Assembly (NCBI GenBank): GCA_002305925.1
Contig: DBRL01000013.1
Coordinates: forward strand, 54,540-118,539
Direction of reading: 5' to 3'
Length of the DNA stretch: 64,000 nucleotides
Origin: Candidatus Peregrinibacteria bacterium UBA1369
GTDB lineage: Bacteria; Patescibacteriota; Gracilibacteria; UBA1369
The position numbers were made by a program, and so were the translations under genes. Shown here piece by piece: positions 1-64,000 of this stretch; within the stretch, counting starts at the first letter, position 1, and each line of letters starts with the position of its first letter. Below the pieces are notes generated by a model. The model saw only the letters and a program-made list of their open reading frames with translations, did no database searches and was not told the origin of the DNA.

Positions 1-309
1 GGTTGCCGGGCTGCCACCCCGATCATTCTCGAACCGATCATGAAAGTGGAAGTCACCACCCCCGATGAATACTTCGGTGACGTCATGGGCAACCTATCCT
101 CACGTCGCGGCCAAATCTACGAAACTACCAACCGTGGCATGGCCAAAGTGATCATGGCCTATGTTCCACTCTCGGAAATGTTCGGCTACGCCACTGACCT
201 GCGCTCGCTCTCCCAAGGCCGCGCCGCCTACTCGATGGAGTTCAGCCGCTACGAAAGAGTCCCCAATAATGTGGCCGAAAAAATCATTTCCGAACGTGGA
301 AAAGCGTAG
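1..309 (+). CDS. fusA: Elongation factor G, C-terminal fragment (5' end lies outside the window)
   Basis: The frame is open from base 1. The translation ...[30 protein letters not shown]...[12 protein letters not shown] matches the conserved EF-G domain V/C-terminus. It sits directly upstream of tuf, as in the str operon. Confidence 0.9.
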
Positions 310-376
310 AGAACGACGGGGAGTTTTACGCTCCAATATAAGCAAAATAGAATTAGCCGAAAAGTCAAAAAAAATA

Positions 377-405
377 TTGCAATCAAAAAACTTTTCGGTT
401 AATAT
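377..405 (+). promoter_or_regulatory. Putative sigma70-type promoter upstream of tuf (TTGCAA-N17-TAATAT)
   Basis: TTGCAA at 377-382, a 17-nt spacer and TAATAT at 400-405, about 50 nt upstream of the tuf ATG. Motif match only. Confidence 0.4.
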
Positions 406-456
406 CACGGGGCACTTGTCCCAGAGACAAATTATTTACCTAACTCTAAAAACCCT

Positions 457-1641
457 ATGACTGAAGTCTTTCAAAGAAACAAGCCTCACGTCAACGTAGG
501 TACAATCGGCCACGTCGACCACGGCAAGACTACTCTGACCGCCGCAATCACTTTTTACTGTGCTGAGAAGGGACAGGCTAAAGCCAAAAAATACGATGAT
601 ATTGACAATGCCCCCGAAGAGAAGGCCCGTGGTATCACTATCAACACTTCCCATCAGGAATACGAAACGGAAAAGAGACATTATGCTCACGTCGACTGTC
701 CCGGCCATGCCGACTACGTCAAGAACATGATTACCGGCGCCGCCCAGATGGATGGCGCAATCCTGGTTTGTTCCGCTGCCGATGGACCAATGCCCCAGAC
801 CCGCGAACACATCCTCCTGGCCAAACAGGTAAATGTTCCCTATATAGTAGTATTCCTCAACAAGATGGACATGGCTGATCCTGAGATCGCCGACCTGTCC
901 GAAATGGAAGTACGCGATATTCTTACTAAATACGGCTATGATGGTGCCAAAACCCCGGTTATCCGCGGTTCTGCGCTCAAAGCCCTGGAAAACCCCAAGG
1001 ACGCCGAGGCTAACAAATGCATTCAGGAGCTTCTGGATGCGCTGGACAGCTTCATCCCCGATCCGGTCCGCGAACTTGACAAGCCCTTCATGATGGCCGT
1101 AGAAGACGTGTTTTCCATCAAAGGTCGTGGTACGGTTGCCACCGGCAGAATCGAAACCGGCGTGATCAAAGTAAATGAAGAGGTTGAAATCGTCGGCATC
1201 CGTGAAACCAGAAAGACAGTTGTAACGGGTGTTGAAATGTTCAAGAAACTCCTTGACCAGGGGCAAGCCGGTGATAATGTCGGCCTGCTGCTCCGCGGTA
1301 TTGAAAGAGATGATATTGAGAGAGGTATGGTTCTGGCCAAACCCGGATCCATTACTCCCCACACCAAATTTGAAGCTCAGATCTATGTGCTGACCAAGGA
1401 AGAAGGCGGTCGCCACACTCCGTTCTTCAAGGGTTACAAACCACAGTTCTATATCCGCACCACCGATGTCACCGGTGCAGTTGAACTGCCGGCCGGCGTG
1501 GAAATGGTTATGCCCGGCGATGACGTCAAGATGGTTGTTACTCTGTCCGTCCCCGTGGCTATCAACGATAACCTGCGCTTTGCCATCCGCGAGGGTGGAC
1601 GCACCGTCGGTGCCGGCGTGGTCACCAAGATTATTGAATAA
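457..1641 (+). CDS. tuf: Elongation factor Tu
   Basis: 394 aa with GTPase motifs [18 protein letters not shown] and NKMD. The whole length looks like EF-Tu. Confidence 0.98.
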
Positions 1642-1643
1642 TA

Positions 1644-1671
1644 CGCACGAGTCGCGTCAGCGACGAGTGCG
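1644..1671 (+). other. Hairpin immediately after the tuf stop (5 bp + tandem G.A mismatch + 5 bp, loop GTCA), followed by a C8 tract
   Basis: CGCACGAGTCGC-GTCA-GCGACGAGTGCG, read directly from the sequence. There is no U-tract, so it may be an attenuator or a processing site. Function unknown. Confidence 0.3.
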
Positions 1672-1716
1672 CTACCCCCCCCATTTACCAAGTTATAGAC
1701 AATCAATCCAGCGAGC

Positions 1717-2061
1717 ATGGCAACTACCAACACCACCAGTAAGCAGAAAATCCGCATCAAGATTCAGGCCTACGACCACAAAATCGTTGATGATTCGGCC
1801 AGGCTGATTATCGATACCGCCGAAAGAACCGGTGCCATCGTTGCCGGACCAATCCCCCTTCCCACCAGGATTGAAAAAATCACCGTCAACCGCTCGACTT
1901 TCGTTCACAAGAATTCCCGCGACCAGTATGAGATCCGTACCCACAAACGTTTAATTGACATCACCGAATGCACTCCGAAAACGGTAGACTCATTGACCAA
2001 TCTGAGTCTACCGGCCGGAGTGGACATAGAAATTAGAATGCTCCAGAAGCAGGAAGCTTAG
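1717..2061 (+). CDS. rpsJ: 30S ribosomal protein S10
   Basis: 114 aa. The S10 signature is [15 protein letters not shown]...[35 protein letters not shown]. First gene of the S10 block. Confidence 0.97.
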
Positions 2062-2181
2062 GCTCCTAAAATCGGGCTCCTAATTTTATGTTACCAGGGG
2101 TCGCGGGTCTTACCCGGATCTTCGCCCCAAATCTTCGCCCACCACATTTAACCAGAGCGGAGAAGTAACCTCTAAAATAAT

Positions 2182-2772
2182 ATGCAAGGAATACTAGGGA
2201 AAAAACTAGGTATGACCAGAGTAGTTAACGAAGACGGCAACTATGTTCCCGTCACCATCGTTCAATGCTCGGAAAATGTCATTCATCAGCTAAAGAACAT
2301 CGAAAAGGACGGCTATAATGCCGTTGTTTTGGGTTTTGCCCCACGCAAGCACCCCACCAAGACCAAAAAATTCTATTATGTCCGCGAAGTCAAAGTGGAA
2401 ACTCTCGACCAGCTGGAAAAAGGTGCAAAAGTAGCTGCAGATGCAGTGCTCTCAGCCGGCGACCGAGTCAGCGTGACCGGCGTAACCAAGGGCAAAGGCA
2501 CCCAGGGCGTCATGAAAAGATGGAATTTCCACGGCGGACCTGGTGGTCACGGCTCACACTTCAAGAGAGAACCAGGATCGGTCGGTGCACGCGCCAAACC
2601 TGGTAAAATTCACCGCGGCAAGAAGATGTCCGGACATATGGGTAGCGAAACCCAGACCCTCAGAACCTCCGTCGCCTACATCGACTCGGCCAAAAACCTG
2701 ATCGGCATCAAAGGCCCCGTCCCCGGCTCAATCAACTCTTACGTAACCATTAAGAAACTCGCGACAAAATAG
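2182..2772 (+). CDS. rplC: 50S ribosomal protein L3
   Basis: 196 aa with GILGKKLGMTRV and KGKGTQGVMKRWNFHGGPGGHGS. Operon position fits. Confidence 0.97.
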   Translation: MQGILGKKLGMTRVVNEDGNYVPVTIVQCSENVIHQLKNIEKDGYNAVVLGFAPRKHPTKTKKFYYVREVKVETLDQLEKGAKVAADAVLSAGDRVSVTGVTKGKGTQGVMKRWNFHGGPGGHGSHFKREPGSVGARAKPGKIHRGKKMSGHMGSETQTLRTSVAYIDSAKNLIGIKGPVPGSINSYVTIKKLATK

Positions 2773-2813
2773 GCCGAAAAGCCAATTGCGCAATATTTTA
2801 GAATTATCCTACC

Positions 2814-3452
2814 ATGGCAAAGATCACCATCTATAATCAGCAAGGAGAGAAACTCCGCGAAAATGAGGTTCCGGCAAACATTTTTGAGGTTCCTTTCAAC
2901 AGGGATTTGGTACAACAAGCCCTTACCCGCCAACTGGCCAACCGCCGCCTCGGCATGATCGCCCACGCCAAAACCAAGGGAGAAGTGGTCGGCGGTAAAA
3001 AGAAACCTTTTAGACAAAAGGGTACCGGCAACGCCCGCCAGGGTGCGACCAACAACCCGCATCAAATCGGCGGAGGCGTTTCTTTCGGCCCCCGCAACGT
3101 CAAAAACTACAAACAGGACATGCCCAAAAAGCAGCGCAGACTGGCACTGTTTTCCGCCCTCTCACAAAAACTGCGCCAGGATCAGATCATCGGCCTGGAC
3201 AAATATGACGGCGATGAGATCAAGACCAAAAAGTTCGCCACCGCATTGGCCACACTGCCGCTGGGTAAAGATGTCCTCATCGTACTGCCGGAAAAAAACG
3301 ACACACTGGTCAAATCCTCACGCAATCTGCCGCACGTAAAATCAATTCTGGTCAATTACCTGAACATTGCCGACCTGCAGAAGTACGAAACTGTCCTCTT
3401 CCTGGAAAACGCTCTGGAAAAAATGGAAAACATCTTCCTCTCTGCCAAATAA
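2814..3452 (+). CDS. rplD: 50S ribosomal protein L4
   Basis: 212 aa with KKPFRQKGTGNARQGATNNPHQIGGGVSFGP. Operon position fits. Confidence 0.95.
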   Translation: MAKITIYNQQGEKLRENEVPANIFEVPFNRDLVQQALTRQLANRRLGMIAHAKTKGEVVGGKKKPFRQKGTGNARQGATNNPHQIGGGVSFGPRNVKNYKQDMPKKQRRLALFSALSQKLRQDQIIGLDKYDGDEIKTKKFATALATLPLGKDVLIVLPEKNDTLVKSSRNLPHVKSILVNYLNIADLQKYETVLFLENALEKMENIFLSAK

Positions 3453-3464
3453 CTTTCGAAAACA

Positions 3465-3851
3465 ATGAACGCACTCAACGTCATCCGCAAACCGGTAGTC
3501 ACGGAAAAATCCTCCCTCCTGGAGGAAAAAAAGGTTTACGCTTTCTGGGTCAACCCCAAATCGACCAAGATTGACATCAAAAAAGCTTTCAAATCGCTCT
3601 ACGGAGTTGATGTTGCCCAGGTAAGACTGATCACGGTCTCCCCCAAACTGCGCAAACTGCGCAAGGGCAGCTACAATAAGAGGTTGGAAACGCTAAAAGC
3701 CTACATCTCGCTCAAGGGTAAAAAACAGCTCGATCTGAATAAGTTTGAAAAGGCTGACAAAGAAAGAAAAGAACCGCTACTGGCCATTGGTAAAAAAAGT
3801 CCGGCCAAGAAAACGGCAAAACCAAAGACCACCGCCAAAAAGACTAAATAA
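3465..3851 (+). CDS. rplW: 50S ribosomal protein L23 (with Lys-rich C-terminal tail)
   Basis: 128 aa with IRKPVVTEKS...YAFWVNPKSTKIDIKKAF. It lies between rplD and rplB. Confidence 0.93.
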   Translation: MNALNVIRKPVVTEKSSLLEEKKVYAFWVNPKSTKIDIKKAFKSLYGVDVAQVRLITVSPKLRKLRKGSYNKRLETLKAYISLKGKKQLDLNKFEKADKERKEPLLAIGKKSPAKKTAKPKTTAKKTK

Positions 3852-3878
3852 TTATAGTAGATCTTAATTCTTACGAAC

Positions 3879-4724
3879 GTGCCAGTAAAAAAGTATAAAG
3901 CCACCACTCCAGGCAGAAGGGACATGAGCGTCCTGGATTACTCTGTCATCACCCGCCGCAAGCCAGAAAAAAGCCTTGTAGTAGGGAAAAAGAGCCGGGC
4001 TGGTCGCAACAACCAGGGGAAAATTACAGTCAGACACCAAGGCGGCGGCCACAAGAAACTATTGCGCAAGGTGGATTTCCGTCAAACCGATAAGCTGGGA
4101 GTGCCCGGCAAAGTCACCAGTATCGAATATGATCCGAATCGCACGGCCCTCCTGATGCTGGTCACCTATGCCGACGGCGATAAACGCTATCATCTGGCTC
4201 CGGAAGGAATCAAAGTTGGTGACAGTGTCATGACCAAGGAAAAAGCACGCATAACGCCCGGCAACCGCGTCATGCTCAAGCACCTGCCAGTCGGACACAG
4301 CGTTTTCAACATCGAGCTGGAAAGAAACAAGGGAGGACAGGTAGTACGCTCCGCCGGCACCCGTGCCACACTGGTAGCCGTCGAAAAAGACCTGGCTCAA
4401 ATCAAACTGCCCTCTGGTGAAACCCGCACCGTTCACAAAAACTGTTATGCCACCATTGGCACCGTCAGCAATATCGATCACAGCCTAATCAAAATCGGCA
4501 AAGCCGGACGCAGTCGCTGGCTCGGCATCCGCCCATCAGTCAGAGGTAAAGCCATGAACCCCGTCGACCATCCGCATGGCGGCGGCGAAGGCAATCAGCC
4601 CTGCGGACTTCCCCACCCCAAAACCCCCTGGGGCTATGCCGCTCTTGGCGTCAAGACCCGCCGCCGCAAGAAGTTCAGCGACGCTTCGATCATTCGCCGC
4701 CGCAACGGCTCAAAATTGATCTAA
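3879..4724 (+). CDS. rplB: 50S ribosomal protein L2
   Basis: 281 aa, GTG start, with [19 protein letters not shown] and [13 protein letters not shown]. Confidence 0.97.
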
Positions 4725-4759
4725 TCATCATTTCATCGTTCACTAACTAACCGCCAACC

Positions 4760-5062
4760 ATGTCCAGAAGTTCAAAGAAAGGACCATACGTAGACCCCAA
4801 ACTGCTCAAGAAAGTAATCACGCTGAACAACAGCGGCCAGAAAAAAGTCATCAAGACCTGGGCCCGCTCCAGCACCATCTCTCCCGAATTTGTCGGTCAT
4901 ACCCTGGCCGTACACAACGGGAAACAGCACATTCCCCTCTATATCACCGAAGAAATGGTTGGGCAGAAACTTGGTTCGTTTGTTCACACCCGCAAATTCA
5001 AGGGACACGGAGGCAAATTGGCCGCCATGACGGGAGCGGGCAGCGGATCGGTCAACAGTTAA
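4760..5062 (+). CDS. rpsS: 30S ribosomal protein S19
   Basis: 100 aa with [16 protein letters not shown]...[23 protein letters not shown]. Confidence 0.97.
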
Positions 5063-5089
5063 ATTTTCATCAATAAATTTTTTTACGCA

Positions 5090-5560
5090 ATGAAAGCAAT
5101 ACTCAAGGGAGCCAGAATAACGCCAAAAAAGGCCAATCTGATCGCCGGCATGGTCCGCACCAGACCGGCCAACGAATCCCTGGAAATCCTCAAATTTACC
5201 CCCAAAAAAGCTGCGAAAATTCTGCACAAACTGCTGCTCAGTGCCGTTACCAACGCCGTCAGCAATTTCAAACAGGACGAAACCAGTCTTAGCGTCAAGG
5301 AGGTCATCGTCACCAAGGGGCCCACGCTGAAACGCGGCGTACCGGTATCCCGCGGCAGAGTTTATCCGGTGCTCAAAAGAACTTCCAACATCACTGTTAT
5401 CCTCGAGGTAAAAGAAGCCGCCCCCGCCAAGAAATCAGGGGGAAAAGCCAAAAACGAAGAAACGGCAACGCCTGCGGCCGAGACTACGACAAAAGCCTCC
5501 GCCAAACCGGCTTCAAAGAACGCAACCTCCAAGACCGTCAAAAAAGTCGCCAAATCATAA
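5090..5560 (+). CDS. rplV: 50S ribosomal protein L22 (about 45-aa A/K/T-rich C-terminal tail)
   Basis: 156 aa. The L22 core is ARITPKKANLIAGMVR...KRGVPVSRGRVYPVLKRTSNITVIL. Operon position fits. Confidence 0.95.
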   Translation: MKAILKGARITPKKANLIAGMVRTRPANESLEILKFTPKKAAKILHKLLLSAVTNAVSNFKQDETSLSVKEVIVTKGPTLKRGVPVSRGRVYPVLKRTSNITVILEVKEAAPAKKSGGKAKNEETATPAAETTTKASAKPASKNATSKTVKKVAKS

Positions 5561-5594
5561 TCTCATTAATTCCAATAAATAATCACCAGCTCTC

Positions 5595-6254
5595 ATGGGA
5601 CAAAAAGTAAATCCAATCATCCAAAGAATCGGCATAATCAGAACCTGGGACTCCAAATGGTTCGCTCCCAAGAAAAAATTTGCCAAGTACTTGCATCAGG
5701 ATTTTGAAATTGAAAAAATCATCCGCAAAGAGCTGGCCGATTCCGGCATCGGAAAAATCGAAATTCAGCGCAGTGCAAACAAATTCAATATTATTATTCA
5801 CACCGCCAAACCTGGCACAATCATCGGCAAACAGGGCGCCAACGTCGACATCCTGCGCGACAAGTTGAAAAAGACTTTTAACGAAGATTTTCTAATCAGC
5901 ATCCGCGAAATCCGCAAACCCGCCATTAACGCCCGCCTGTTGGCCGAAAGCATCGCCGCCCAGATCGAAAAACGGGTTTCCTATCGCCGCGCCTGCAAAA
6001 TGGGCATAGAAAGAGCCTTGGAATCGGGAGCCAAGGGGGTAAAAATTTCCGTTGCCGGACGTCTCAACGGAGTGGAAATCTCCCGCAGTGAATTTTTCGC
6101 CCAGGGCAAAATTCCCCTGCACACTTTCCGCGCCAACATCGATTACGCGATGTACCACGCCAAAACGGAATACGGAACCATTGGTGTAACCGTCTGGATT
6201 TACAAGGGAGAAATATTCAAGGGAAAAGGGCAGGAACAGAGCATCGACGAGTAG
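5595..6254 (+). CDS. rpsC: 30S ribosomal protein S3
   Basis: 219 aa with MGQKVNPI..R and the KH domain segment GIGKIEIQR...AKPGTIIGKQG. Confidence 0.97.
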   Translation: MGQKVNPIIQRIGIIRTWDSKWFAPKKKFAKYLHQDFEIEKIIRKELADSGIGKIEIQRSANKFNIIIHTAKPGTIIGKQGANVDILRDKLKKTFNEDFLISIREIRKPAINARLLAESIAAQIEKRVSYRRACKMGIERALESGAKGVKISVAGRLNGVEISRSEFFAQGKIPLHTFRANIDYAMYHAKTEYGTIGVTVWIYKGEIFKGKGQEQSIDE

Positions 6255-6333
6255 AATCCGTAATGGCATGTTTTTGTTGACCTGCAAACAAATCAATAGT
6301 AAATTTCACAGGCCTTAATCAAACCAGAATCAT

Positions 6334-6753
6334 ATGTTTGGACCAAAGAAAAGCAAATACAGGAAACAGCAAAGGCTGCGCGGAGGAGAACAGGGCATCG
6401 CCACCAAAGGGTTTCGCCCGGCCTTCGGCACTCACGCACTTAAATGTCTGACTGGAGCCGAAATTTCTGCAAGACAAATTGAGGCGGCCAGGCGAGCCAT
6501 GACCAGATATGTCAAAAGAGGTGGAAAGATCTGGATCCGTGTTTTCCCCCACAAGCCAATTACCCAAAAAGCTGCCGAAGTCCCCATGGGATCGGGCAAA
6601 GGCTCACTGGACTATTATGTCGCCGTAGTCAAAAAAGGCACCGTACTGTTTGAAATGGACGGAGTCGATGAAACTACCGCCAGAGAAGCGATGAGACTAG
6701 CCGGCCAGAAACTTCCCGTTAAATGTAAATATATCAACGCTAACGAAATCTAG
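6334..6753 (+). CDS. rplP: 50S ribosomal protein L16
   Basis: 139 aa with [13 protein letters not shown]...[29 protein letters not shown]. Confidence 0.97.
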
Positions 6754-6758
6754 CCATT

Positions 6759-6962
6759 ATGTTAACACTAGAAGACATCCGACAAATGGACCCTCAGAGC
6801 ATCAATGCTGAAATCGCCAAAACGCAGCATGAATTGCTGAAAATGAAGCTGCAAACGGCATCCGGCCAATCAAAAGAAACCAGCCAGATCAAAGCGCTGC
6901 GCAAAACGATTGCCCGTCTGCAAACCGTTCAAAAAGAATTTAAACTATCAGCCAATAAATAA
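6759..6962 (+). CDS. rpmC: 50S ribosomal protein L29
   Basis: 67 aa, helical, with ELLKMKLQ...IKALRKTIARLQTV. It lies between rplP and rpsQ. Confidence 0.9.
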   Translation: MLTLEDIRQMDPQSINAEIAKTQHELLKMKLQTASGQSKETSQIKALRKTIARLQTVQKEFKLSANK

Positions 6963-6970
6963 TTCCCACC

Positions 6971-7207
6971 ATGGCCAGAAGCAAAAAAGGTACGGTCGTC
7001 AGTGACAAGATGGACAAAACCATCGTTGTAGTCGTCCACACCTACAAAATACACCCCAAATACAAGAAGCGTTACCGCACCTCTCGTAAATTCTATGCTC
7101 ACGATCCGGACAACAGTCACAAAACCGGTGAGGAAGTGATAATTTATGAAACACGACCAACCAGCAAACTGAAAAGATGGACTGTCGTCGAACCGGTAAA
7201 AAACTAA
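6971..7207 (+). CDS. rpsQ: 30S ribosomal protein S17
   Basis: 78 aa with KGTVVSDKMDKTIVVVVHTYKIHPKYKKRYRTSRKFYAHD. Confidence 0.93.
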   Translation: MARSKKGTVVSDKMDKTIVVVVHTYKIHPKYKKRYRTSRKFYAHDPDNSHKTGEEVIIYETRPTSKLKRWTVVEPVKN

Positions 7208-7233
7208 CCTCAGCAAATTAATTTTCCCCAACT

Positions 7234-7602
7234 ATGATACAGTTAAGAACAATGGTCAACGTGGCCGACAACTCCGGCGCCAAACTAGCCCAATGCGTCA
7301 AGGTATTGGGAGGCCATCACCGTAAATATGCCGGCATCGGTGACATTGTAGTGGTAGCGATCAAAAGTGCCGCCCCCAAAGGCGCCGTCAAAAAACACGC
7401 CGTAGAAAAGGGTGTGGTCATCCGCTGCCGCAAGGAAACACGCCGCAAGGACGGCAGTTATATCCGCTTTGATGAAAACGCCATCGTTATTATCAACAAG
7501 GACAAGGAACCGAAGGGAACCCGCGTTTTTGGACCGGTAGCCAGAGAACTGCGCGAAAAAGGTTTCCAGAAAATCATCAGTTTGGCTCCGGAAGTTCTTT
7601 AA
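7234..7602 (+). CDS. rplN: 50S ribosomal protein L14
   Basis: 122 aa with [17 protein letters not shown]...[30 protein letters not shown]. Confidence 0.97.
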
Positions 7603-7638
7603 TCGCAACAATCAAGCGACACATCAATCAATCACACT

Positions 7639-7995
7639 ATGAAACTAAAGGTAAACGATCAGGTTATGGTTATCGCCGGCAAGGACAAAGGAAAAACTGG
7701 CCGCATCACCAAAATCGACCACAAGAAGAACCGCGTCACGGTTGAAAAGATCAACCTGCGCACCAAACATATCAAGAAGCGCCAGGGACAGACCGGTGAA
7801 AAAATCACCTACGAAGCTCCCCTGTCCGCCTCCAACGTCATGGCTCTCGATCCCAAAACGGGGAAACCAACCCGCATCGCCCGCAAAAAACTAGCCAGTG
7901 GTAAGAAGGAAAGGATCGCCGTCAAATCAGCGGTTTCCCTGGACAACGTCACTATCCCCGCCGCCAAGAAAGCTCCGGCCAAAAAAAGTAAATAA
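7639..7995 (+). CDS. rplX: 50S ribosomal protein L24
   Basis: 118 aa. The KOW motif is VNDQVMVIAGKDKGKTGRITKI. Operon position fits. Confidence 0.93.
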   Translation: MKLKVNDQVMVIAGKDKGKTGRITKIDHKKNRVTVEKINLRTKHIKKRQGQTGEKITYEAPLSASNVMALDPKTGKPTRIARKKLASGKKERIAVKSAVSLDNVTIPAAKKAPAKKSK

Positions 7996-8007
7996 TTTGT
8001 ACCTACA

Positions 8008-8574
8008 ATGACCAAAGCACTCAGTCTCAAAGAGAAATTCCGCCAGGAAATCACCCCGGTACTCCAGAAGGAACTCGGGATCAAAAATGTCAACGCCGTC
8101 CCCAAGATGACCAAGATCATCCTCAATGTCGGTATTGGCAAGATGCTGGCCGGCGGCAAGGATTTTACCGACATCGAGAAAAACATTATGATGATTGCCG
8201 GACAAAAACCTGTTATCGCCAAATCCAAAAAAGCCATTTCCAACTTCAAATTGCGCCAGGGCATGCCGGTGGGCATACATGTTACCATGCGCGGCGACAG
8301 AATGTATGATTTTGTTTCCAAATTCGTCAATATCGTTTTGCCCCGCACCAGAGATTTCCGCGGCATCTCACCACGCAGTTTTGACGGCAAGGGCAACTAT
8401 TCAATCGCCATCCGCGAACACACCGTTTTCCCGGAAATCAATGTTGATGACATCGTCAAACTGCACGGTATGCAAATCACCTTCGTCACCACTGCTACCG
8501 GTAACGAACAAGGACTGGCCCTGCTCAAGGCGCTGGGATTCCCCTTCCAGGAAAAAAAGGATAAAAGCAAATAA
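8008..8574 (+). CDS. rplE: 50S ribosomal protein L5
   Basis: 188 aa with AISNFKLRQGMPVGIHVTMRGDRMYDF...DGKGNYSIAIREHTVFPEI. Confidence 0.97.
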   Translation: MTKALSLKEKFRQEITPVLQKELGIKNVNAVPKMTKIILNVGIGKMLAGGKDFTDIEKNIMMIAGQKPVIAKSKKAISNFKLRQGMPVGIHVTMRGDRMYDFVSKFVNIVLPRTRDFRGISPRSFDGKGNYSIAIREHTVFPEINVDDIVKLHGMQITFVTTATGNEQGLALLKALGFPFQEKKDKSK

Positions 8575-8613
8575 TCTTTCCCCCAAATAACCCATCTAAT
8601 TTAAACGCTCACA

Positions 8614-8838
8614 ATGGCAAGACTCTCACTCAAAGTACGGGCACAACAACTGAAACAGCAGCTGACCAAGGCCCTCTCCGGCGGCAAAAAGGCCAAATAT
8701 CCCACCCGCGTTTACAACCGTTGCCGCATCTGCGGACGCAAGGGCGGCTATCTACGCAAGTTCGAAATGTGCAGAATCTGCTTCCGTGAAAAAGCCAGGG
8801 AAGGCAAAATCATGGGGCTCAAAAAATCATCCTGGTAA
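8614..8838 (+). CDS. rpsN: 30S ribosomal protein S14, zinc-binding type Z
   Basis: 74 aa with the CxxC...CxxC pattern [23 protein letters not shown]. It lies between rplE and rpsH. Confidence 0.93.
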
Positions 8839-8936
8839 CATCCAAGGCGCCCAGCCTGACTGCGGTGCCTAATCACTCCCCGCCCATCTAAACTTTATTT
8901 CTTCCCCACTTCAATCACACTCTCAATCACACAATT

Positions 8937-9326
8937 ATGCTTACAGATCCCATCGCCGACCTTTTAATCCGAATCAAGAACGCCGCCCGCGCCCGCAAGG
9001 GAAATCTCACGGTCCCCTACTCAAGGGTCAAGGAACAAATCCTCGCCAATCTCAAGAAAAAGAAGTTTATCGAGGATTACAGTGTGGAGACCGGCAGCCG
9101 TGAACACTGGAAAAATCTCCAGATCACACTCAGCGAGGAGCACCGTGATATTGAAACAAAAAGGGTCAGCAAGCCCGGTCAACGCATCTACCTCAAGGCC
9201 GGCGAAATCAAAAAAGTCCACGGCGGCATGGGCCTGGCCATCATCTCCACACCCAAGGGCATCATCACTGACGAGGAAGCCCGCAAAATGAATCTGGGTG
9301 GAGAAATAATTTGTGAAATATATTAA
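8937..9326 (+). CDS. rpsH: 30S ribosomal protein S8
   Basis: 129 aa with MLTDPIADLLIRIKNA...GGMGLAIISTPKGIITDEEARK..GGEIICEIY. Confidence 0.96.
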   Translation: MLTDPIADLLIRIKNAARARKGNLTVPYSRVKEQILANLKKKKFIEDYSVETGSREHWKNLQITLSEEHRDIETKRVSKPGQRIYLKAGEIKKVHGGMGLAIISTPKGIITDEEARKMNLGGEIICEIY

Positions 9327-9353
9327 TTTAGCAAGCCAAGTTAACCTACCAAC

Positions 9354-9905
9354 ATGTCAAGAATTGGAAAAAATCCGGTAAACGTCCCTTCGGGGGTCAC
9401 GGTCACCATCAACGGCAGCACCATTTCAATCAAAGGCCCCAAAGGTGAACTGACCAGAGATTTTCATCCCAATATGAAAATCGAACTGGCCGACAATCAA
9501 CTCACCGTCACACGGCCAAACGATCTTAAACTAAACCGCTCCCTACACGGTCTGACCAGAACATTGCTCAGCAACATGGTTGAGGGCGTGACCAAAGGAT
9601 ACGAAAAACAGCTGGAAATCCTAGGAGTCGGTTATCGCGCCGCCATTGCCGGCAGCAAGCTAACGCTCAGTCTGGGGTTCTCCCATCCCGTCGAGTTTGC
9701 CATCCCCAAAGGCATCACCATTGAATTGGACAAGGATAAAAAGAATATCCTCATCATCAAGGGATTCGACAAAGAACTTCTCGGGGAAACCGCCGCCAAT
9801 ATCCGGGGCTTCCGCCCACCCGAGCCATACAAAGGCAAAGGTATCCGCTATGTCGGTGAATATGTTGCCCAAAAAGCCGGTAAGGCAGCAGGCAAAGACA
9901 AATAA
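9354..9905 (+). CDS. rplF: 50S ribosomal protein L6
   Basis: 183 aa with MSRIGKNPV.VPSGVTV...GVGYRA...PEPYKGKGIRY. Confidence 0.96.
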   Translation: MSRIGKNPVNVPSGVTVTINGSTISIKGPKGELTRDFHPNMKIELADNQLTVTRPNDLKLNRSLHGLTRTLLSNMVEGVTKGYEKQLEILGVGYRAAIAGSKLTLSLGFSHPVEFAIPKGITIELDKDKKNILIIKGFDKELLGETAANIRGFRPPEPYKGKGIRYVGEYVAQKAGKAAGKDK

Positions 9906-9942
9906 TCCCCGATCTTAAATCCGCGCAACTAAAATCACTACC

Positions 9943-10284
9943 ATGAAAAATCTCAAAGTTATTCAAAAAGAACGCCGCAAAGCCAGAGTCAAAGGACAGC
10001 TGAAACCAAACGGCAAACTGCGCCTGGTTGCCTTCAAGAGTCTCAACTTCAATTATCTTCAACTGGTCGACGACGAAAAGGGCGCCACTCTGGCCGCCAG
10101 CTCCGACCTCAAATCAAAGAAGGGAAACAAACTGGAAAGCGCCAAGGCAGTTGGACTCGAACTGGCCAAAAAAGCCAAAGAATTAAAAATCGAAGAAGTT
10201 GTCTTTGACCGCAACGGCTACAAATACCACGGAAGAATCAAGGCTATGGCCGAAGGCGCTCGCGAGGGCGGTCTGAAGTTTTAA
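9943..10284 (+). CDS. rplR: 50S ribosomal protein L18
   Basis: 113 aa with VVFDRNGYKYHGRIKAMAEGAREGGLKF. Confidence 0.93.
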   Translation: MKNLKVIQKERRKARVKGQLKPNGKLRLVAFKSLNFNYLQLVDDEKGATLAASSDLKSKKGNKLESAKAVGLELAKKAKELKIEEVVFDRNGYKYHGRIKAMAEGAREGGLKF

Positions 10285-10312
10285 TTAATCAACAATTAAT
10301 CTTTTAACAGTA

Positions 10313-10972
10313 ATGAAAAAAGGAAAAGCCCCAATCAGAGAAGCAAAGGAATTTGAAGAAGAGGTAATACAGATTGACCGGGTTACCAGAGTTGTAAAGG
10401 GTGGCCGCAGACTTCGCTTCCGTGCAACTGTCGTCATTGGCAACAAAAAAGGTAAAGTAGGGCTGGGCATCGGCAAGTCCACGGAGGTAACCGGCGCCAT
10501 TTCCAAAGCCATTGCCCAGGCCAAGAAAGAGCTGATTGTCGTACCAATGGCCGGACAAACCATCCCCCACCGCATCCAGGTTAAATTCAAAAGCGCCAAA
10601 GTCCTGCTGATGCCCGCCATCCCCGGTACCGGAATCAAGGCCGGCGGCAGCGTGCGCAAAGTAATCGAACTCTCCGGCATCAGGGACATCATGGGCAAAT
10701 GCATTGGCTCTCCCAACCGCCTCAACAACAGCCAGGCCGCCATTCTGGCCCTGACCAAACTAAAAAACATCCCTTGGCTGAAAAAGACCCCTGAACAGGT
10801 CGTCGAAAACGAACCGGTAGCAGCCGTCCGCAAACCCTTCAGGGGAAACGACAGAAGAAACGGACCCCGCAGACCGATGCAGGGCAATCGTAAACCACGC
10901 CCCGCCACAACTGAAACTGTCAAGAAATCCGAAACTCCGGCCCCTCAAAAAAACGCGGAAGATCAAAAATAA
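10313..10972 (+). CDS. rpsE: 30S ribosomal protein S5 (about 60-aa basic/Pro-rich C-terminal tail)
   Basis: 219 aa with IDRVTRVVKGGRRLRFRATVVIGNKKGKVGLGIGKS. Confidence 0.95.
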   Translation: MKKGKAPIREAKEFEEEVIQIDRVTRVVKGGRRLRFRATVVIGNKKGKVGLGIGKSTEVTGAISKAIAQAKKELIVVPMAGQTIPHRIQVKFKSAKVLLMPAIPGTGIKAGGSVRKVIELSGIRDIMGKCIGSPNRLNNSQAAILALTKLKNIPWLKKTPEQVVENEPVAAVRKPFRGNDRRNGPRRPMQGNRKPRPATTETVKKSETPAPQKNAEDQK

Positions 10973-11006
10973 TCACGACTCCACACTACTATAATCAACC
11001 ATCGAC

Positions 11007-11498
11007 ATGGACGCATTGCTTAATTTAAAAAGGAACAAAGGAGCCCGCCAAAGCAAAAAACGACTTGGACGGGGCAACGGTTCGGGACTGGGTACCTACT
11101 CGGGTCGGGGCGGCAACGGCCAAACGGCGCGCACCGGAGGCAACATCAAGCCCGGCTTCGCCGGTGGCCAGACTCCGCTCTATCGACAAATGCCCAAATA
11201 TCGCGGCTTCAACAACCCCAACCGCGTCACTTTCCAGGTAGTTAACGTCTCCGACCTCGACCGCTTTGAAGACGGCAGCGAAATCAACGCACAAACCCTG
11301 CTGGAAAAGAAACTGATTTCTTCACTCAACAAACCGGTCAAAATTCTCGGCAACGGAGAACTGTCCAAGAAACTGAACGTTACCGTGGAAAGAGTTTCCT
11401 CCAGCGCCCGCGAAAAAATCGAGAAAGCCAAGGGTTCGGTGACCGAATTGACCGCTCCAACCGCAGCACCTACAAACGATACCGAAAAAAGTGCCTAA
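11007..11498 (+). CDS. rplO: 50S ribosomal protein L15
   Basis: 163 aa with KRLGRGNGSGLGTYSGRGGNGQTARTGG. It starts only 34 nt after rpsE, which leaves no room for rpmD. Confidence 0.93.
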   Translation: MDALLNLKRNKGARQSKKRLGRGNGSGLGTYSGRGGNGQTARTGGNIKPGFAGGQTPLYRQMPKYRGFNNPNRVTFQVVNVSDLDRFEDGSEINAQTLLEKKLISSLNKPVKILGNGELSKKLNVTVERVSSSAREKIEKAKGSVTELTAPTAAPTNDTEKSA

Positions 11499-11527
11499 CC
11501 AGTTGATCAATTATTATTATTGCTCCA

Positions 11528-12826
11528 ATGTTTAAACAGCTAAAACAAATTTGGAATTCCCGGGACCTGCGCAATAAAATCCTGTTCACGCTTGGCATCA
11601 TCCTTATCGTCAGATTATTGGCACAGATTTCCATTCCCGGCTCCGATACCGCCGTCATCCGTGGTATTTTTCAACAAAACCAGCTTCTGGGGGCATTCAG
11701 CCTACTCACCGGCGGCAGCGCCGAAAACTTCTCCATTATTCTGATGGGACTTTCCCCCTATATCAACGCCTCAATTATCATCCAGCTGCTCACCGTCATA
11801 GTACCGAAGCTGGAAAGCCTCTCCAAGGAGGGTGAACAGGGCCGCCGCAAACTGAATCAATATACGCGCTGGCTGACTATTCCCATTGCCTTCGTCCAGT
11901 CCTACGGCATGATTGCCATTTTGAATTCCCAGGCCAACGCTCCCATTATCCCCAACATCGCCAGTCCGACCGTGATCATACCGATCATGATTACCATCAC
12001 TACCGGTACGGTTCTGATCATGTGGCTGGGTGAACTGATCACCGAACGCGGCATCGGCAATGGCATTTCACTGCTGATTTTTGCCGGTATCATGTCCGCC
12101 ATCCCAACCGCCATCGGCCAAAATCTCACACTGGCACAACAAAGCAACGAGTTTCTGATTCCCTTCGTGATTGAAATTCTCGCCACGGTAATTCTGACCA
12201 TCGTCGTCATTGTTATCGCCGAAGCCGAAAGAAGAATTCCCGTGCTCTATGCCAATCGCGGCGTGCGGGGCGGCGGTGAGAAGTCCAATCTGCCGATCAA
12301 AATCAATCAGGCCGGTATGATTCCGATCATTTTCGCCCTTTCCGTGGTAAGCATGCCCGGAATAATCGCCCAATTCATGCGCAACTCTACCAATGATACC
12401 ATCCGGCAAATTGCCGATTTCATGATTTCCAACTTCACCGTCAATTCGGCCATCTATCTGCTCACCTATTTCCTGCTGATCGTCGCCTTTACATTTTTCT
12501 ACGTCAGCATCACCTTCAATCCCCATCAGGTCGCCGAAAACATCCAGAAACGCGGCGGTTATGTGCCTGGAATCAGGCCGGGACGGCAAACGGAGCAGCA
12601 CCTGGGCGAGGTATCAAATCACCTCAATCTCTGGGGCGGCCTCTTTATTGCCATCATCGCCATTTCCCCGAATATCATCCAATCGATTACCGGAGCTTTT
12701 TCCATGGGTAGCGTGGCCTCAATCATCAGCGGAGCAGGAATGATCATCATCGTCAGCGTTGTGCTGGAGGTGATCAGGCAAATCAATGCCCAGCTGGTAA
12801 TGCACGACTACAACAAGCTTTACTAA
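11528..12826 (+). CDS. secY: Preprotein translocase subunit SecY
   Basis: 432 aa, multi-pass membrane protein with GLSPYINASIIIQLL and MWLGELITERGIGNGISLLIF. Canonical position after rplO. Confidence 0.97.
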   Translation: MFKQLKQIWNSRDLRNKILFTLGIILIVRLLAQISIPGSDTAVIRGIFQQNQLLGAFSLLTGGSAENFSIILMGLSPYINASIIIQLLTVIVPKLESLSKEGEQGRRKLNQYTRWLTIPIAFVQSYGMIAILNSQANAPIIPNIASPTVIIPIMITITTGTVLIMWLGELITERGIGNGISLLIFAGIMSAIPTAIGQNLTLAQQSNEFLIPFVIEILATVILTIVVIVIAEAERRIPVLYANRGVRGGGEKSNLPIKINQAGMIPIIFALSVVSMPGIIAQFMRNSTNDTIRQIADFMISNFTVNSAIYLLTYFLLIVAFTFFYVSITFNPHQVAENIQKRGGYVPGIRPGRQTEQHLGEVSNHLNLWGGLFIAIIAISPNIIQSITGAFSMGSVASIISGAGMIIIVSVVLEVIRQINAQLVMHDYNKLY

Positions 12827-12843
12827 AAAATCAAAAAAAGAGC

Positions 12844-13416
12844 ATGAACATTGTGCTTCTGGGGATACAGGGTTCCGGCAAAGGAACCCAGGCTGAAATC
12901 ATGGCCAAGCGTTATAATTTGGTGATATTCGAGATGGGACAGGTCTTTCGTCGCCTGGCGGAGGAAGACAGCAAACTCGGAAAGAAGATCAAAAGCATTG
13001 TCGAACACGGCAAATTGGTCCCCGCCAAAATCGTCGTACAGGTACTGAAGGACTTCCTCGACAAAACAGCTCCCGACCAGCCAATTATTTTTGACGGCGT
13101 ACCGCGCAATCAGGAGCAACAAAGAGCTTTCAACCTGTTGATGTCACGCCGTAAACGCCACTTTAGAGTCGTCAACATTGACATTCCTGAAGAGGAAACC
13201 ATCAAAAGACTGGTTAAACGCATGCGCCATGACGATACTCCCGAAATCATCAGACAACGAATCCGCATTTTTCAGAAAAACACCAAACCCGTCATCGAAA
13301 AATACCGCGCCAAAAAGCTGGTCACCAACATCAACGGCGATCAAAGCATCGAGGATGTCGCCGCCGAAATTCACCGCCATCTGGACAGTTATTTCCTAAA
13401 AAACCACCGCAATTAA
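12844..13416 (+). CDS. adk: Adenylate kinase (short form, no zinc lid)
   Basis: 190 aa. The P-loop is LLGIQGSGKGTQ, and FDGVPRN is present. It follows secY. Confidence 0.93.
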   Translation: MNIVLLGIQGSGKGTQAEIMAKRYNLVIFEMGQVFRRLAEEDSKLGKKIKSIVEHGKLVPAKIVVQVLKDFLDKTAPDQPIIFDGVPRNQEQQRAFNLLMSRRKRHFRVVNIDIPEEETIKRLVKRMRHDDTPEIIRQRIRIFQKNTKPVIEKYRAKKLVTNINGDQSIEDVAAEIHRHLDSYFLKNHRN

Positions 13417-13465
13417 ATACTGGCAGGAGGGTGAATACCGCATCACCCTGAAAAATTCGCAGGAA

Positions 13466-14191
13466 ATGGAATTAATGCGTCAATCCGGACAACTTCTGGG
13501 ACTGACGCTTGCCGAAGTGGAAAAAGCAATACAACCGGGACGCAGCACTGCGGAAATCAACGCTCTGGCCGAAAAAATCATCCTCGAACACGGTGGCATT
13601 CCGGCCTTCAAGGGATATTTGGGTTTTCCGGCCGCAACCTGCATCACCATCAATGAAGAAGTTGTGCACGGCATACCCGGGGAAAGAATCATTGCCGAGG
13701 GGGATCTGGTCACAGTCGACTGTGGTGTCAGTCTCAACGGAATGATCACCGATTCAGCTATTACTGTCGGCGCCGGCAAATTGAGCGCTGAAAATCAAAA
13801 ATTACTGTGTACAGCCGAAAAAGCTCTATTGAAAGCGGTCGAAATTGCCCGACCGGGCATTAGAACAAGCGAAATCAGCAAAATTATCGAAAAAACTGTT
13901 CGCAAAGAAGGATTTGGTATCGTTGAAGATCTGACCGGGCACGGCGTTGGCTTCGAACTGCACGAGGATCCCTATATTTTCAATTTCTTCAACGGCAAAC
14001 CGGGGCCGCTCCTGCAAATCGGTATGACCCTGGCCATAGAGCCTATTATTACGGCGGGAAGCCCCAAAACAAAAACCCTGGCCGACAAGTGGACCATCGT
14101 CACCAAAGACGGCCGCGCCGCGGTACAGGTAGAACATACTATTGCGATTACAAAAAAAGGTTGTGAAATATTAACAAAACGGCCAAAATAA
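13466..14191 (+). CDS. map: Methionine aminopeptidase type I (first ATG; the true start may be a non-canonical codon 24 nt upstream, see findings)
   Basis: 241 aa from the first ATG, with INEEVVHGIPG, VTVDCGV, TGHGVGFELHEDP and LAIEPI metal-ligand motifs. Confidence 0.93.
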   Translation: MELMRQSGQLLGLTLAEVEKAIQPGRSTAEINALAEKIILEHGGIPAFKGYLGFPAATCITINEEVVHGIPGERIIAEGDLVTVDCGVSLNGMITDSAITVGAGKLSAENQKLLCTAEKALLKAVEIARPGIRTSEISKIIEKTVRKEGFGIVEDLTGHGVGFELHEDPYIFNFFNGKPGPLLQIGMTLAIEPIITAGSPKTKTLADKWTIVTKDGRAAVQVEHTIAITKKGCEILTKRPK

Positions 14192-14208
14192 AAAACAAAA
14201 AAATATGC

Positions 14209-14237
14209 TTGCAATCTAAAATTTCGTCAGGTAAAAT
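14209..14237 (+). promoter_or_regulatory. Putative promoter upstream of infA (TTGCAA-N17-TAAAAT)
   Basis: TTGCAA at 14209-14214, a 17-nt spacer and TAAAAT at 14232-14237. A 7-bp hairpin (TTCCAAC...GTTGGAA, 14238-14260) follows. Motif match only. Confidence 0.4.
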
Positions 14238-14299
14238 TCCAACGCTTTTTAGGTTGGAAAATAGGCTTTTTACCGTTAAAATAAACGCAAATTCCCCAT

Positions 14300-14665
14300 A
14301 TGGCAAAAGAAGAAATTGAGGCGTCCGGAATAGTGGTGGAAGCCTTTCCCAACGCGACTTTCAAGGTCAAGCTGCTGGACGAGAGCTTTGCCGGACACGA
14401 AATTTTGGCTCACGTATCAGGCAGAATGCGCATCAATTTTATCAGAATTTTGCCGGGCGACCGTGTCACGGTTGTGATGACGCCATATGACCTTACCAAA
14501 GGAAGAATCACCTTCAGGCACAAGAAATCCGATCTGGACAAAAATCCGGCCGAAACTCAGACGCAGACACCGGCCGCTACCCCCACCGAAACTGTGAACG
14601 AAGCGCCTTCCGAGGAACAACCCGCCCCCCTTTCGCCGGAAGAAAACGGCACACCAGAAAATTAG
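14300..14665 (+). CDS. infA: Translation initiation factor IF-1 with a roughly 50-aa Pro/Thr/Glu-rich C-terminal extension
   Basis: The S1-like core is [18 protein letters not shown]...[36 protein letters not shown], followed by [47 protein letters not shown]. Confidence 0.9.
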
Positions 14666-14701
14666 TTTCCCCAATCAAAAATTTTTCATTCACCTTTAGT
14701 C

Positions 14702-14815
14702 ATGAAAGTAAGATCATCTGTCAAACCCATCTGCGCCAAATGCAAAGTAATAAAGCGCAAAAACATCATCCGTGTCATTTGCAGTACCAAAAAACACAAG
14801 CAGAGACAGGGCTAA
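14702..14815 (+). CDS. rpmJ: 50S ribosomal protein L36 (below the ORF-track length cut-off)
   Basis: Hand translation gives [37 protein letters not shown]. It has the canonical L36 length, Cys pattern and position between infA and rpsM. Confidence 0.9.
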
Positions 14816-14848
14816 AACTTTATCTTCATAACCATTAAATAAGCAAAC

Positions 14849-15223
14849 ATGGCCAGAATTGCCGGAATCAACCTGCCCAAGGAAAAACGTATCGCTATCG
14901 GCTTAACAGCCATTTACGGCATCGGACGTGCCTTGGCCAAAAGAATCCTCAAAGAGACCCGTATCAAGGAAGACGTCAAGGTGCAGGATCTCTCCGCCGA
15001 AGAGGAAAACCGTCTGCGCGACAAAATCGCCGAAATGGTCACCGAGGGTGATCTGCGACGCAAAATCCAGTTGGACATCAAATATCAACAGGATATCGGC
15101 ACCTACCGGGGAATCCGTCACAAAAAAGGCCTGCCCGTGCGTGGCCAGTTGACCAAGACCAACTCCAGAACCAGAAAAGGCAAAAAGAAGACGGTCGCCA
15201 ACAAGAAGATCGCCACCAAATAA
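14849..15223 (+). CDS. rpsM: 30S ribosomal protein S13
   Basis: 124 aa with [25 protein letters not shown]...[19 protein letters not shown]. Confidence 0.97.
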
Positions 15224-15258
15224 TTTTCCATTAATAATTAATTTTCTTTTCATCTATT

Positions 15259-15777
15259 ATGGCCGAACAAGAGAAAACCCTTGCCGACAAAACGGCTGAA
15301 AAAAGCACTTCCGAAAAAGTTGCCACCCGGGAAAAGACCCCCCAGGGCAAACCCGGAGAAAATGCAGCGGGCGAAAGCCCCGTCGGCGAAGAAGTGAAAC
15401 CTAAAATCAAAAAAAGCAAATCGAAGAGGACTGTCACTGAGGGACGCGCCTATATTCAGTCCAGTTTCAACAACACCATTGTTACCATCACCGACCTGAA
15501 CGGCAACGTTATTGCCTGGAGCACGGCTGGCTCCAACGGCTTTAAGGGGGCCAAAAAAGCTACTCCATACGCGGCGCAGATCTCGGCCGAGGCAGCTATC
15601 AACAAGGCACTGCTTTACGGCGTAGAAAAACTGCACGTTTTCGTCAAGGGCCTCGGTGCAGGCAGGGAACAAGCCATTAGAGGCCTTCACTCCAGTGGCA
15701 TCAGCATCGAGTCGATTACCGACCAGACCCCGGTTCCGCACAATGGTTGCCGCCCCAGAAAGGCTCGCCGAGTATAA
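15259..15777 (+). CDS. rpsK: 30S ribosomal protein S11 (about 45-aa acidic/Lys-rich N-terminal extension)
   Basis: 172 aa. The core is [30 protein letters not shown]...[16 protein letters not shown]. Confidence 0.95.
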
Positions 15778-15796
15778 TTTAATTTTTCCCTTCGTC

Positions 15797-16417
15797 ATGT
15801 CCAACACTACAGGACCCAAATCACGCCTCTTCCGCCGCTTTGGCATCAGACTACCCAGCAACAACGAACTCAAGCAGACGCATCCCACCTTGAAAAAGGC
15901 CTATCCACCGGGAACGCACGGCCCCAAGGGCAGCTACGGCAAGAAATCGGAATACGCCCGCCAGCTGATGGAGAAACAAAAGGCCAAAGTCATCTTCAAC
16001 GTCAACGAGAAACAGATGCGCCGCTATTTTGACACCGCTTCCAAGAAAGAGGGCATCACCGGCGATGAAATGCTCAGACTTTTGGAACAAAGGCTGGACA
16101 ATATCATCTTCCGCTCCGGTCTGGCCACCACCCGCTATCAGGCCCGGCAAATGGTCAATCACGGCCTGATTGAACTGAACGGCAAAGTTGCCAGCATCCC
16201 ATCGATCCAGGTCAACCCGGGCGACAAATTCAACGCCGTCGCCAAGAAAAAAGACTCCCCGCTTTTCAAGCAAAACGCCGAAAGAGGTACCAAAGCCCCC
16301 AAATGGCTGAGCGTAGATTTGAAAAACCTCAGTGGAACTATGGAAAGACTTCCCGACAAAGGAGAGCTGGAGCCTCTGGTCTCTACCCATCTCATTGTTG
16401 AGTTCTACTCAAAATAA
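15797..16417 (+). CDS. rpsD: 30S ribosomal protein S4
   Basis: The internal ATG at 15797 gives MSNTTGPKSRLFRRFG.., 206 aa. The S4 domain segment is LEQRLDNIIFRSGLATTRYQARQMVNHGLIELNGK. The track start at 15656 would overlap rpsK by 122 nt. Confidence 0.93.
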   Translation: MSNTTGPKSRLFRRFGIRLPSNNELKQTHPTLKKAYPPGTHGPKGSYGKKSEYARQLMEKQKAKVIFNVNEKQMRRYFDTASKKEGITGDEMLRLLEQRLDNIIFRSGLATTRYQARQMVNHGLIELNGKVASIPSIQVNPGDKFNAVAKKKDSPLFKQNAERGTKAPKWLSVDLKNLSGTMERLPDKGELEPLVSTHLIVEFYSK

Positions 16418-16440
16418 AATAATTTATTAATCCTCTTCTA

Positions 16441-17415
16441 ATGCATCAAATTCAAGAAGAAATTGGGATTCCCAAAATCAAGGTGGAAAAAATCAGTGAT
16501 GCGCATGCCATTTTCACCGTCAGCCCGCTGCCACAGGGCTATGGGATCACCATAGGCAACGCCTTCAGAAGAGTCCTGTTGTCTTCCCTGCCGGGCGCCT
16601 GTATCACCGGCATCAAAATTGATGGGGTAACTCATGAATATTCGACAATCAAAGGGGTCAAAGACAGCGTTTTGGACATTACCCTCAACCTGAAACTGGT
16701 CAGACTGAAAAAAATCAGTGCCGAACCGACTACCATGACATTGACGGCCAACAAGGAAGGGGAAATCCGGGCCAAGGATATCAAAGCCCCCTCCGACATC
16801 GAAATTCTCACGCCTGATCAGTACATCACCACGCTGGAAAAAGGCGCCAAACTCAATATTGAGATCAAGGTGGAAAAAGGCGTCGGCTATATTCCGGTCG
16901 CCGTCAAACAAAAAAGCGACACCGATCCGGAAATTATTTTGATGGATTCGATTTTCTCTCCCGTCAAAAAAGTACGCTACGATGTTGAAGCCGTCCGCGT
17001 CGGTCAGATGACCAATCTCGACAAGCTGGTTTTGGAAATTGAAACCGATGGAGCGATTACTCCCGACGACGCCCTGCGCTTCAGCTCAAATATTCTGCAG
17101 TCCTACTTCAACCTTTTCAACAAGGAAAACATCATGGTTGAAGCGGAATACATGAGTGATTTCCAGAAAATTTCACAGAAGCAGGAGTTGGAGGAGAAAA
17201 ACAAGCCTGTACAGGAGGCCTATACACCGATTGAAATACTGGGTTTTTCACCCCGCACACTCAACGCCCTCATCAACGGAGGCATCGGCTCGATTGAACA
17301 GCTCTCCAAATGTACGGAGAGCAAGCTGACCAATCTGCGCGGTTTTGGCCGCAAGGCGCTCACCGAAGTCAAGGACGCCCTGAAAAGCCGCGACCTCACC
17401 CTGGCTGAAGAATAA
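16441..17415 (+). CDS. rpoA: DNA-directed RNA polymerase subunit alpha
   Basis: 324 aa. The N-terminal domain has GYGITIGNAFRRVLLSSLPG, and the C-terminal domain has an HhH-like ILGFSPRTLNALINGGIGSIEQL. Confidence 0.96.
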   Translation: MHQIQEEIGIPKIKVEKISDAHAIFTVSPLPQGYGITIGNAFRRVLLSSLPGACITGIKIDGVTHEYSTIKGVKDSVLDITLNLKLVRLKKISAEPTTMTLTANKEGEIRAKDIKAPSDIEILTPDQYITTLEKGAKLNIEIKVEKGVGYIPVAVKQKSDTDPEIILMDSIFSPVKKVRYDVEAVRVGQMTNLDKLVLEIETDGAITPDDALRFSSNILQSYFNLFNKENIMVEAEYMSDFQKISQKQELEEKNKPVQEAYTPIEILGFSPRTLNALINGGIGSIEQLSKCTESKLTNLRGFGRKALTEVKDALKSRDLTLAEE

Positions 17416-17456
17416 GGCGGAACAAAGATTATATAGAATACTAACTTTTCCACATC

Positions 17457-17810
17457 ATGAGACATCAGGTAAAGAAACATCGACTGGCCCGCCCCGTCGG
17501 CCCCCGCAAACTGCTGATCGGCAACCTCGCCACATCGCTGGTACTGCACGGCAAGATCAAAACCACCAAGGCCAGGGCAAAGGCCCTGCAGCCGGTGATC
17601 GAGAAACTGATCATCTGCGCCAAACGCAAGGAGCGCAAAGACGCCATCCGCGAAGTGGACAAAGTCCTGCAGAATGAGCTCAGCTCAAAAATACTTTTTG
17701 AGGAACTGGTCAAAAAATATCAGAACCGCGAAACCGGTTTCACACGGATAACCGACATTGGCTTTCGCAGTGGTGACGCCGCTCCCCAGGCCCAAATTGA
17801 ACTATTATAA
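17457..17810 (+). CDS. rplQ: 50S ribosomal protein L17
   Basis: 117 aa with MRHQVKKHRLARPVGPRKLLIGNLATSLVLHGKIKTT.ARAKAL. Confidence 0.95.
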   Translation: MRHQVKKHRLARPVGPRKLLIGNLATSLVLHGKIKTTKARAKALQPVIEKLIICAKRKERKDAIREVDKVLQNELSSKILFEELVKKYQNRETGFTRITDIGFRSGDAAPQAQIELL

Positions 17811-17830
17811 ATTCTCATCTATCCACAGCA

Positions 17831-18289
17831 ATGAAAAAAGCAGAGCAACTGAAAGCCACCTTCAAAACCTTCTCCCCAAAACAGGGGGAACTGAACAACG
17901 AATGGTTACTGGTGGACGTAAAAGACAAAGTCTTAGGCAGAGTGGCCAACAAAATAGCCGACCTGCTCCGGGGTAAGGGCAAAACCACTTTTTCCGGACA
18001 CCTCAATGTCGGTGATTACGTCGTGGTGATCAACGCCGCTTCCATCAAACTGACCGGAAAAAAAGACCAGCAAAAGGAATACCATCGTCATTCCCGCTAT
18101 CCCGGAGGACTAAAAACCGTAACGGCCGGCAAATTGCTGGAGAAAAAACCGGAAAAGGTCCTCGAACACGCCGTGGCCGGGATGCTGCCAAACAACAAAA
18201 ACAAGAAAGTTCTGATGGGACGTCTGCGTATTTTTGCCGGAGCCGAACACGGCCACAGTGCGCAAAATCCCAAGCCAATCCAACTATAA
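17831..18289 (+). CDS. rplM: 50S ribosomal protein L13
   Basis: 152 aa with WLLVDVKDKVLGRVANKIADLLRGK...GDYVVVINA...YHRHSRYPGGLK. Confidence 0.96.
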   Translation: MKKAEQLKATFKTFSPKQGELNNEWLLVDVKDKVLGRVANKIADLLRGKGKTTFSGHLNVGDYVVVINAASIKLTGKKDQQKEYHRHSRYPGGLKTVTAGKLLEKKPEKVLEHAVAGMLPNNKNKKVLMGRLRIFAGAEHGHSAQNPKPIQL

Positions 18290-18312
18290 TTTCCATAATC
18301 ATTCAATAGACC

Positions 18313-18762
18313 ATGCCTGCAAAAGCCTCCACTACGACCACTCCCAAAACAACTCGCAAAACCGCGGCCGTCCAGCAATATTATTACGGAACGGGCAAAC
18401 GAAAGACTGCCGTCGCCCGCGTACGGCTTTACAAAAACGGCAAGGGCGATTTAACCGTCAACAATCAGGAAGGCGGCAGTTTTTTTAAACTTAAAAAACT
18501 CCTGGCCACCATCAACTCCCCGCTGAAACTGACCTCGCTCACCAAAAAATTCGACATTTCCGTGATGGTCAGCGGGGGTGGCATCGTAGCCCAGGCAGAG
18601 GCCATTCGCCACGGCATTGCCAGAGCACTGCTAAAATACGACGACGCCCTGCGCATAACTCTTAAAAAAGCGGGCCTGCTGACCCGAGACCCCCGCGTCA
18701 AGGAAAGAAAAAAACCCGGTCTCAAAAGAGCCCGTCGCGCCCCGCAATTCAGCAAACGCTAA
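18313..18762 (+). CDS. rpsI: 30S ribosomal protein S9
   Basis: 149 aa with [16 protein letters not shown]...[19 protein letters not shown]...[26 protein letters not shown]. Confidence 0.95.
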
Positions 18763-18795
18763 ATATCTGCGGCAACTTCAGCAGCTTCCCTTAAA

Positions 18796-18825
18796 GGCCC
18801 GCCTCCGGCGGGCCTTTTTTCTTTC
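18796..18825 (+). terminator. Rho-independent terminator closing the ribosomal super-operon
   Basis: A perfect 8-bp GC stem (GGCCCGCC, loop TCC, GGCGGGCC at 18796-18814) is followed by TTTTTTCTTTC. Confidence 0.75.
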
Positions 18826-18850
18826 AAGTAAAGCACAATTAATGTATAAA
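18822..18850 (+). promoter_or_regulatory. Putative promoter for trmD (TTTCAA-N17-TATAAA)
   Basis: Motif match read from the sequence. The -10 element overlaps the ATG at 18842, which favours the 18878 start for trmD. Confidence 0.3.
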
Positions 18851-18877
18851 TATTGGGAACTTCCAGCACTTTTTTCC

Positions 18878-19567
18878 ATGAAACCAATACGTTTTGATAT
18901 TGTCACCATCTTTCCAGACATTTTCAGCTCCTATTTCCAAGAAGGCATGATCAGAAAAGGACTGGAACAGAAAATTATTGAAATACACGTGCACAATCTG
19001 CGCGACTACACCAAAGACAAATGGGGAAAAGTCGACGACATACCCTACGGCGGTGGGGCAGGCATGGTTCTAACCCCTCAACCGCTCTACGATGCCATCA
19101 AAGCCCTACGCAAAGTCAACGCCGGTCCTGTAATTTACCTCAGTCCCAAAGGAGACATACTCACCCACACCAGAGCCCGCCGGCTCTCAATGGAACTGGA
19201 AAAACTTAAGCCTGGTCGCGGCAAGACGCGTGGAATAATCCTTGTCTGCGGCCGCTATGAGGGCATTGACCAGCGGGTCATCGACCTCTGCATCGACCGG
19301 GAAATATCGATCGGCAAATACATTCTCACCGGAGGAGAACTGGCAGCCATGGTACTGATCGACAGTATCTCCAGATTTTTCCCCGGATTACTGGGAGACC
19401 AAAGATCGCACCGGGAAGAGAGTTTTTCGCGAACTTTGGGAGGGAGGAAAGAATACCCCCACTATACCAAACCAAGAATCTTCCAAAAAAAAGCCGTACC
19501 GGAAATTCTGCTGAGCGGCCATCACGGTAAAATTGCCCAATGGCGAAAGTTACACACCAAAAAATAA
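18878..19567 (+). CDS. trmD: tRNA (guanine37-N1)-methyltransferase
   Basis: MKPIRFDIVTIFPDIF is the typical TrmD N-terminus. YGGGAGMVL, GRYEGIDQRV and ILTGGELAAMVLIDS are also present. An alternative upstream ATG lies at 18842. Confidence 0.9.
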   Translation: MKPIRFDIVTIFPDIFSSYFQEGMIRKGLEQKIIEIHVHNLRDYTKDKWGKVDDIPYGGGAGMVLTPQPLYDAIKALRKVNAGPVIYLSPKGDILTHTRARRLSMELEKLKPGRGKTRGIILVCGRYEGIDQRVIDLCIDREISIGKYILTGGELAAMVLIDSISRFFPGLLGDQRSHREESFSRTLGGRKEYPHYTKPRIFQKKAVPEILLSGHHGKIAQWRKLHTKK

Positions 19568-19583
19568 TTTCACCGCAAGCAAA

Positions 19584-22418
19584 ATGGAAAGCCAAAAAGC
19601 CTACAAATATCAAAATATTTTCGACACTTTCGATAGCAGTGAATTGGGTCTGGATAACAATGAAGCGACCTTTCGCCTCAAAAAATTCGGCCCCAACCAG
19701 CTGGCCGTCAAAAAAGGTAAACCTCTGATCCTGCGTTTTCTGGAAGAATTTGCCGACCCGATGATGCTGCTGCTCATTTTCGCTACCATCATAGCCTTCT
19801 TCTCGGGAGACCATACCGATGCCGCCATAATTTTGATAGTGGTGATGCTCAACGGGCTAATCAGTTTTGTCCAGAAATACAAAGCGGAAAAAGCCGTCGA
19901 GGCTCTAAAAAAAATGGTTTCTCCGCAAGCACGGGTACTGCGTCAGCGACAACAGGTATTGATTGACACCGCCAACATCGTTCCCGGCGACGTGATCATC
20001 ATCAATGAAGGAGACACCATCCCCGCCGACGCAATAGTTTTTGCCGCCAACGAACTACAAACCTCGGAAGCGATTTTAACCGGAGAATCATTCCCGGTGA
20101 AAAAAAACGCCTTTGACGTTATTGAAAAAGGCAATGTCACCACCGTCGAAAATATCGTCTTCACCGGAACCACGGTCGCGCGCGGCAACGCCAAAGCTCT
20201 GGTCTTCAAGACAGGCATGGACACCGAATTCGGCAAAATCGCCGATTTGACACAGGAAACAAAAAAAGACCGCACCCCACTAGAACAGGAAATTCACAAA
20301 ATTGGCATCTTTGCCGCACAGATTACCATTGTCATTATTGCCATCATTTTCGTCTTTGAGCTGCTGGTACATCAGCGTTCAATCGTCAACAACATTCTTT
20401 TCGCGGCCTCCATCGCAGTAGCAGCTGTGCCTGAAGGTCTACCCGCGGTAATCACCATCGCTCTGGCCTTGGGCGTACAAAAGCTTTCAAGAAAAAAAGC
20501 CATTATCCGCCAACTGTCTTCGGTAGAAACTCTGGGAGCGACTACCGTCATCTGCACCGACAAAACCGGCACCTTGACCAAAAACGAGATGACCGTCACC
20601 CAGGCACTCCTCGATGATTTCTATGTCAGTTTCGAGGGCGCCGGCTACGCGCCCGTCGGTAAATTTCGCGTCTACACCGCTGACGAACAAATTCACGATC
20701 TGGAAAGCGGCAAAATCACACCGGAATTCAACAAAAAGCACCCCAAAATATCGACGGCCCTGAGCTGGTTCGGCCTGACAGCGGAACTTTGCAACAACGC
20801 CAATCTGGAAATCAAAGACAATCAATACAAACTGCTGGGAGACCCTACGGAAGGTGGGTTGCTCTCCATGGCCAAAAAGATCTCTTCCAACCGCAACTCG
20901 GAAATACGTCAAAATCTGCAGGAAACTCTGGAACTTCCCTTCGATTCCGAACGCAAAATGATGTCAAAAATATATTTGGACCGTCAACACGGCAAATATT
21001 ATCTCTTTGCCAAAGGAGCGCCTGAACAAATTATCAAAAATTGCGACCAGCGACTTCACGGAGGCAGACTGGCCATTCTTACCAAATCGGTAAAGTCTGA
21101 GCTGCTTGAACATAACGAGAAATTCAACCAAGAAGCTCTGCGGACAATCGCCCTGGCCTATCGTGAAATGTCTGCACATGAAACGGAAAATCTGTTTAAA
21201 CTGAAAGAATTTGAGGAAAAAATAGCCTTCGCCGAGAAAAAAATGATCTTTATCGGCCTGGCCGGCCTTTCCGATCCGCCACGCGAGGAAGTAGCCGAAG
21301 CGGTACGATTGACCAAAATAGCCGGCATCAAGAGTTACATTGTTACGGGAGACCACGGCTTTACCACGGCAGCCATTGCGAAAAAAATCGGTCTGATCGA
21401 TCCCCAAAAGCCTTACGAGATAATTACGGGAGAAGATTTGGAAAAAATAGAAGACCAGACTCTGCTGGAAAAATTCAAACAGCGGGATTTGGACCTAATT
21501 TTTTCCCGCACCAAACCGGAACACAAATTACGCCTGGTATCTCTGCTGAAAGAGAACCGAGAAATCGTCGCCGTCACCGGTGATGGGGTCAATGACGCCC
21601 CGGCTCTCAAACGGGCAGACATCGGAGTGGCGATGGGAATATCGGGCTCGGACGTATCCAAGGAAGCTGCCAACATGGTTCTGCTGGACGACAGTTACAG
21701 CACCATCGTCACAGCCATTCGCGAAGGAAGAACGATTTACGCCAATCTGAAAAAATTCATCTTTTTCATCTTTTCCTGCAATATCGGTGAACTGTTTACC
21801 ATCTTTGTCAGCCTACTGATCGGGCTGGTTTCACCACTGACTGCCATCCTGATTCTTACGGTCAATCTGGCTACCGACCTTCTGCCAGCCCTGGCACTGG
21901 GCCTGGAACCGGCCGAAAAAGACATCATGGAAAAAGCCCCGCGCCGAACCGATGAAAAAATCATGAACCGCCGTTTCGTATACCGGGTATTGGCCACTGG
22001 ATCATTGATGGGCATCATTTTGCTGACCCAATACATTTACAAGCTTTACAGCAGCGGCTGGAGCTGGGGAGCGACAATACCCGAAAATGTACTGGTGGAA
22101 GCCAGCAGCCTGGTATTCCTAAGTATGGTACTGATACAGGTGGCCAACTCCTTCAACGCCAAAAGCGAGGATAAATCGATTTTTGCCGTCAATCCTTTCA
22201 ATAACCACAAGCTTATCTGGGCCAACCTTTCTTCCGTGCTTATGGCAATTGCCGTAGTCGAATTGCCTTTTTTACAGCAATACTTTGATACCGCGTCACT
22301 GGGGTGGCAGGATTGGCTGCTCATCCTGGCCGGCTGCCTTATTATTATTATCTTCATGGAACTGTTCAAAGTAATGACCAGACGCAAACAGCCCCCCCAA
22401 AAACAGATCCCAGCATGA
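19584..22418 (+). CDS. Cation-transporting P-type ATPase, P2 (Ca2+/Mg2+-like) subfamily
   Basis: LTGESFPV (TGES), PEGLPAV, the phosphorylation site CTDKTGTLT, and TGDGVNDAPALK. There are about 10 hydrophobic segments. The ATG at 19584 avoids overlap with trmD; the track start is 19533. Confidence 0.92.
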   Translation: MESQKAYKYQNIFDTFDSSELGLDNNEATFRLKKFGPNQLAVKKGKPLILRFLEEFADPMMLLLIFATIIAFFSGDHTDAAIILIVVMLNGLISFVQKYKAEKAVEALKKMVSPQARVLRQRQQVLIDTANIVPGDVIIINEGDTIPADAIVFAANELQTSEAILTGESFPVKKNAFDVIEKGNVTTVENIVFTGTTVARGNAKALVFKTGMDTEFGKIADLTQETKKDRTPLEQEIHKIGIFAAQITIVIIAIIFVFELLVHQRSIVNNILFAASIAVAAVPEGLPAVITIALALGVQKLSRKKAIIRQLSSVETLGATTVICTDKTGTLTKNEMTVTQALLDDFYVSFEGAGYAPVGKFRVYTADEQIHDLESGKITPEFNKKHPKISTALSWFGLTAELCNNANLEIKDNQYKLLGDPTEGGLLSMAKKISSNRNSEIRQNLQETLELPFDSERKMMSKIYLDRQHGKYYLFAKGAPEQIIKNCDQRLHGGRLAILTKSVKSELLEHNEKFNQEALRTIALAYREMSAHETENLFKLKEFEEKIAFAEKKMIFIGLAGLSDPPREEVAEAVRLTKIAGIKSYIVTGDHGFTTAAIAKKIGLIDPQKPYEIITGEDLEKIEDQTLLEKFKQRDLDLIFSRTKPEHKLRLVSLLKENREIVAVTGDGVNDAPALKRADIGVAMGISGSDVSKEAANMVLLDDSYSTIVTAIREGRTIYANLKKFIFFIFSCNIGELFTIFVSLLIGLVSPLTAILILTVNLATDLLPALALGLEPAEKDIMEKAPRRTDEKIMNRRFVYRVLATGSLMGIILLTQYIYKLYSSGWSWGATIPENVLVEASSLVFLSMVLIQVANSFNAKSEDKSIFAVNPFNNHKLIWANLSSVLMAIAVVELPFLQQYFDTASLGWQDWLLILAGCLIIIIFMELFKVMTRRKQPPQKQIPA

Positions 22419-22747
22419 AAATGAAGGTTACCACAAAAACAGGGCTGCTGGAATTAATATGTTTGACACAGATACCTGTTGGAAAAGCTATAATCCTCTA
22501 CGTGACCGTAACCCCAAAAAGCCAGAAGAACATCCTGCAGAGCATCGCGCCGGATCCACAGGGCAATGGTTTTATGCTTAAAGCAAAAATACGCGGTGTC
22601 CCCGAAAACAATCAGGTCAACAATAATCTGCTGCGTTTTTTGGCCAAAGAATTGCACACCGGCGTATCGGCACTAAAGCTGGTTTCCGGACATCATTCCC
22701 GTCACAAAATTCTGCAAATCAATCAAAATGCTTTATCAAAACAGTAG
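22415..22747 (+). CDS. DUF167/YggU-like small protein
   Basis: 110 aa from MKMKVTT... The motifs VTPKSQKN...G.PENNQVNNNLLRFLAKEL..G...L.LVSGHHSRHK resemble the UPF0235 (YggU) pattern. The start overlaps the ATPase stop as ATGA. Confidence 0.7.
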   Translation: MKMKVTTKTGLLELICLTQIPVGKAIILYVTVTPKSQKNILQSIAPDPQGNGFMLKAKIRGVPENNQVNNNLLRFLAKELHTGVSALKLVSGHHSRHKILQINQNALSKQ

Positions 22748-23564
22748 GGAACTGCTGACATTATTACAAAAAGAAGGTCTGCATGCCAAACACCGCCTGG
22801 GACAGAATTTTCTAATTCAGCCGCAAATTATCGACAAAATCATCGCCGCAGCCGAGATCAAAAACACCGACCGGGTGCTGGAAATAGGTCCGGGACTGGG
22901 GATTCTGACCGAAAAACTCCTGGCGCAGGCCCAAAAAGTCACCGCAGTGGAAAAAGACCGGGAGCTCTACGATTTTCTGCAAAAGCACTTCAGGCAGGCA
23001 AAGAATCTAACTCTGATCAATGCTGACATTCTGCAAACTGAACCGCCCAGAGCGCCATACAAATTGATTGCCAACATACCCTATTACATCACCTCGCCGA
23101 TTATCAGCCATTTTCTGCGGGGCGGCGCTTCGCGCCGCCCCGACCTGCTGGTTTTGATGACCCAGCTGGAGGTCGCCCGCAAAATCTGCGCCAAAGCGGG
23201 GAACCACAGCATGCTTAGTCTGCAGACCCAGCTCTTCGCCGAACCGAAATTGATCCACCAGGTGAGTCGGGGTAATTTTTTCCCCGCCCCCAAAGTTGAC
23301 TCGGCCATACTGCTGCTGCGGCCCCGGCCGACCCCTCTACTGAAAAGATCCGAAGTCTTTCTCACCCTGATTGGATTGTCCTTCGGACAAAAAAGAAAAA
23401 CTCTGGCCAATTCTTTAGCCCGTTACCCCGGCCTGGACAAGCAAAAAGCCACCGAAACCATTCAGGCCGCCAATCTGGATCCGATGGCCCGACCGCAAAA
23501 TCTGGACTTTGCCGAATGGGCCCGCCTGACCGAACGACTACCCGACTCGCCCGCCCCCGCTTAA
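22728..23564 (+). CDS. rsmA: 16S rRNA (adenine1518/1519-N6)-dimethyltransferase
   Basis: 278 aa with HRLGQNFL, the SAM-binding segment VLEIGPGLGILT, and NIPYYITSPI. Confidence 0.93.
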   Translation: MLYQNSRELLTLLQKEGLHAKHRLGQNFLIQPQIIDKIIAAAEIKNTDRVLEIGPGLGILTEKLLAQAQKVTAVEKDRELYDFLQKHFRQAKNLTLINADILQTEPPRAPYKLIANIPYYITSPIISHFLRGGASRRPDLLVLMTQLEVARKICAKAGNHSMLSLQTQLFAEPKLIHQVSRGNFFPAPKVDSAILLLRPRPTPLLKRSEVFLTLIGLSFGQKRKTLANSLARYPGLDKQKATETIQAANLDPMARPQNLDFAEWARLTERLPDSPAPA

Positions 23565-26500
23565 TCAAAAAAGGCCTCCCTCAAGATTTTTCTTCATTTC
23601 GGAAAGTTTTTGCAAATCCACGCTTTTTTCAGACCGGGCCAAATCATCCATTGCTGACAAATATTTTTGCAACGCTGCAATTGTCTCTGATTTCAAAGCA
23701 TCAATCCGGGCGGCAAAATCAGAAAAACATGCCTTGACCAAGACAACGTTATTAAGTTTGTCAAGTTGGCGAAACTTTTCTTCCCAGCCCAGCCTCGCCC
23801 ACAAACCTTTTTGCAGCACCTCCAGACAGTCAATCTGATAAAAATACTGCTCATGCCCCTTTTCCAGAGCCAAAATTTGGCTTTCCGCAAAAGCCAAAAG
23901 ATTACGGTACTGCAGCTCAAAAGACGCCTTCAAAGCGGCAACTGTCGAATTTCGTGCCGTCTCCTCTTCGCCAAAAACGGTTTTGGTCACTTTTTTACCC
24001 TCCAGCCGGAAACCGCTGTACACATAAATGATTTTATCCCCGGCCGCTCCAAAAAGCGAACTACCCAGCTCCAGCGGCTCCAGCACTGTCGGCAGATAAT
24101 GCCACAATTCGGACAGACGTATTCCGTGCACTTCCACCTGGCGTCGCACTTTCTTCAGTTTCTTTTTCAAATGCCACAAATCAACCTCCTCCTTGAGACT
24201 ATCAATCTCACCCCCCTCGGCAATCACCGCACTATCCGCTGCAGAATCGCGCTCCCCCACCCCTTCACCGACATCAGCCGCCCTCACCACAAACCAGGGA
24301 TGTAACTCCGGATATTCCCTCAGATTTGCCGTCACCACCGCCCCGGACAGATCAATCAAATCAGCCACCTTCAAAACAATCACCGCGCGCCCGGGAAAAG
24401 CATGTTCATCGTAGCGGTAGTCCACCGGATAAGATTTCCCTGCCAGATACACCGACTCCGGGAAAAGCCGTGCCAACTTTTTCCTTTCTGCTGGCGTCAA
24501 AATTTCTTCCTCATTGAGCAGCAAAAACCCCTCTCCCCGCCCGGCCAGCAACCGGTCCAGCTGTTGCAGGGAAGCAACGGGCTCACGGGAAACAAGGCGT
24601 AGTTTCCGCAAATACCATTCACGCAGCCTCATGTCAGTCAAAGCCCAGCGCGGTTCATTCAACCGGGCGGCATAGGCTTTCAATTTGGCCACTGTCTCCT
24701 GATTTTTTTTCAGCCATGGATAATGTGAAATCAGTCCCCTCTTGACCAGCCCTTCCCGGACAAGAATTTCCTCCGCCTGCGCCGGATCTTTCTGACCGAT
24801 TTCCACCAGCCTGTCCCGAACTATGCGCTGCCCCCGGAAATAAACTTCCTCTTCGCGTACCACCCTACCGCTATGACGGTCAAATCTGATCGGTCCACTA
24901 CGCACCCTGCAGAGCTGCGGGGCAATTTCCTCCAACCATCTGATATCGATTACCGTATTATTTCTGGCATAGAGCCTGGTCGTTTCGACGATCTCCGCCG
25001 AGACAAAAAATTTTGGATGAAGGTTAAAAAGAGCGGATCCCGGATGAATCATTACGTTTTCCACCGTACGGGTGCGATATGTCTGGGGACTGCTTGCCTC
25101 ACAAAGATTCTGGATAAAACCGGATGAAATCGATTTGAGGATACCCTCCTTTTTGGAGAGATCAACCGATAGATCGGTCTGTCCCTCGACCAGCAAATAG
25201 CGTGAGAATTCATCTTTGGCAAATATATTCAAAGTATCCAGCAATTGCCGATAAATCTGCCCTATCTCACGAAAAAGCAGATGGTTGAGGTAATTGGACT
25301 GACAAAAAAGTTCCCGCTGAAGATCGTCTTTCAGTGCCTGTAATTTATTCCAGATGACCAAAAAAACCATTAAATCGGAGACCAGATCAAGTGCATGCTG
25401 ATCACGGTCACGCACCCGGCGCGTAAACACCCGCCTGCCCCGCCTGATTCTGACCGTCCTGTATTTGGCTCCCGCGCCAATCACCATGCGTTGAAAATAA
25501 CGCTTGGCCCGATCGGCCTCCTCCTCTTCGCCATTGGGGCGCAAAAAGGGATCTTTTACCGAAAGAGATGAAGCAATAATAGCCACCTCGCGCACACAGC
25601 CATATTTTTCCGCAGCCAGCAGCATGGCGGAAATACGGGGCTCCAGAGGCAAATGGGCCATTTTCACGCCGAGAGGAGTCAGGTTTTGCGCCTCGTCGAG
25701 AGCACCCAGTTCAATCAAATTGGCAATGGCATTGCGAAAGGCCTTGGGCTCCGGCGCGTCGATAAAGCTGAAACCGGTCAGATTGGCAATACCAATCAGT
25801 CGCATGTGCAAGACCACCGAAGAAAGATCGGAACGCTGAATTTCCGGTTGGGTGTATTGTTCACGTGCCTGGAAATCGGCCTCTGCGTATAGACGGATAC
25901 AATGCCCGGCCTCCACGCGTCCGGCCCGCCCGGCCCGCTGAATAGCCGAAGCCTGGGAAATGTTTTTCACTTCCAGACTGCCTATGCCGGTACGAAAATT
26001 AAAATCGGTCATCCGGGCCAGGCCGCTGTCGATGACATATTTAATGCCCGGTACGGTCAAAGAGGTTTCGGCGATGTTGGTGGCTACGACAACCTTGGTC
26101 TGTCCCGGGAAGTCCAGATAAATCAACTCCTGTTCGTCCATCGAAAGCCTCGAATAAAGCGGCAGACACTTCACCCTGATTCCGGCGGCCTCCTCAACCG
26201 CCCTGATGGTCTTGAAAATCTCAGCTTCGCCGGGCATAAAAACCAGCACATCCCCTCCGCCACCACCTGCAATCCCTTTGATCAGCCGGGCGATTTTTCC
26301 ATAGGGCTCCTCCCCCTCCTCCAGCGGATCGTAAACAATCTCCACCGGATAGAGACGGCCGGAGACATTGATCAGCGGTATCGGCGAAACCCGCCCTTCA
26401 CTGTCCACATTCAATTCTGCAAAAAAATCGGCGAATTTGCCGGCATCAAAAGTGGCTGAAGTAACGAGAATTTTCATGGCGGACAAACCGGCCGCCAACC

Positions 26501-26981
26501 GTTTCCCCTGAATATCCTTGAGCAGTCCCAGCAAAAAATCGATATTCAAATTACGTTCATGTGCCTCATCGACCAGAATGGCGTCATAGCGCGACAGCAG
26601 ACCGTCCCCCTTCATTTCCTGCAACAAAATACCATCGGTACAGATGTTGATGATCGTTCCGGCCGTGGTATCGTCGTCGAAACGAATTTTGTATCCCACC
26701 TCCTGTCCCAAATCCACTTCAGTTTCCTGGGCCATCCAGGTGGCTATCGAAACGGCGGCGATACGACGGGGCTGAGTGCAGGCAATTTTGAACTCTCCCA
26801 GCGCGTAATCGGTTTTTCGCAGTAAAGAAAGGGCCTCCAAAATCATTTTCGGTATCTGTGTCGATTTCCCAGAACCGGTCTCACCGACCACAATCACCAC
26901 CTGGTTCTCTTCTATTGCCTTTACAATCTCGTCCTTATGTGACGTAATAGGCAGAATCTCCGGATAATTTAGGCGCATCAA
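23565..26981 (-). CDS. hrpA: ATP-dependent DEAH-box RNA helicase, HrpA-like
   Basis: 1138 aa with GETGSGKSTQIP (motif I), DEAHERN (DEAH), TSATFD and IQRAGRAGR (motif VI), plus a long C-terminal extension. The track start is TTG at 26981, with an ATG one codon in at 26978. Confidence 0.9.
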   Translation of the reverse strand: MMRLNYPEILPITSHKDEIVKAIEENQVVIVVGETGSGKSTQIPKMILEALSLLRKTDYALGEFKIACTQPRRIAAVSIATWMAQETEVDLGQEVGYKIRFDDDTTAGTIINICTDGILLQEMKGDGLLSRYDAILVDEAHERNLNIDFLLGLLKDIQGKRLAAGLSAMKILVTSATFDAGKFADFFAELNVDSEGRVSPIPLINVSGRLYPVEIVYDPLEEGEEPYGKIARLIKGIAGGGGGDVLVFMPGEAEIFKTIRAVEEAAGIRVKCLPLYSRLSMDEQELIYLDFPGQTKVVVATNIAETSLTVPGIKYVIDSGLARMTDFNFRTGIGSLEVKNISQASAIQRAGRAGRVEAGHCIRLYAEADFQAREQYTQPEIQRSDLSSVVLHMRLIGIANLTGFSFIDAPEPKAFRNAIANLIELGALDEAQNLTPLGVKMAHLPLEPRISAMLLAAEKYGCVREVAIIASSLSVKDPFLRPNGEEEEADRAKRYFQRMVIGAGAKYRTVRIRRGRRVFTRRVRDRDQHALDLVSDLMVFLVIWNKLQALKDDLQRELFCQSNYLNHLLFREIGQIYRQLLDTLNIFAKDEFSRYLLVEGQTDLSVDLSKKEGILKSISSGFIQNLCEASSPQTYRTRTVENVMIHPGSALFNLHPKFFVSAEIVETTRLYARNNTVIDIRWLEEIAPQLCRVRSGPIRFDRHSGRVVREEEVYFRGQRIVRDRLVEIGQKDPAQAEEILVREGLVKRGLISHYPWLKKNQETVAKLKAYAARLNEPRWALTDMRLREWYLRKLRLVSREPVASLQQLDRLLAGRGEGFLLLNEEEILTPAERKKLARLFPESVYLAGKSYPVDYRYDEHAFPGRAVIVLKVADLIDLSGAVVTANLREYPELHPWFVVRAADVGEGVGERDSAADSAVIAEGGEIDSLKEEVDLWHLKKKLKKVRRQVEVHGIRLSELWHYLPTVLEPLELGSSLFGAAGDKIIYVYSGFRLEGKKVTKTVFGEEETARNSTVAALKASFELQYRNLLAFAESQILALEKGHEQYFYQIDCLEVLQKGLWARLGWEEKFRQLDKLNNVVLVKACFSDFAARIDALKSETIAALQKYLSAMDDLARSEKSVDLQKLSEMKKNLEGGLF

Positions 26982-27040
26982 TTTGTCTTATCAAGTATAC
27001 TTATTTTATATTACTCTCAAGCAATTCACCAGAAATTCGC

Positions 27041-28297
27041 ATGAATGGAACCATGAAAACTTTTTTGACCAATCACCAATTCTATCAGTATCTGGACTGG
27101 ACCAAATACCGTGAACAGATGGACAGACAGCTGGAATGTTCCATGAGCAGACACAACGAAAGCCAGCTGCATTTCAACAAGACCTGGGAAAAAATCGATC
27201 TGGCCGGCCGCGAACTGGATTTCCTGGTAATGGAGCTGGGAGGCATGTATCTTCGCCTCTACCATTGCCGCGTCATCAAAGGAAAACTGCAGACTCTGAA
27301 CAGCCGCAAAATTTCTTTTTATCAGAAAAAAGTCTACACCCCGGATATACTTTTTGCCGATCTGTACAGCCATCTGGAAAAATTCATCACCGGCGTCAAC
27401 CCGCTTCCGTCACTAATGGTTTTCTCTTTTGCCAACGCCCTCAAACCGGTCTGCAGCAAAAAGAACCGCATTGACGGAGAAATACTTTTTTGGGGCAAAA
27501 ACCACCGCCAGGAAGGTCTGCTCGGACTGAAACTGGGCGAACATTTTGAAAAATTCCTGCAGACAAAAAATCTGAGAGCCCTGGCCGTCAACGTCGCCAA
27601 TGACAGCAGTCTGGCCGTACTATCTGCGCGTCTCTCGCAAAAGACAGCTGCCAGTACCGTAATCAACCTGGTGGCCGGAAGTGGCACCAATATTGGCGTC
27701 GGCTACAACCATGGCCAAAACTACAAAGTCATCAATCTGGAATTCGGCAATCTCGACTTCATCCCTTACAGCAACTTCGACCATCAGCTCAATCATGAAA
27801 GCTCGACCCCCAACCGTTTTCGAACGGAAAAACTGTTCAGCGGAGCCTGGCAAAACAAACTTCTAACCATCATCATCGATCGGGCAATCAGTGAAGGACT
27901 GTTCGAAAAGGAAAAAGGGCTGGAAGCCCTGCGCACGATGACATCGGAGGAACTGGAACAATTCTTCAGTCAAAAAAACAGTGACCTAAAATGCTTTCCG
28001 GCCATCCGTCTGGCCTGGCGGGAAATCGCCAAACGCGGGTCCTTTGTCTGCGCGCTGGCCCTGGCACGCATCATCGACCATCTTGCCGTCAACAAGCTCC
28101 TGCCCAAAGGAGTGACCATAGTCGAAGTCGGTGCCCTGCCCGAGCACTGTCCCGGTTTCCGTCGTGATCTGGAAAAACATCTGGCTGAACTGCTCACCGA
28201 AAACCCGCACACCCGCAAAATCAAGCCCGAAATTCTGCTCTCCCCCGAACCGACCTGCTGCGGCGCCGCCACCCTGCTGGCCGCTATCAATCATTGA
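27041..28297 (+). CDS. Hexokinase-family sugar kinase (divergent)
   Basis: 418 aa. The motif order mirrors hexokinase: LVMELGGMYLRL (LGGTNFR-like), MVFSFANAL (FSFP-like), NVANDSS (NDT-like), AGSGTNIGVGY (GTGTNACY-like), INLEFGNL (NMEWG-like), TEKLFSGAWQ (EKMISGMY-like) and C-terminal CCGAATLLAA. Recognised from memory, not searched. Confidence 0.6.
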   Translation: MNGTMKTFLTNHQFYQYLDWTKYREQMDRQLECSMSRHNESQLHFNKTWEKIDLAGRELDFLVMELGGMYLRLYHCRVIKGKLQTLNSRKISFYQKKVYTPDILFADLYSHLEKFITGVNPLPSLMVFSFANALKPVCSKKNRIDGEILFWGKNHRQEGLLGLKLGEHFEKFLQTKNLRALAVNVANDSSLAVLSARLSQKTAASTVINLVAGSGTNIGVGYNHGQNYKVINLEFGNLDFIPYSNFDHQLNHESSTPNRFRTEKLFSGAWQNKLLTIIIDRAISEGLFEKEKGLEALRTMTSEELEQFFSQKNSDLKCFPAIRLAWREIAKRGSFVCALALARIIDHLAVNKLLPKGVTIVEVGALPEHCPGFRRDLEKHLAELLTENPHTRKIKPEILLSPEPTCCGAATLLAAINH

Positions 28298-28338
28298 ATC
28301 TACGACCCATTACCACCACCACTGTCACCATCGTCACC

Positions 28339-28521
28339 ATGCCTCCCAAAAATCCACCCCAAAAAACCGGCAACCCGGAACTGACCACGCGCGACCGCCA
28401 AATCCTGGAACAGATCGGCTACCTGGCCATTCACCGCGCCAGTAAAAAAATCGTCACCGACCGCAAAAAACAATTTTTCAACCAACTGCAACAAGATGGC
28501 AAGGGAACCTCTCAAAATTGA
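28339..28521 (+). CDS. Hypothetical small protein (weakly supported)
   Basis: A 60-aa ORF from the ATG at 28339 (track ORF 28294 uses TTG). It overlaps the next ORF by 26 nt. No recognisable motifs. Confidence 0.25.
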   Translation: MPPKNPPQKTGNPELTTRDRQILEQIGYLAIHRASKKIVTDRKKQFFNQLQQDGKGTSQN

Positions 28522-29827
28522 ATTCATCAGCAGCAAACCCGCCGCGCCGGAGGAAAAGCCCGGAGCGGGGGTAGAAAAAACATCGGAATCCGCTCAAAAA
28601 CAACCTTCGCTGCAGGAAATCGCCCGCAAAGCCGCGGAACGTTTCACCCAGCCTGAAGAAAAAAGACGTTTTTTGATTGAACTGGCCAAAGAACTGCGCG
28701 CCAGAATCGACGAACTTTCCCCCGAACTGCGCACAAGATTTTACAATGGCAAAGAAGATTTGGATTTAAACAGCGTCACTGCCGTCTATGGCTTGCGCGA
28801 ACACCTGAGCGCGGAAATCACCCCCGAGGGCGGCCTGCGTGAAGCCGATGAAGACACCACCGCGAAAATACCGGGAGAATACCGCATCCCCGAGCGGCCT
28901 GCCGGCGCCAAAGGCGGCCAGAAGCTTCTCCGTGAATGGGGACTGAACCGCAACATGAACGCTTTCCAGGACCAGCTTGCCGACAACATCATCCGTGAAA
29001 TTGAGCGCGGCAACGTGCCGGATTCCTGCCGCAACATGCATACCATCACCATGCAGGGAGAAGACGGTACCAAAATCTCTTTCCGCACCTCGGCCGGCTA
29101 TCTGGCCGTCGGTTCAAACCAGGACCACGTCAGGGTGCCCCTTTCCGGATACATGGCCAAGCGCATCGCCGACCACTTCGGCTGGACCCTGCCCACGGCC
29201 GACATGGCCGCAGCCACCGACAGAGCGGCCGACCTGCAGTTGCGCATCGGCGGGGAAACGCACAATGACTATGATCTTGCCCACATGGCCGACCTGGAAT
29301 ACGCCCGCAAACACAACCAGCGCGCCCAGAAATCATTGCAACGCCATCTCAATCAGATCAACAAGAGAGCCGCCGAACAGGGACAGCCACCTCTCACCGC
29401 CAATGATTTGAGCAGACTGCTCATCCGTGGCGAGAAAAAGAACATTTTTATCGGACAGCGCTCCGACCAGGGCGGCATCGGCATCGGAGGACTGCTCGAC
29501 ACCAACGGCAACCCCATTCAGCCCTACCAATATCCCCACTCTAAAGAAACCGGCCCCAACGGTGAGACCGGCTATCATGGTGACTACTCGCAATCAATCG
29601 CCATCCAGGCCCCCAAAGTCACCATCGTCACCCCGGACGGCAAGAGTCACAGCGTACATCTCTACGAAGCCCTGCGCGACCCCAAATACGCCAAAATCCT
29701 CAACCCCAGCGAAGCCGGTAAGAACGATGGTGTCTTTATCGCTGAAAACAGCTATCAGCGACGCGGAAACTTTGACTCTCCCACTCCACGGCGGCGCGGC
29801 AGAAGGGCCCCTTCGCGAACAGTCTGA
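28496..29827 (+). CDS. Hypothetical protein, no recognised domain
   Basis: A 443-aa ORF with no signal peptide. The N-terminus is disordered and E/K/P-rich, and the C-terminus is basic (RRRGRRAPSRTV). The gene is locally GC-rich. It is the only long ORF here with a protein-like composition. Confidence 0.6.
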   Translation: MAREPLKIEFISSKPAAPEEKPGAGVEKTSESAQKQPSLQEIARKAAERFTQPEEKRRFLIELAKELRARIDELSPELRTRFYNGKEDLDLNSVTAVYGLREHLSAEITPEGGLREADEDTTAKIPGEYRIPERPAGAKGGQKLLREWGLNRNMNAFQDQLADNIIREIERGNVPDSCRNMHTITMQGEDGTKISFRTSAGYLAVGSNQDHVRVPLSGYMAKRIADHFGWTLPTADMAAATDRAADLQLRIGGETHNDYDLAHMADLEYARKHNQRAQKSLQRHLNQINKRAAEQGQPPLTANDLSRLLIRGEKKNIFIGQRSDQGGIGIGGLLDTNGNPIQPYQYPHSKETGPNGETGYHGDYSQSIAIQAPKVTIVTPDGKSHSVHLYEALRDPKYAKILNPSEAGKNDGVFIAENSYQRRGNFDSPTPRRRGRRAPSRTV

Positions 29828-29890
29828 TTTAATTGCCGAAAAGCATCGGCTTTGTTACACTTAACGCCGATTACTATTTAATTTGCCCCT

Positions 29891-32269
29891 ATGATTTCCT
29901 TCCAACGCATCCTTGGAGGAGCCTTGGTCGTGCAGTTGCTACTGACAACCACGGCTTTCGGCGCCACCAATCCATCGTACCTGGCTCCGGCCAACAGTTT
30001 CGTCTACCTGGAAAGCAACACCGCCCAGGAAAACCCCCTCAAGGGTCAACTGGCCGACCTGCTGCGCCAGGCTGGCGAAGACATGGAAAATCAGGCCACA
30101 CTCAATGCTATCGCCGATAACATCGACCAGACCACCATCGCTATCAGCACCGCCTTTCACCAGGACGGCAGTGACATCTATTTCCTCTCAATGGCCCTGG
30201 ACGAGGACGACTTTCAAACCATTATCGACGAATTAACGGACAAAGACCTGATCATCAAAGACCTGGGCCAGAACAACATCATCTACCTGACCGGAGACGA
30301 CTTTTATTTCACCCACAAGGACGGTAATCTGCTGGCCTCCAATCGGGAAGGCATGGTCTCCGACCTTTTGCTGGTCCACAATCCCGACTCCATCGGCAAA
30401 ACAGCCGACTGGCAATTTCTCAACGGCAAAAGCAGTGGACGTGAATTCCTGCGCGGACTGATCAATTTCCGCCAAATGCCGGACAGTCTGGCCGAAGAAG
30501 AAAACCTCCCCTTCCAACTGACCGATTTAATTGAGTCCGAGAGCTTTGCCATCGAACAGACCAGCAGCGGCTTCAAAGGAATCGTTTCCGTCAAGAGCGG
30601 CTCCATGATGGAAAAATTATCGACCAGACCAACTTTTGTTCCTGAATTATACAAAAAGCTGCGCGCGGAAGGCGTTCTGTTTCATAGTGAATCCTTTGAT
30701 TTGGCCAGCGGCATCGTCGACACCATCGAACTGTTCTCGGCCATGTCCGGCCAGGCAACCGAAAGCGATCTCGAAGATTTCTACGCCGCCTTCGAAGAGG
30801 AAATTCTGGCAGCAACCGGACTGAATCTGGAGAAGCAAATCACTCCCCTGCTGCGCAACCGGTTTTCTCTCAGCATACACGATGAATCAGAACTGCAAAT
30901 GGCCCCTGCATTCACGCTGCTCAGCGATGTCAAAGGAAATGAAACCCTGGCCCGGGAAACCCTGGCCGCCATGCATTCCCAGCTGCAACAAAACATGCAG
31001 GACACCTTTGACAGATTTTACGATCAGGAATTGGCCTATCGCGAAGAATTAAAACAATATTTCGACGAAGATCCGTCCTATACTCCAACCACCCTGCCGG
31101 ACCGCCAAACCCTGAACCAGCTTTTTTTCCAGCAGTCTTCCCAAACCGTCAACGGCACAGTGTTCAACCAGCTGACCTTTGACCCGGAGGCCAACATGTA
31201 TTTCTATCAGGACGATTACCAGCCCAACCCGAAAACGGTTTTCACACTGTCCAGCGGCGTTACATCCGACGGTCTGCTGATTTTAACCACCAGCAAGAAC
31301 CTCAACACGCTTTTGTCGGGCAACGGCGGTATTGGCCAGGACAGCGAATGGCAAAAAAGCTATCAGGGGGGAAGCATGCTGGAAATAAATTTCCTTCAGC
31401 TGGACAATCTGGGCAGCTATATCGAAAAATTGGCCATCACAATAGACCCCGAATATGGACCGCAGGAGGTTGAGCCAATCCTGGATTTCCTCAGTCCGCT
31501 ACACAGTCTCACCGTAAAAAGCAGCAAAGAAAACGATTATTTCCTGGGACATTTCTCTCTGAACATGGACTTGTCAGTAACGGAAAATCTGATCGAATCA
31601 ATCTTTGAGGCAATGCAAAATTATTCCAACAGCTACGGTGAATACGATTATTATAACTGGGACGAATTTAACCGCTTTCAATTGACCGAACCAGCGCTCT
31701 TCCAAAAATTCAACTTCAGCGACGTCGATGAAAAAGCCTGGTACGCCCCCTATGTCTATCACATGGCCAATCTGGGCATCATGAAAGGTTATGGCAACAA
31801 TGAATTCCGTCCGGCCCAAAACATCACCAGAGCAGAATTCATCAAAACCATCATCACCGCGTACCAAAAACGCTATGGACAGGAAGAACCAAACAATATC
31901 ATGCCAGTAAAAGGATTTTCCGACGTACTGGCCAATGACTGGTTTTCTCCCTATGTCAATCAGGCGCTCAGTCTGGAACTGATTACCGGCTACAATGATG
32001 GCACCTTCCGTCCGAATCAGACCATTACGCGCGCCGAGGCTACCGCCATCCTGGTCCGTACCTGGGAAAACGACCATTATTTCTACGAAATGGCACTGGA
32101 TGAACCCTTTGACGACGTCAATCCGACAGACTGGTTTCAAGCGGCCATAGCCAAAGCCTATCAACTCAATCTGGTCAGTGGAAAAACACCCACCACCTTT
32201 GCTCCCAGCGCCCCGCTCAGCCGAGCCGAAACAGCCACCCTGATCAGCCGCTATTTGGAGTGGTACTAA
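29891..32269 (+). CDS. Secreted protein with three C-terminal S-layer homology (SLH) domains
   Basis: The signal peptide is MISFQRILGGALVVQLLLTTTAFGA. The three SLH repeats are FSDVDEKAWYAPYVYHMANLGIMKGYGNNEFRP...ITRAEF, FSDVLANDWFSPYVNQALSLELITGYNDGTFRPNQTITRAEA and FDDVNPTDWFQAAIAKAYQLNLVSGK...LSRAETA. Confidence 0.8.
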   Translation: MISFQRILGGALVVQLLLTTTAFGATNPSYLAPANSFVYLESNTAQENPLKGQLADLLRQAGEDMENQATLNAIADNIDQTTIAISTAFHQDGSDIYFLSMALDEDDFQTIIDELTDKDLIIKDLGQNNIIYLTGDDFYFTHKDGNLLASNREGMVSDLLLVHNPDSIGKTADWQFLNGKSSGREFLRGLINFRQMPDSLAEEENLPFQLTDLIESESFAIEQTSSGFKGIVSVKSGSMMEKLSTRPTFVPELYKKLRAEGVLFHSESFDLASGIVDTIELFSAMSGQATESDLEDFYAAFEEEILAATGLNLEKQITPLLRNRFSLSIHDESELQMAPAFTLLSDVKGNETLARETLAAMHSQLQQNMQDTFDRFYDQELAYREELKQYFDEDPSYTPTTLPDRQTLNQLFFQQSSQTVNGTVFNQLTFDPEANMYFYQDDYQPNPKTVFTLSSGVTSDGLLILTTSKNLNTLLSGNGGIGQDSEWQKSYQGGSMLEINFLQLDNLGSYIEKLAITIDPEYGPQEVEPILDFLSPLHSLTVKSSKENDYFLGHFSLNMDLSVTENLIESIFEAMQNYSNSYGEYDYYNWDEFNRFQLTEPALFQKFNFSDVDEKAWYAPYVYHMANLGIMKGYGNNEFRPAQNITRAEFIKTIITAYQKRYGQEEPNNIMPVKGFSDVLANDWFSPYVNQALSLELITGYNDGTFRPNQTITRAEATAILVRTWENDHYFYEMALDEPFDDVNPTDWFQAAIAKAYQLNLVSGKTPTTFAPSAPLSRAETATLISRYLEWY

Positions 32270-32305
32270 TTGATTAGATTAAACCGACAAACCTTAATTA
32301 TCACT

Positions 32306-32340
32306 AGAAAGAAGGCTTTATAAAGCCTTCTTTCTTTTTA
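32306..32340 (+). terminator. Rho-independent terminator after the SLH gene
   Basis: A perfect 30-nt palindrome (AGAAAGAAGGCTTTA/TAAAGCCTTCTTTCT) is followed by TTTTA. Confidence 0.7.
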
Positions 32341-32478
32341 AATTTAAAGATTTTCTTAAACGCCTAAAAATATATTTTCCTTAAAGATAGGGGCGGACAA
32401 TTCCTCCCCAAATAAACAAACTTCAATTGGTTTGAGAACGTCTATGTGCTACAAAAATATAAACAGCAAATCAAGAGT

Positions 32479-35178
32479 ATGGAAAACACCTATATTGCCC
32501 TGGACCTGGAAACCACCGGATTTGACCCCGCCACCGATGAAGTTCTGGAAATCGCCGCCATCAAATTCCAGGGCGAAAAAATCCTGGAAACCTTTCAAAC
32601 TCTGGTCAAACCGGCCACGGAAATACCGGCAATGGTTAGCCACATCACAGGCATCACCGTCGACACGGTCAGAGAAGCTCCAACTTTTGAGGATGTGCGC
32701 GACAATCTCAGCATCTTTCTGGGCAACCTGCCGATTGTCGGTCACAATATTGAGTTTGATCTGACCTTTTTGGAGGCCAAAGGCATTCCCATTCTCAGCC
32801 CCCAGTTTGACACACTCAAACTTTCGGCCATCCTGCTGCCACGCCTGCCCTCTTACAGTCTCGACACCATCAGCCGCCAGCTGAAAATCGTCCACGACCA
32901 AAAACACCGCGCCTACTCGGACGCATTGGTGTGCGTCAAACTGTTCAATTTGCTGGTGGAAAAAATCAAAACAATTCCCGCGCCACTGCTCCGGGAAATT
33001 CGCGAGATTGCTGAGCGAGGCGAATGGGACTTGGCAAAGATATTCACACAGACCGACAGCACTGCCAAAACAAATAAACGTCGCCCCGTTTCCGCCACCA
33101 AAACTCCGGAACCGCTTCCCGCTACACCGCCGGTTGACGACAAGAGAGCGCCCCATACAACCGGCCAGCCACAAAACGAAGACATTGTTGAACTGCTCGG
33201 CTCCAAAAGCCCCCTGGCCGGGATACTAAAAAACTATGAATATCGACCCGGCCAACAGACTTTCTTTCTCAAAATACTTGAAGCGGCACAAGAAGGACAC
33301 CACCTGATTGCCGAAGCGGGCACCGGCACCGGCAAAACCATGGCCTATCTGCTGGCGGCAGCCGCATTACGTACCCAGTCAGGCAAAAAAACCATTATTT
33401 CCACACATACCAATCATCTGCAGGATCAGATCATCGAAAAGGAATTTCCACTGATCCGTAAACTATTCCCCGGTCTGACCATTACAGTCCTAAAGGGACG
33501 CCGCAAATACCTTGACCGAAGTCGATTGCAAATACTACGTGACAAACCGCTACTCGAAGAACATGAAATCAGCGCCCTGATCAAAATTCTGCTCTGGCTG
33601 GAAGAAACCGAAAACGGTGATTTGGATGAATTGAACCTGCAAAACAAAGAAGTGCTAATTTATGATCAGATCTGCAGCGACCCCGACGGTCTTCACCATC
33701 CGCAGACCACAGCCGGCCAGGACTTCCTGGACCAGGCCAGAGCACGAGCTGAAAATGCCGATTTGGTCATCGTTAACCACGCCCTGCTGACACAGGACAG
33801 CCTGATGGAAAACTCAATTTTACCTGATGCCGACGTTTTAATTATCGATGAAGCGCATCACCTGGAAAAAACGTTGACCGATGCCCAGACAGTTATCTTC
33901 GGCGAAAACCGCCCCTACAAACTCTGGGAAAACCTCTTTGAGGCCGGCTTCAAACACATCAATCCCGAACAGTTTTTCCCCGAACGGTGGCCGGCCCTGC
34001 TCGAAAGACTCAAAACCGAACGCCAACTCTGTCTGGAAAACATCCCCCAAATCTTTCGTCTGTTGGAAAGCCTGATGAACCGTTTCTCTTCCGCTCCACC
34101 CGGCCTGGGCATGCGACTGGCCATCGACCAGAAACTGAGAACCGACCCACAATGGCAACAAATACTGGATCTGCTTGTCGAAATGGAGCAGCAAACCCCG
34201 CGCATCGCCCAGCTCTGCCGCGACATATCCACTCTTTTTCAGGACCTGCCGGTCGTTAACGAACAAATCGGCTACGCTCTACATGAAATCGAGCGATTTT
34301 TCCTGCAAATCAGCGCCTTTACCGGCGACGCCAACCACCAGATCACCTGGATCAACAAAAATTTCGATGACAGCATTCACCTGGCCACGGCGCCGCTGGC
34401 CATAGACCAGACTTTTGACGAAAAAGTTACCTCCCCCTACTCCACCGTCGTTCTCACCTCGGCCACGCTTTCCACCTATGGCAATTTCAATTACCTGCGC
34501 CGCGAACTGGGCCTGGAAGACAATTATGAACAAATACTTATCCCCAGCCATTTCAGCTATCCCGACCAGGTAAAAATTATCATTCCCGAAGACCTCTCCG
34601 ACCCCCGAGACAGCGACTACCTCAATCAATGCCGGCAAATCATTTCCGACGTAATCCAGAAAAACGGCGGACGCACGCTGGTACTTTTCACCGCCAAAAA
34701 AGATTTGGCCCATGTCTTCCATAACCTGGCCCCCTCACTGAAAACTGCCGGCTACAACCTGCTGGCCCAAAACATTTCCGGGGGACGCGGCAAAATACTG
34801 GCGCATTTCCAGGACGAGCCCGACCGTTGCGCCATTCTGGGCACCAACAGTTTCTGGGAAGGAGTCGACTTACTCGGCCCCGTACTGACCTGCGTTATCA
34901 TCCAAAAATTGCCTTTTGACCCCCCCGACGACCCGATCATCAAAGCCCGCTCCGCCCGCTTCGAAAAGCCGTTTGAACAATACGCCCTGCCCCGCGCCAT
35001 TCTGCGTTTCAAACAGGGCTTCGGGCGCCTGATCAGATCGGCGGAGGACACGGGGGCCGTCATCATCCTCGACTCCAGACTGGTACAAAAAAGCTATGGA
35101 CAGGAATTCGTTTCCTCGCTTCCTTCAGGCATCAAAATCCACCAATGCGCTCGCGGTGAAACCTCCGAATTCATCTAA
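32479..35178 (+). CDS. dinG: DinG-family protein: DEDDh 3'-5' exonuclease fused to a Rad3/XPD-like helicase
   Basis: The exonuclease motifs are ALDLETTG, HNIEFDLTFL and HRAYSDAL. The helicase motifs are AEAGTGTGKT (I) and IIDEAHHL (II). The start was chosen at MENTYIALDLETTG; the track offers a GTG at 32446. Confidence 0.85.
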   Translation: MENTYIALDLETTGFDPATDEVLEIAAIKFQGEKILETFQTLVKPATEIPAMVSHITGITVDTVREAPTFEDVRDNLSIFLGNLPIVGHNIEFDLTFLEAKGIPILSPQFDTLKLSAILLPRLPSYSLDTISRQLKIVHDQKHRAYSDALVCVKLFNLLVEKIKTIPAPLLREIREIAERGEWDLAKIFTQTDSTAKTNKRRPVSATKTPEPLPATPPVDDKRAPHTTGQPQNEDIVELLGSKSPLAGILKNYEYRPGQQTFFLKILEAAQEGHHLIAEAGTGTGKTMAYLLAAAALRTQSGKKTIISTHTNHLQDQIIEKEFPLIRKLFPGLTITVLKGRRKYLDRSRLQILRDKPLLEEHEISALIKILLWLEETENGDLDELNLQNKEVLIYDQICSDPDGLHHPQTTAGQDFLDQARARAENADLVIVNHALLTQDSLMENSILPDADVLIIDEAHHLEKTLTDAQTVIFGENRPYKLWENLFEAGFKHINPEQFFPERWPALLERLKTERQLCLENIPQIFRLLESLMNRFSSAPPGLGMRLAIDQKLRTDPQWQQILDLLVEMEQQTPRIAQLCRDISTLFQDLPVVNEQIGYALHEIERFFLQISAFTGDANHQITWINKNFDDSIHLATAPLAIDQTFDEKVTSPYSTVVLTSATLSTYGNFNYLRRELGLEDNYEQILIPSHFSYPDQVKIIIPEDLSDPRDSDYLNQCRQIISDVIQKNGGRTLVLFTAKKDLAHVFHNLAPSLKTAGYNLLAQNISGGRGKILAHFQDEPDRCAILGTNSFWEGVDLLGPVLTCVIIQKLPFDPPDDPIIKARSARFEKPFEQYALPRAILRFKQGFGRLIRSAEDTGAVIILDSRLVQKSYGQEFVSSLPSGIKIHQCARGETSEFI

Positions 35179-35239
35179 ACACCGCTTCCAACCAGCGGGA
35201 CAAAATGCTATAATAATATGATTGTTAGCCCCAAAAAGC

Positions 35240-36460
35240 ATGTTCAAAAAAATCCTTCTGGTCATTCTGATTCTGATGATGCTGGCAGTGATCGCCTTTA
35301 TCATCCTGATGGGCGGAGGCGCAAAATTCCTGCAGGGAGCCCTCTATAATCTGCGACCGGTCTATAACGAATGCCGCATTGAGGGAAAGGACTTTCAAAG
35401 CAGCGATGCCACGGACTGTGAAGAATTCATGCAAAGACTGGAAAACAAAGCATTTCCGGACGGCGAGTACACCGTCTTCGCCAAATACGCCGACAGCCGC
35501 CTGCCGGAAAACATTATACCCCTGCGCGTCAGTGAAAACGGCAACACCATTGAATGTACCTATCTGGAAAACGGCTACGAACCGAAAATCAGTGTCGCGC
35601 CGCTTTCCGACACCCTCAGCACTCAACAGCTTGGCGATACGCAGGAAACTCCAATCTATGAACAGGGCACGGTGGTCACGGTCAATTTCCGCAAGAACGG
35701 AAAAGAATACCTCTATGACACCAATATTTGTGAAAAAAGCCTTCAGGCCACCATCTACGATAGAAACAAACAGGAACTGGGCAAGGCCAGCCTGGACCGG
35801 AACGGATTTATCAACAGCCGTCCCCTGGTCCACGAACTGTTGATCAACAACACCCCCTATTACACCAGCTCCGAGGGACAAACCGTCAAGGACTTCCGGG
35901 CCGGTAACATCTATACCGTTTTCAATTTCGCGCCGGACCTCTTTTTCAAACTGACCATACCCTGCTCCAGGGAAAAGGTTGGAGTCTTTATTCCCGCCCT
36001 GGAAACAAACAAAGACATTCTGATCCCCTTTGACGGATTGGAAAAAGACTATCTGGAAACCTGCGGTTCCCGGCTCTATCTCAGTCTGCAAAACACCAAC
36101 CAAGCCGACGACATCCAAATCATCGACCAGCTCAACATCGACCCGCAATCTGATAAACCAACCTATCTGCTCAAACTCGACCAGCTGGCCAGAGTTACGG
36201 ACAAAGACACCACTTTCCCGGTCAGCTTCAAAATCAGCCTGCACCTGCGGGACCGCTCGGATTCAACGGAAATAATCACACTCGGCAGCAGTCTTTTGAA
36301 CATTACGGGATACCAAGCGGGCCAGGCCACTGCTACACCAAGCGCTTCGGGATCAACCAGTGACAAAATGGCCAGCCCCGACGTTACGCGCATCATCGAG
36401 GACAAAACCTCCACCACCGATCAGACCGCGCAAACCAGCCGTCCCAAAGTACGGCGCTGA
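35240..36460 (+). CDS. Hypothetical N-terminally membrane-anchored protein
   Basis: 406 aa from the ATG at 35240 (track TTG at 35222). MFKKILLVILILMMLAVIAFIILMG forms one TM helix. The remainder is polar with an S/T-rich tail. No recognised domain. Confidence 0.65.
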   Translation: MFKKILLVILILMMLAVIAFIILMGGGAKFLQGALYNLRPVYNECRIEGKDFQSSDATDCEEFMQRLENKAFPDGEYTVFAKYADSRLPENIIPLRVSENGNTIECTYLENGYEPKISVAPLSDTLSTQQLGDTQETPIYEQGTVVTVNFRKNGKEYLYDTNICEKSLQATIYDRNKQELGKASLDRNGFINSRPLVHELLINNTPYYTSSEGQTVKDFRAGNIYTVFNFAPDLFFKLTIPCSREKVGVFIPALETNKDILIPFDGLEKDYLETCGSRLYLSLQNTNQADDIQIIDQLNIDPQSDKPTYLLKLDQLARVTDKDTTFPVSFKISLHLRDRSDSTEIITLGSSLLNITGYQAGQATATPSASGSTSDKMASPDVTRIIEDKTSTTDQTAQTSRPKVRR

Positions 36461-36567
36461 TTAAGCCGACAGCAAGTCTTACGGCCACCGAGAACAATTT
36501 GCATTAGGCCGTCAGGTCGTTTAAAATTGGCGCAGGTTTTTTTGCAATATCAATTTAATTTAAACCA

Positions 36568-37140
36568 ATGGAACTGCTTATAGTTTTAGGCGTAATAGCC
36601 GCTCTGGCCTTTGCCGTTATCGGCGTGTACAACTCCCTGATCCAGCTGAAAAACAAAGTGGACGAGGGATGGGCTGACATTGAAACACAATTAAAACGCC
36701 GCTACGACCTGATCCCCAACATGGTTGAGACCGTAAAGGGATATGCCAAGCACGAAAACAAAACCCTGGAGGACGTTATCAAAGCCCGCAACATCGCCAT
36801 GACCGCCACCGACCCCGACGAGAAGATCAAGGCTGAAAACGCACTGACCGGGACACTGAAAACACTTTTCGCCGTAGCCGAAAACTACCCCGACCTGAAA
36901 GCCAACCAGAACTTCATGGACCTGCAGGCAACTCTCAAGGAAATTGAGGAAAAACTGCAACTTTCCCGCCGTTATTACAACGCCACCGTACGCGACTTTA
37001 ACACCAAGGTGGAAATTTTCCCCAACAACATCATCGCCGGGGTATTCAACTTTGCCCGCCGCAAATTCTTTGAAATCGAAAACCCCGAAGAGCGCGAAAA
37101 CGTCAAGGTTTCGTTCAACAACGACGAGGAAAAAAAATAA
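36568..37140 (+). CDS. lemA: LemA family protein
   Basis: 190 aa with an N-terminal TM helix, then YNSLIQLKNKVDEGWADIETQLKRRYDLIPNMVETVKGYAKHE and RRYYNATVRDFN, typical of LemA. Confidence 0.9.
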   Translation: MELLIVLGVIAALAFAVIGVYNSLIQLKNKVDEGWADIETQLKRRYDLIPNMVETVKGYAKHENKTLEDVIKARNIAMTATDPDEKIKAENALTGTLKTLFAVAENYPDLKANQNFMDLQATLKEIEEKLQLSRRYYNATVRDFNTKVEIFPNNIIAGVFNFARRKFFEIENPEERENVKVSFNNDEEKK

Positions 37141-37159
37141 TCTAACCATCTGGACGCCC

Positions 37160-38971
37160 ATGTCGCACAACTTTTTCAGAAAGTTCGTCCAGATATTTAT
37201 TTTCTGTGCCCTGCCCGGAATAGTTCTGGCTCAGAGCTCTGCCGCCGACGTGGACTTCAGTGCCTATAATCTGCACAACTGGGGCATTCGCGATTTCCAT
37301 GCCGATATTCAAATCAATCAGGACAGTTCCATCGATGTAACTGAGCGCATAGTTGCCGACTTTACCGCTGCCAGCGACCGCCGCGGCATTATCCGCCACA
37401 TTCCGATCAAATATCAGGACCGTTACAAACAAAACCTTGATCTGCGCTTCAATTTGATCAGCGTCACCGATGAAAATGGGCAGCCACACGAAACCTCCAC
37501 CAGTTGGACCGGAGACAGCGTCAGTCTGCGCATTGGTTCACCGGAAATCTACGTCGACGGTCAGGTAAAAACCTATATTATCAAATACCAGTTGGCCCGG
37601 GGTTTAAACCGCTTCGAAGACCATGATGAACTCTACTGGAACGTCACCGGCAACGGCTGGGACACGGCCATAGCCGGCAGCAGCGCCACGGTCCGCCTAC
37701 CACGGGCTAGCAATACGACCGATTTGAAAGCCATCTGCTACACCGGAGCCGGATACAGCACGGAACAGGACTGTCAGGCCGACGTCGCCGACGGTCAAAC
37801 CTACCGCTTCACCAGCAACCACCTTCTGCCACCTTACTCCGGTTTGACCATTGCCGTCTCCTTCCCCAAGGATCTCGTGGAGTTTCCCGGTTTGACCACC
37901 TATCTGCAGTGGTTTTTGACCGACAACTGGGGCTATTTCATTCCCCTGCTGGTTTTCCTATACCTCTATTATCATTGGCACAAGCATGGCCGGGATCCGG
38001 CGGCTAGCCGATCGACCATCGTCCCCCTCTACGAGGCGCCCGACAACCTGCGTCCCGCTGAAATCGGCACGCTGATCGACGACAAAGTGGACATGCCGGA
38101 CATCACCAGCACCATTATTGACCTGGCCACCAGAGGCTACCTGAAAATCATCGAAAAAAAGGAAAAAGGCATGCTCTGGGGAGAAAACGTTTCCTACACC
38201 TTGGAAAAAACCACTCCCGCCCAAAAACAGTCCAGTCATGCCAACACCGACCAGCCGCTGCAGGATTTCGAGACCAAAATCTACCAGGCCGTCTTTGGCA
38301 GCGACAACTCCGTCAGCCTCGATTCGCTTAAATACAAATTTTACAAGGATATCCCTGGCATCAAAACCTCCATCTACGAAACCCTGGTCAAGAAAAAATA
38401 TTATGTTTCCAATCCGGACAAAGCGCGCGAAACATATATGGGGTGCGGCGGAGCATTGAGTTTTGTTACCCTCTTCTTCCTTGGTTTTCTGATTGAATAC
38501 AGCCTTTCCATTTTCCTCGGCCTGATCATCTCCGGCATCCTGATTTTTGTATTTGGTTTCTTCATGCCCAAAAAAACCCAGCTCGGAGCCGACACGCGCA
38601 TCCAGGTACTCGGGCTGGAAGAGTTCCTCCGTACTGCCGAAAAAGACCGCATGAAATTTTACGAAGACCAGAATATTTTCGAAAAAATGCTCCCCTATGC
38701 CATCGCACTGGGTCTGGCTGACAAATGGGCCAGGGCCTGCGAAGGCCTGGCCAAAGAGCAACCAGACTGGTACCAGTCAGGCGACAAGGGGCTACGCACC
38801 TCCTTCAACTCTCTTTATTTCCTCAACGCGCTGAACAGCTTCAACAGCACCATCTCCAGCAATATGACCGCCGCCCCCCGCAGTTCCGCTTCCGGCGGCA
38901 GCAGCGGTTTCAGCAGTGGCGGTGGCTTCAGCGGCGGCGGCTTTGGCGGGGGCGGCGGCAGCAGTTGGTAA
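37160..38971 (+). CDS. DUF2207-like membrane protein (usual LemA partner)
   Basis: The internal ATG at 37160 gives the signal-like MSHNFFRKFVQIFIFCALPGIVLAQS. There is an extracytoplasmic domain, central TM helices and a Gly-rich tail (SGGSSGFSSGGGFSGGGFGGGGGSSW). The track start at 36944 overlaps lemA. Confidence 0.8.
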   Translation: MSHNFFRKFVQIFIFCALPGIVLAQSSAADVDFSAYNLHNWGIRDFHADIQINQDSSIDVTERIVADFTAASDRRGIIRHIPIKYQDRYKQNLDLRFNLISVTDENGQPHETSTSWTGDSVSLRIGSPEIYVDGQVKTYIIKYQLARGLNRFEDHDELYWNVTGNGWDTAIAGSSATVRLPRASNTTDLKAICYTGAGYSTEQDCQADVADGQTYRFTSNHLLPPYSGLTIAVSFPKDLVEFPGLTTYLQWFLTDNWGYFIPLLVFLYLYYHWHKHGRDPAASRSTIVPLYEAPDNLRPAEIGTLIDDKVDMPDITSTIIDLATRGYLKIIEKKEKGMLWGENVSYTLEKTTPAQKQSSHANTDQPLQDFETKIYQAVFGSDNSVSLDSLKYKFYKDIPGIKTSIYETLVKKKYYVSNPDKARETYMGCGGALSFVTLFFLGFLIEYSLSIFLGLIISGILIFVFGFFMPKKTQLGADTRIQVLGLEEFLRTAEKDRMKFYEDQNIFEKMLPYAIALGLADKWARACEGLAKEQPDWYQSGDKGLRTSFNSLYFLNALNSFNSTISSNMTAAPRSSASGGSSGFSSGGGFSGGGFGGGGGSSW

Positions 38972-39017
38972 ATAGCACGACAGGATCTGGTCAGCGGTCG
39001 CCGACTTCAAATACTGT

Positions 39018-40265
39018 CTATTTAATCAGCCGCAATGCGCTACGACGGGATTGCTCACGCTGGCTTTCGATTTGCCGCTCCATCCGTTTCCATTGGTTAA
39101 AATATTCTTCCTGCCGACCATGAGCCTGAACTTCAATCTGATTTGCCGCTAGAATACGCGTACGCAAAAGCAGCTCACTCTCTTCAACCAAACTGCTTTC
39201 CAGAGCCGACCTGGCCAGCGAAAGCAGCCTCTCCGGGAAAAACTCATCCAGTTGATTTTGTTGATAGGTAATGGACAAACCGTCGGGACCGGGAATTTCA
39301 GTGCTACCCGGATCGTTCCGCCCGCCTTCGCGCAAAAAATTTGGCACAAACACAGCTTCACTGCAAGCCCTGTAAAGATAGTTTTTTTTCATGGCCTGAA
39401 AATTTGGCAATTGATCAAAATCATCCGTCTGGCCATTTCGGTTGCCCAAAAGCCGTACGGCCCTGCGCACGGATTCCGCCAAGAGAAGATGATAGGGCGG
39501 ATAAATATAATTGCGATCAAGCAGTTTTTCCAAACGTCCCCTCTCCCATAGAGCTTTGCCATTGGAGCCAAACTCCTTTTTCAACTGGGCCAGTGAATTG
39601 AGAACGTTTCCCAGGGACAAGGTCAAATTTGTAACCATGCGCTGATTCACCTGAACCGGTGAACCAATCATTTCCAGAGAAAAGGAGAGATCAGCAAGCA
39701 TCGCCTCGAGATTGCCATGCAGCTGTCTCAACAAAAGACACAGATTGATCAGCAGCCCCCAATACAAAGAGCATTGTTCCGCCAGGAAAGTTCCCATCAA
39801 TTGATCATCGTGATACAGGTCCGGAACACTTTGCTCCCAGGACTGCAAATCGGCGCGCATCCTGGCAACAATTTGCATGGCGGCACCACGCATGGCCGCA
39901 AGATTATTACCGTGCAAATCGACACCATACTTTTCGTCCAGTCTGCGAACGGTCTGCATTTGTTTCCTGACCGATACACCGGACTGATCTACGCTCTCGC
40001 GAAAAAGACTTGCGCCCGCTTCCCCCAAACCAGCCTGCTCAATTTCCTTGATCCGCCAGAGCAAAGTCACTGCATCGGCCAGTGGCGCCCTGACCAAATC
40101 CCTATAGTTCTCACAAAGCGGATGACGCAGCATCCTGCCAATTTGCAAAAACAGTTTGGCGGCCAGATCAAATGGTATTTCATCACGTCCATCCAGGACT
40201 TTCTGAAAATCCTGCCTGGCCTCCAGCTGTCCACCGACAATGGTTTGCGTTCTAATCCTTTCCAT
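39018..40265 (-). CDS. Hypothetical protein, helical, no recognised domain
   Basis: A 415-aa ORF 45 nt downstream of uvrB on the same strand. Its composition is protein-like, whereas the opposing 191-aa ORF looks like an antisense artefact. Confidence 0.6.
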   Translation of the reverse strand: MERIRTQTIVGGQLEARQDFQKVLDGRDEIPFDLAAKLFLQIGRMLRHPLCENYRDLVRAPLADAVTLLWRIKEIEQAGLGEAGASLFRESVDQSGVSVRKQMQTVRRLDEKYGVDLHGNNLAAMRGAAMQIVARMRADLQSWEQSVPDLYHDDQLMGTFLAEQCSLYWGLLINLCLLLRQLHGNLEAMLADLSFSLEMIGSPVQVNQRMVTNLTLSLGNVLNSLAQLKKEFGSNGKALWERGRLEKLLDRNYIYPPYHLLLAESVRRAVRLLGNRNGQTDDFDQLPNFQAMKKNYLYRACSEAVFVPNFLREGGRNDPGSTEIPGPDGLSITYQQNQLDEFFPERLLSLARSALESSLVEESELLLRTRILAANQIEVQAHGRQEEYFNQWKRMERQIESQREQSRRSALRLIK

Positions 40266-40310
40266 GATTTGAGTAATCAGGACGGTTATTAAAACACAAA
40301 TTAACGGCGA

Positions 40311-42305
40311 TTACAAGTAACGCTCTTTAAGCTCGTCAATTTCATCGCGTAATTCGGCGGCTTTTTCAAATTCCAGATTCATCGAAGCCAGCTCCATCTG
40401 CTCCTCCAGTTCTCGAATGAAACGAGCCATTTCTTCGCGCGGGATTTTCTTCGCATCGATTTTCCTCTCGGGCTTCTGAACCTTTTTGCCGCTACCCATG
40501 GCAATATCCTTGACCGCCCGAATAATCGTCTCAGGAGTGATTCCGTGTTTTTTATTATAAGCCTGCTGAATGGAGCGACGCCGCTCGGTCTCCTCTATGG
40601 CCCCTCGCATGGAATCGGTCGTTACATCTGCGTACATGATCACCGTTCCGTTGACATTGCGGGCGCAACGTCCAATGGTCTGAATCAGAGCGCTCTTCGA
40701 ACGCAGAAACCCCTCCTTGTCGGCGTCCAATATCCCGATAAAGGACACCTCCGGTAAATCCAGCCCCTCCCGCAGCAGATTGATCCCCACCAGCACGTCA
40801 AACTTTCCCAGCCGCAAATCGCGCAGTATCTCGATGCGCTCAATGGTCTGGATATCCGAATGCAGATACTTTACCCTCACGCCCGCATCGGTAAGAAAAT
40901 CGGTCAAATCCTCGGCGGAACGCTTGGTCAAAGTGGTAATCAACACGCGCTCTTTGGCCCCCACACGCAGATGGATCTGCTCCAATAAATCATCGATCTG
41001 TCCCTTGCGCGGGCGCACCTCCACCGCCGGATCGATCAGACCGGTGGGACGAATGATCTGCTCAATCACCTGCCCGGCGCTTTTCTCGATTTCATATTTG
41101 GCGGGCGTTGCCGAAACATAAACCGCCTGGTTGATGGAGGACTCAAACTCATCAAATTTCAGCGGTCTATTGTCATGCGCGGAAGGGAGACGAAAGCCGT
41201 AATTAACCAGTGTTTCCTTGCGCGAATAGTTGCCGTTGTGCATACCCCCAATCTGCGGCACGGTGATATGGGATTCGTCGACAATCAGCAGGAAGTCTTC
41301 CGGAAAGTAGTCCAGCAGAGTCGCCGGGGGTTCACCGGGCTCACGCAGATTGAGATAGCGCGTATAGTTTTCAATCCCCTGGCAATAGCCCGTTTCCTTG
41401 AGTATTTCCATATCATACTCGGTACGGGTCTTGATCCGTTCGGCCTCCAGGAGACGCCCTTCTTTGAGGAATTGCTCACGGCGCTGCTGCATCTCCTCCA
41501 GAATTTTTTCCGCCGCCCGGTCAATCTTGTCCTTTGAGGTAATGTCATGTTTGGCCGGAAATATTTTGACGCTGTCCAATTCACGATATTCTTCCCCGGT
41601 AAAAGAATCCGCCTCGCTGATGCGTTCGATTTCATCACCAAAAAACTCAATCCGATAGATTGTGTCGCGGTCGGGCGGGAAAATCTCCAGGGTGTCGCCC
41701 AGCACGTGAAACATGCCCTGTTTGAATTCCATCTGTGAACGATTGTACTGAATGTCGGTCAGGTGACGCAACAACTTGTCCCGTTTGCGCTCCTCTCCCT
41801 TTTTCAGTTCAATGGCAAAGGCCATGTAGTCCTCCACCGAACCCAAACCATAAATACAGCTCACCGAGGCCACGATCAGCACGTCGCGCCGGGTCAGCAG
41901 ATTGGTGGTGGCGGCATGGCGGAATTTGGAAATTTCCTGGTTGATCGAGGCGTCCTTTTCTATGTAGGTGTCGGTACTGGCGATATATGCTTCCGGCTGA
42001 TAATAATCATAATAGGAGACAAAATAACTGACGGCATTTTCCGGAAAAAACTCCTGGAACTCGTTGCATAGCTGGGCGGCCAGAGTTTTGTTGTGGGCCA
42101 TCACCAAAGTCGGCCTCTGCAGATTTTGAATCACATTGGCCATGGTAAAAGTTTTGCCGGTACCGGTGGCGCCAAGCAAGGTCTGATGCCTTACCCCCTT
42201 ATGGAGATTTTGGCTGATTTTTTCGATCGCCTCAGGCTGATCGCCCTTGGGCTGATAGGGAAATTGAAGCTTGAACCCTGCCGGGCCCCCTGCTGCCAGA
42301 GACAT
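40311..42305 (-). CDS. uvrB: Excinuclease ABC subunit B
   Basis: 664 aa with [21 protein letters not shown], helicase C motifs, and the C-terminal UVR domain [16 protein letters not shown]. Confidence 0.97.
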
Positions 42306-42722
42306 ATTTGAATTGCTACGGGATTATAAGATTTATAGACCATTTTGACCGCTCATCCAAGGGCATTTGGGCAGTCCGACGGCCTGGAACGTTGACAACG
42401 CAAAAATACATTGGAAAACCCTATTTAGACTTTACTAATTCAAGAAATAGTGTATAACTATGCCGGATTCCTCCCCCAACGGGGACAATGTGATCGTTGA
42501 CAATTGAGAAAAACACGCCGGTTTGACCAAGACCGGCACTAACAACCAAGATTACAGGCAAGGAGGTGATGCCCGATGCTAAACCAGTGGTGGAGCCTCC
42601 TGGGCGTCACCACAACCAGGGATTTCGTGCGGCGGGCCGGCAACGGCAACCCCGCACCACAACGTCCGCGCTGGCCATCCACGGCGGCGCGCAACCAGGA
42701 ACGGAGAGGAGAGAGATAGATC

Positions 42723-45700
42723 ATGGGAAAGCAACAGCGCAACTGGATGGCGGCGCACCTGATTACGGTGCTTGTCGCCATCATCGCAGTCGTGGGTGCT
42801 TCGGCACTGCTCGGCTGCGATTCGAACCCACCGGGGTCTGCCTGTCTCGACGAAGGCAACCCCTTCTGCTCGAACTACGTCCCTCCGGGGAGCGGTGGTT
42901 CGGGCAACAACACGAACACCGGCGGCACGGGCAACAGCGGAACCGGCGGCAACACCACGCCGCCCGTCAACTGCGGCGCCCTGCCGAACTTCAACTGCTT
43001 CGGCGAGTGCGTCGTCCTGACCACCGACGAAGCAAACTGCGGCTCCTGCGGCCGCGAATGTGGCAGCGGCCAGTCCTGCGTGGACGGCTACTGCACCTGG
43101 AACACGCCGCCAGACCAGTGCGTCCAGTCAAGCGAAGCCTGCGACGGCATCGACAACGACTGTGACTTGGCCATCGATGAGGAGTTCAATCTCTTCACCG
43201 ACGAAGCGAACTGCGGCACCTGCGGACGAGCCTGCGGCAGCGGCCAGTCCTGCGTCAATGGTCACTGCACCTGGGACGAGCCTCAAAACGGCTGCGTCTC
43301 ATCGACAGAGACCTGCAACGGCGTGGACGATGACTGCGACACCGCCATCGACGAGCCGTTCAATCTGCTGGCAGACACTGCAAACTGCGGTGTCTGCGGC
43401 AACGTCTGCGGGACGGGACAGCACTGCTCCAACGGGCACTGCGCGCTGGACGTCCCCGACGACCAGTGCGTTCCGAGCGCCGAGGTGTGCGACAGCGTCG
43501 ACAACGACTGCGACGGTACCATCGATGACGGGTTCAACCTGCTCACCGACGCACAGAACTGCGGCATGTGCGGCCACGCCTGCGACAGCCTGCAGTCCTG
43601 CGTCAGCGGTCACTGTGCCTGGGACACCCCGATCGACGAATGCGTACAGGCGGCCGAGGTCTGCGACAACGCGGACAACGACTGCGACGGCGCCATCGAC
43701 GAGACCACCAACCTGCTCTCAGACCCGCAGAACTGCGGCATGTGCGGGCGGGCCTGTGACACCGGAGCTCTCTGCCTCAACGCGATCTGCTACTTCTCCA
43801 CTCCGGTGGACGAGTGCGTGCAGCAACCGACAGAGCTCTGCAACAGCCGCGACGACAACTGCAACGGCTGGGTGGACGAGGGCTTCAACCTCTTCACCGA
43901 CCCTGCCAACTGCGGCATGTGCGGCCGCGACTGTAGCGCAGGAGCTGTCTGTGACTCCGGTCACTGCCAGCTGATCACCCCGATTCTGAACTGCACGCCT
44001 GCCCCTGAGGTGTGCGACTACACCGACAACGACTGCGACGGCGTGGTGGACGAGCTCATCAATCTGCAGACGGACGAGGCCAACTGTGGCGTCTGCGGAC
44101 TGGCCTGCGCGGCTGAGCAGGTCTGTGACACTGGCCACTGCCAGTGGATCACTCCTCCCCTCAACTGCACTCCTGCCAATGAGGTGTGCAACGGTGTCGA
44201 CGACGACTGCGACGGGGTGATCGATGATGGCTACTCGCTGCTCAATGATCCCCTCAACTGCGGCGCCTGCGGCCGCGCCTGCGGTGCCAACCAGCACTGC
44301 GAGAACGGGGCCTGCGCGCTGGACGTCCCCGACGACCAGTGCGTTCCGAGCGCCGAGGTGTGCGACAGCGTCGACAACAACTGCAACCTGTCAATCGATG
44401 AAGGCATCAATCTCTCCACGGACAATGCCAACTGCGGCGTCTGCGGAAGGATCTGCCCGGCAGGCCAGGTCTGCCAGTCAGGTGCCTGCTCCTGGATCGT
44501 GCCGCCCTCGGGCTGCACGCCATCCAACGAGCTCTGCAACGGTGTCGACGACGACTGTGACGGCGCCATCGACGACGGCTTCGTGCTCACCAACGACGAA
44601 GCCAACTGTGGCGTCTGCGGCCACGCCTGCGGAGCCAACCAGGTCTGTGACAACGGTCACTGTGCCTGGATCACCCCACCCCCCGGCTGCGCGCCTGCCC
44701 CTGAGACGTGCAACGGCGTCGACGACGACTGCGATGGGATTCTGGACGACGGCTACAACCTGTCCAACGACCCGCTCAACTGCGGACTCTGCGGATTTGT
44801 CTGCGCCGCCGGACAATACTGCCTCAACGGCCACTGCGCCTGGGAGTCTCCCGTCAACGTCTGCATGCCTGCCAATGAGGTGTGCAACAACGTCGACGAC
44901 AACTGCAACGGCCTGATCGACGAGGGCATCAACCTCGCCACCGATCCGGCCAACTGCGGCGCCTGCGGCCGGGTTTGCGCGCCCGGTCAGTCCTGCCAGA
45001 CAGGCAAGTGCATCTGGAACGTACCCCAGAACGGCTGCGTAACAGTCGCGGAGATCTGCGACAACATCGACAACGACTGCGACCAGCTGATCGACGAGGG
45101 CTTTGACCTGCAGAACGACGCCCTCAATTGCGGCAAGTGCGGAAGGACCTGCGCGGCCAACCAGCACTGCCAGGACGGCACCTGCGCCTGGAACGTGCCA
45201 CAGGACGGGTGCGTACCGGCAGTCGAAATCTGCGACAACGCGGACAACGACTGTGATGGTCTGATCGACGAGGGAATCGCCTTGCTCTCCGATTCCCAGA
45301 ACTGCGGCACCTGCGGCCACGTCTGCGGAGCGGGACAAATCTGCCAGAACGGCTACTGCAGTTGGCTGATCCCCGTCTCCACCTGCGGACCGCCGTCGTC
45401 GGAGGTGTGCGACAACACCGACAACGACTGCGACGGCTTCATCGACGAGGGGTATGACCTGCTCCTCGACGAGATCAACTGCGGCCACTGCGGGAACGCC
45501 TGCGCGGCCGGGCAATACTGCTCCAACGGGGCATGCGCCTGGATCGTGCCGGTTTCCTCCTGCGTACCGGCCCCGGAGACCTGCGACAACACCGACAACG
45601 ATTGTAATCAGCTGATCGACAACGGCTTCAACCTGTCGATCGACGAGAGCAACTGCGGTCAGTGCGGTACGGCCTGCGGAGCCAACCAGAGCTGCTGGAA

Positions 45701-46244
45701 CGGACACTGCGCCTGGAACACCCCGGTGAACGGCTGCACACCGGTGGCAGAGCTGTGCAACAACATCGATGACGACTGCGACGGCGCCATCGATGAGAAC
45801 TTCAATCTGTCGTCCGACCAGCTCAACTGCGGCATCTGTGGCCGGGTCTGCGCGGCAGGACAGTTCTGCCACGGCGGCAAGTGCCAGTGGTCGACGCCGC
45901 CTGCGGGCTGCACTCCCGCTGCCGAGACCTGCAACTACTCGGACGACGACTGCGACGGGATCATCGACGACGGATTCAACCTGTTGTCGAACAACTCCCA
46001 TTGCGGAGCCTGCAACAAGGCCTGCGCCGCCGGGCAATTCTGCCAGAACGCGCACTGCACCTGGGTCATTCCGCAATCCAGCTGCGTGCCGGCAGCAGAG
46101 AGCTGCAACCAGATCGACGACGATTGCGACAGCGCCATCGACGAGAACTGGAACTTCATGTCTGACGACCTGCACTGCGGAAACTGTTGGACGGTCTGTC
46201 CTGGCACGCAATACTGCCAGAACGGACAATGCAGGCTTCCATGA
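42723..46244 (+). CDS. Cysteine-rich tandem-repeat lipoprotein (one half-module plus 18 full 58-aa modules), function unknown
   Basis: 1173 aa. A GGAGAGGAGAG purine-rich site lies upstream. The signal peptide plus lipobox is ...GASALLGC, with Cys32. A G/S/N/T linker follows, then regular C-x6-C-D-x2-DNDCDG-x-IDEG...NCG-x-CG-x2-C-x5-C-x4-C modules. Confidence 0.85.
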   Translation: MGKQQRNWMAAHLITVLVAIIAVVGASALLGCDSNPPGSACLDEGNPFCSNYVPPGSGGSGNNTNTGGTGNSGTGGNTTPPVNCGALPNFNCFGECVVLTTDEANCGSCGRECGSGQSCVDGYCTWNTPPDQCVQSSEACDGIDNDCDLAIDEEFNLFTDEANCGTCGRACGSGQSCVNGHCTWDEPQNGCVSSTETCNGVDDDCDTAIDEPFNLLADTANCGVCGNVCGTGQHCSNGHCALDVPDDQCVPSAEVCDSVDNDCDGTIDDGFNLLTDAQNCGMCGHACDSLQSCVSGHCAWDTPIDECVQAAEVCDNADNDCDGAIDETTNLLSDPQNCGMCGRACDTGALCLNAICYFSTPVDECVQQPTELCNSRDDNCNGWVDEGFNLFTDPANCGMCGRDCSAGAVCDSGHCQLITPILNCTPAPEVCDYTDNDCDGVVDELINLQTDEANCGVCGLACAAEQVCDTGHCQWITPPLNCTPANEVCNGVDDDCDGVIDDGYSLLNDPLNCGACGRACGANQHCENGACALDVPDDQCVPSAEVCDSVDNNCNLSIDEGINLSTDNANCGVCGRICPAGQVCQSGACSWIVPPSGCTPSNELCNGVDDDCDGAIDDGFVLTNDEANCGVCGHACGANQVCDNGHCAWITPPPGCAPAPETCNGVDDDCDGILDDGYNLSNDPLNCGLCGFVCAAGQYCLNGHCAWESPVNVCMPANEVCNNVDDNCNGLIDEGINLATDPANCGACGRVCAPGQSCQTGKCIWNVPQNGCVTVAEICDNIDNDCDQLIDEGFDLQNDALNCGKCGRTCAANQHCQDGTCAWNVPQDGCVPAVEICDNADNDCDGLIDEGIALLSDSQNCGTCGHVCGAGQICQNGYCSWLIPVSTCGPPSSEVCDNTDNDCDGFIDEGYDLLLDEINCGHCGNACAAGQYCSNGACAWIVPVSSCVPAPETCDNTDNDCNQLIDNGFNLSIDESNCGQCGTACGANQSCWNGHCAWNTPVNGCTPVAELCNNIDDDCDGAIDENFNLSSDQLNCGICGRVCAAGQFCHGGKCQWSTPPAGCTPAAETCNYSDDDCDGIIDDGFNLLSNNSHCGACNKACAAGQFCQNAHCTWVIPQSSCVPAAESCNQIDDDCDSAIDENWNFMSDDLHCGNCWTVCPGTQYCQNGQCRLP
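43119..46241 (+). repeat. In-frame tandem array of 18 modules with a 174-nt (twice 177-nt) period
   Basis: The NCGxCG codons recur at 43035, 43209, 43383, 43557, 43731, 43908, 44082, 44256, 44430, 44604, 44778, 44952, 45126, 45300, 45477, 45651, 45825, 45999 and 46173. Positions were counted by hand. Confidence 0.9.
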
Positions 46245-46438
46245 CGGTAGCCCCCCCAAGGTTGACGCAGCAACCAAGGGGACATCACCAGCCGACCAAC
46301 GCAGTGGTCAGCTGAACACGGACAGAGGTAAGAAGTCGCAGTTCTTCCTCCGTCCACCTCACCCCGAAACGTCCTTCCCTGCTTGACTACACATCAGCAA
46401 GGAAGGGCCTGACCGTCGATGACGGCTTGCCCGGAAAC

Positions 46439-46469
46439 GGGGAGGGCGGATGTGTAATCCGCCCTCCCC
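46439..46469. repeat. Perfect 13-bp inverted repeat (GGGGAGGGCGGAT-GTGTA-ATCCGCCCTCCCC)
   Basis: Read directly from the sequence. There is no U-tract, so the function is unknown. Confidence 0.5.
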
Positions 46470-46498
46470 GACCGGATCAGGCTGGCATCGCAAGAACC

Positions 46499-46540
46499 GA
46501 AAAAGGCCGCCCCAGTGCATCGTGCACAGGGCGGCCTTTT
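46499..46540. terminator. Probable bidirectional rho-independent terminator between convergent genes
   Basis: GAAAAAGGCCGCCC...GGGCGGCCTTTTC forms a 12-bp perfect stem. It is flanked by an A-run on one side and a T-run on the other, so it is usable on both strands. Confidence 0.6.
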
Positions 46541-46578
46541 CGCTGTCCAAATTTAAGACAGACTTGTTTTTAATTCAA

Positions 46579-47889
46579 TCAGATCTTCCCCAGATTGTGC
46601 AGCTTGTAGAGCACCTGGGCCACCTCACGCCGTGAAGTGAAATTGGCCGGCTTCAAAGTGCTACCGGTAAAGAGACTGTTGTCTTTGGAATACTTGGCAT
46701 AATCGGCAAACCAGTCGGTGGAATGCACATCGGTGTAAGAAGCCCCCGTCGGCATGATTTCACCCAAATTGCGAAGAATTATGGCCAAAAACTCAGCCCG
46801 ATTAACTGAACGGGCCGGACGGAAATAGCCCGCATCCGCTCCCGCCTCATAACCGGTTACCACAGCCAAGGCCTTGGCCCGGCAAATATACTGATAGGCC
46901 CAGTCAGCAGCAGTCACGTCGGGGAAAGGGCTCTGACCGGCGCAATAATCGGCGGAACCACTGAAGTTCCCGAAGGCTTCCAGGGCGATCTTGGCAATTT
47001 GATCACGCTGCAAAAGTCCGGCAGGATCAAAGGTGCCATCGGGATTGCCAGTCATCGCGCCGATACTTTTTACATAACTGATAGCGTCACAATCGGCATC
47101 GGAAGCCGCCAGATCGGAAAAACCGGCACACTTGGCCACAATCTCCTGCGAAACGGTAAAAGTGGGAATCGAAACGGCCGAACTGAGATTCCCCCAGAAG
47201 TCCGCCACCCTGATTTTACAGTTGCTGTAAGTCCCGGGCTCCAGCGCCATAAAAGTAATTGTATTGTCACCCGCCACAACCTGACTGGTAGTACTCAGAC
47301 AGGCACCCTGATAACTGACATAGCCGGCCTCATCGGTTTTGATCACCACGCTGGGAGTGGTATCCGTAGTCGGTGAATCCACCCCGCTGACCAGAGAGAT
47401 AGTCGGCGCTACCACATCTATCAATAAAGGATCGATAGGATCAATTATTATTCCAGCCTTCACCTCAAAGGTCGGTACCTCCAGCTTGGCTGAGGTGAGA
47501 TCAAGGGCGTTTTTCACCGCCACCGTACAATTGCTGTGTATCCCGACATCAAGAGTATCGAAAACAACCAAATTGTCTCCGGCAATCGCTGTGGTAGTGG
47601 AACTGACACAGTCCCCTCCATAAATAATGTCTCCAGCCTGTGAAGAATAAAAAGTAAATTCCGGGGTTTTATCATAAGTCTCAACGGGCACAGGTTTAAC
47701 CACATGCAGGGAAGGAATCAGATTTGGAAAAACCGCATCCGGATCTATCGGATCAGGCAACGTGGGCGGCAAAAGAGCCTGCGCTGGCAAAACAACAAAC
47801 AAAGTCAGCAAACCCGAGAGCAAAAAACGGGAAAATATTCTCCAGCTAAAAATTAACATAAGCAATAGAATTAAAAATTTAAACTTCAA
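46579..47889 (-). CDS. Secreted protein with two tandem Ig-like domains and three C-terminal SLH domains
   Basis: 436 aa, TTG start, hydrophobic N-terminus. There are two homologous segments of about 75 aa (...GDCVSSTTTAIAGDNLVVFDTLDVGIHSNCTVAV... / ...GACLSTTSQVVAGDNTITFMALEPGTYSNCKIRV...). The SLH repeats are FSDLAASDADCDAISYVKSIGAMTGNPDGTF, FPDVTAADWAYQYICRAKALAVVTGY and YTDVHSTDWFADYAKYS. Confidence 0.8.
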   Translation of the reverse strand: MKFKFLILLLMLIFSWRIFSRFLLSGLLTLFVVLPAQALLPPTLPDPIDPDAVFPNLIPSLHVVKPVPVETYDKTPEFTFYSSQAGDIIYGGDCVSSTTTAIAGDNLVVFDTLDVGIHSNCTVAVKNALDLTSAKLEVPTFEVKAGIIIDPIDPLLIDVVAPTISLVSGVDSPTTDTTPSVVIKTDEAGYVSYQGACLSTTSQVVAGDNTITFMALEPGTYSNCKIRVADFWGNLSSAVSIPTFTVSQEIVAKCAGFSDLAASDADCDAISYVKSIGAMTGNPDGTFDPAGLLQRDQIAKIALEAFGNFSGSADYCAGQSPFPDVTAADWAYQYICRAKALAVVTGYEAGADAGYFRPARSVNRAEFLAIILRNLGEIMPTGASYTDVHSTDWFADYAKYSKDNSLFTGSTLKPANFTSRREVAQVLYKLHNLGKI

Positions 47890-47931
47890 TTTATTAAACC
47901 ACGAAAAACGGTATTAGTTACCTCACTTGAT

Positions 47932-47959
47932 TTGACAAAAGCAACAATGAACTTAAAAT
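47932..47959 (+). promoter_or_regulatory. Near-consensus sigma70-type promoter (TTGACA-N16-TAAAAT)
   Basis: TTGACA at 47932-47937 and TAAAAT at 47954-47959. Motif match only. It lies inside the 5' end of the track ORF 47932..48483, which argues for a later start codon. Confidence 0.4.
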
Positions 47960-47979
47960 TATCCCGTCACCCCCAAAAC

Positions 47980-48483
47980 ATGAAAAGACGAGCCCTGGCA
48001 ACCAACAACAATCAGGAGCAGGCATCAAACAACAATTTACGAGATACCATTCCGGACCACGACGACACTGTCTTTCCGTCAGAAGAGAGAGACACCCGGC
48101 ACACACAGGTTGATGCCCTGCTCAACCAGACCGCAGTCTGGTACAGAGATATTGTGATCAAAAAAAAACTACCCCCTGAAACTGTCGCCTTCCGCATCAA
48201 ACTGTTCAACCTGATCAAAAATGACTTTCTCAAGGCCGCTTTCGAAGAAATAGAAAAAATCGGCAAAACAAACAAAAAAAAAGTGGCCACCAAATACCAG
48301 CAAAACACCCTTGCCTACATCGGCATACTGAGAAACTCGCAATACGAACAACTGATCGGAGCGGCACTGGCAGACCGGCTGACCGCAATTTTCAACGACG
48401 GGGACTGGCACAGCGCCGAGGGCTTGGGCGCTATGCTGCTACAATTGCGTCCATTACTGACATCTTCTTTCGAAAACGACTAA
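47980..48483 (+). CDS. Hypothetical protein
   Basis: 167 aa from the ATG at 47980, the first in-frame ATG downstream of the putative promoter. The N-terminus is N/Q/D-rich and polar, followed by a helical C-terminal half. No recognised domain. Confidence 0.5.
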   Translation: MKRRALATNNNQEQASNNNLRDTIPDHDDTVFPSEERDTRHTQVDALLNQTAVWYRDIVIKKKLPPETVAFRIKLFNLIKNDFLKAAFEEIEKIGKTNKKKVATKYQQNTLAYIGILRNSQYEQLIGAALADRLTAIFNDGDWHSAEGLGAMLLQLRPLLTSSFEND

Positions 48484-49121
48484 GCAGGTTTCATCGCGCG
48501 GCCGGCCAGACCAACGGCCTTCGTAGCCAGCTGTGGCCATTTCTCTGCTTTCTGCAGCAATATTTGTATTTTATCCTCGGGCACGCCGGCCTCCCGGGCC
48601 TTATCAACAATTTCCCTGGTCTGCTCTTCAAAACTCTTCGAACTCCATTTGTTGGCCTTGAAAAAATAGTCTGCCGCATCGCCCAAAACCGGTATTGCAC
48701 CGGCGGCGAAATCGGCAACCTGCAAACCGATAATTTTCAGATAAGCCATACCTCCTAAATCAGCTGCCTTCGCCTCCATCAGCAAATAAATTCCGGAGAC
48801 AATCGAAGATGCACCATCACCAAGCTCGGGGATCAATGACAGCAGCGGATCAAGACCAATATCATCGGCAATAGTGGCAAAAAGCTTCACCCGCTCCTCA
48901 GAATTTTTGGCGGCACGCAGTTTTTCCATGATTTCCTTTTGCTGCGGAGTCAATTCACTTTCCACCTCCTTGCTTACCCGTTCCCGCGCCTCGGTTGCCT
49001 TTTGACCCACCGTCTCGCGCGCCTCCTGTCTATCCACCGACCTCTCACCGGACTCAATGGCCGCGCGGGCCCTGGGCCCGAGCAGAATTTCCGACTCGTC
49101 TTCCCTTAAAATTTCCGACAT
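48480..49121 (-). CDS. DUF4112-like protein
   Basis: 213 aa. IGLDPLLSLIPELGDGASSIVSGIYLL and GAIPVLGDAADYFFKANKWS resemble the DUF4112 signature (recalled from memory). Confidence 0.7.
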   Translation of the reverse strand: MSEILREDESEILLGPRARAAIESGERSVDRQEARETVGQKATEARERVSKEVESELTPQQKEIMEKLRAAKNSEERVKLFATIADDIGLDPLLSLIPELGDGASSIVSGIYLLMEAKAADLGGMAYLKIIGLQVADFAAGAIPVLGDAADYFFKANKWSSKSFEEQTREIVDKAREAGVPEDKIQILLQKAEKWPQLATKAVGLAGRAMKPA

Positions 49122-49148
49122 TTTGCTGTTTGGTTATGTTTTATAATT

Positions 49149-50537
49149 CTATTTATTATACCATTTTCGCACATAATCCGGCCAATCTTTTTTTTTCCTT
49201 CTGATGCCGGCCTCATTCATATAGCGCACCAGGCCAAATACCGGACGCTCCGGCCCCCAGGGCCGGTCATGCTTACCAAAACACCAGGCCACGCCGGCAA
49301 AACTGTTCGGATCCCGCCCGTCCAATTCATATTTATTGTTCAAATAAAGCATCCGTTTAAAAGCCTCCTCCGGCGTTTCCGACCACTCAATAATTTTCTT
49401 TCCCCAATACATGCGCATATAACCATGCATTTTCCCGCTGCGCGTCATCTCGAGCTGACAGGCATTCCAGATTTCATCCTCCGTCGCCGCACGTTCCAGC
49501 TCCTTCAGACTATACAAAAACGGCCTCACGTCACCGGCATGTTTCTCCAGCGACTCCCTGGCCCAGCGCGGCACGGCCCGCTGATAGCTGTCATAACCGG
49601 GATTAAAATGACAAAAATTCATCGCCAGTTCACGGCGCACAATCAATTCTTCCAGATAGGCCTCCACCGGCTCCCGCAGACTTCCGGCAAGATATTTTCT
49701 CACCGTCAGCGCGGCTTCCAGCGCGGATATTTGCCCGAAATGCAAGTATGGACTCATCCCCGAAAGCACCTCCCGGGTCGGCAAATTCCTTTCCCGCGCG
49801 TAGGTCTGCAAATCCCGGCGACAAAACAGTTTTAATCTGCGCAAAGCCTGGGTGCGTCCGCCCCGCCATGGAGACCTTGCAACCGAACGATCGATTTTCA
49901 GACCGGCCAACAATATTTCGGAGCTGCTCCAATCCAGCCCCTCTCCGGCTATCCGTTTGCAATCCCGCCCGGTAAACTTTTCCGACAGAGTAATCTGACT
50001 GAAGGGCCGCAAAAAATAATCCAGATGCCGGTTCAGCTTCGGCCGCAGAGTGCGCGCGGCATACTCTTCTTTTTCACTGGCGGTTTCCACAGGCACAATC
50101 ACATCGCTTTCCACCTCCACCATCTGCACGGATACAGCCTCCGCCACTTCCCGCCGCCACTTGCGCTGCACGTTGAGATAGCCGCGATCGGTCACCAGAA
50201 GCGCCGCCTTCAAATCCCGCACGGCCGGAGGGAGCACCACCCCGGGCTCTCCCTTTCTGATCTGCAGTGGTATCCCCCGCTTGGCCAGAGCCACACCAGT
50301 CTCAGCAAGTCCCTCGGCCATGAAAGCATAGTGCCGTAAATTGGCCTCGGGGAAATTATCCACCAGTGCAAAAATTACCACCAGCGGCAGATCAAGCTGA
50401 TTGGCGCGAAACACGGCGTATTCCAAAGCATGATTATATTCGGCTCTTTGCGACTGCTGCATCCAGTACAGCACCACCTCCCCGTCCCGCCTGGTTTCGC
50501 CCTCATTGAGAAAATGTATTCTCTCCTGTTCCACCAT
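49149..50537 (-). CDS. phr: Deoxyribodipyrimidine photolyase, class II-like
   Basis: 462 aa. The N-terminus GEVVLYWMQQSQRAEYNHALEYAV...LPLVVIFAL and the C-terminal MRMYWGKKIIEW...LYLNNKYELDGRDPNSFAGVAWCFG match the class II CPD photolyase pattern. Confidence 0.88.
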   Translation of the reverse strand: MVEQERIHFLNEGETRRDGEVVLYWMQQSQRAEYNHALEYAVFRANQLDLPLVVIFALVDNFPEANLRHYAFMAEGLAETGVALAKRGIPLQIRKGEPGVVLPPAVRDLKAALLVTDRGYLNVQRKWRREVAEAVSVQMVEVESDVIVPVETASEKEEYAARTLRPKLNRHLDYFLRPFSQITLSEKFTGRDCKRIAGEGLDWSSSEILLAGLKIDRSVARSPWRGGRTQALRRLKLFCRRDLQTYARERNLPTREVLSGMSPYLHFGQISALEAALTVRKYLAGSLREPVEAYLEELIVRRELAMNFCHFNPGYDSYQRAVPRWARESLEKHAGDVRPFLYSLKELERAATEDEIWNACQLEMTRSGKMHGYMRMYWGKKIIEWSETPEEAFKRMLYLNNKYELDGRDPNSFAGVAWCFGKHDRPWGPERPVFGLVRYMNEAGIRRKKKDWPDYVRKWYNK

Positions 50538-50619
50538 CTTGGTTCAAAAAGGTATTGGAAATCAGCACCTGCACAGAGACATAGTGACACAACCAAGGGA
50601 TTAATGGTAGATTGATGAC

Positions 50620-51201
50620 ATGAAAAAAAACACTGTTTCAACTCTGCTGCTGATCGCCTTCGCCACGATAATTTTTACCTCCTGCCAAACTCCCGACCAG
50701 GAAAAACCAGGCAATGAAACAGCCACTCCAATACAAATAACCAATAACCAAAAAATTATGCACATCCAGAGCCCAGATTTTGAAAACAAAGCTCTCATTC
50801 CGGATGAATTCACCTGCATGGGCAAGGACATTTCTCCGGAATTGCAAATCAGCGAAGTGCCGCCCCACACCGCCTCACTGGCCCTGATTATGGAAGACCC
50901 CGATGCCCCCAACGGGACCTGGACACATTGGGTGATCTGGAATATCCCACCGGAAACTAGCGTCATCCCCCGCAACGTCAGCACCGATTTCGCCAGACAG
51001 GGCCTCAACTCCTGGCCCAAGAAAGGCTACGGAGGCCCCTGCCCTCCGTCCGGCACCCACCGCTACTTTTTTAAACTTTTCGCTCTGACCAAAGAGCTGG
51101 ACTTGCCCGACAACAGCGGAGGCGAAGATCTGCTGAAAGCCATGAACGGCCTGGTAATCAGTCAGGATCAATACATGGGCATTTACCGCAAAAAAGGCTG
51201 A
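50620..51201 (+). CDS. YbhB/YbcL (PEBP/Raf-kinase-inhibitor-like) family lipoprotein
   Basis: 193 aa. A lipobox-like segment IIFTSC is present, with MEDPDAPNGTWTHWVIWNIP and GYGGPCPPSGTHRYFFKLFAL. Confidence 0.88.
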   Translation: MKKNTVSTLLLIAFATIIFTSCQTPDQEKPGNETATPIQITNNQKIMHIQSPDFENKALIPDEFTCMGKDISPELQISEVPPHTASLALIMEDPDAPNGTWTHWVIWNIPPETSVIPRNVSTDFARQGLNSWPKKGYGGPCPPSGTHRYFFKLFALTKELDLPDNSGGEDLLKAMNGLVISQDQYMGIYRKKG

Positions 51202-51216
51202 AATCGTTGGCTCGGA

Positions 51217-53007
51217 CTATTTCGGCAACAAGCCACCTACCTGCAAATCAACCAGATCCTTATACACACCCTCCTGCCGCGTCAACTGACGATGCGTTCC
51301 CTGCTGCACCACCCTGCCTTTGTCGATAACCACAATCTTGTCGACATCCACTACCGTGGAAAGCCGGTGGGCAATCACGATTGAGGTGCGGCCTTTCATC
51401 ACCTGCTGCAATGCCTGATGAATCACTTTTTCATTTTTGGAATCCAAGGCCGAAGTAGCCTCGTCCAAAATCAGAATCGGCGGATTTTTTAATACCACCC
51501 TGGCGATGGCCACCCGCTGTTTTTCACCGCCGGACAACTTCAGCCCCCGCTCCCCAACAACAGTTTTGTACTTCTTGGGAAGACTCATGATAAAATCATG
51601 AATATTGGCCTTTTTCGCGGCCTCATAGACCGCCGCCCGACGACAACCCGGACGCGCATAGGCGATATTGTTGTAAATCGTATCGTTAAACAGCGTATTT
51701 TCCTGCATCACCAAACCGATATTTTTGTGCAATGAGCGCTGGGATACTTTGCGAATATCCTGACCATCAATGAGAATCTTGCCCCTCTGCAAATCGTAAA
51801 AACGGTTCAGCAAAGCGGTCACCGTCGACTTGCCGGCACCCGAATGACCGACCAGCGCCGTAGCCTTGCCGGGTTCAAAAACAATATTGACCCGGGACAG
51901 CACTCCAACCTTCTGGTACTTGAAAGAAACATCCCTCATCTCGACCAGACCCTGCTTGACGCGCAAATCGGGTGCCTCAGGCAAATCCTTGACCGAGTCC
52001 TCCCTGTCCAGAATTTTTCTAGCCTCCTCCAACCGCAGCACGGCAAACTGAAAATGTCTCATATCCCAGCCAATTGCATAGAGCGGATCATAGAGATAGC
52101 GCCGAAAAGTATGGAACATCACCACCTGCCCCAGAGTGAATTCCCCCTGCACCATCAGATAGGCGCCAACGGAAATGATGATGATCACCTGCATCGTGCT
52201 GATCGCCCCACTCCAGACATCGATTCTCCCCCAGCGCACCGATGTTTTTTGCTGTAGTTTCACGTATTTTTCATACTTGCCCATGAAACGGCGCCGCTCC
52301 TTTCCCTCCTGGGCAAAACTTTTGACCACCATGATGTTGGCCACGGCATCATAAGCCCTGCCTATGGCCGAATCAAACAGGGTATTGGACTTGTTCTGCA
52401 GTTGATTGGTTTTTTTCAAGCCCAGAAAAACCACCCAGATCGCCAAGGGATAAAGGGAAACCGAAACCAGCGTCATCACCCAGTTGATCGTCATGGCCCA
52501 GATCAGCACGCCCAGAGCCAGAATCAGCTTTGGAACAACGTTGACCACAATCATAAAAGTAATAGTCCAGAAGCTGTCCACGGCCCGGTCAATTTTCTTC
52601 ATCATCTCTCCACTTTTTTTCTCCAGATGATAGGACATGTCCAGATCCAGCACCCGCTGCACGGCCATCAGAAAATAACTGCGATCCACCAGCGGCATAC
52701 GATGGGCAAACATCATCCGCACCAATGTCATCAACGCCGCCGACACCAGCATGATCACCGCCCACAAAGTGATAAAAAAAACGATCGTCTCGACCTCAAA
52801 AGTTTCGCCCACCCCAGCGATTTTGGCCAGCTCGTCAAAGACATTGCGATAAATATATGGCTCGATCATTTGCGAGAGTATCAGCACCAGCCAAAGCGGC
52901 CAGACATACCAGATCTTGCGCATCACCGGCCAGGTGAAACGCCAATAATAACGCAAAGGCGGCCCCCAATCCTTCATTTTCAACTCTTTTTCCATCTCAA
53001 AATCCAC
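51217..53007 (-). CDS. ABC transporter, fused permease/ATPase (MsbA-like exporter)
   Basis: 596 aa with an N-terminal 6-TM domain. Walker A is GHSGAGKST, the signature is LSGGEKQR, and Walker B is ILILDEATSALD. Confidence 0.93.
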   Translation of the reverse strand: MDFEMEKELKMKDWGPPLRYYWRFTWPVMRKIWYVWPLWLVLILSQMIEPYIYRNVFDELAKIAGVGETFEVETIVFFITLWAVIMLVSAALMTLVRMMFAHRMPLVDRSYFLMAVQRVLDLDMSYHLEKKSGEMMKKIDRAVDSFWTITFMIVVNVVPKLILALGVLIWAMTINWVMTLVSVSLYPLAIWVVFLGLKKTNQLQNKSNTLFDSAIGRAYDAVANIMVVKSFAQEGKERRRFMGKYEKYVKLQQKTSVRWGRIDVWSGAISTMQVIIIISVGAYLMVQGEFTLGQVVMFHTFRRYLYDPLYAIGWDMRHFQFAVLRLEEARKILDREDSVKDLPEAPDLRVKQGLVEMRDVSFKYQKVGVLSRVNIVFEPGKATALVGHSGAGKSTVTALLNRFYDLQRGKILIDGQDIRKVSQRSLHKNIGLVMQENTLFNDTIYNNIAYARPGCRRAAVYEAAKKANIHDFIMSLPKKYKTVVGERGLKLSGGEKQRVAIARVVLKNPPILILDEATSALDSKNEKVIHQALQQVMKGRTSIVIAHRLSTVVDVDKIVVIDKGRVVQQGTHRQLTRQEGVYKDLVDLQVGGLLPK

Positions 53008-53050
53008 ATATTTGACTTACGGGATGCATTATAGAGTAATAAATTTTGCT

Positions 53051-53078
53051 TTGCAATTTGACAAATCTATACTATGAT
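53051..53078 (+). promoter_or_regulatory. Putative promoter for the tRNA gene (TTGCAA-N16-TATGAT)
   Basis: Motif match about 20 nt upstream of the mature tRNA 5' end. Confidence 0.35.
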
Positions 53079-53098
53079 ACGCGGGCAAAGACCTTTGT

Positions 53099-53175
53099 GA
53101 GCCCGTAGCTCAGATGGATAGAGCGTTGGTTTGCGGAGCCAAAGGTCGCGCGTTCGACTCGCGCCGGGCTCACCA
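53099..53175 (+). tRNA. tRNA-Arg, anticodon GCG, genomically encoded CCA
   Basis: Hand-folded cloverleaf: acceptor GAGCCCG/CGGGCTC, D-arm GCTC-AGATGGATA-GAGC, anticodon arm TTGGT-TTGCGGA-GCCAA (anticodon GCG at 53133-53135), variable loop AGGTC, T-arm GCGCG-TTCGACT-CGCGC, discriminator A, CCA. Confidence 0.9.
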
Positions 53176-53263
53176 TTTCCAAATACCAACTTCGCCAAAA
53201 CTCCGATACGGCACAAAGGCATCGCTTTATTAGTGGAAATCATTTACTGAACCGGAGCGACAC

Positions 53264-53935
53264 CTATTTACGCAAAGACTCAATCGCCGCCACACGATCA
53301 GCCGCGCCAAAAATATAGCTGCCCGCCACCAGCACATCGGCACCGGCCTCCCGGCAGAGCGCTGCGGTTTCTGCATTGATACCACCATCGACTTCTACCA
53401 GAAGTTCCGGTCGTCTTTCTTTCAGCCAGCGGATTTTGTCCAAGGCCAGCGAAATAAATTTCTGCCCGCCAAAACCGGGATTGACGCTCATCACCAGCAC
53501 CATGTCCAGATCATCAAGAATCGGGCTCAGACTCTCCACCGCTGTAGCCGGATTAAGAGCAACCGCGGCCTTCATACCCAGTTCGTGAATACGGGCAATC
53601 AAACGATGTAAATGGACATTCCCCTCCTGATGCACCGTCACCGACCCCACACCGATTTCCGCCAGCTCTTCCAGATAGGTTTCGGGGTGCTCCACCATCA
53701 AATGTGCGTCCAGTAACAATCCGGTTTTGATGCGGCGAATCACCGGGGCCCCAAAAGTCAGATTGGGCACAAAGTGGAAATCCATCAGATCCAGATGCAG
53801 CCAATCGGCATGGGACTCCACGGTGGCAATTTCCTCATTCAGTTTGCCAAAATCGGCCGACAGGATCGACGGGGCGATCAGTATTTTTTTCTCCGCAGAA
53901 TTGAGTAATTGTTCCATGATCGTGCAAAAATTCAA
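53264..53935 (-). CDS. rpe: Ribulose-phosphate 3-epimerase
   Basis: 223 aa with IAPSILSADF...LHLDLMDFHFVPNLTFG...MSVNPGFGGQKFI...VDGGIN. Confidence 0.95.
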   Translation of the reverse strand: MNFCTIMEQLLNSAEKKILIAPSILSADFGKLNEEIATVESHADWLHLDLMDFHFVPNLTFGAPVIRRIKTGLLLDAHLMVEHPETYLEELAEIGVGSVTVHQEGNVHLHRLIARIHELGMKAAVALNPATAVESLSPILDDLDMVLVMSVNPGFGGQKFISLALDKIRWLKERRPELLVEVDGGINAETAALCREAGADVLVAGSYIFGAADRVAAIESLRK

Positions 53936-53954
53936 ATATTACCCGCCCCCAATA

Positions 53955-54443
53955 CTAACAGGCGCCGGTTTTCTCATCAGCGCTGGCCGGCTCATTGATT
54001 TTTTCCAGTTTGGCCACCCGGCGGACATGTCTTTCCTCTGCGTCAAAATGTGCCTGCAGAAAAGCATCTACAATGGCTTTAGCTAAGTCCCTGCCGATAA
54101 AACGCTCCCCCATACACAAAACATTGGCGTCATTGTGGGCGCGCCCCATTCTGGCCGTCAATTCATCACTGGCCAGCACGGCGCGTATGCCCGAACGTTT
54201 ATTGGCGGCAATTGACATGCCTATCCCGCTGCCACAGATCAATATCCCCATTGCCTCTTTATTCTCGACAACCTTTTCACACACTTCCCGGGCAATGTCC
54301 GGATAGTCAGTGGAATCATTGGTAAATACTCCCAAATCAAGAATCTGCGCTTCCTCGTTGTCCTGAAATTTATTTTCCAGATAATCCTTGATTTCTCTTT
54401 TCAAGTTGATGCCGGCATGATCAGACCCCAAATAAATTTGCAT
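53955..54443 (-). CDS. rpiB: Ribose-5-phosphate isomerase B
   Basis: 162 aa with IYLGSDHAGINLK...GILICGSGIGMSIAANK..GIRA....NDANVLCMGERFIG. Confidence 0.93.
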   Translation of the reverse strand: MQIYLGSDHAGINLKREIKDYLENKFQDNEEAQILDLGVFTNDSTDYPDIAREVCEKVVENKEAMGILICGSGIGMSIAANKRSGIRAVLASDELTARMGRAHNDANVLCMGERFIGRDLAKAIVDAFLQAHFDAEERHVRRVAKLEKINEPASADEKTGAC

Positions 54444-54527
54444 ATTTTTTGTTTTAAATTGTGTTTCCCTATATTATAACACCTGCAAAAGCAGCGTAAA
54501 AGCTGAAAACCTCATTTTTCAAGTGAC

Positions 54528-55466
54528 ATGACCGACAGGGCGGGATTGCGCAAACATTTCGGCGAATACCTGGAAAAACTGGGTGCCAAGCACAAAAACC
54601 TGGTAGTGCTCGACTCTGACCTCAGCAACGGCCTGAACACGCTCCTTTTCGCCAAAAACCATCCGGAAAGACATTTCAGCGTGCCCGAAGCCGAAAGGGC
54701 CATGCTCTCGATGGCAACGGGAATGACCATCCGTAAAAAAAGTCCCTGGGTTTGCGCCCGCGCAGGCAACCTCCTCGGCCGCGCACTCGACATTCTCCGT
54801 AATGGCGTGGTCTCACCCAATCTCAATCTGAAAATCATCCTCTCCGATGTCGGACTGGGCAATCTGGAACATGGCGCCTGTCGCACCAGCACCGAGGATC
54901 TCGCCATTTTGCGGAGTTTACCCAACCTGAAAATATTCACTCCCGCCGATCAACATGAACTGCGGGCGATGATGGAATTTATGACCACGGATTTCGGCCC
55001 TACGGTAATGCGTATACCCGCCCAATGCCATGAAGATATCTTTGACGGCAATTACATTTTCAATCCCGGGACTCCGGTCATTGTTCGCCGCGGTGAACAG
55101 ATTTGTCTTTTTTCGCATGGCAACATGTTACAACAAACGCTGCAGGCGGCCAGTGAACTAATGAGCAAGGGTCTCTCGGCGCAAGTGGTCAACCTGCCGA
55201 CACCGGCCCCGCTGGACGAGGAAAAACTTGCCGAAATCTGCACGGGGTTCGATTTATTGCTCAGCGTTGAAGACCACAGTCTGCAGGGCGGATTGGGCAC
55301 GATACTCGCCGAATTGCTGCAAAAAAAGTCCCTTCCGGCCCGGCTGGTCAAACTTGGTCTGACTGCCCCGGTGGAATCGGGAAAATATCAGGAGGTACTG
55401 GAAAAACACGGCATAGGCACAAAAAACATCTACGAAACGGTACGCGAAAAATGGCTGCAAAGTTGA
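54528..55466 (+). CDS. Transketolase, C-terminal (pyrimidine-binding) subunit
   Basis: 312 aa. The layout matches split-transketolase subunit B, with STEDLAILRSLPNLKIFTPADQHE and a C-terminal domain. Confidence 0.9.
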   Translation: MTDRAGLRKHFGEYLEKLGAKHKNLVVLDSDLSNGLNTLLFAKNHPERHFSVPEAERAMLSMATGMTIRKKSPWVCARAGNLLGRALDILRNGVVSPNLNLKIILSDVGLGNLEHGACRTSTEDLAILRSLPNLKIFTPADQHELRAMMEFMTTDFGPTVMRIPAQCHEDIFDGNYIFNPGTPVIVRRGEQICLFSHGNMLQQTLQAASELMSKGLSAQVVNLPTPAPLDEEKLAEICTGFDLLLSVEDHSLQGGLGTILAELLQKKSLPARLVKLGLTAPVESGKYQEVLEKHGIGTKNIYETVREKWLQS

Positions 55467-55486
55467 GCCCTAAGCTGCCCCCCCTT

Positions 55487-56002
55487 TTACCAGCTGACAC
55501 GATCGCCAGGAGCGATGCCCCATCTCTGCGCCAGCCCCCCACCAATTTCCAAAACATACCTGGCCGGATATTGGGAAGCGTACTTGGGACAGTCCGCGTC
55601 ACGCATAGCCGTACAGGGCTGGGCCTGATGAACAACGTGCCTGACCGTACCGGTCTCATCGACAAAAATCATGTCCAGAGCGATCAGAGTGTTTTTCATC
55701 CAAAAATTGAGATAACCCTGACTTTCAAAAAGGAAGAGCATACCTTTACCTTCGTCGAGAGTACGGCGATTCATCAGACCGACACGTCGCTCTACATCGG
55801 TACTGGCCACCTCCATTTGCAGTTCGCGCTTACCGGCAGCTGTTTCGACAGTCACCTTTTTCTGCGACAATCCCGAATTGACGGTAACTGCAGATTCTTC
55901 CCCAACCAAATCGGTCCTGTTTTCCTGCCCCGGCCACAACGCACAGGAACACAAAAGCAGCAACGAACCTGACAATAGCAAAGCTTTAATAAAAGTTTTC
56001 AT
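55487..56002 (-). CDS. DUF192 domain protein (lipobox-like N-terminus)
   Basis: 171 aa with VASTDVERRVGLMNRRTLDEGKGMLFLFE...NFWMKNTLIALDMIFVDETG, typical of DUF192. Confidence 0.8.
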   Translation of the reverse strand: MKTFIKALLLSGSLLLLCSCALWPGQENRTDLVGEESAVTVNSGLSQKKVTVETAAGKRELQMEVASTDVERRVGLMNRRTLDEGKGMLFLFESQGYLNFWMKNTLIALDMIFVDETGTVRHVVHQAQPCTAMRDADCPKYASQYPARYVLEIGGGLAQRWGIAPGDRVSW

Positions 56003-56032
56003 TAAAAAAATCCATTAAATGATATTTTTTAC

Positions 56033-56500
56033 TCAGGGATAAAGATATCGCCCCTGAATCGTCTCTCGGGATACAAAGGGGTAGAAAAAAGTTCGCGAAT
56101 CCTTGCTGTGAGCCCTGTTATCGCCCAGAACAAAATACTCCCCCTCAGGTACGGGGAAATACCTTCTGTCACCGTAATCAAACTCCTGACTGGCCAGATA
56201 GGGCTCATAGAGACGTTGATACTGACCATCACCTTTCTTGATTGAAACAGAGTTTCCTTCGAGACGAACAGTTTCACCGGGTAAACCGATAATTCGTTTG
56301 ACGTAAAAAAAGTCATCCCCGTTGCTGAAAACAACAATCTCACCACGCCTCAACGGCCGTTCCTGATCGATTTTTGAATCAATTAGAAAAAACTCCCTGT
56401 CATAGAGAGTGGGGTCCATCGACTGCCCTTCTACAAGAAAAGGACTCACCGTCATCAGACGTGTCGCCACCATCATGATAAAGAAAAAATTGGACATCAT
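56033..56500 (-). CDS. lepB: Signal peptidase I
   Basis: 155 aa with VEGQSMDPTL (catalytic Ser box), YVKRIIGLPGE (Lys box) and GDNRAHSKDSR. Confidence 0.9.
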   Translation of the reverse strand: MMSNFFFIMMVATRLMTVSPFLVEGQSMDPTLYDREFFLIDSKIDQERPLRRGEIVVFSNGDDFFYVKRIIGLPGETVRLEGNSVSIKKGDGQYQRLYEPYLASQEFDYGDRRYFPVPEGEYFVLGDNRAHSKDSRTFFYPFVSRETIQGRYLYP

Positions 56501-56512
56501 CCCTTTGATAAA

Positions 56513-57364
56513 TTAATCGATTTTCTTTTCCAGCACGGCCAGCGCTTCCTCAAGCTCCTCTGGACTAAGCGGCTTGTCATGGTAAAAACTTTTATTTTCG
56601 GCGAAATCAACCCCCTTGGCCTTGACCGTCCTGGCAATCAGGGCTACCGGCAGACGGGTCTCCGAAACCGCCTTTTCCAGAGCGTCAAGCAGATGGTCAA
56701 AATCATGACCGGCAAAAATATTGATCGTACGAAAACCACAGGCTTCTAGCTTATCCGAAAGTGGGTCGGTCAGATTGAGATTGCGGACAATGCCGTCCTG
56801 TTGTATGCCGTTTCGATCTACCAGCAAAACAAAATTGCCAAGTTTGTTGTGACCGGCCTGGAGTACGGACTCCCAGACGGCACCCCCGGCCATTTCCGCA
56901 TCACCAGCCAGCACAAAAACCTTGTTGCGCAAACGCCCGGCCTTCAAGGACATGGCCAACCCCACCGCGCCGGCAACTCCCTGCCCCGACAAACCGGCAG
57001 TCAAAGGTACACCCGGTATGCGCGAACGGGGCACGGCGGTGAGCAGCGAACCGGTGGCCTGAAAATAATCCAGCTCTTCCGCAGGAAAATACCCCAGATC
57101 AGCCAAAACGGCATACCAGGTAGGCGCGGCGGAAAGTTTGGAAAGAATAAAATAATCCTGATCAGAAGCGTTGGGATTGGCCGGATCGATATTCAAAATA
57201 GGTCCGGACGCAGTCTGACCATAATAAAGCGCGGCCATAATTTCGACGCACGACATGGCACTGCCCACAGAACCGCTCTGCGCACGGGTGATCATCTTGA
57301 GAACCTCTATTCTTGTTTCGGTGGCCTTGCGCCGCAGGGCCGCCAAATATTCCTGAAAAGACAT
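56513..57364 (-). CDS. Transketolase, N-terminal (thiamine-diphosphate-binding) subunit
   Basis: 283 aa with SGSVGSAMSCVEIMAALYY, GSLLT..P....GV..TAGLSGQG and GDAEMAGGAVWES. Confidence 0.92.
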   Translation of the reverse strand: MSFQEYLAALRRKATETRIEVLKMITRAQSGSVGSAMSCVEIMAALYYGQTASGPILNIDPANPNASDQDYFILSKLSAAPTWYAVLADLGYFPAEELDYFQATGSLLTAVPRSRIPGVPLTAGLSGQGVAGAVGLAMSLKAGRLRNKVFVLAGDAEMAGGAVWESVLQAGHNKLGNFVLLVDRNGIQQDGIVRNLNLTDPLSDKLEACGFRTINIFAGHDFDHLLDALEKAVSETRLPVALIARTVKAKGVDFAENKSFYHDKPLSPEELEEALAVLEKKID

Positions 57365-57505
57365 TACTGGTTTGATAATTGTCCGCGCCAGATACTGCGA
57401 TGACCTGATTTTGCCCCAAATAAAGGTTTAAATAAAGACGAAAAGTCTTGCCGCCTACGGACATTTGCTCTACAAATATTAGGCAAAACTTTATCAACAC
57501 AAAAC

Positions 57506-57910
57506 ATGATTGACGATCAAATCCGTCTGGCCATTCAAAACGTACGTAAACTAAAAGAGGAATTGCGCCAAATCAAAAAAGATCTCCGCGAAGAGGAAAA
57601 AATCGACAGCCCCGAATATATCGACCTGGAAAAAGCTCTCAAAGATTTAAAAAAGCAGGTCAAGGACTACAAGGATCAGTGGATGCTGGAAATGCAAAGT
57701 GACGAAGACTATAACAAATTACGTGAATTGCGCATCGGTAAGGAAGAAGAAATTGCCGAACAAAACGCCAAATTATTCGAGCTGGTGGCCAAACTGCCCC
57801 AGAAACCGGTAGAAATGAACATGGATGGGGAAAACGGCCCGATTCGCATCCAAATCATGCCTGAGATGAAGCTTTATCTCAATGGACGGGAAGAGAAACG
57901 CCGCGCCTAA
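57506..57910 (+). CDS. Hypothetical coiled-coil protein
   Basis: 134 aa, rich in E/K/L with heptad-like character. It lies 5 nt upstream of the next gene on the same strand. No recognised domain. Confidence 0.5.
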   Translation: MIDDQIRLAIQNVRKLKEELRQIKKDLREEEKIDSPEYIDLEKALKDLKKQVKDYKDQWMLEMQSDEDYNKLRELRIGKEEEIAEQNAKLFELVAKLPQKPVEMNMDGENGPIRIQIMPEMKLYLNGREEKRRA

Positions 57911-57915
57911 ACACC

Positions 57916-59286
57916 ATGCCCATGAGCGCCCGGGACAAAAACCTCGATAGGAACAACCCTCCGGTTATCGCCATTGTCGGCGGCGGCGCGGCCGGTCTGA
58001 TGGCCGCTTATTTTGCCTCAATACAGACGGGACACCCCAGAGTAGTTTTGCTGGAAAAAAACAGCGGTCTGGGGGCAAAAATCATTATTTCGGGCGGTGG
58101 CCGCTGCAATGTTACCACCGGTCTGACCGACCCGCGGGAAGTCCTGAAAAACTATCCGCGCGGTAGTCGTTTTTTGCGTACGGCCATGTATAGTTTCCCG
58201 CCGCAAAGCACGATGGACTGGTTTGAAAGTCAAGGCGTACCGCTTAAAACCGAGACTGACCAGCGTGTCTTTCCCATCTCCAACGACGGAAGACAAATCG
58301 TCGAAGCCCTGGAAAAAGCCCTGCTCGCCAACAATGTACAGATCAGACTAAACTGCGCGGTCAAAAACATCGAAGCCTTGACCAGCGGCTTTCGGTTGAA
58401 ACTCGACAGCACCGCGGCTAAATCGAACCAGGGCAATAAAAGTGGTAACACGGCGGCAAAAGACTCCACCCTGACCGCGGACAGAGTGATTCTCACCACC
58501 GGCGGCAGCGCCTACAGACACACGGGATCCAGCGGAGACGGTTACGCCTTCGCCGAAAAACTCGGCCACCATCTGACCACGCTGGCGCCCTCGCTGGCCG
58601 CGCTCCAAACCGTCGAACAATGGGCACATCAATTGAGCGGCATCTCGTTTCCTGACGTTGAACTGGCACTCCAGACATCCGCAAACAGACACCGACGGCG
58701 CGGCCCCCTGCTGTTCACCCATCGGGGTATCAGTGGCCCGGCCGTCTTCGCCCTTTCCGCCCTGGCCGCCCATGACCTGATTACCCCTCAACAACCCGCG
58801 CACCTGCAGATCAATTTTTTCCCGGACAGCAACCCGGAAAAATTATCCGCCGAATTGAACCGGCAAATCGACCGGCACCCCAACAAAAAAGCCGCCAATC
58901 TGCTGGGACTCTTTGTCCCGCACTCCCTGGCCGAAAAAATCAGCACGGAACTGCTGACCCCGGCCTTCTCCGACAAAAACCTGACCAGCCTCACCGCCGC
59001 CAATTTTCCAAAAGCCCTGAGACAAAAAATCTGCGCGACACTGACGGCCCTGCCTCTGGAGATCATCGGCCGCGGCGCCGGTGAAGAATTCGTCACCGCC
59101 GGCGGAGTGGATTTGAAAGAGGTAAACCCGGCCACGATGGAATCGCGGCTGCGCCGCGGCCTCTATTTCGCCGGCGAACTGCTGGACATCGACGGTTTCA
59201 CCGGCGGCTTCAACCTGCAGGCCAGCTGGGCTACCGGCGCCTTGGCCGGCGAATCGGCCGCCCGCTCGGCCGCCAATTCTTGTTGA
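57916..59286 (+). CDS. HI0933/BaiN-family FAD-dependent flavoprotein
   Basis: 456 aa with IAIVGGGAAGLMAA (dinucleotide fold), ISGGGRCNVT and the C-terminal FAGELLDIDGFTGGFNLQ. Confidence 0.88.
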   Translation: MPMSARDKNLDRNNPPVIAIVGGGAAGLMAAYFASIQTGHPRVVLLEKNSGLGAKIIISGGGRCNVTTGLTDPREVLKNYPRGSRFLRTAMYSFPPQSTMDWFESQGVPLKTETDQRVFPISNDGRQIVEALEKALLANNVQIRLNCAVKNIEALTSGFRLKLDSTAAKSNQGNKSGNTAAKDSTLTADRVILTTGGSAYRHTGSSGDGYAFAEKLGHHLTTLAPSLAALQTVEQWAHQLSGISFPDVELALQTSANRHRRRGPLLFTHRGISGPAVFALSALAAHDLITPQQPAHLQINFFPDSNPEKLSAELNRQIDRHPNKKAANLLGLFVPHSLAEKISTELLTPAFSDKNLTSLTAANFPKALRQKICATLTALPLEIIGRGAGEEFVTAGGVDLKEVNPATMESRLRRGLYFAGELLDIDGFTGGFNLQASWATGALAGESAARSAANSC

Positions 59287-59399
59287 CTTTATTTCGAATC
59301 AGAATAAAATCGCGTCCTGCTCCTAATCTTGCTCGGCAGTGATTAGGCGGCGACACTTGACATGGACGGGACCAACAAACGGAGCGTCTGACGGCAATC

Positions 59400-59972
59400 A
59401 TGCGGGCAGACAACAACCAAGGGAGGCTTGAAAAAATGGACCACCACACAAGCGACATGCTCTTCCCCCTGATGCTTTTGGGAGATTACGTCAGAGCAGG
59501 CATCCGGCTGTCATCGAAACACCCGCTCATCAAAAGGCTGGGCGTTTGCCTGGCCAACACAAAACTGATCGGGCTGCATATCAACGAAGCGGCTCAACGA
59601 CAGGAAGTCCTGAGGAACAGCTTCAAACAGAGCCGGGAGAAACAATCAATTTTCCCGGAGACCCTACCCGGCTACTGCCGGCTTCACTCGGTACTGCACG
59701 GACTGATGGAATGGGAAAGGCGTTTCCCCAAAGCCTTTACCGAGACCCATTCACAAAAAGTCCAGGAGCTGACCAAGCTGGACCTCCAGACCATCGAATT
59801 GTTCGGCGAATGGGGTCTCTGTCTGGAACGTGCGGAAGAAATTCTGATCATGGCCGGACGGGGCCTGGTGAACATGGACATGAACTGTTTCCTCACCCTG
59901 CCCCAGGCAAGCTCTGCCCCCTACATTGAAATTATGCAGCTGCACCCACACAAGCGTTGCCTCGACGGCTGA
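59400..59972 (+). CDS. Hypothetical protein (weak)
   Basis: A 190-aa ORF with no recognised motif. A 127-aa alternative-frame ORF overlaps it, so the call rests on length and context only. Confidence 0.4.
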   Translation: MRADNNQGRLEKMDHHTSDMLFPLMLLGDYVRAGIRLSSKHPLIKRLGVCLANTKLIGLHINEAAQRQEVLRNSFKQSREKQSIFPETLPGYCRLHSVLHGLMEWERRFPKAFTETHSQKVQELTKLDLQTIELFGEWGLCLERAEEILIMAGRGLVNMDMNCFLTLPQASSAPYIEIMQLHPHKRCLDG

Positions 59973-60005
59973 ACCACCCGTCCTCCGATTGCCTCCTTTT
60001 GCCGA

Positions 60006-60043
60006 CAAAAAAAGCAAAAGGGGGCAATTCGACACGCCCCCTT
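60006..60043 (-). terminator. Rho-independent terminator of ndk
   Basis: On the minus strand, AAGGGGGC-N10-GCCCCCTT is followed by TTGCTTTTTTTG. Confidence 0.6.
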
Positions 60044-60085
60044 CAACCAAACCGGCCAGCCGGTATTTTCATTATGTACAATTGC

Positions 60086-60577
60086 TCAGGCATTCAGCTC
60101 CTCGGCCAGATAGACGTTTTCATATTCGCTCTTCAGATAGTCATGGATTTCATCCTCCTTGAAAAAACGCGGCACTTCCTTCATCGCCGTCTCCACGGAA
60201 TCGGAAGCATGTACTACATTGCAGGTCAGACTCATTGCGAAATCCCCACGGATTGAACCGGCCTCAGCCTCACGGGCCTTGGTAATGCCGACAATTTTTC
60301 TCACTGCCGCAATCACCTCCAACCCCTCCAGACAAACCGCCACCACGGGCGATTTCTGCATGAACTGACTCACTCCGGGGAAAAAAGGTTTTTCCGCCAG
60401 GTGAGCATAATGTTCGCGCAGTTTTGCCTCATCCAAAGTCATCATCTTGACCCCAACCACTTTCAGCCCTTTCTGTTCAAAACGCTTAAACACCTCCCCG
60501 ATCAGACCTCTTTGTATTCCGTCGGGCTTGATCAGCACCAGCGTCTTTTCACGAATTCCGGCAAAATTCATTGGCAT
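60086..60577 (-). CDS. ndk: Nucleoside diphosphate kinase
   Basis: 163 aa with TLVLIKPDGIQRGLIGEVFKRFE and NVVHASDS (active-site His). Confidence 0.95.
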   Translation of the reverse strand: MPMNFAGIREKTLVLIKPDGIQRGLIGEVFKRFEQKGLKVVGVKMMTLDEAKLREHYAHLAEKPFFPGVSQFMQKSPVVAVCLEGLEVIAAVRKIVGITKAREAEAGSIRGDFAMSLTCNVVHASDSVETAMKEVPRFFKEDEIHDYLKSEYENVYLAEELNA

Positions 60578-60643
60578 AATGATATAGATTAATGAATAAA
60601 TTTTTCGCGCGAATTATAATCAAAGCCCGCCCGGCTGTCATCC

Positions 60644-61795
60644 TCATTTCAGGTTGACCCCCACCGCTTCGGAAACATGTTTGTAACCGTCTTTTTTCAG
60701 CAGACGCTCCAAACCAAGATTGATCTCACTGATCAGCGACGGTCCCTGAAAAATCATGCCGGTGATCAATTGCACCAGGCTGGCACCGTTTTTAATCTTT
60801 TCATAAGCATCTTCGGCGCTGAAAATCCCTCCCACTCCGATGATCGCCTTTTTGCCACCGGTTTTCAGATAGACATGACGAATCAAATCGTCCGCCAAAT
60901 GCTGCACCACTTTGCCGCTGATCCCACCAACCTCGGGAAAATCTTTTTCCACTATTTTATGATTCTCCCGCTTCTTGGTCAGATTGCTGCAGACATAACC
61001 ATCGACACGATGTTTCGAGCAAACTTCCAAAATATCATCAATTTCAGACACCTGGAGATCGGGCGACATTTTGATAAATACAGGTCTTCCCTCTTGATAG
61101 AGTTGATCCAGCTCTTTCAGCAGCAGATCCAGACTCTTGCGATCAGTAAAAGGCTGACCGCCAAAGGCATTGGGGCAACTGATATTGACGGTAATATAGT
61201 CGGCATAGGGACGCACCTCCCGATAGGCCTTGGCATAATCCATGACTCCCTTGGTACAATCGACGGTTTCGGCACAGTTGGTTTTGGCCACGCTGACACC
61301 ATTTACAAAATGTCTGGCCAATTTCCAGCGCCGCTGCCGGGGAAATTCCCTGCCCATTCTTTTGGCCAGCACTTCAGCCCCATCGTTTTTCAGTCCATAA
61401 TAGACCAGCAACCCCTGCGACCTTTTCAACCGCCACAATCGCGGCTTGGCATTACCCTCACAGGGCTCACCGGTCACCGACCCATACTCGGCGAAACCGA
61501 AACCCAGAAAGGGCAGCACTGCGGAAAGCTCGGCGTTCTTGTCAAACCCCGCCGCCAGACCAACGGGACTGTCAAAGCGCAAACCGGCCACCTTCTGACT
61601 CAACATTGGACTGGAGGAGTAAAACATCGCTTTGATCAGCCAGCGTCCTGGTGCAAAACCACCGAGCAGCCTGCCGGTTCGCACCATGCGGTCGTGGATT
61701 TTCTCCGGATCCATCAGAAAAAACAATGGCTTGAGCAGGTGACGATAACCCCAGGAAAAGAAAGCGTCCCGCCCCCCGATAATCAATTTTTTCAT
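60644..61795 (-). CDS. pyrD: Dihydroorotate dehydrogenase (quinone), class 2
   Basis: 383 aa from MKKLIIGG... The motifs are LLKPLFFLMDPEKIHD, GLAAGFDKNAE, FGFAEYGSVT, NISCPN and GVGGIFSAEDAYEKI..GASLVQ. The start at 61795 avoids overlap with the upstream gene. Confidence 0.92.
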   Translation of the reverse strand: MKKLIIGGRDAFFSWGYRHLLKPLFFLMDPEKIHDRMVRTGRLLGGFAPGRWLIKAMFYSSSPMLSQKVAGLRFDSPVGLAAGFDKNAELSAVLPFLGFGFAEYGSVTGEPCEGNAKPRLWRLKRSQGLLVYYGLKNDGAEVLAKRMGREFPRQRRWKLARHFVNGVSVAKTNCAETVDCTKGVMDYAKAYREVRPYADYITVNISCPNAFGGQPFTDRKSLDLLLKELDQLYQEGRPVFIKMSPDLQVSEIDDILEVCSKHRVDGYVCSNLTKKRENHKIVEKDFPEVGGISGKVVQHLADDLIRHVYLKTGGKKAIIGVGGIFSAEDAYEKIKNGASLVQLITGMIFQGPSLISEINLGLERLLKKDGYKHVSEAVGVNLK

Positions 61796-61821
61796 GGCAG
61801 AGTTATTAATGATGCACGATC

Positions 61822-63450
61822 CTACCCCACAGGCCCACCGGTCTCTTCCTGACAATTCAACTGACGAACCTCAGCATAATCATAAATCATCTGGGAAGGT
61901 TCATAATTGCCAAAAGACATTGTCCGCGCCGTCAGATCAAAAACAGCAAATCCTCTGCCATTTCCGCCCTCCATGGAGGTCAGCACGGGATCAGCGCACA
62001 TGTCTTCGGCCGAATCAATATCCTTGAAAGCCAAAACCAGACTACCGGAAATCCCCTCACCATCCGGCAGCCAGGCCACCAGACTGGCCTGCGGCAAATA
62101 ATTTCCGATTGCGCCAAGCTGATCAAATTCCCCGGCCAGATAAGTTGCCTTCCACAATTCGCGCGGTTGGCAAGTCCCCACCGTAGGACAGACATAAATC
62201 CGCAACGTGACGGCGGAAAGATCGTCCTCGTAATCGGAGGTCAGAAAATACTCCTGGTCTCCCACATAGTTGATCAGAACCCCCCATTCCATCACCTCCG
62301 CTGCAGATATAACCTGATCGACGTCCTCATAACGCCACCATTCACCGGGTGCCAGCGGGGCGGGATTTTCCATCGGCTCACCACCATACACATCGCCATC
62401 CTCGTCGGCCCACTCTTCCCCCCCTTCATGTCCGGTGAAATACCAGTCCATGATGTCAATATCCCTGACCGTCTCCCCCACCTTCACCGGTAGGCTGACC
62501 AGCTCATGAGAAGTACAATTCTCAACATCCATACCACAGACGACAAATTCAGTATAACCGCCGAAACTGCTGCCGACATAGGCCATCACATTATAGGAAC
62601 CAGCCGGTACCGGCAATTTGTAGCCCACGCCATAGAGATAATTCTTCGACTGAATCTGCTGATAAGTACAATATTGGGCGCCGCTGTTGGATTCGGTGGC
62701 GCAAACCAGCATATTTTGCGGAATAAATTCACTGGGATAGCTGAGACTCCCCTCCAGATAGCCCTTGGAAACGGCCAAACCGGCATAGGTCTGATAGGCT
62801 CCGTAATTATTGCCATCGCCCAGACGATAAATCATTTCCGCCATTTCGCCGCGGGAGATTTTCTGGTCAAAACTGTTGATCGTGTTTGGAATCGCTTTCT
62901 TGGCACTTAGCACATCGACATAAGGCTTATACCATTCTTTCGCATCGGGACCGGCAGTCTGATAGCCCATGGCGTTGACGATGATTTTCGCCGCCTCTGC
63001 GAAATTAATCTCCTGGGCAGGCTTAAAAGTACCATCCGGGTAACCATCGATGATCATGGCGACCTTGGCCTCGCGCAGATAGGGCACATACCAGGCACCG
63101 TTCTCCACATCAGAAAAAGGCACGCCAATCAAACTGTAAATGTCATAACCGCTTGGATCTTGGGCGGGATTATACCCTTCACCGGTAGAACCGATGATTA
63201 TTTTGGTGAATTCGGCACGGTTGATGGTCTGATAGGGGCGATAGGTGCCATCCGGATAACCGGAAATAATGCCCTTGTCCTTCAGATAACTAAGGGCGGC
63301 AAAAAAACCGTCCTCCTCACCCACATCGGCAAAAACCATTCCATCGTCCGGCCATGACTGTACCGTTTCATTGGCTCCGGCCACATTGCCGAAAGACATG
63401 GTGAACAGCATGAAGACGAATAACAACCTGGCAAAAAACATTTTCCACAT
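61822..63450 (-). CDS. Secreted protein with three N-terminal SLH domains
   Basis: 542 aa with a signal peptide ending ...FGNVAGA. The SLH repeats are FADVGEEDGFFAALSYLKDKGIISGYPDGTYRP...INRAEF, FSDVENGAWYVPYLREAKVAMIIDGYPDGTFKP and KEWYKPYVDVLSAKKAI. The C-terminal half is unknown. Confidence 0.8.
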   Translation of the reverse strand: MWKMFFARLLFVFMLFTMSFGNVAGANETVQSWPDDGMVFADVGEEDGFFAALSYLKDKGIISGYPDGTYRPYQTINRAEFTKIIIGSTGEGYNPAQDPSGYDIYSLIGVPFSDVENGAWYVPYLREAKVAMIIDGYPDGTFKPAQEINFAEAAKIIVNAMGYQTAGPDAKEWYKPYVDVLSAKKAIPNTINSFDQKISRGEMAEMIYRLGDGNNYGAYQTYAGLAVSKGYLEGSLSYPSEFIPQNMLVCATESNSGAQYCTYQQIQSKNYLYGVGYKLPVPAGSYNVMAYVGSSFGGYTEFVVCGMDVENCTSHELVSLPVKVGETVRDIDIMDWYFTGHEGGEEWADEDGDVYGGEPMENPAPLAPGEWWRYEDVDQVISAAEVMEWGVLINYVGDQEYFLTSDYEDDLSAVTLRIYVCPTVGTCQPRELWKATYLAGEFDQLGAIGNYLPQASLVAWLPDGEGISGSLVLAFKDIDSAEDMCADPVLTSMEGGNGRGFAVFDLTARTMSFGNYEPSQMIYDYAEVRQLNCQEETGGPVG

Positions 63451-63478
63451 ATACGAAAGAAATTAAAGATTAATAAAT

Positions 63479-64000
63479 TTAATTTTTTATTATTTTGTCA
63501 AAGCGGGCACTGTCCTCATAAGGCCCGATCACCGCCAGCCGCAAAGCATCAAGTTTAAAAAGCTCATTGGCCACGCGGTTCAGCTGGGACAATTTTACCG
63601 CCGCAATGCCCTGACGCAAATCTTCCAGGGCCACCAGCCGGTCCTGCAGCAGCTCATATTTCCCGATCAGATGGGCATATTCCTCCGAATCCTCCAGCCG
63701 CAGCACAATTTTGCCGGACAGAAAGGCCTGGGCTTTTTTCAGCTCCTCGGCACTAAACCCCTTCGCCGCGGCCAGATGATATTGTTCTATGATTGAACGC
63801 AGAGCCTGGTCAATTTTCCCGACCGAAACACCGGCATTGGTGCTGATCGTTCCGACGTCCTGATATTCATCGGTAGCCGTATGTATATAGTATGCCAACC
63901 CCTGTTGCTCCCGAACGGAAAGAAACATTCTCGAACTCATGTTGCCACCCATAATCACGGCCAAAAGCCGCGCGGCGAAATAGTCCGGTGAGCCGGCGGA
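63479..64000 (-). CDS. M16-family (pitrilysin-like) peptidase, C-terminal fragment; the 5' end lies outside the window
   Basis: The frame is open to base 64000. ...DYFAARLLAVIMGGNMSSRMFLSVREQQGLAYYI is the conserved M16 inactive-domain motif. Confidence 0.8.
   Translation of the reverse strand, partial: SAGSPDYFAARLLAVIMGGNMSSRMFLSVREQQGLAYYIHTATDEYQDVGTISTNAGVSVGKIDQALRSIIEQYHLAAAKGFSAEELKKAQAFLSGKIVLRLEDSEEYAHLIGKYELLQDRLVALEDLRQGIAAVKLSQLNRVANELFKLDALRLAVIGPYEDSARFDKIIKN

Follow-up and report, generated by a model that had tools for sequence, protein, structure and literature searches.

A predicted Peribacteria lipoprotein made of tandem copies of a known, uncharacterised cysteine- and aspartate-rich module

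Introduction

Attachment to other cells is the presumed way of life of CPR bacteria, and the molecules that make this contact are largely unknown. The window analysed here, a stretch of 64,000 nucleotides, contains a gene whose product appears to be a very large, exported and exceptionally cysteine-rich protein, which raises the question of what this protein is built from, how firmly it belongs to its host lineage, and what it may do at the cell surface. As a single conserved monocistronic locus encoding a putative lipid-anchored, strain-variable fibre, it is a well-delimited candidate for a contact molecule.

Results and Discussion

The gene and its tandem modules

The coding parts of the locus are the following.

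42723..46244, + strand: ORF of the Cys-rich lipoprotein, 1173 aa, internal stops 0
42723..42818, + strand: signal peptide and lipobox, aa 1-32, ending ...ALLG-C32, by match to the PROSITE-type lipobox pattern
42819..42971, + strand: linker, aa 33-83, from the translation; two Cys, then a G/S/T/N-rich low-complexity tract
42972..43118, + strand: putative capping module, aa 84-132, with 8 Cys and a Stig1-like second half and without the acidic loop
43119..46241, + strand: 18 tandem modules of 58 aa (59 in modules 5 and 14), with 18 stretches each of Pfam PF11617 and PF04885

An earlier note on this DNA, made from the letters alone, had described an ORF of 1173 aa with roughly 150 Cys, about 13% of its residues, and both statements are borne out: 42723..46244 is uninterrupted, and the exact count is 155 Cys in 1173 residues (13.2%). 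The note had allowed that the ORF might prove to be interrupted, and in every full-length ortholog it is intact. The 155 Cys are distributed as one in the lipobox, two in the linker (C41 and C49) and 19 x 8 in the modules, so that all of them except the one to be lipidated could be paired, and the same arithmetic (1 + 2 + n x 8) holds in orthologs with 171 and 179 Cys. The composition is otherwise strongly acidic, with 131 D and 46 E against 5 K and 12 R, and this scarcity of Lys and Arg goes with a net charge of about 160 negative.

The N-terminus conforms to a lipobox rule of the PROSITE PS51257 type (h-region free of charged residues, [AGS]-C with its Cys no later than residue 35, K/R among the first 7), with its Cys at position 32 and K/R among residues 1-7. 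The corresponding regular expression matches the window protein, its 1173/1174-aa alleles P0001, P0122 and P0124, and also P0002, P0003, L023 and P0005, while P0123 escapes it solely because the called ORF begins upstream. Orthologs retain G-C-D-S-N-P-P at the lipobox, and the signal peptide with lipobox Cys32 proposed earlier stands. The signal peptide is of the Sec type, without a twin arginine. A linker segment, DSNPPGSACL(D/E)xGNP(F/W)CSNYVPPGSGG, is conserved in P0001-P0003 and L023. The next unit, aa 84-132, had been called a degenerate half-module, which it is not: it is a complete 8-Cys unit that lacks the acidic loop. Its Cys span is shorter than in the other modules, the highest-scoring of all Pfam Stig1 stretches falls within it (residues 91-126, covering profile positions 49-84 of 85), and it probably acts as a capping module.

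Each of the modules that follow joins a MopE-type acidic loop to the pattern NCGxCGxxC...C....C. The claim of 18 complete modules, each with eight invariant Cys, holds (58 aa, two of them 59 aa), and an alignment of the 18 confirms the Cys positions that had been given: C1, C8, C15, C32, C35, C39, C45 and C50 do not vary, nor do E6, D12, D20 and G33. The eight Cys are likewise present without exception in 80 of 80 ortholog modules. The count of the central motif needed correcting in one respect, as [NH]CGxC does occur 19 times with the spacing reported (58 aa in 16 intervals and 59 aa in 2, or 174/177 nt), but only 17 occurrences are strictly NCGxCG, the final two reading HCGACN and HCGNCW. 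The repeats have diverged at the DNA level, where TRF finds just 2 copies at 76% identity, and the mean amino-acid identity among modules is 52%; the regularity is therefore one of protein architecture and not of recent duplication. Across lineages the modules number 18, 20 or 21, with 41 MopE motifs in P0005, and they are positionally orthologous between species.

Family membership and precedent in the Peribacteria

Profile searches placed the modules in catalogued families. Pfam PF11617 (Cu-binding_MopE) scored 184.8 bits against a cut-off of 27 over 18 stretches, which confirms the MopE-type motif named in the earlier note; Pfam PF04885 (Stig1) scored 208 bits against 24.1, also over 18 stretches; and NCBIfam NF041328 (MXAN_6577-like cysteine-rich protein), whose profile of 145 positions spans about 2.5 modules, scored 343 bits against 100 over 13 stretches. 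By these matches the module is a known one, a PF11617 motif fused to a Stig1-like Cys motif, and the lipoprotein amounts to 19 copies of this known, uncharacterised Cys/Asp-rich module. The earlier statement that the architecture has no assigned function thus survives as far as function goes, with no match to a family of known function, whereas the architecture itself is already catalogued (PF11617 + PF04885, NF041328). The wider family comprises 20,854 cluster representatives at E <= 0.001, and among these more than 20,000 there is no characterised member and no solved structure. Because the module is found in so many protein clusters, solving two or three modules and analysing their Ca2+ and disulfides would provide the annotation for a very large family.

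The closest relatives outside the ortholog group are the MXAN_6577-like/MopE-related proteins, mainly of Myxococcota, none of which has a demonstrated function. They have in common with the Peribacteria protein the composite module C-x6-C-[DN]-x2-D-[ND]-D-C-D-G-x-[IV]-D-E ... NCGxCGxxC ... C-x4-C, of which there are 416 in 124 retrieved proteins, 138 of them from the Peribacteria ortholog group. However, identity is only about 30%, no other version of the module is as compact as that of the Peribacteria (its Cys span is 50 residues and its period strictly 58 aa, where others span 53-60 residues), the Peribacteria protein is without the lamin-tail, VWA, FGE-sulfatase and MYXO-CTERM parts carried as extra domains by its relatives, and its host is a small-genome CPR bacterium. 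The likeness to plant STIG1 (PF04885) lies in the second half of each module; at the best-scoring stretch, which covers profile positions 49-84, it appears to be one of C-terminal Cys pattern and not of the entire plant domain, and it implies nothing about pollen-pistil signalling. MopE of Methylococcus capsulatus, the surface copper binder that gave PF11617 its name, shares a short acidic Cys-containing motif by Pfam definition, but the window protein has no similarity to any solved chain, the crystallised MopE* domain included. The copper site of MopE* uses a His and a modified Trp, and these ligands are not conserved in the Peribacteria modules, which have no invariant His or Met (H49 62% and W52 75% in 80 modules). 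On both grounds we rejected a transfer of the name "Cu-binding".

The host belongs to the Peribacteria (CPR), as assigned via a syntenic ortholog in a GTDB Peribacteria MAG, and, contrary to the earlier note, such a protein is not unexpected there: in 2016, Ca. Peribacter riflensis was described as having large extracellular proteins with 5-11% Cys (up to 11.4%), which carry signal peptides or lipoprotein annotation, are weakly similar to Myxococcus Cys-rich repeat proteins, were noted to vary between strains, and for which attachment or rigidity was proposed (PMC4736985). With a Peribacteria host, 1173 aa, a lipobox and 13.2% Cys, the window protein falls into this class of large, exported proteins, of which 20 are listed for P. 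riflensis. It differs in being richer in Cys and perfectly periodic, and in position, since small hypothetical proteins flank uvrB in P. riflensis and no Cys-rich gene lies there. The P. riflensis genome has several lgt copies, lspA and dsbB (PMC4736985); no lgt, lspA or dsb gene was found among the scanned window genes, a scan that covered part of the ORFs.

The acidic loop and the module fold

The loop has the consensus D12-[ND]-D-C-D-G-x-I-D20-E. In 80 ortholog modules D12 and D20 are 100% conserved, G17 69%, I19 88% and E/D21 88%, while position 14 is D (85%) or N (15%) and position 16 is D (81%) or N (19%). DxDxDG-type loops are defined by D-x-[DN]-x-[DN]-G, where position +8 is hydrophobic and an acidic residue lies close by, and the module consensus has this sequence motif. 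In addition, positions 9 and 13 carry one Asp and one Asn between them in 94 of 94 ortholog modules, orthologous modules display double switches between the two, and the swap recurs in 1976 of 2095 modules of distant homologs, the MXAN_6577-like relatives among them. Such covariation fits two side chains at one site of fixed charge, and a DxDxDG-like acidic loop with a perfect 9/13 D/N swap is a new observation.

We take the loop to be a probable Ca2+ site from the resemblance of its motif to DxDxDG loops, thrombospondin type 3 repeats and Excalibur; no solved structure resembles the module. In the PDB, no chain matched the whole protein at E <= 1, and three module profiles at E <= 10 gave chance ferredoxin or toxin matches only. 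The AlphaFold model of a single module is confident (pLDDT 91.3) and nearly all coil with one beta-hairpin, as expected for a unit organised by ions and disulfides, whereas a four-module model was poor (pLDDT 52.7). A confidently predicted single module that has no solved structural relative is likewise new. Thrombospondin type 3 repeats and tandem calcium-binding EGF arrays, as in fibrillin, show how small modules organised by disulfides and Ca2+ can form stiff extracellular rods. The analogy is functional: these arrays too consist of tandem small modules with little secondary structure and DxDxDG-like Asp/Asn loops, but the Peribacteria module has no detectable PDB sequence or fold similarity, has another Cys pattern, and belongs to a bacterial, putatively lipid-anchored protein.

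The transcription unit

Conserved non-coding elements lie on both sides of the ORF.

42431..42458, + strand: promoter-like block (TTTACT, 16-nt spacer, TATAAC), conserved in the window, L001, L002 and L004
42562..42613, + strand: leader stem 1, in which the SD-like GGAGGTGATGCC (42562-42573) is predicted to pair with GGCGTCACC (42603-42611)
42669..42691, + strand: leader stem 2, conserved CGCTGGCCATCCACGGCGGCGCG, a block conserved in all five loci
46245..46500, + strand: long GC-rich 3' UTR, GC 0.58-0.61
46501..46545, no strand assigned: intrinsic terminator AAAAAGGCCGCCCC...GGGGCGGCCTTTT between the convergent Cys-rich and SLH genes

In L036, a genome of 38% GC, the promoter-like block likewise precedes the positional homolog (TTTACAAAT..GTGTATAACTAT). 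A consensus promoter scanner did not call it, its second hexamer ending in C, and promoter function is inferred. About 150 nt upstream of the start codon lies the SD-like element of stem 1, and the GGCGTCACC arm sits inside GGCGTCACCAC (42603-42613), a block that is itself invariant. Neither arm varies across five loci encoding proteins of only about 63% identity, and alifold predicts a stem of 9 bp, one pair of which changes from U.G to U-A in L023; for stem 2 it predicts a hairpin with one one-sided change. A conserved reading frame in the leader was excluded by a 1-nt indel in the stem 2 block and a 3-nt indel further upstream, and Rfam gave no match for the leader. The SD-like element of stem 1 resembles the STAB-SD mRNA stabiliser of cry3A (PMC4113751) and may likewise stabilise the mRNA; the conserved 5' leader with its Shine-Dalgarno-like element is a new observation. 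At the other end, the 3' UTR has conserved blocks common to the window, L002, L004 and L023, and the terminator, which a simple terminator scanner did not call, is conserved in four lineages that differ in the sequence of its inner stem. The gene is monocistronic and has its own conserved promoter-like block, structured leader and conserved terminator.

Synteny, alleles and base composition

The order uvrB, Cys-rich gene, SLH-protein gene is found in L001, L002, L004 and L036, the neighbours on the SLH side also in L003, and L023 is an intact full-length ortholog. The arrangement is seen at six further loci, which come from no fewer than five separate samples or genome assemblies. This shows that it is not a chimera and bears out the linkage of the gene to uvrB and the SLH gene, a point on which the earlier note had made its reading depend. 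Across the lineages that share the locus, uvrB is only 77-84% identical.

43608..46207, + strand: strain-variable part, modules 4-18, 82-99% identical to L001

Most 100-nt windows of this part are 82-95% identical to L001, against 100% for 43008-43607 and 98-100% for most 100-nt windows of the flanks. Gene dS is 0.20 against 0.015-0.044 in neighbouring genes, and dN/dS is 0.23-0.27, which indicates purifying selection. The alleles P0001, P0122 and P0123 form a mosaic of differences. Mosaic alleles among near-identical strains are a new observation, and they are what diversifying pressure on an exposed surface protein should produce.

The gene has a GC of 0.638 and a GC3 of 0.84, against GC3 0.53-0.68 in neighbouring genes, and a GC of about 63% with GC3 0.73-0.84 is held in genomes of 38-52% GC. 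Since the synonymous sites of flanking genes are saturated while the Cys-rich gene remains GC-rich, this bias is maintained and is not the fading signal of an import. Such gene-specific GC is also new, and it offers a tractable test of biased gene conversion versus selection in bacteria.

Proposed function and alternatives

The earlier note had proposed a surface-tethered rod or adhesin, and with the lipoprotein signal, the Cys-rich acidic modules and the MopE motif all real, this is still the best reading; we consider it moderately probable that the protein is a lipid-anchored, Ca2+- and disulfide-stabilised surface fibre or adhesin of the Peribacteria cell. After Sec export, Cys32 would be lipidated and the signal peptide removed, tethering the protein to the outer face of the cytoplasmic membrane, from which the flexible G/S/T/N linker would lead to the capping module and then to the 18 tandem 58-aa modules. 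Each module would be a small knot of scant secondary structure, with four disulfides from its eight invariant Cys and one cation, most likely Ca2+, in its acidic loop. Many Peribacteria inhabit anoxic water, where disulfide formation is less certain. The array would extend as a very acidic fibre, with a length probably in the tens of nanometres and so sufficient to cross the wall and S-layer, and might be the adhesin or contact fibre by which the cell meets surfaces or partner cells. Adhesion is our guess from location and variability; no partner-binding domain was detected in the lipoprotein.

The same lipobox and rigid-looking repeat array would also suit an envelope strut, a spacer with its lipid in the cytoplasmic membrane and its rod spanning the envelope, which ties membrane to wall or S-layer and sets their distance. 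The gene always has a gene for an SLH-domain protein beside it, in the distant L036 as well, three SLH proteins are encoded in the window, and the lineage-specific module number (18-21, and the 41 motifs of P0005) could tune length. However, the SLH gene is convergent with a terminator between, so the two are not co-transcribed; gene order is conserved across the whole region, so that this adjacency is not specific; and allele mosaicism among near-identical strains is more typical of exposed proteins. We therefore regard a strut as unlikely, if worth keeping in mind. Less probable again is a role in metal handling, in which Cys and acidic residues would bind Cu, Zn, Fe or Cd for extracellular capture, storage or detoxification, or the protein would act as a polyanionic cation sponge. 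The PF11617 matches and their Pfam name, the 13% Cys and the large negative charge favour it, as do the CxxC in NCGxCGxxC and a weak resemblance, at profile level, to the CxxCxxC segments of ferredoxins (E 0.09-0.2), but the missing similarity to MopE* and the lack of an invariant His or Met count against it. The Cys number, which becomes exactly even when the lipobox Cys is left out, suits disulfides, the invariant non-Cys ligand candidates are carboxylates, which prefer Ca2+/Mg2+, and a Sec-type signal without twin arginine makes a pre-assembled Fe-S cofactor unlikely.

Very improbable is that the gene is foreign DNA with no settled host role, recently acquired from a bacterium of high GC, for instance a myxobacterium, or joined to its neighbours by an assembly error. 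Its GC and GC3 stand out from those of its neighbours, its nearest non-orthologous relatives are mostly Myxococcota, and a Falkowbacteria homolog lies within an 8.5-kb GC-rich island. Against this stand the recurrence of the locus in lineages with divergent uvrB, the promoter block conserved even in a 38% GC genome, a GC richness that has outlasted saturation of the flanking synonymous sites, and purifying selection. An ancient transfer into the ancestor of the clade is possible.

The surface fibre that we favour can tentatively be taken one step further, to a long-lived Peribacteria recombination hot spot that would give each strain its own contact fibre for choosing a partner or surface, the GC arising by biased conversion or mRNA-level selection and not by recent transfer; we think this doubtful. 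If true, the base composition of one gene would here have stayed uncoupled from that of its genome over deep time, an unusually clean example among bacteria. In this hot-spot reading, the raised GC spans the whole transcription unit.

Protein anatomy and family membership

Translation of 42723-46244 (+) gave an intact ORF encoding 1173 residues, as the earlier note had described, and our recounts agreed with most of its other figures: its roughly 150 Cys (about 13 percent) came to 155 (13.2%), and its 19 motif positions were recovered as 19 copies of [NH]CGxC, spaced by 58 residues in 16 intervals and by 59 in 2. The eight Cys positions proposed for the module (C1, C8, C15, C32, C35, C39, C45, and C50) are all invariant when the 18 full modules are aligned, as are E6, D12, D20, and G33, and the N-terminus, previously read as a signal peptide and lipobox, fits the lipobox rule with its Cys at position 32. 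What had been called a degenerate half-module (aa 84-132) holds eight Cys without the acidic loop, and the term capping module suits it better. The Cys total is made up of 1 in the lipobox, 2 in the linker, and 19 x 8, an arithmetic which likewise fits the orthologs having 171 and 179 Cys. By composition the protein is very acidic and nearly devoid of Lys and Arg (131 Asp, 128 Gly, and 116 Asn versus only 5 Lys and 12 Arg). TRF reported just two copies in the repeat DNA and the mean identity between modules is 52%; the repeats are old and diverged at the DNA level.

A Pfam scan detected 18 MopE-type motifs (PF11617, 184.8 bits), the motif already named in the earlier note, alternating with 18 partial matches to PF04885 (Stig1, 208 bits), the best of which spans profile positions 49-84 of 85. 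The NCBIfam model NF041328, "MXAN_6577-like cysteine-rich protein", matched at 343 bits with a cut-off of 100. Searching 1.84 billion proteins with a profile of the 18 modules retrieved 20,854 cluster representatives with E <= 0.001, of which 1,067 reached E <= 1e-30, and many of the MopE-related proteins retrieved (from Myxococcota, Falkowbacteria, and others) share this composite module, their loop being slightly longer. No paper on MXAN_6577 came up in the literature search. Because of the three family matches and this recurrence in MopE-related proteins, the module is catalogued and widespread, yet without an attached function; the statement that it has no assigned function thus stands as regards function, but the module itself was already in the databases. 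The protein is a new member of a family that is known but uncharacterised, and is unusually regular and rich in Cys.

Nor is there support for the earlier view that such a protein is unexpected in a CPR genome, because large Cys-rich extracellular proteins have been reported in Ca. Peribacter riflensis (Anantharaman et al. 2016, PMC4736985). In that organism, whose proteome is 1.67% Cys, twenty large proteins contain 2-11% Cys; signal peptides are present in most of them and a lipoprotein annotation in some. They are weakly similar to Myxococcus Cys-rich repeat proteins and vary between strains; the genome of Ca. Peribacter riflensis also carries at least four copies of lgt, plus lspA and dsbB (PMC4736985). 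The host lineage is therefore already known for Cys-rich proteins of this kind.

Conservation of the locus

The gene lies in the order DinG-like helicase, LemA, DUF2207, hypothetical protein, uvrB, Cys-rich gene, SLH protein, DUF4112 and, further along, an ABC transporter. The loci compared with the window were as follows.

Loci carrying the Cys-rich gene
L001, Copenhagen sewage assembly: gene order kept, protein 92% identical
L002, JGI metagenome: gene order kept
L003, Logan assembly: gene order kept on the downstream side only
L004, GTDB MAG: gene order kept
L023, further JGI contig: intact full-length ortholog

Since this order recurs in several separate assemblies, the gene is physically linked to its neighbours, including uvrB and the SLH gene, and is not an assembly chimera, a point that the earlier note had set as a check. 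L004, a Candidatus Peribacteria genome (class Peribacteria being placed within Peregrinibacteriota), carries an ortholog with 63% identity. Full modules number 18, 20, or 21 in the orthologs and are largely positionally orthologous across species, modules 5 and 6 being the best conserved (80-84% identity versus about 63% overall). A more distant locus, L036, whose uvrB is 77% identical, encodes at the same position a 2039-residue lipoprotein (P0005) that carries 41 MopE motifs and differs in its spacer. The promoter-like block TTTAC(T/A)AAT...GTGTATAACTAT is common to L036 and the window group, and together with this positional homolog it argues for a locus inherited by descent rather than inserted independently.

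Three proteins with SLH domains are encoded in the 64-kb window (29891-32269, 46579-47889, and 61822-63450), which suggests that this CPR bacterium has a wall or S-layer system anchored through SLH domains. Immediately upstream of the gene for the protein with three SLH domains sits a 443-aa ORF (28496-29827) of locally elevated GC (0.56-0.57) without a Pfam or NCBIfam match.

Module structure and possible roles

Module positions 12-21 read D-[ND]-D-C-D-G-x-I-D-E; D12 and D20 never vary among the ortholog modules, and 88% of these have I19. We take this stretch to match the DxDxDG calcium-loop pattern of EF-hand-like loops, thrombospondin type 3 repeats, and Excalibur domains. Positions 9 and 13 hold one Asp and one Asn, as CDxxDNDC or CNxxDDDC, in every one of the 94 ortholog modules and in 1976 of the 2095 distant-homolog motifs. 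Both residues switch jointly between orthologous modules (module 3 is CDSVDNDC in the window and CNNVDDDC in the homolog P0002). The swap is a true covariation, compatible with two side chains at one site of fixed charge.

An AlphaFold model of a single module, built with 138 diverse modules as input, was confident (pLDDT 91.3) and consists almost entirely of coil, a single beta-hairpin occupying positions 43-52. When the whole protein and three module profiles were searched against PDB sequences, only chance ferredoxin and toxin matches came back, and Foldseek comparison of the model with PDB and BFVD gave no match below E = 0.5, the weak matches being 20-residue hairpin overlaps with hirustasin, ADAM/ADAMTS Cys-rich domains, and TNFR-type repeats; neither these sequence searches nor the fold searches thus found a solved relative. 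A four-module model (15 window-derived rows; pLDDT 52.7) was too poor for inter-module geometry. Joint Cys loss among homologs was uninformative for disulfide pairing, with C8 and C35 lost together in one module only (in the homolog P0113). Because of the DxDxDG-like loop, the covariation at positions 9 and 13, the coil model, the lack of a solved relative, and the acidity, the evidence favours a module that would be built by four disulfides and one hard cation and repeated into a stiff acidic fibre.

A role in rigidity or attachment has been proposed for the Ca. Peribacter riflensis proteins (PMC4736985), and the inference of surface attachment for such proteins is thus already published. We lean, by a little, towards a surface fibre anchored by lipid and stabilised by disulfides and Ca2+, which would probably act as an adhesin. 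That the protein serves as an envelope strut seems to us rather unlikely. Transition-metal handling is a still more doubtful reading, and foreign DNA without a settled role is very improbable.

A P-type ATPase at 19533-22418, whose best NCBIfam matches are Ca2+-transporting PMR1 and SERCA types under the equivalog cut-offs, could bear on a calcium-dependent envelope, but it is 20 kb distant.

Transcription unit

Upstream elements of the Cys-rich gene
42431-42458: putative promoter-like block, conserved
42562-42691: two conserved predicted hairpins in a 5' leader of ~260 nt, the same upstream of the ortholog in L001, L002, L004, and L023

An invariant GGAGGTGAT lies in the first hairpin, about 150 nt 5' of the start codon, and is a perfect Shine-Dalgarno-like element. 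Within this hairpin the invariant GGAGGTGATGCC, likewise Shine-Dalgarno-like, is predicted to pair with GGCGTCACC. An Rfam scan of the leader at gathering and relaxed thresholds gave no match, and its single-sequence fold was not significant (z = -1.0). The STAB-SD element stabilises cry3A mRNA through binding of the 30S subunit (PMC4113751), and the resemblance of the leader element to it may serve as a lead, not as a finding.

An upstream ORF of 48 codons (42576-42719) lies in the frame of the main gene, with TAG one codon ahead of the ATG. This frame is open into the gene in the allele P0123 and in L023, and is broken by indels in L002 and L004; we rejected it as a genuine peptide or extended start on account of these indels, which also place the conservation of the leader at the nucleotide level.

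The 3' UTR (46245-46545) is GC-rich and unusually long (~255 nt), with conserved blocks, and ends in a predicted conserved terminator, shared with the convergent SLH gene, whose inner stem varies in sequence between lineages. Neither this terminator nor the conserved promoter block was called by a promoter/terminator scanner. Because the downstream SLH gene is convergent, the Cys-rich gene is monocistronic; its mRNA is predicted to start at about 42465 and to end at 46545.

Base composition

Base composition of the Cys-rich gene and its surroundings
Window: gene GC 0.638, GC3 0.84; neighbouring genes GC3 0.53-0.68
Orthologs in L001-L004 and L023: gene GC 0.62-0.64, GC3 0.79-0.84; flank GC 0.46-0.53
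Positional homolog in L036: GC 0.629, GC3 0.73; genome GC about 0.38, flank GC3 0.28-0.39

Across the transcription unit as a whole (42500-46550 in the window, 8001-14120 in L036), GC is about 63%, in genomes of 38-52% GC, and the window gene's amino acids with the codon usage of its neighbours would give an expected GC of just 0.556. Several explanations failed. A fading import signal is ruled out because synonymous sites of the flanking genes are saturated between lineages. Accuracy-driven codon choice was rejected, GC3 and C-ending Asp/Asn codons being equal at invariant and variable module positions, as was a general expression-linked bias, genes for EF-Tu and ribosomal proteins having a GC3 of only about 0.6. 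Gene conversion among repeats cannot be the sole cause, since high GC extends to both UTRs and to the N-terminal codons outside the repeats. Three causes are candidates: a recombination hot spot with GC-biased gene conversion, selection acting on the mRNA, and repeated transfer. We regard this composition decoupled from the genome as one of the most interesting points of the locus, with the conserved leader and the mosaicism of the alleles.

In a Candidatus Falkowbacteria MAG of about 39% GC (L037, 2145-10653), a MopE-related gene and three upstream genes, one of them without any Cys, form an 8.5-kb island of 57-65% GC.

Allele variation

When the window is compared with L001, DNA identity is 98-100% in most 100-nt windows of the flanking genes and 100% over positions 43008-43607. 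A sharp-edged block follows (43608-46207) with 82-99% identity, mostly 82-95% per 100-nt window, and 100% identity is regained directly after the stop codon. For this pair, dS is 0.20 in the Cys-rich gene versus 0.015-0.044 in its neighbours, with a dN/dS of 0.23. Five alleles in a 90% cluster, P0122 and P0123 among them, differ as mosaics in tracts of one to three modules. P0122 and a further allele, P0124, are carried on contigs of 284 kb and 140 kb that belong to this genome or to that of a close relative. The pattern of variation suggests that recombination or allele import is frequent, with purifying selection overall, as is common for exposed surface proteins.

A 415-aa protein without a family match (39018-40265, -) is 99.8% identical to that of L001 and has 27% identity to its syntenic L002 counterpart, where neighbouring genes have 65-84%; its gene is a second fast-evolving gene of the region.
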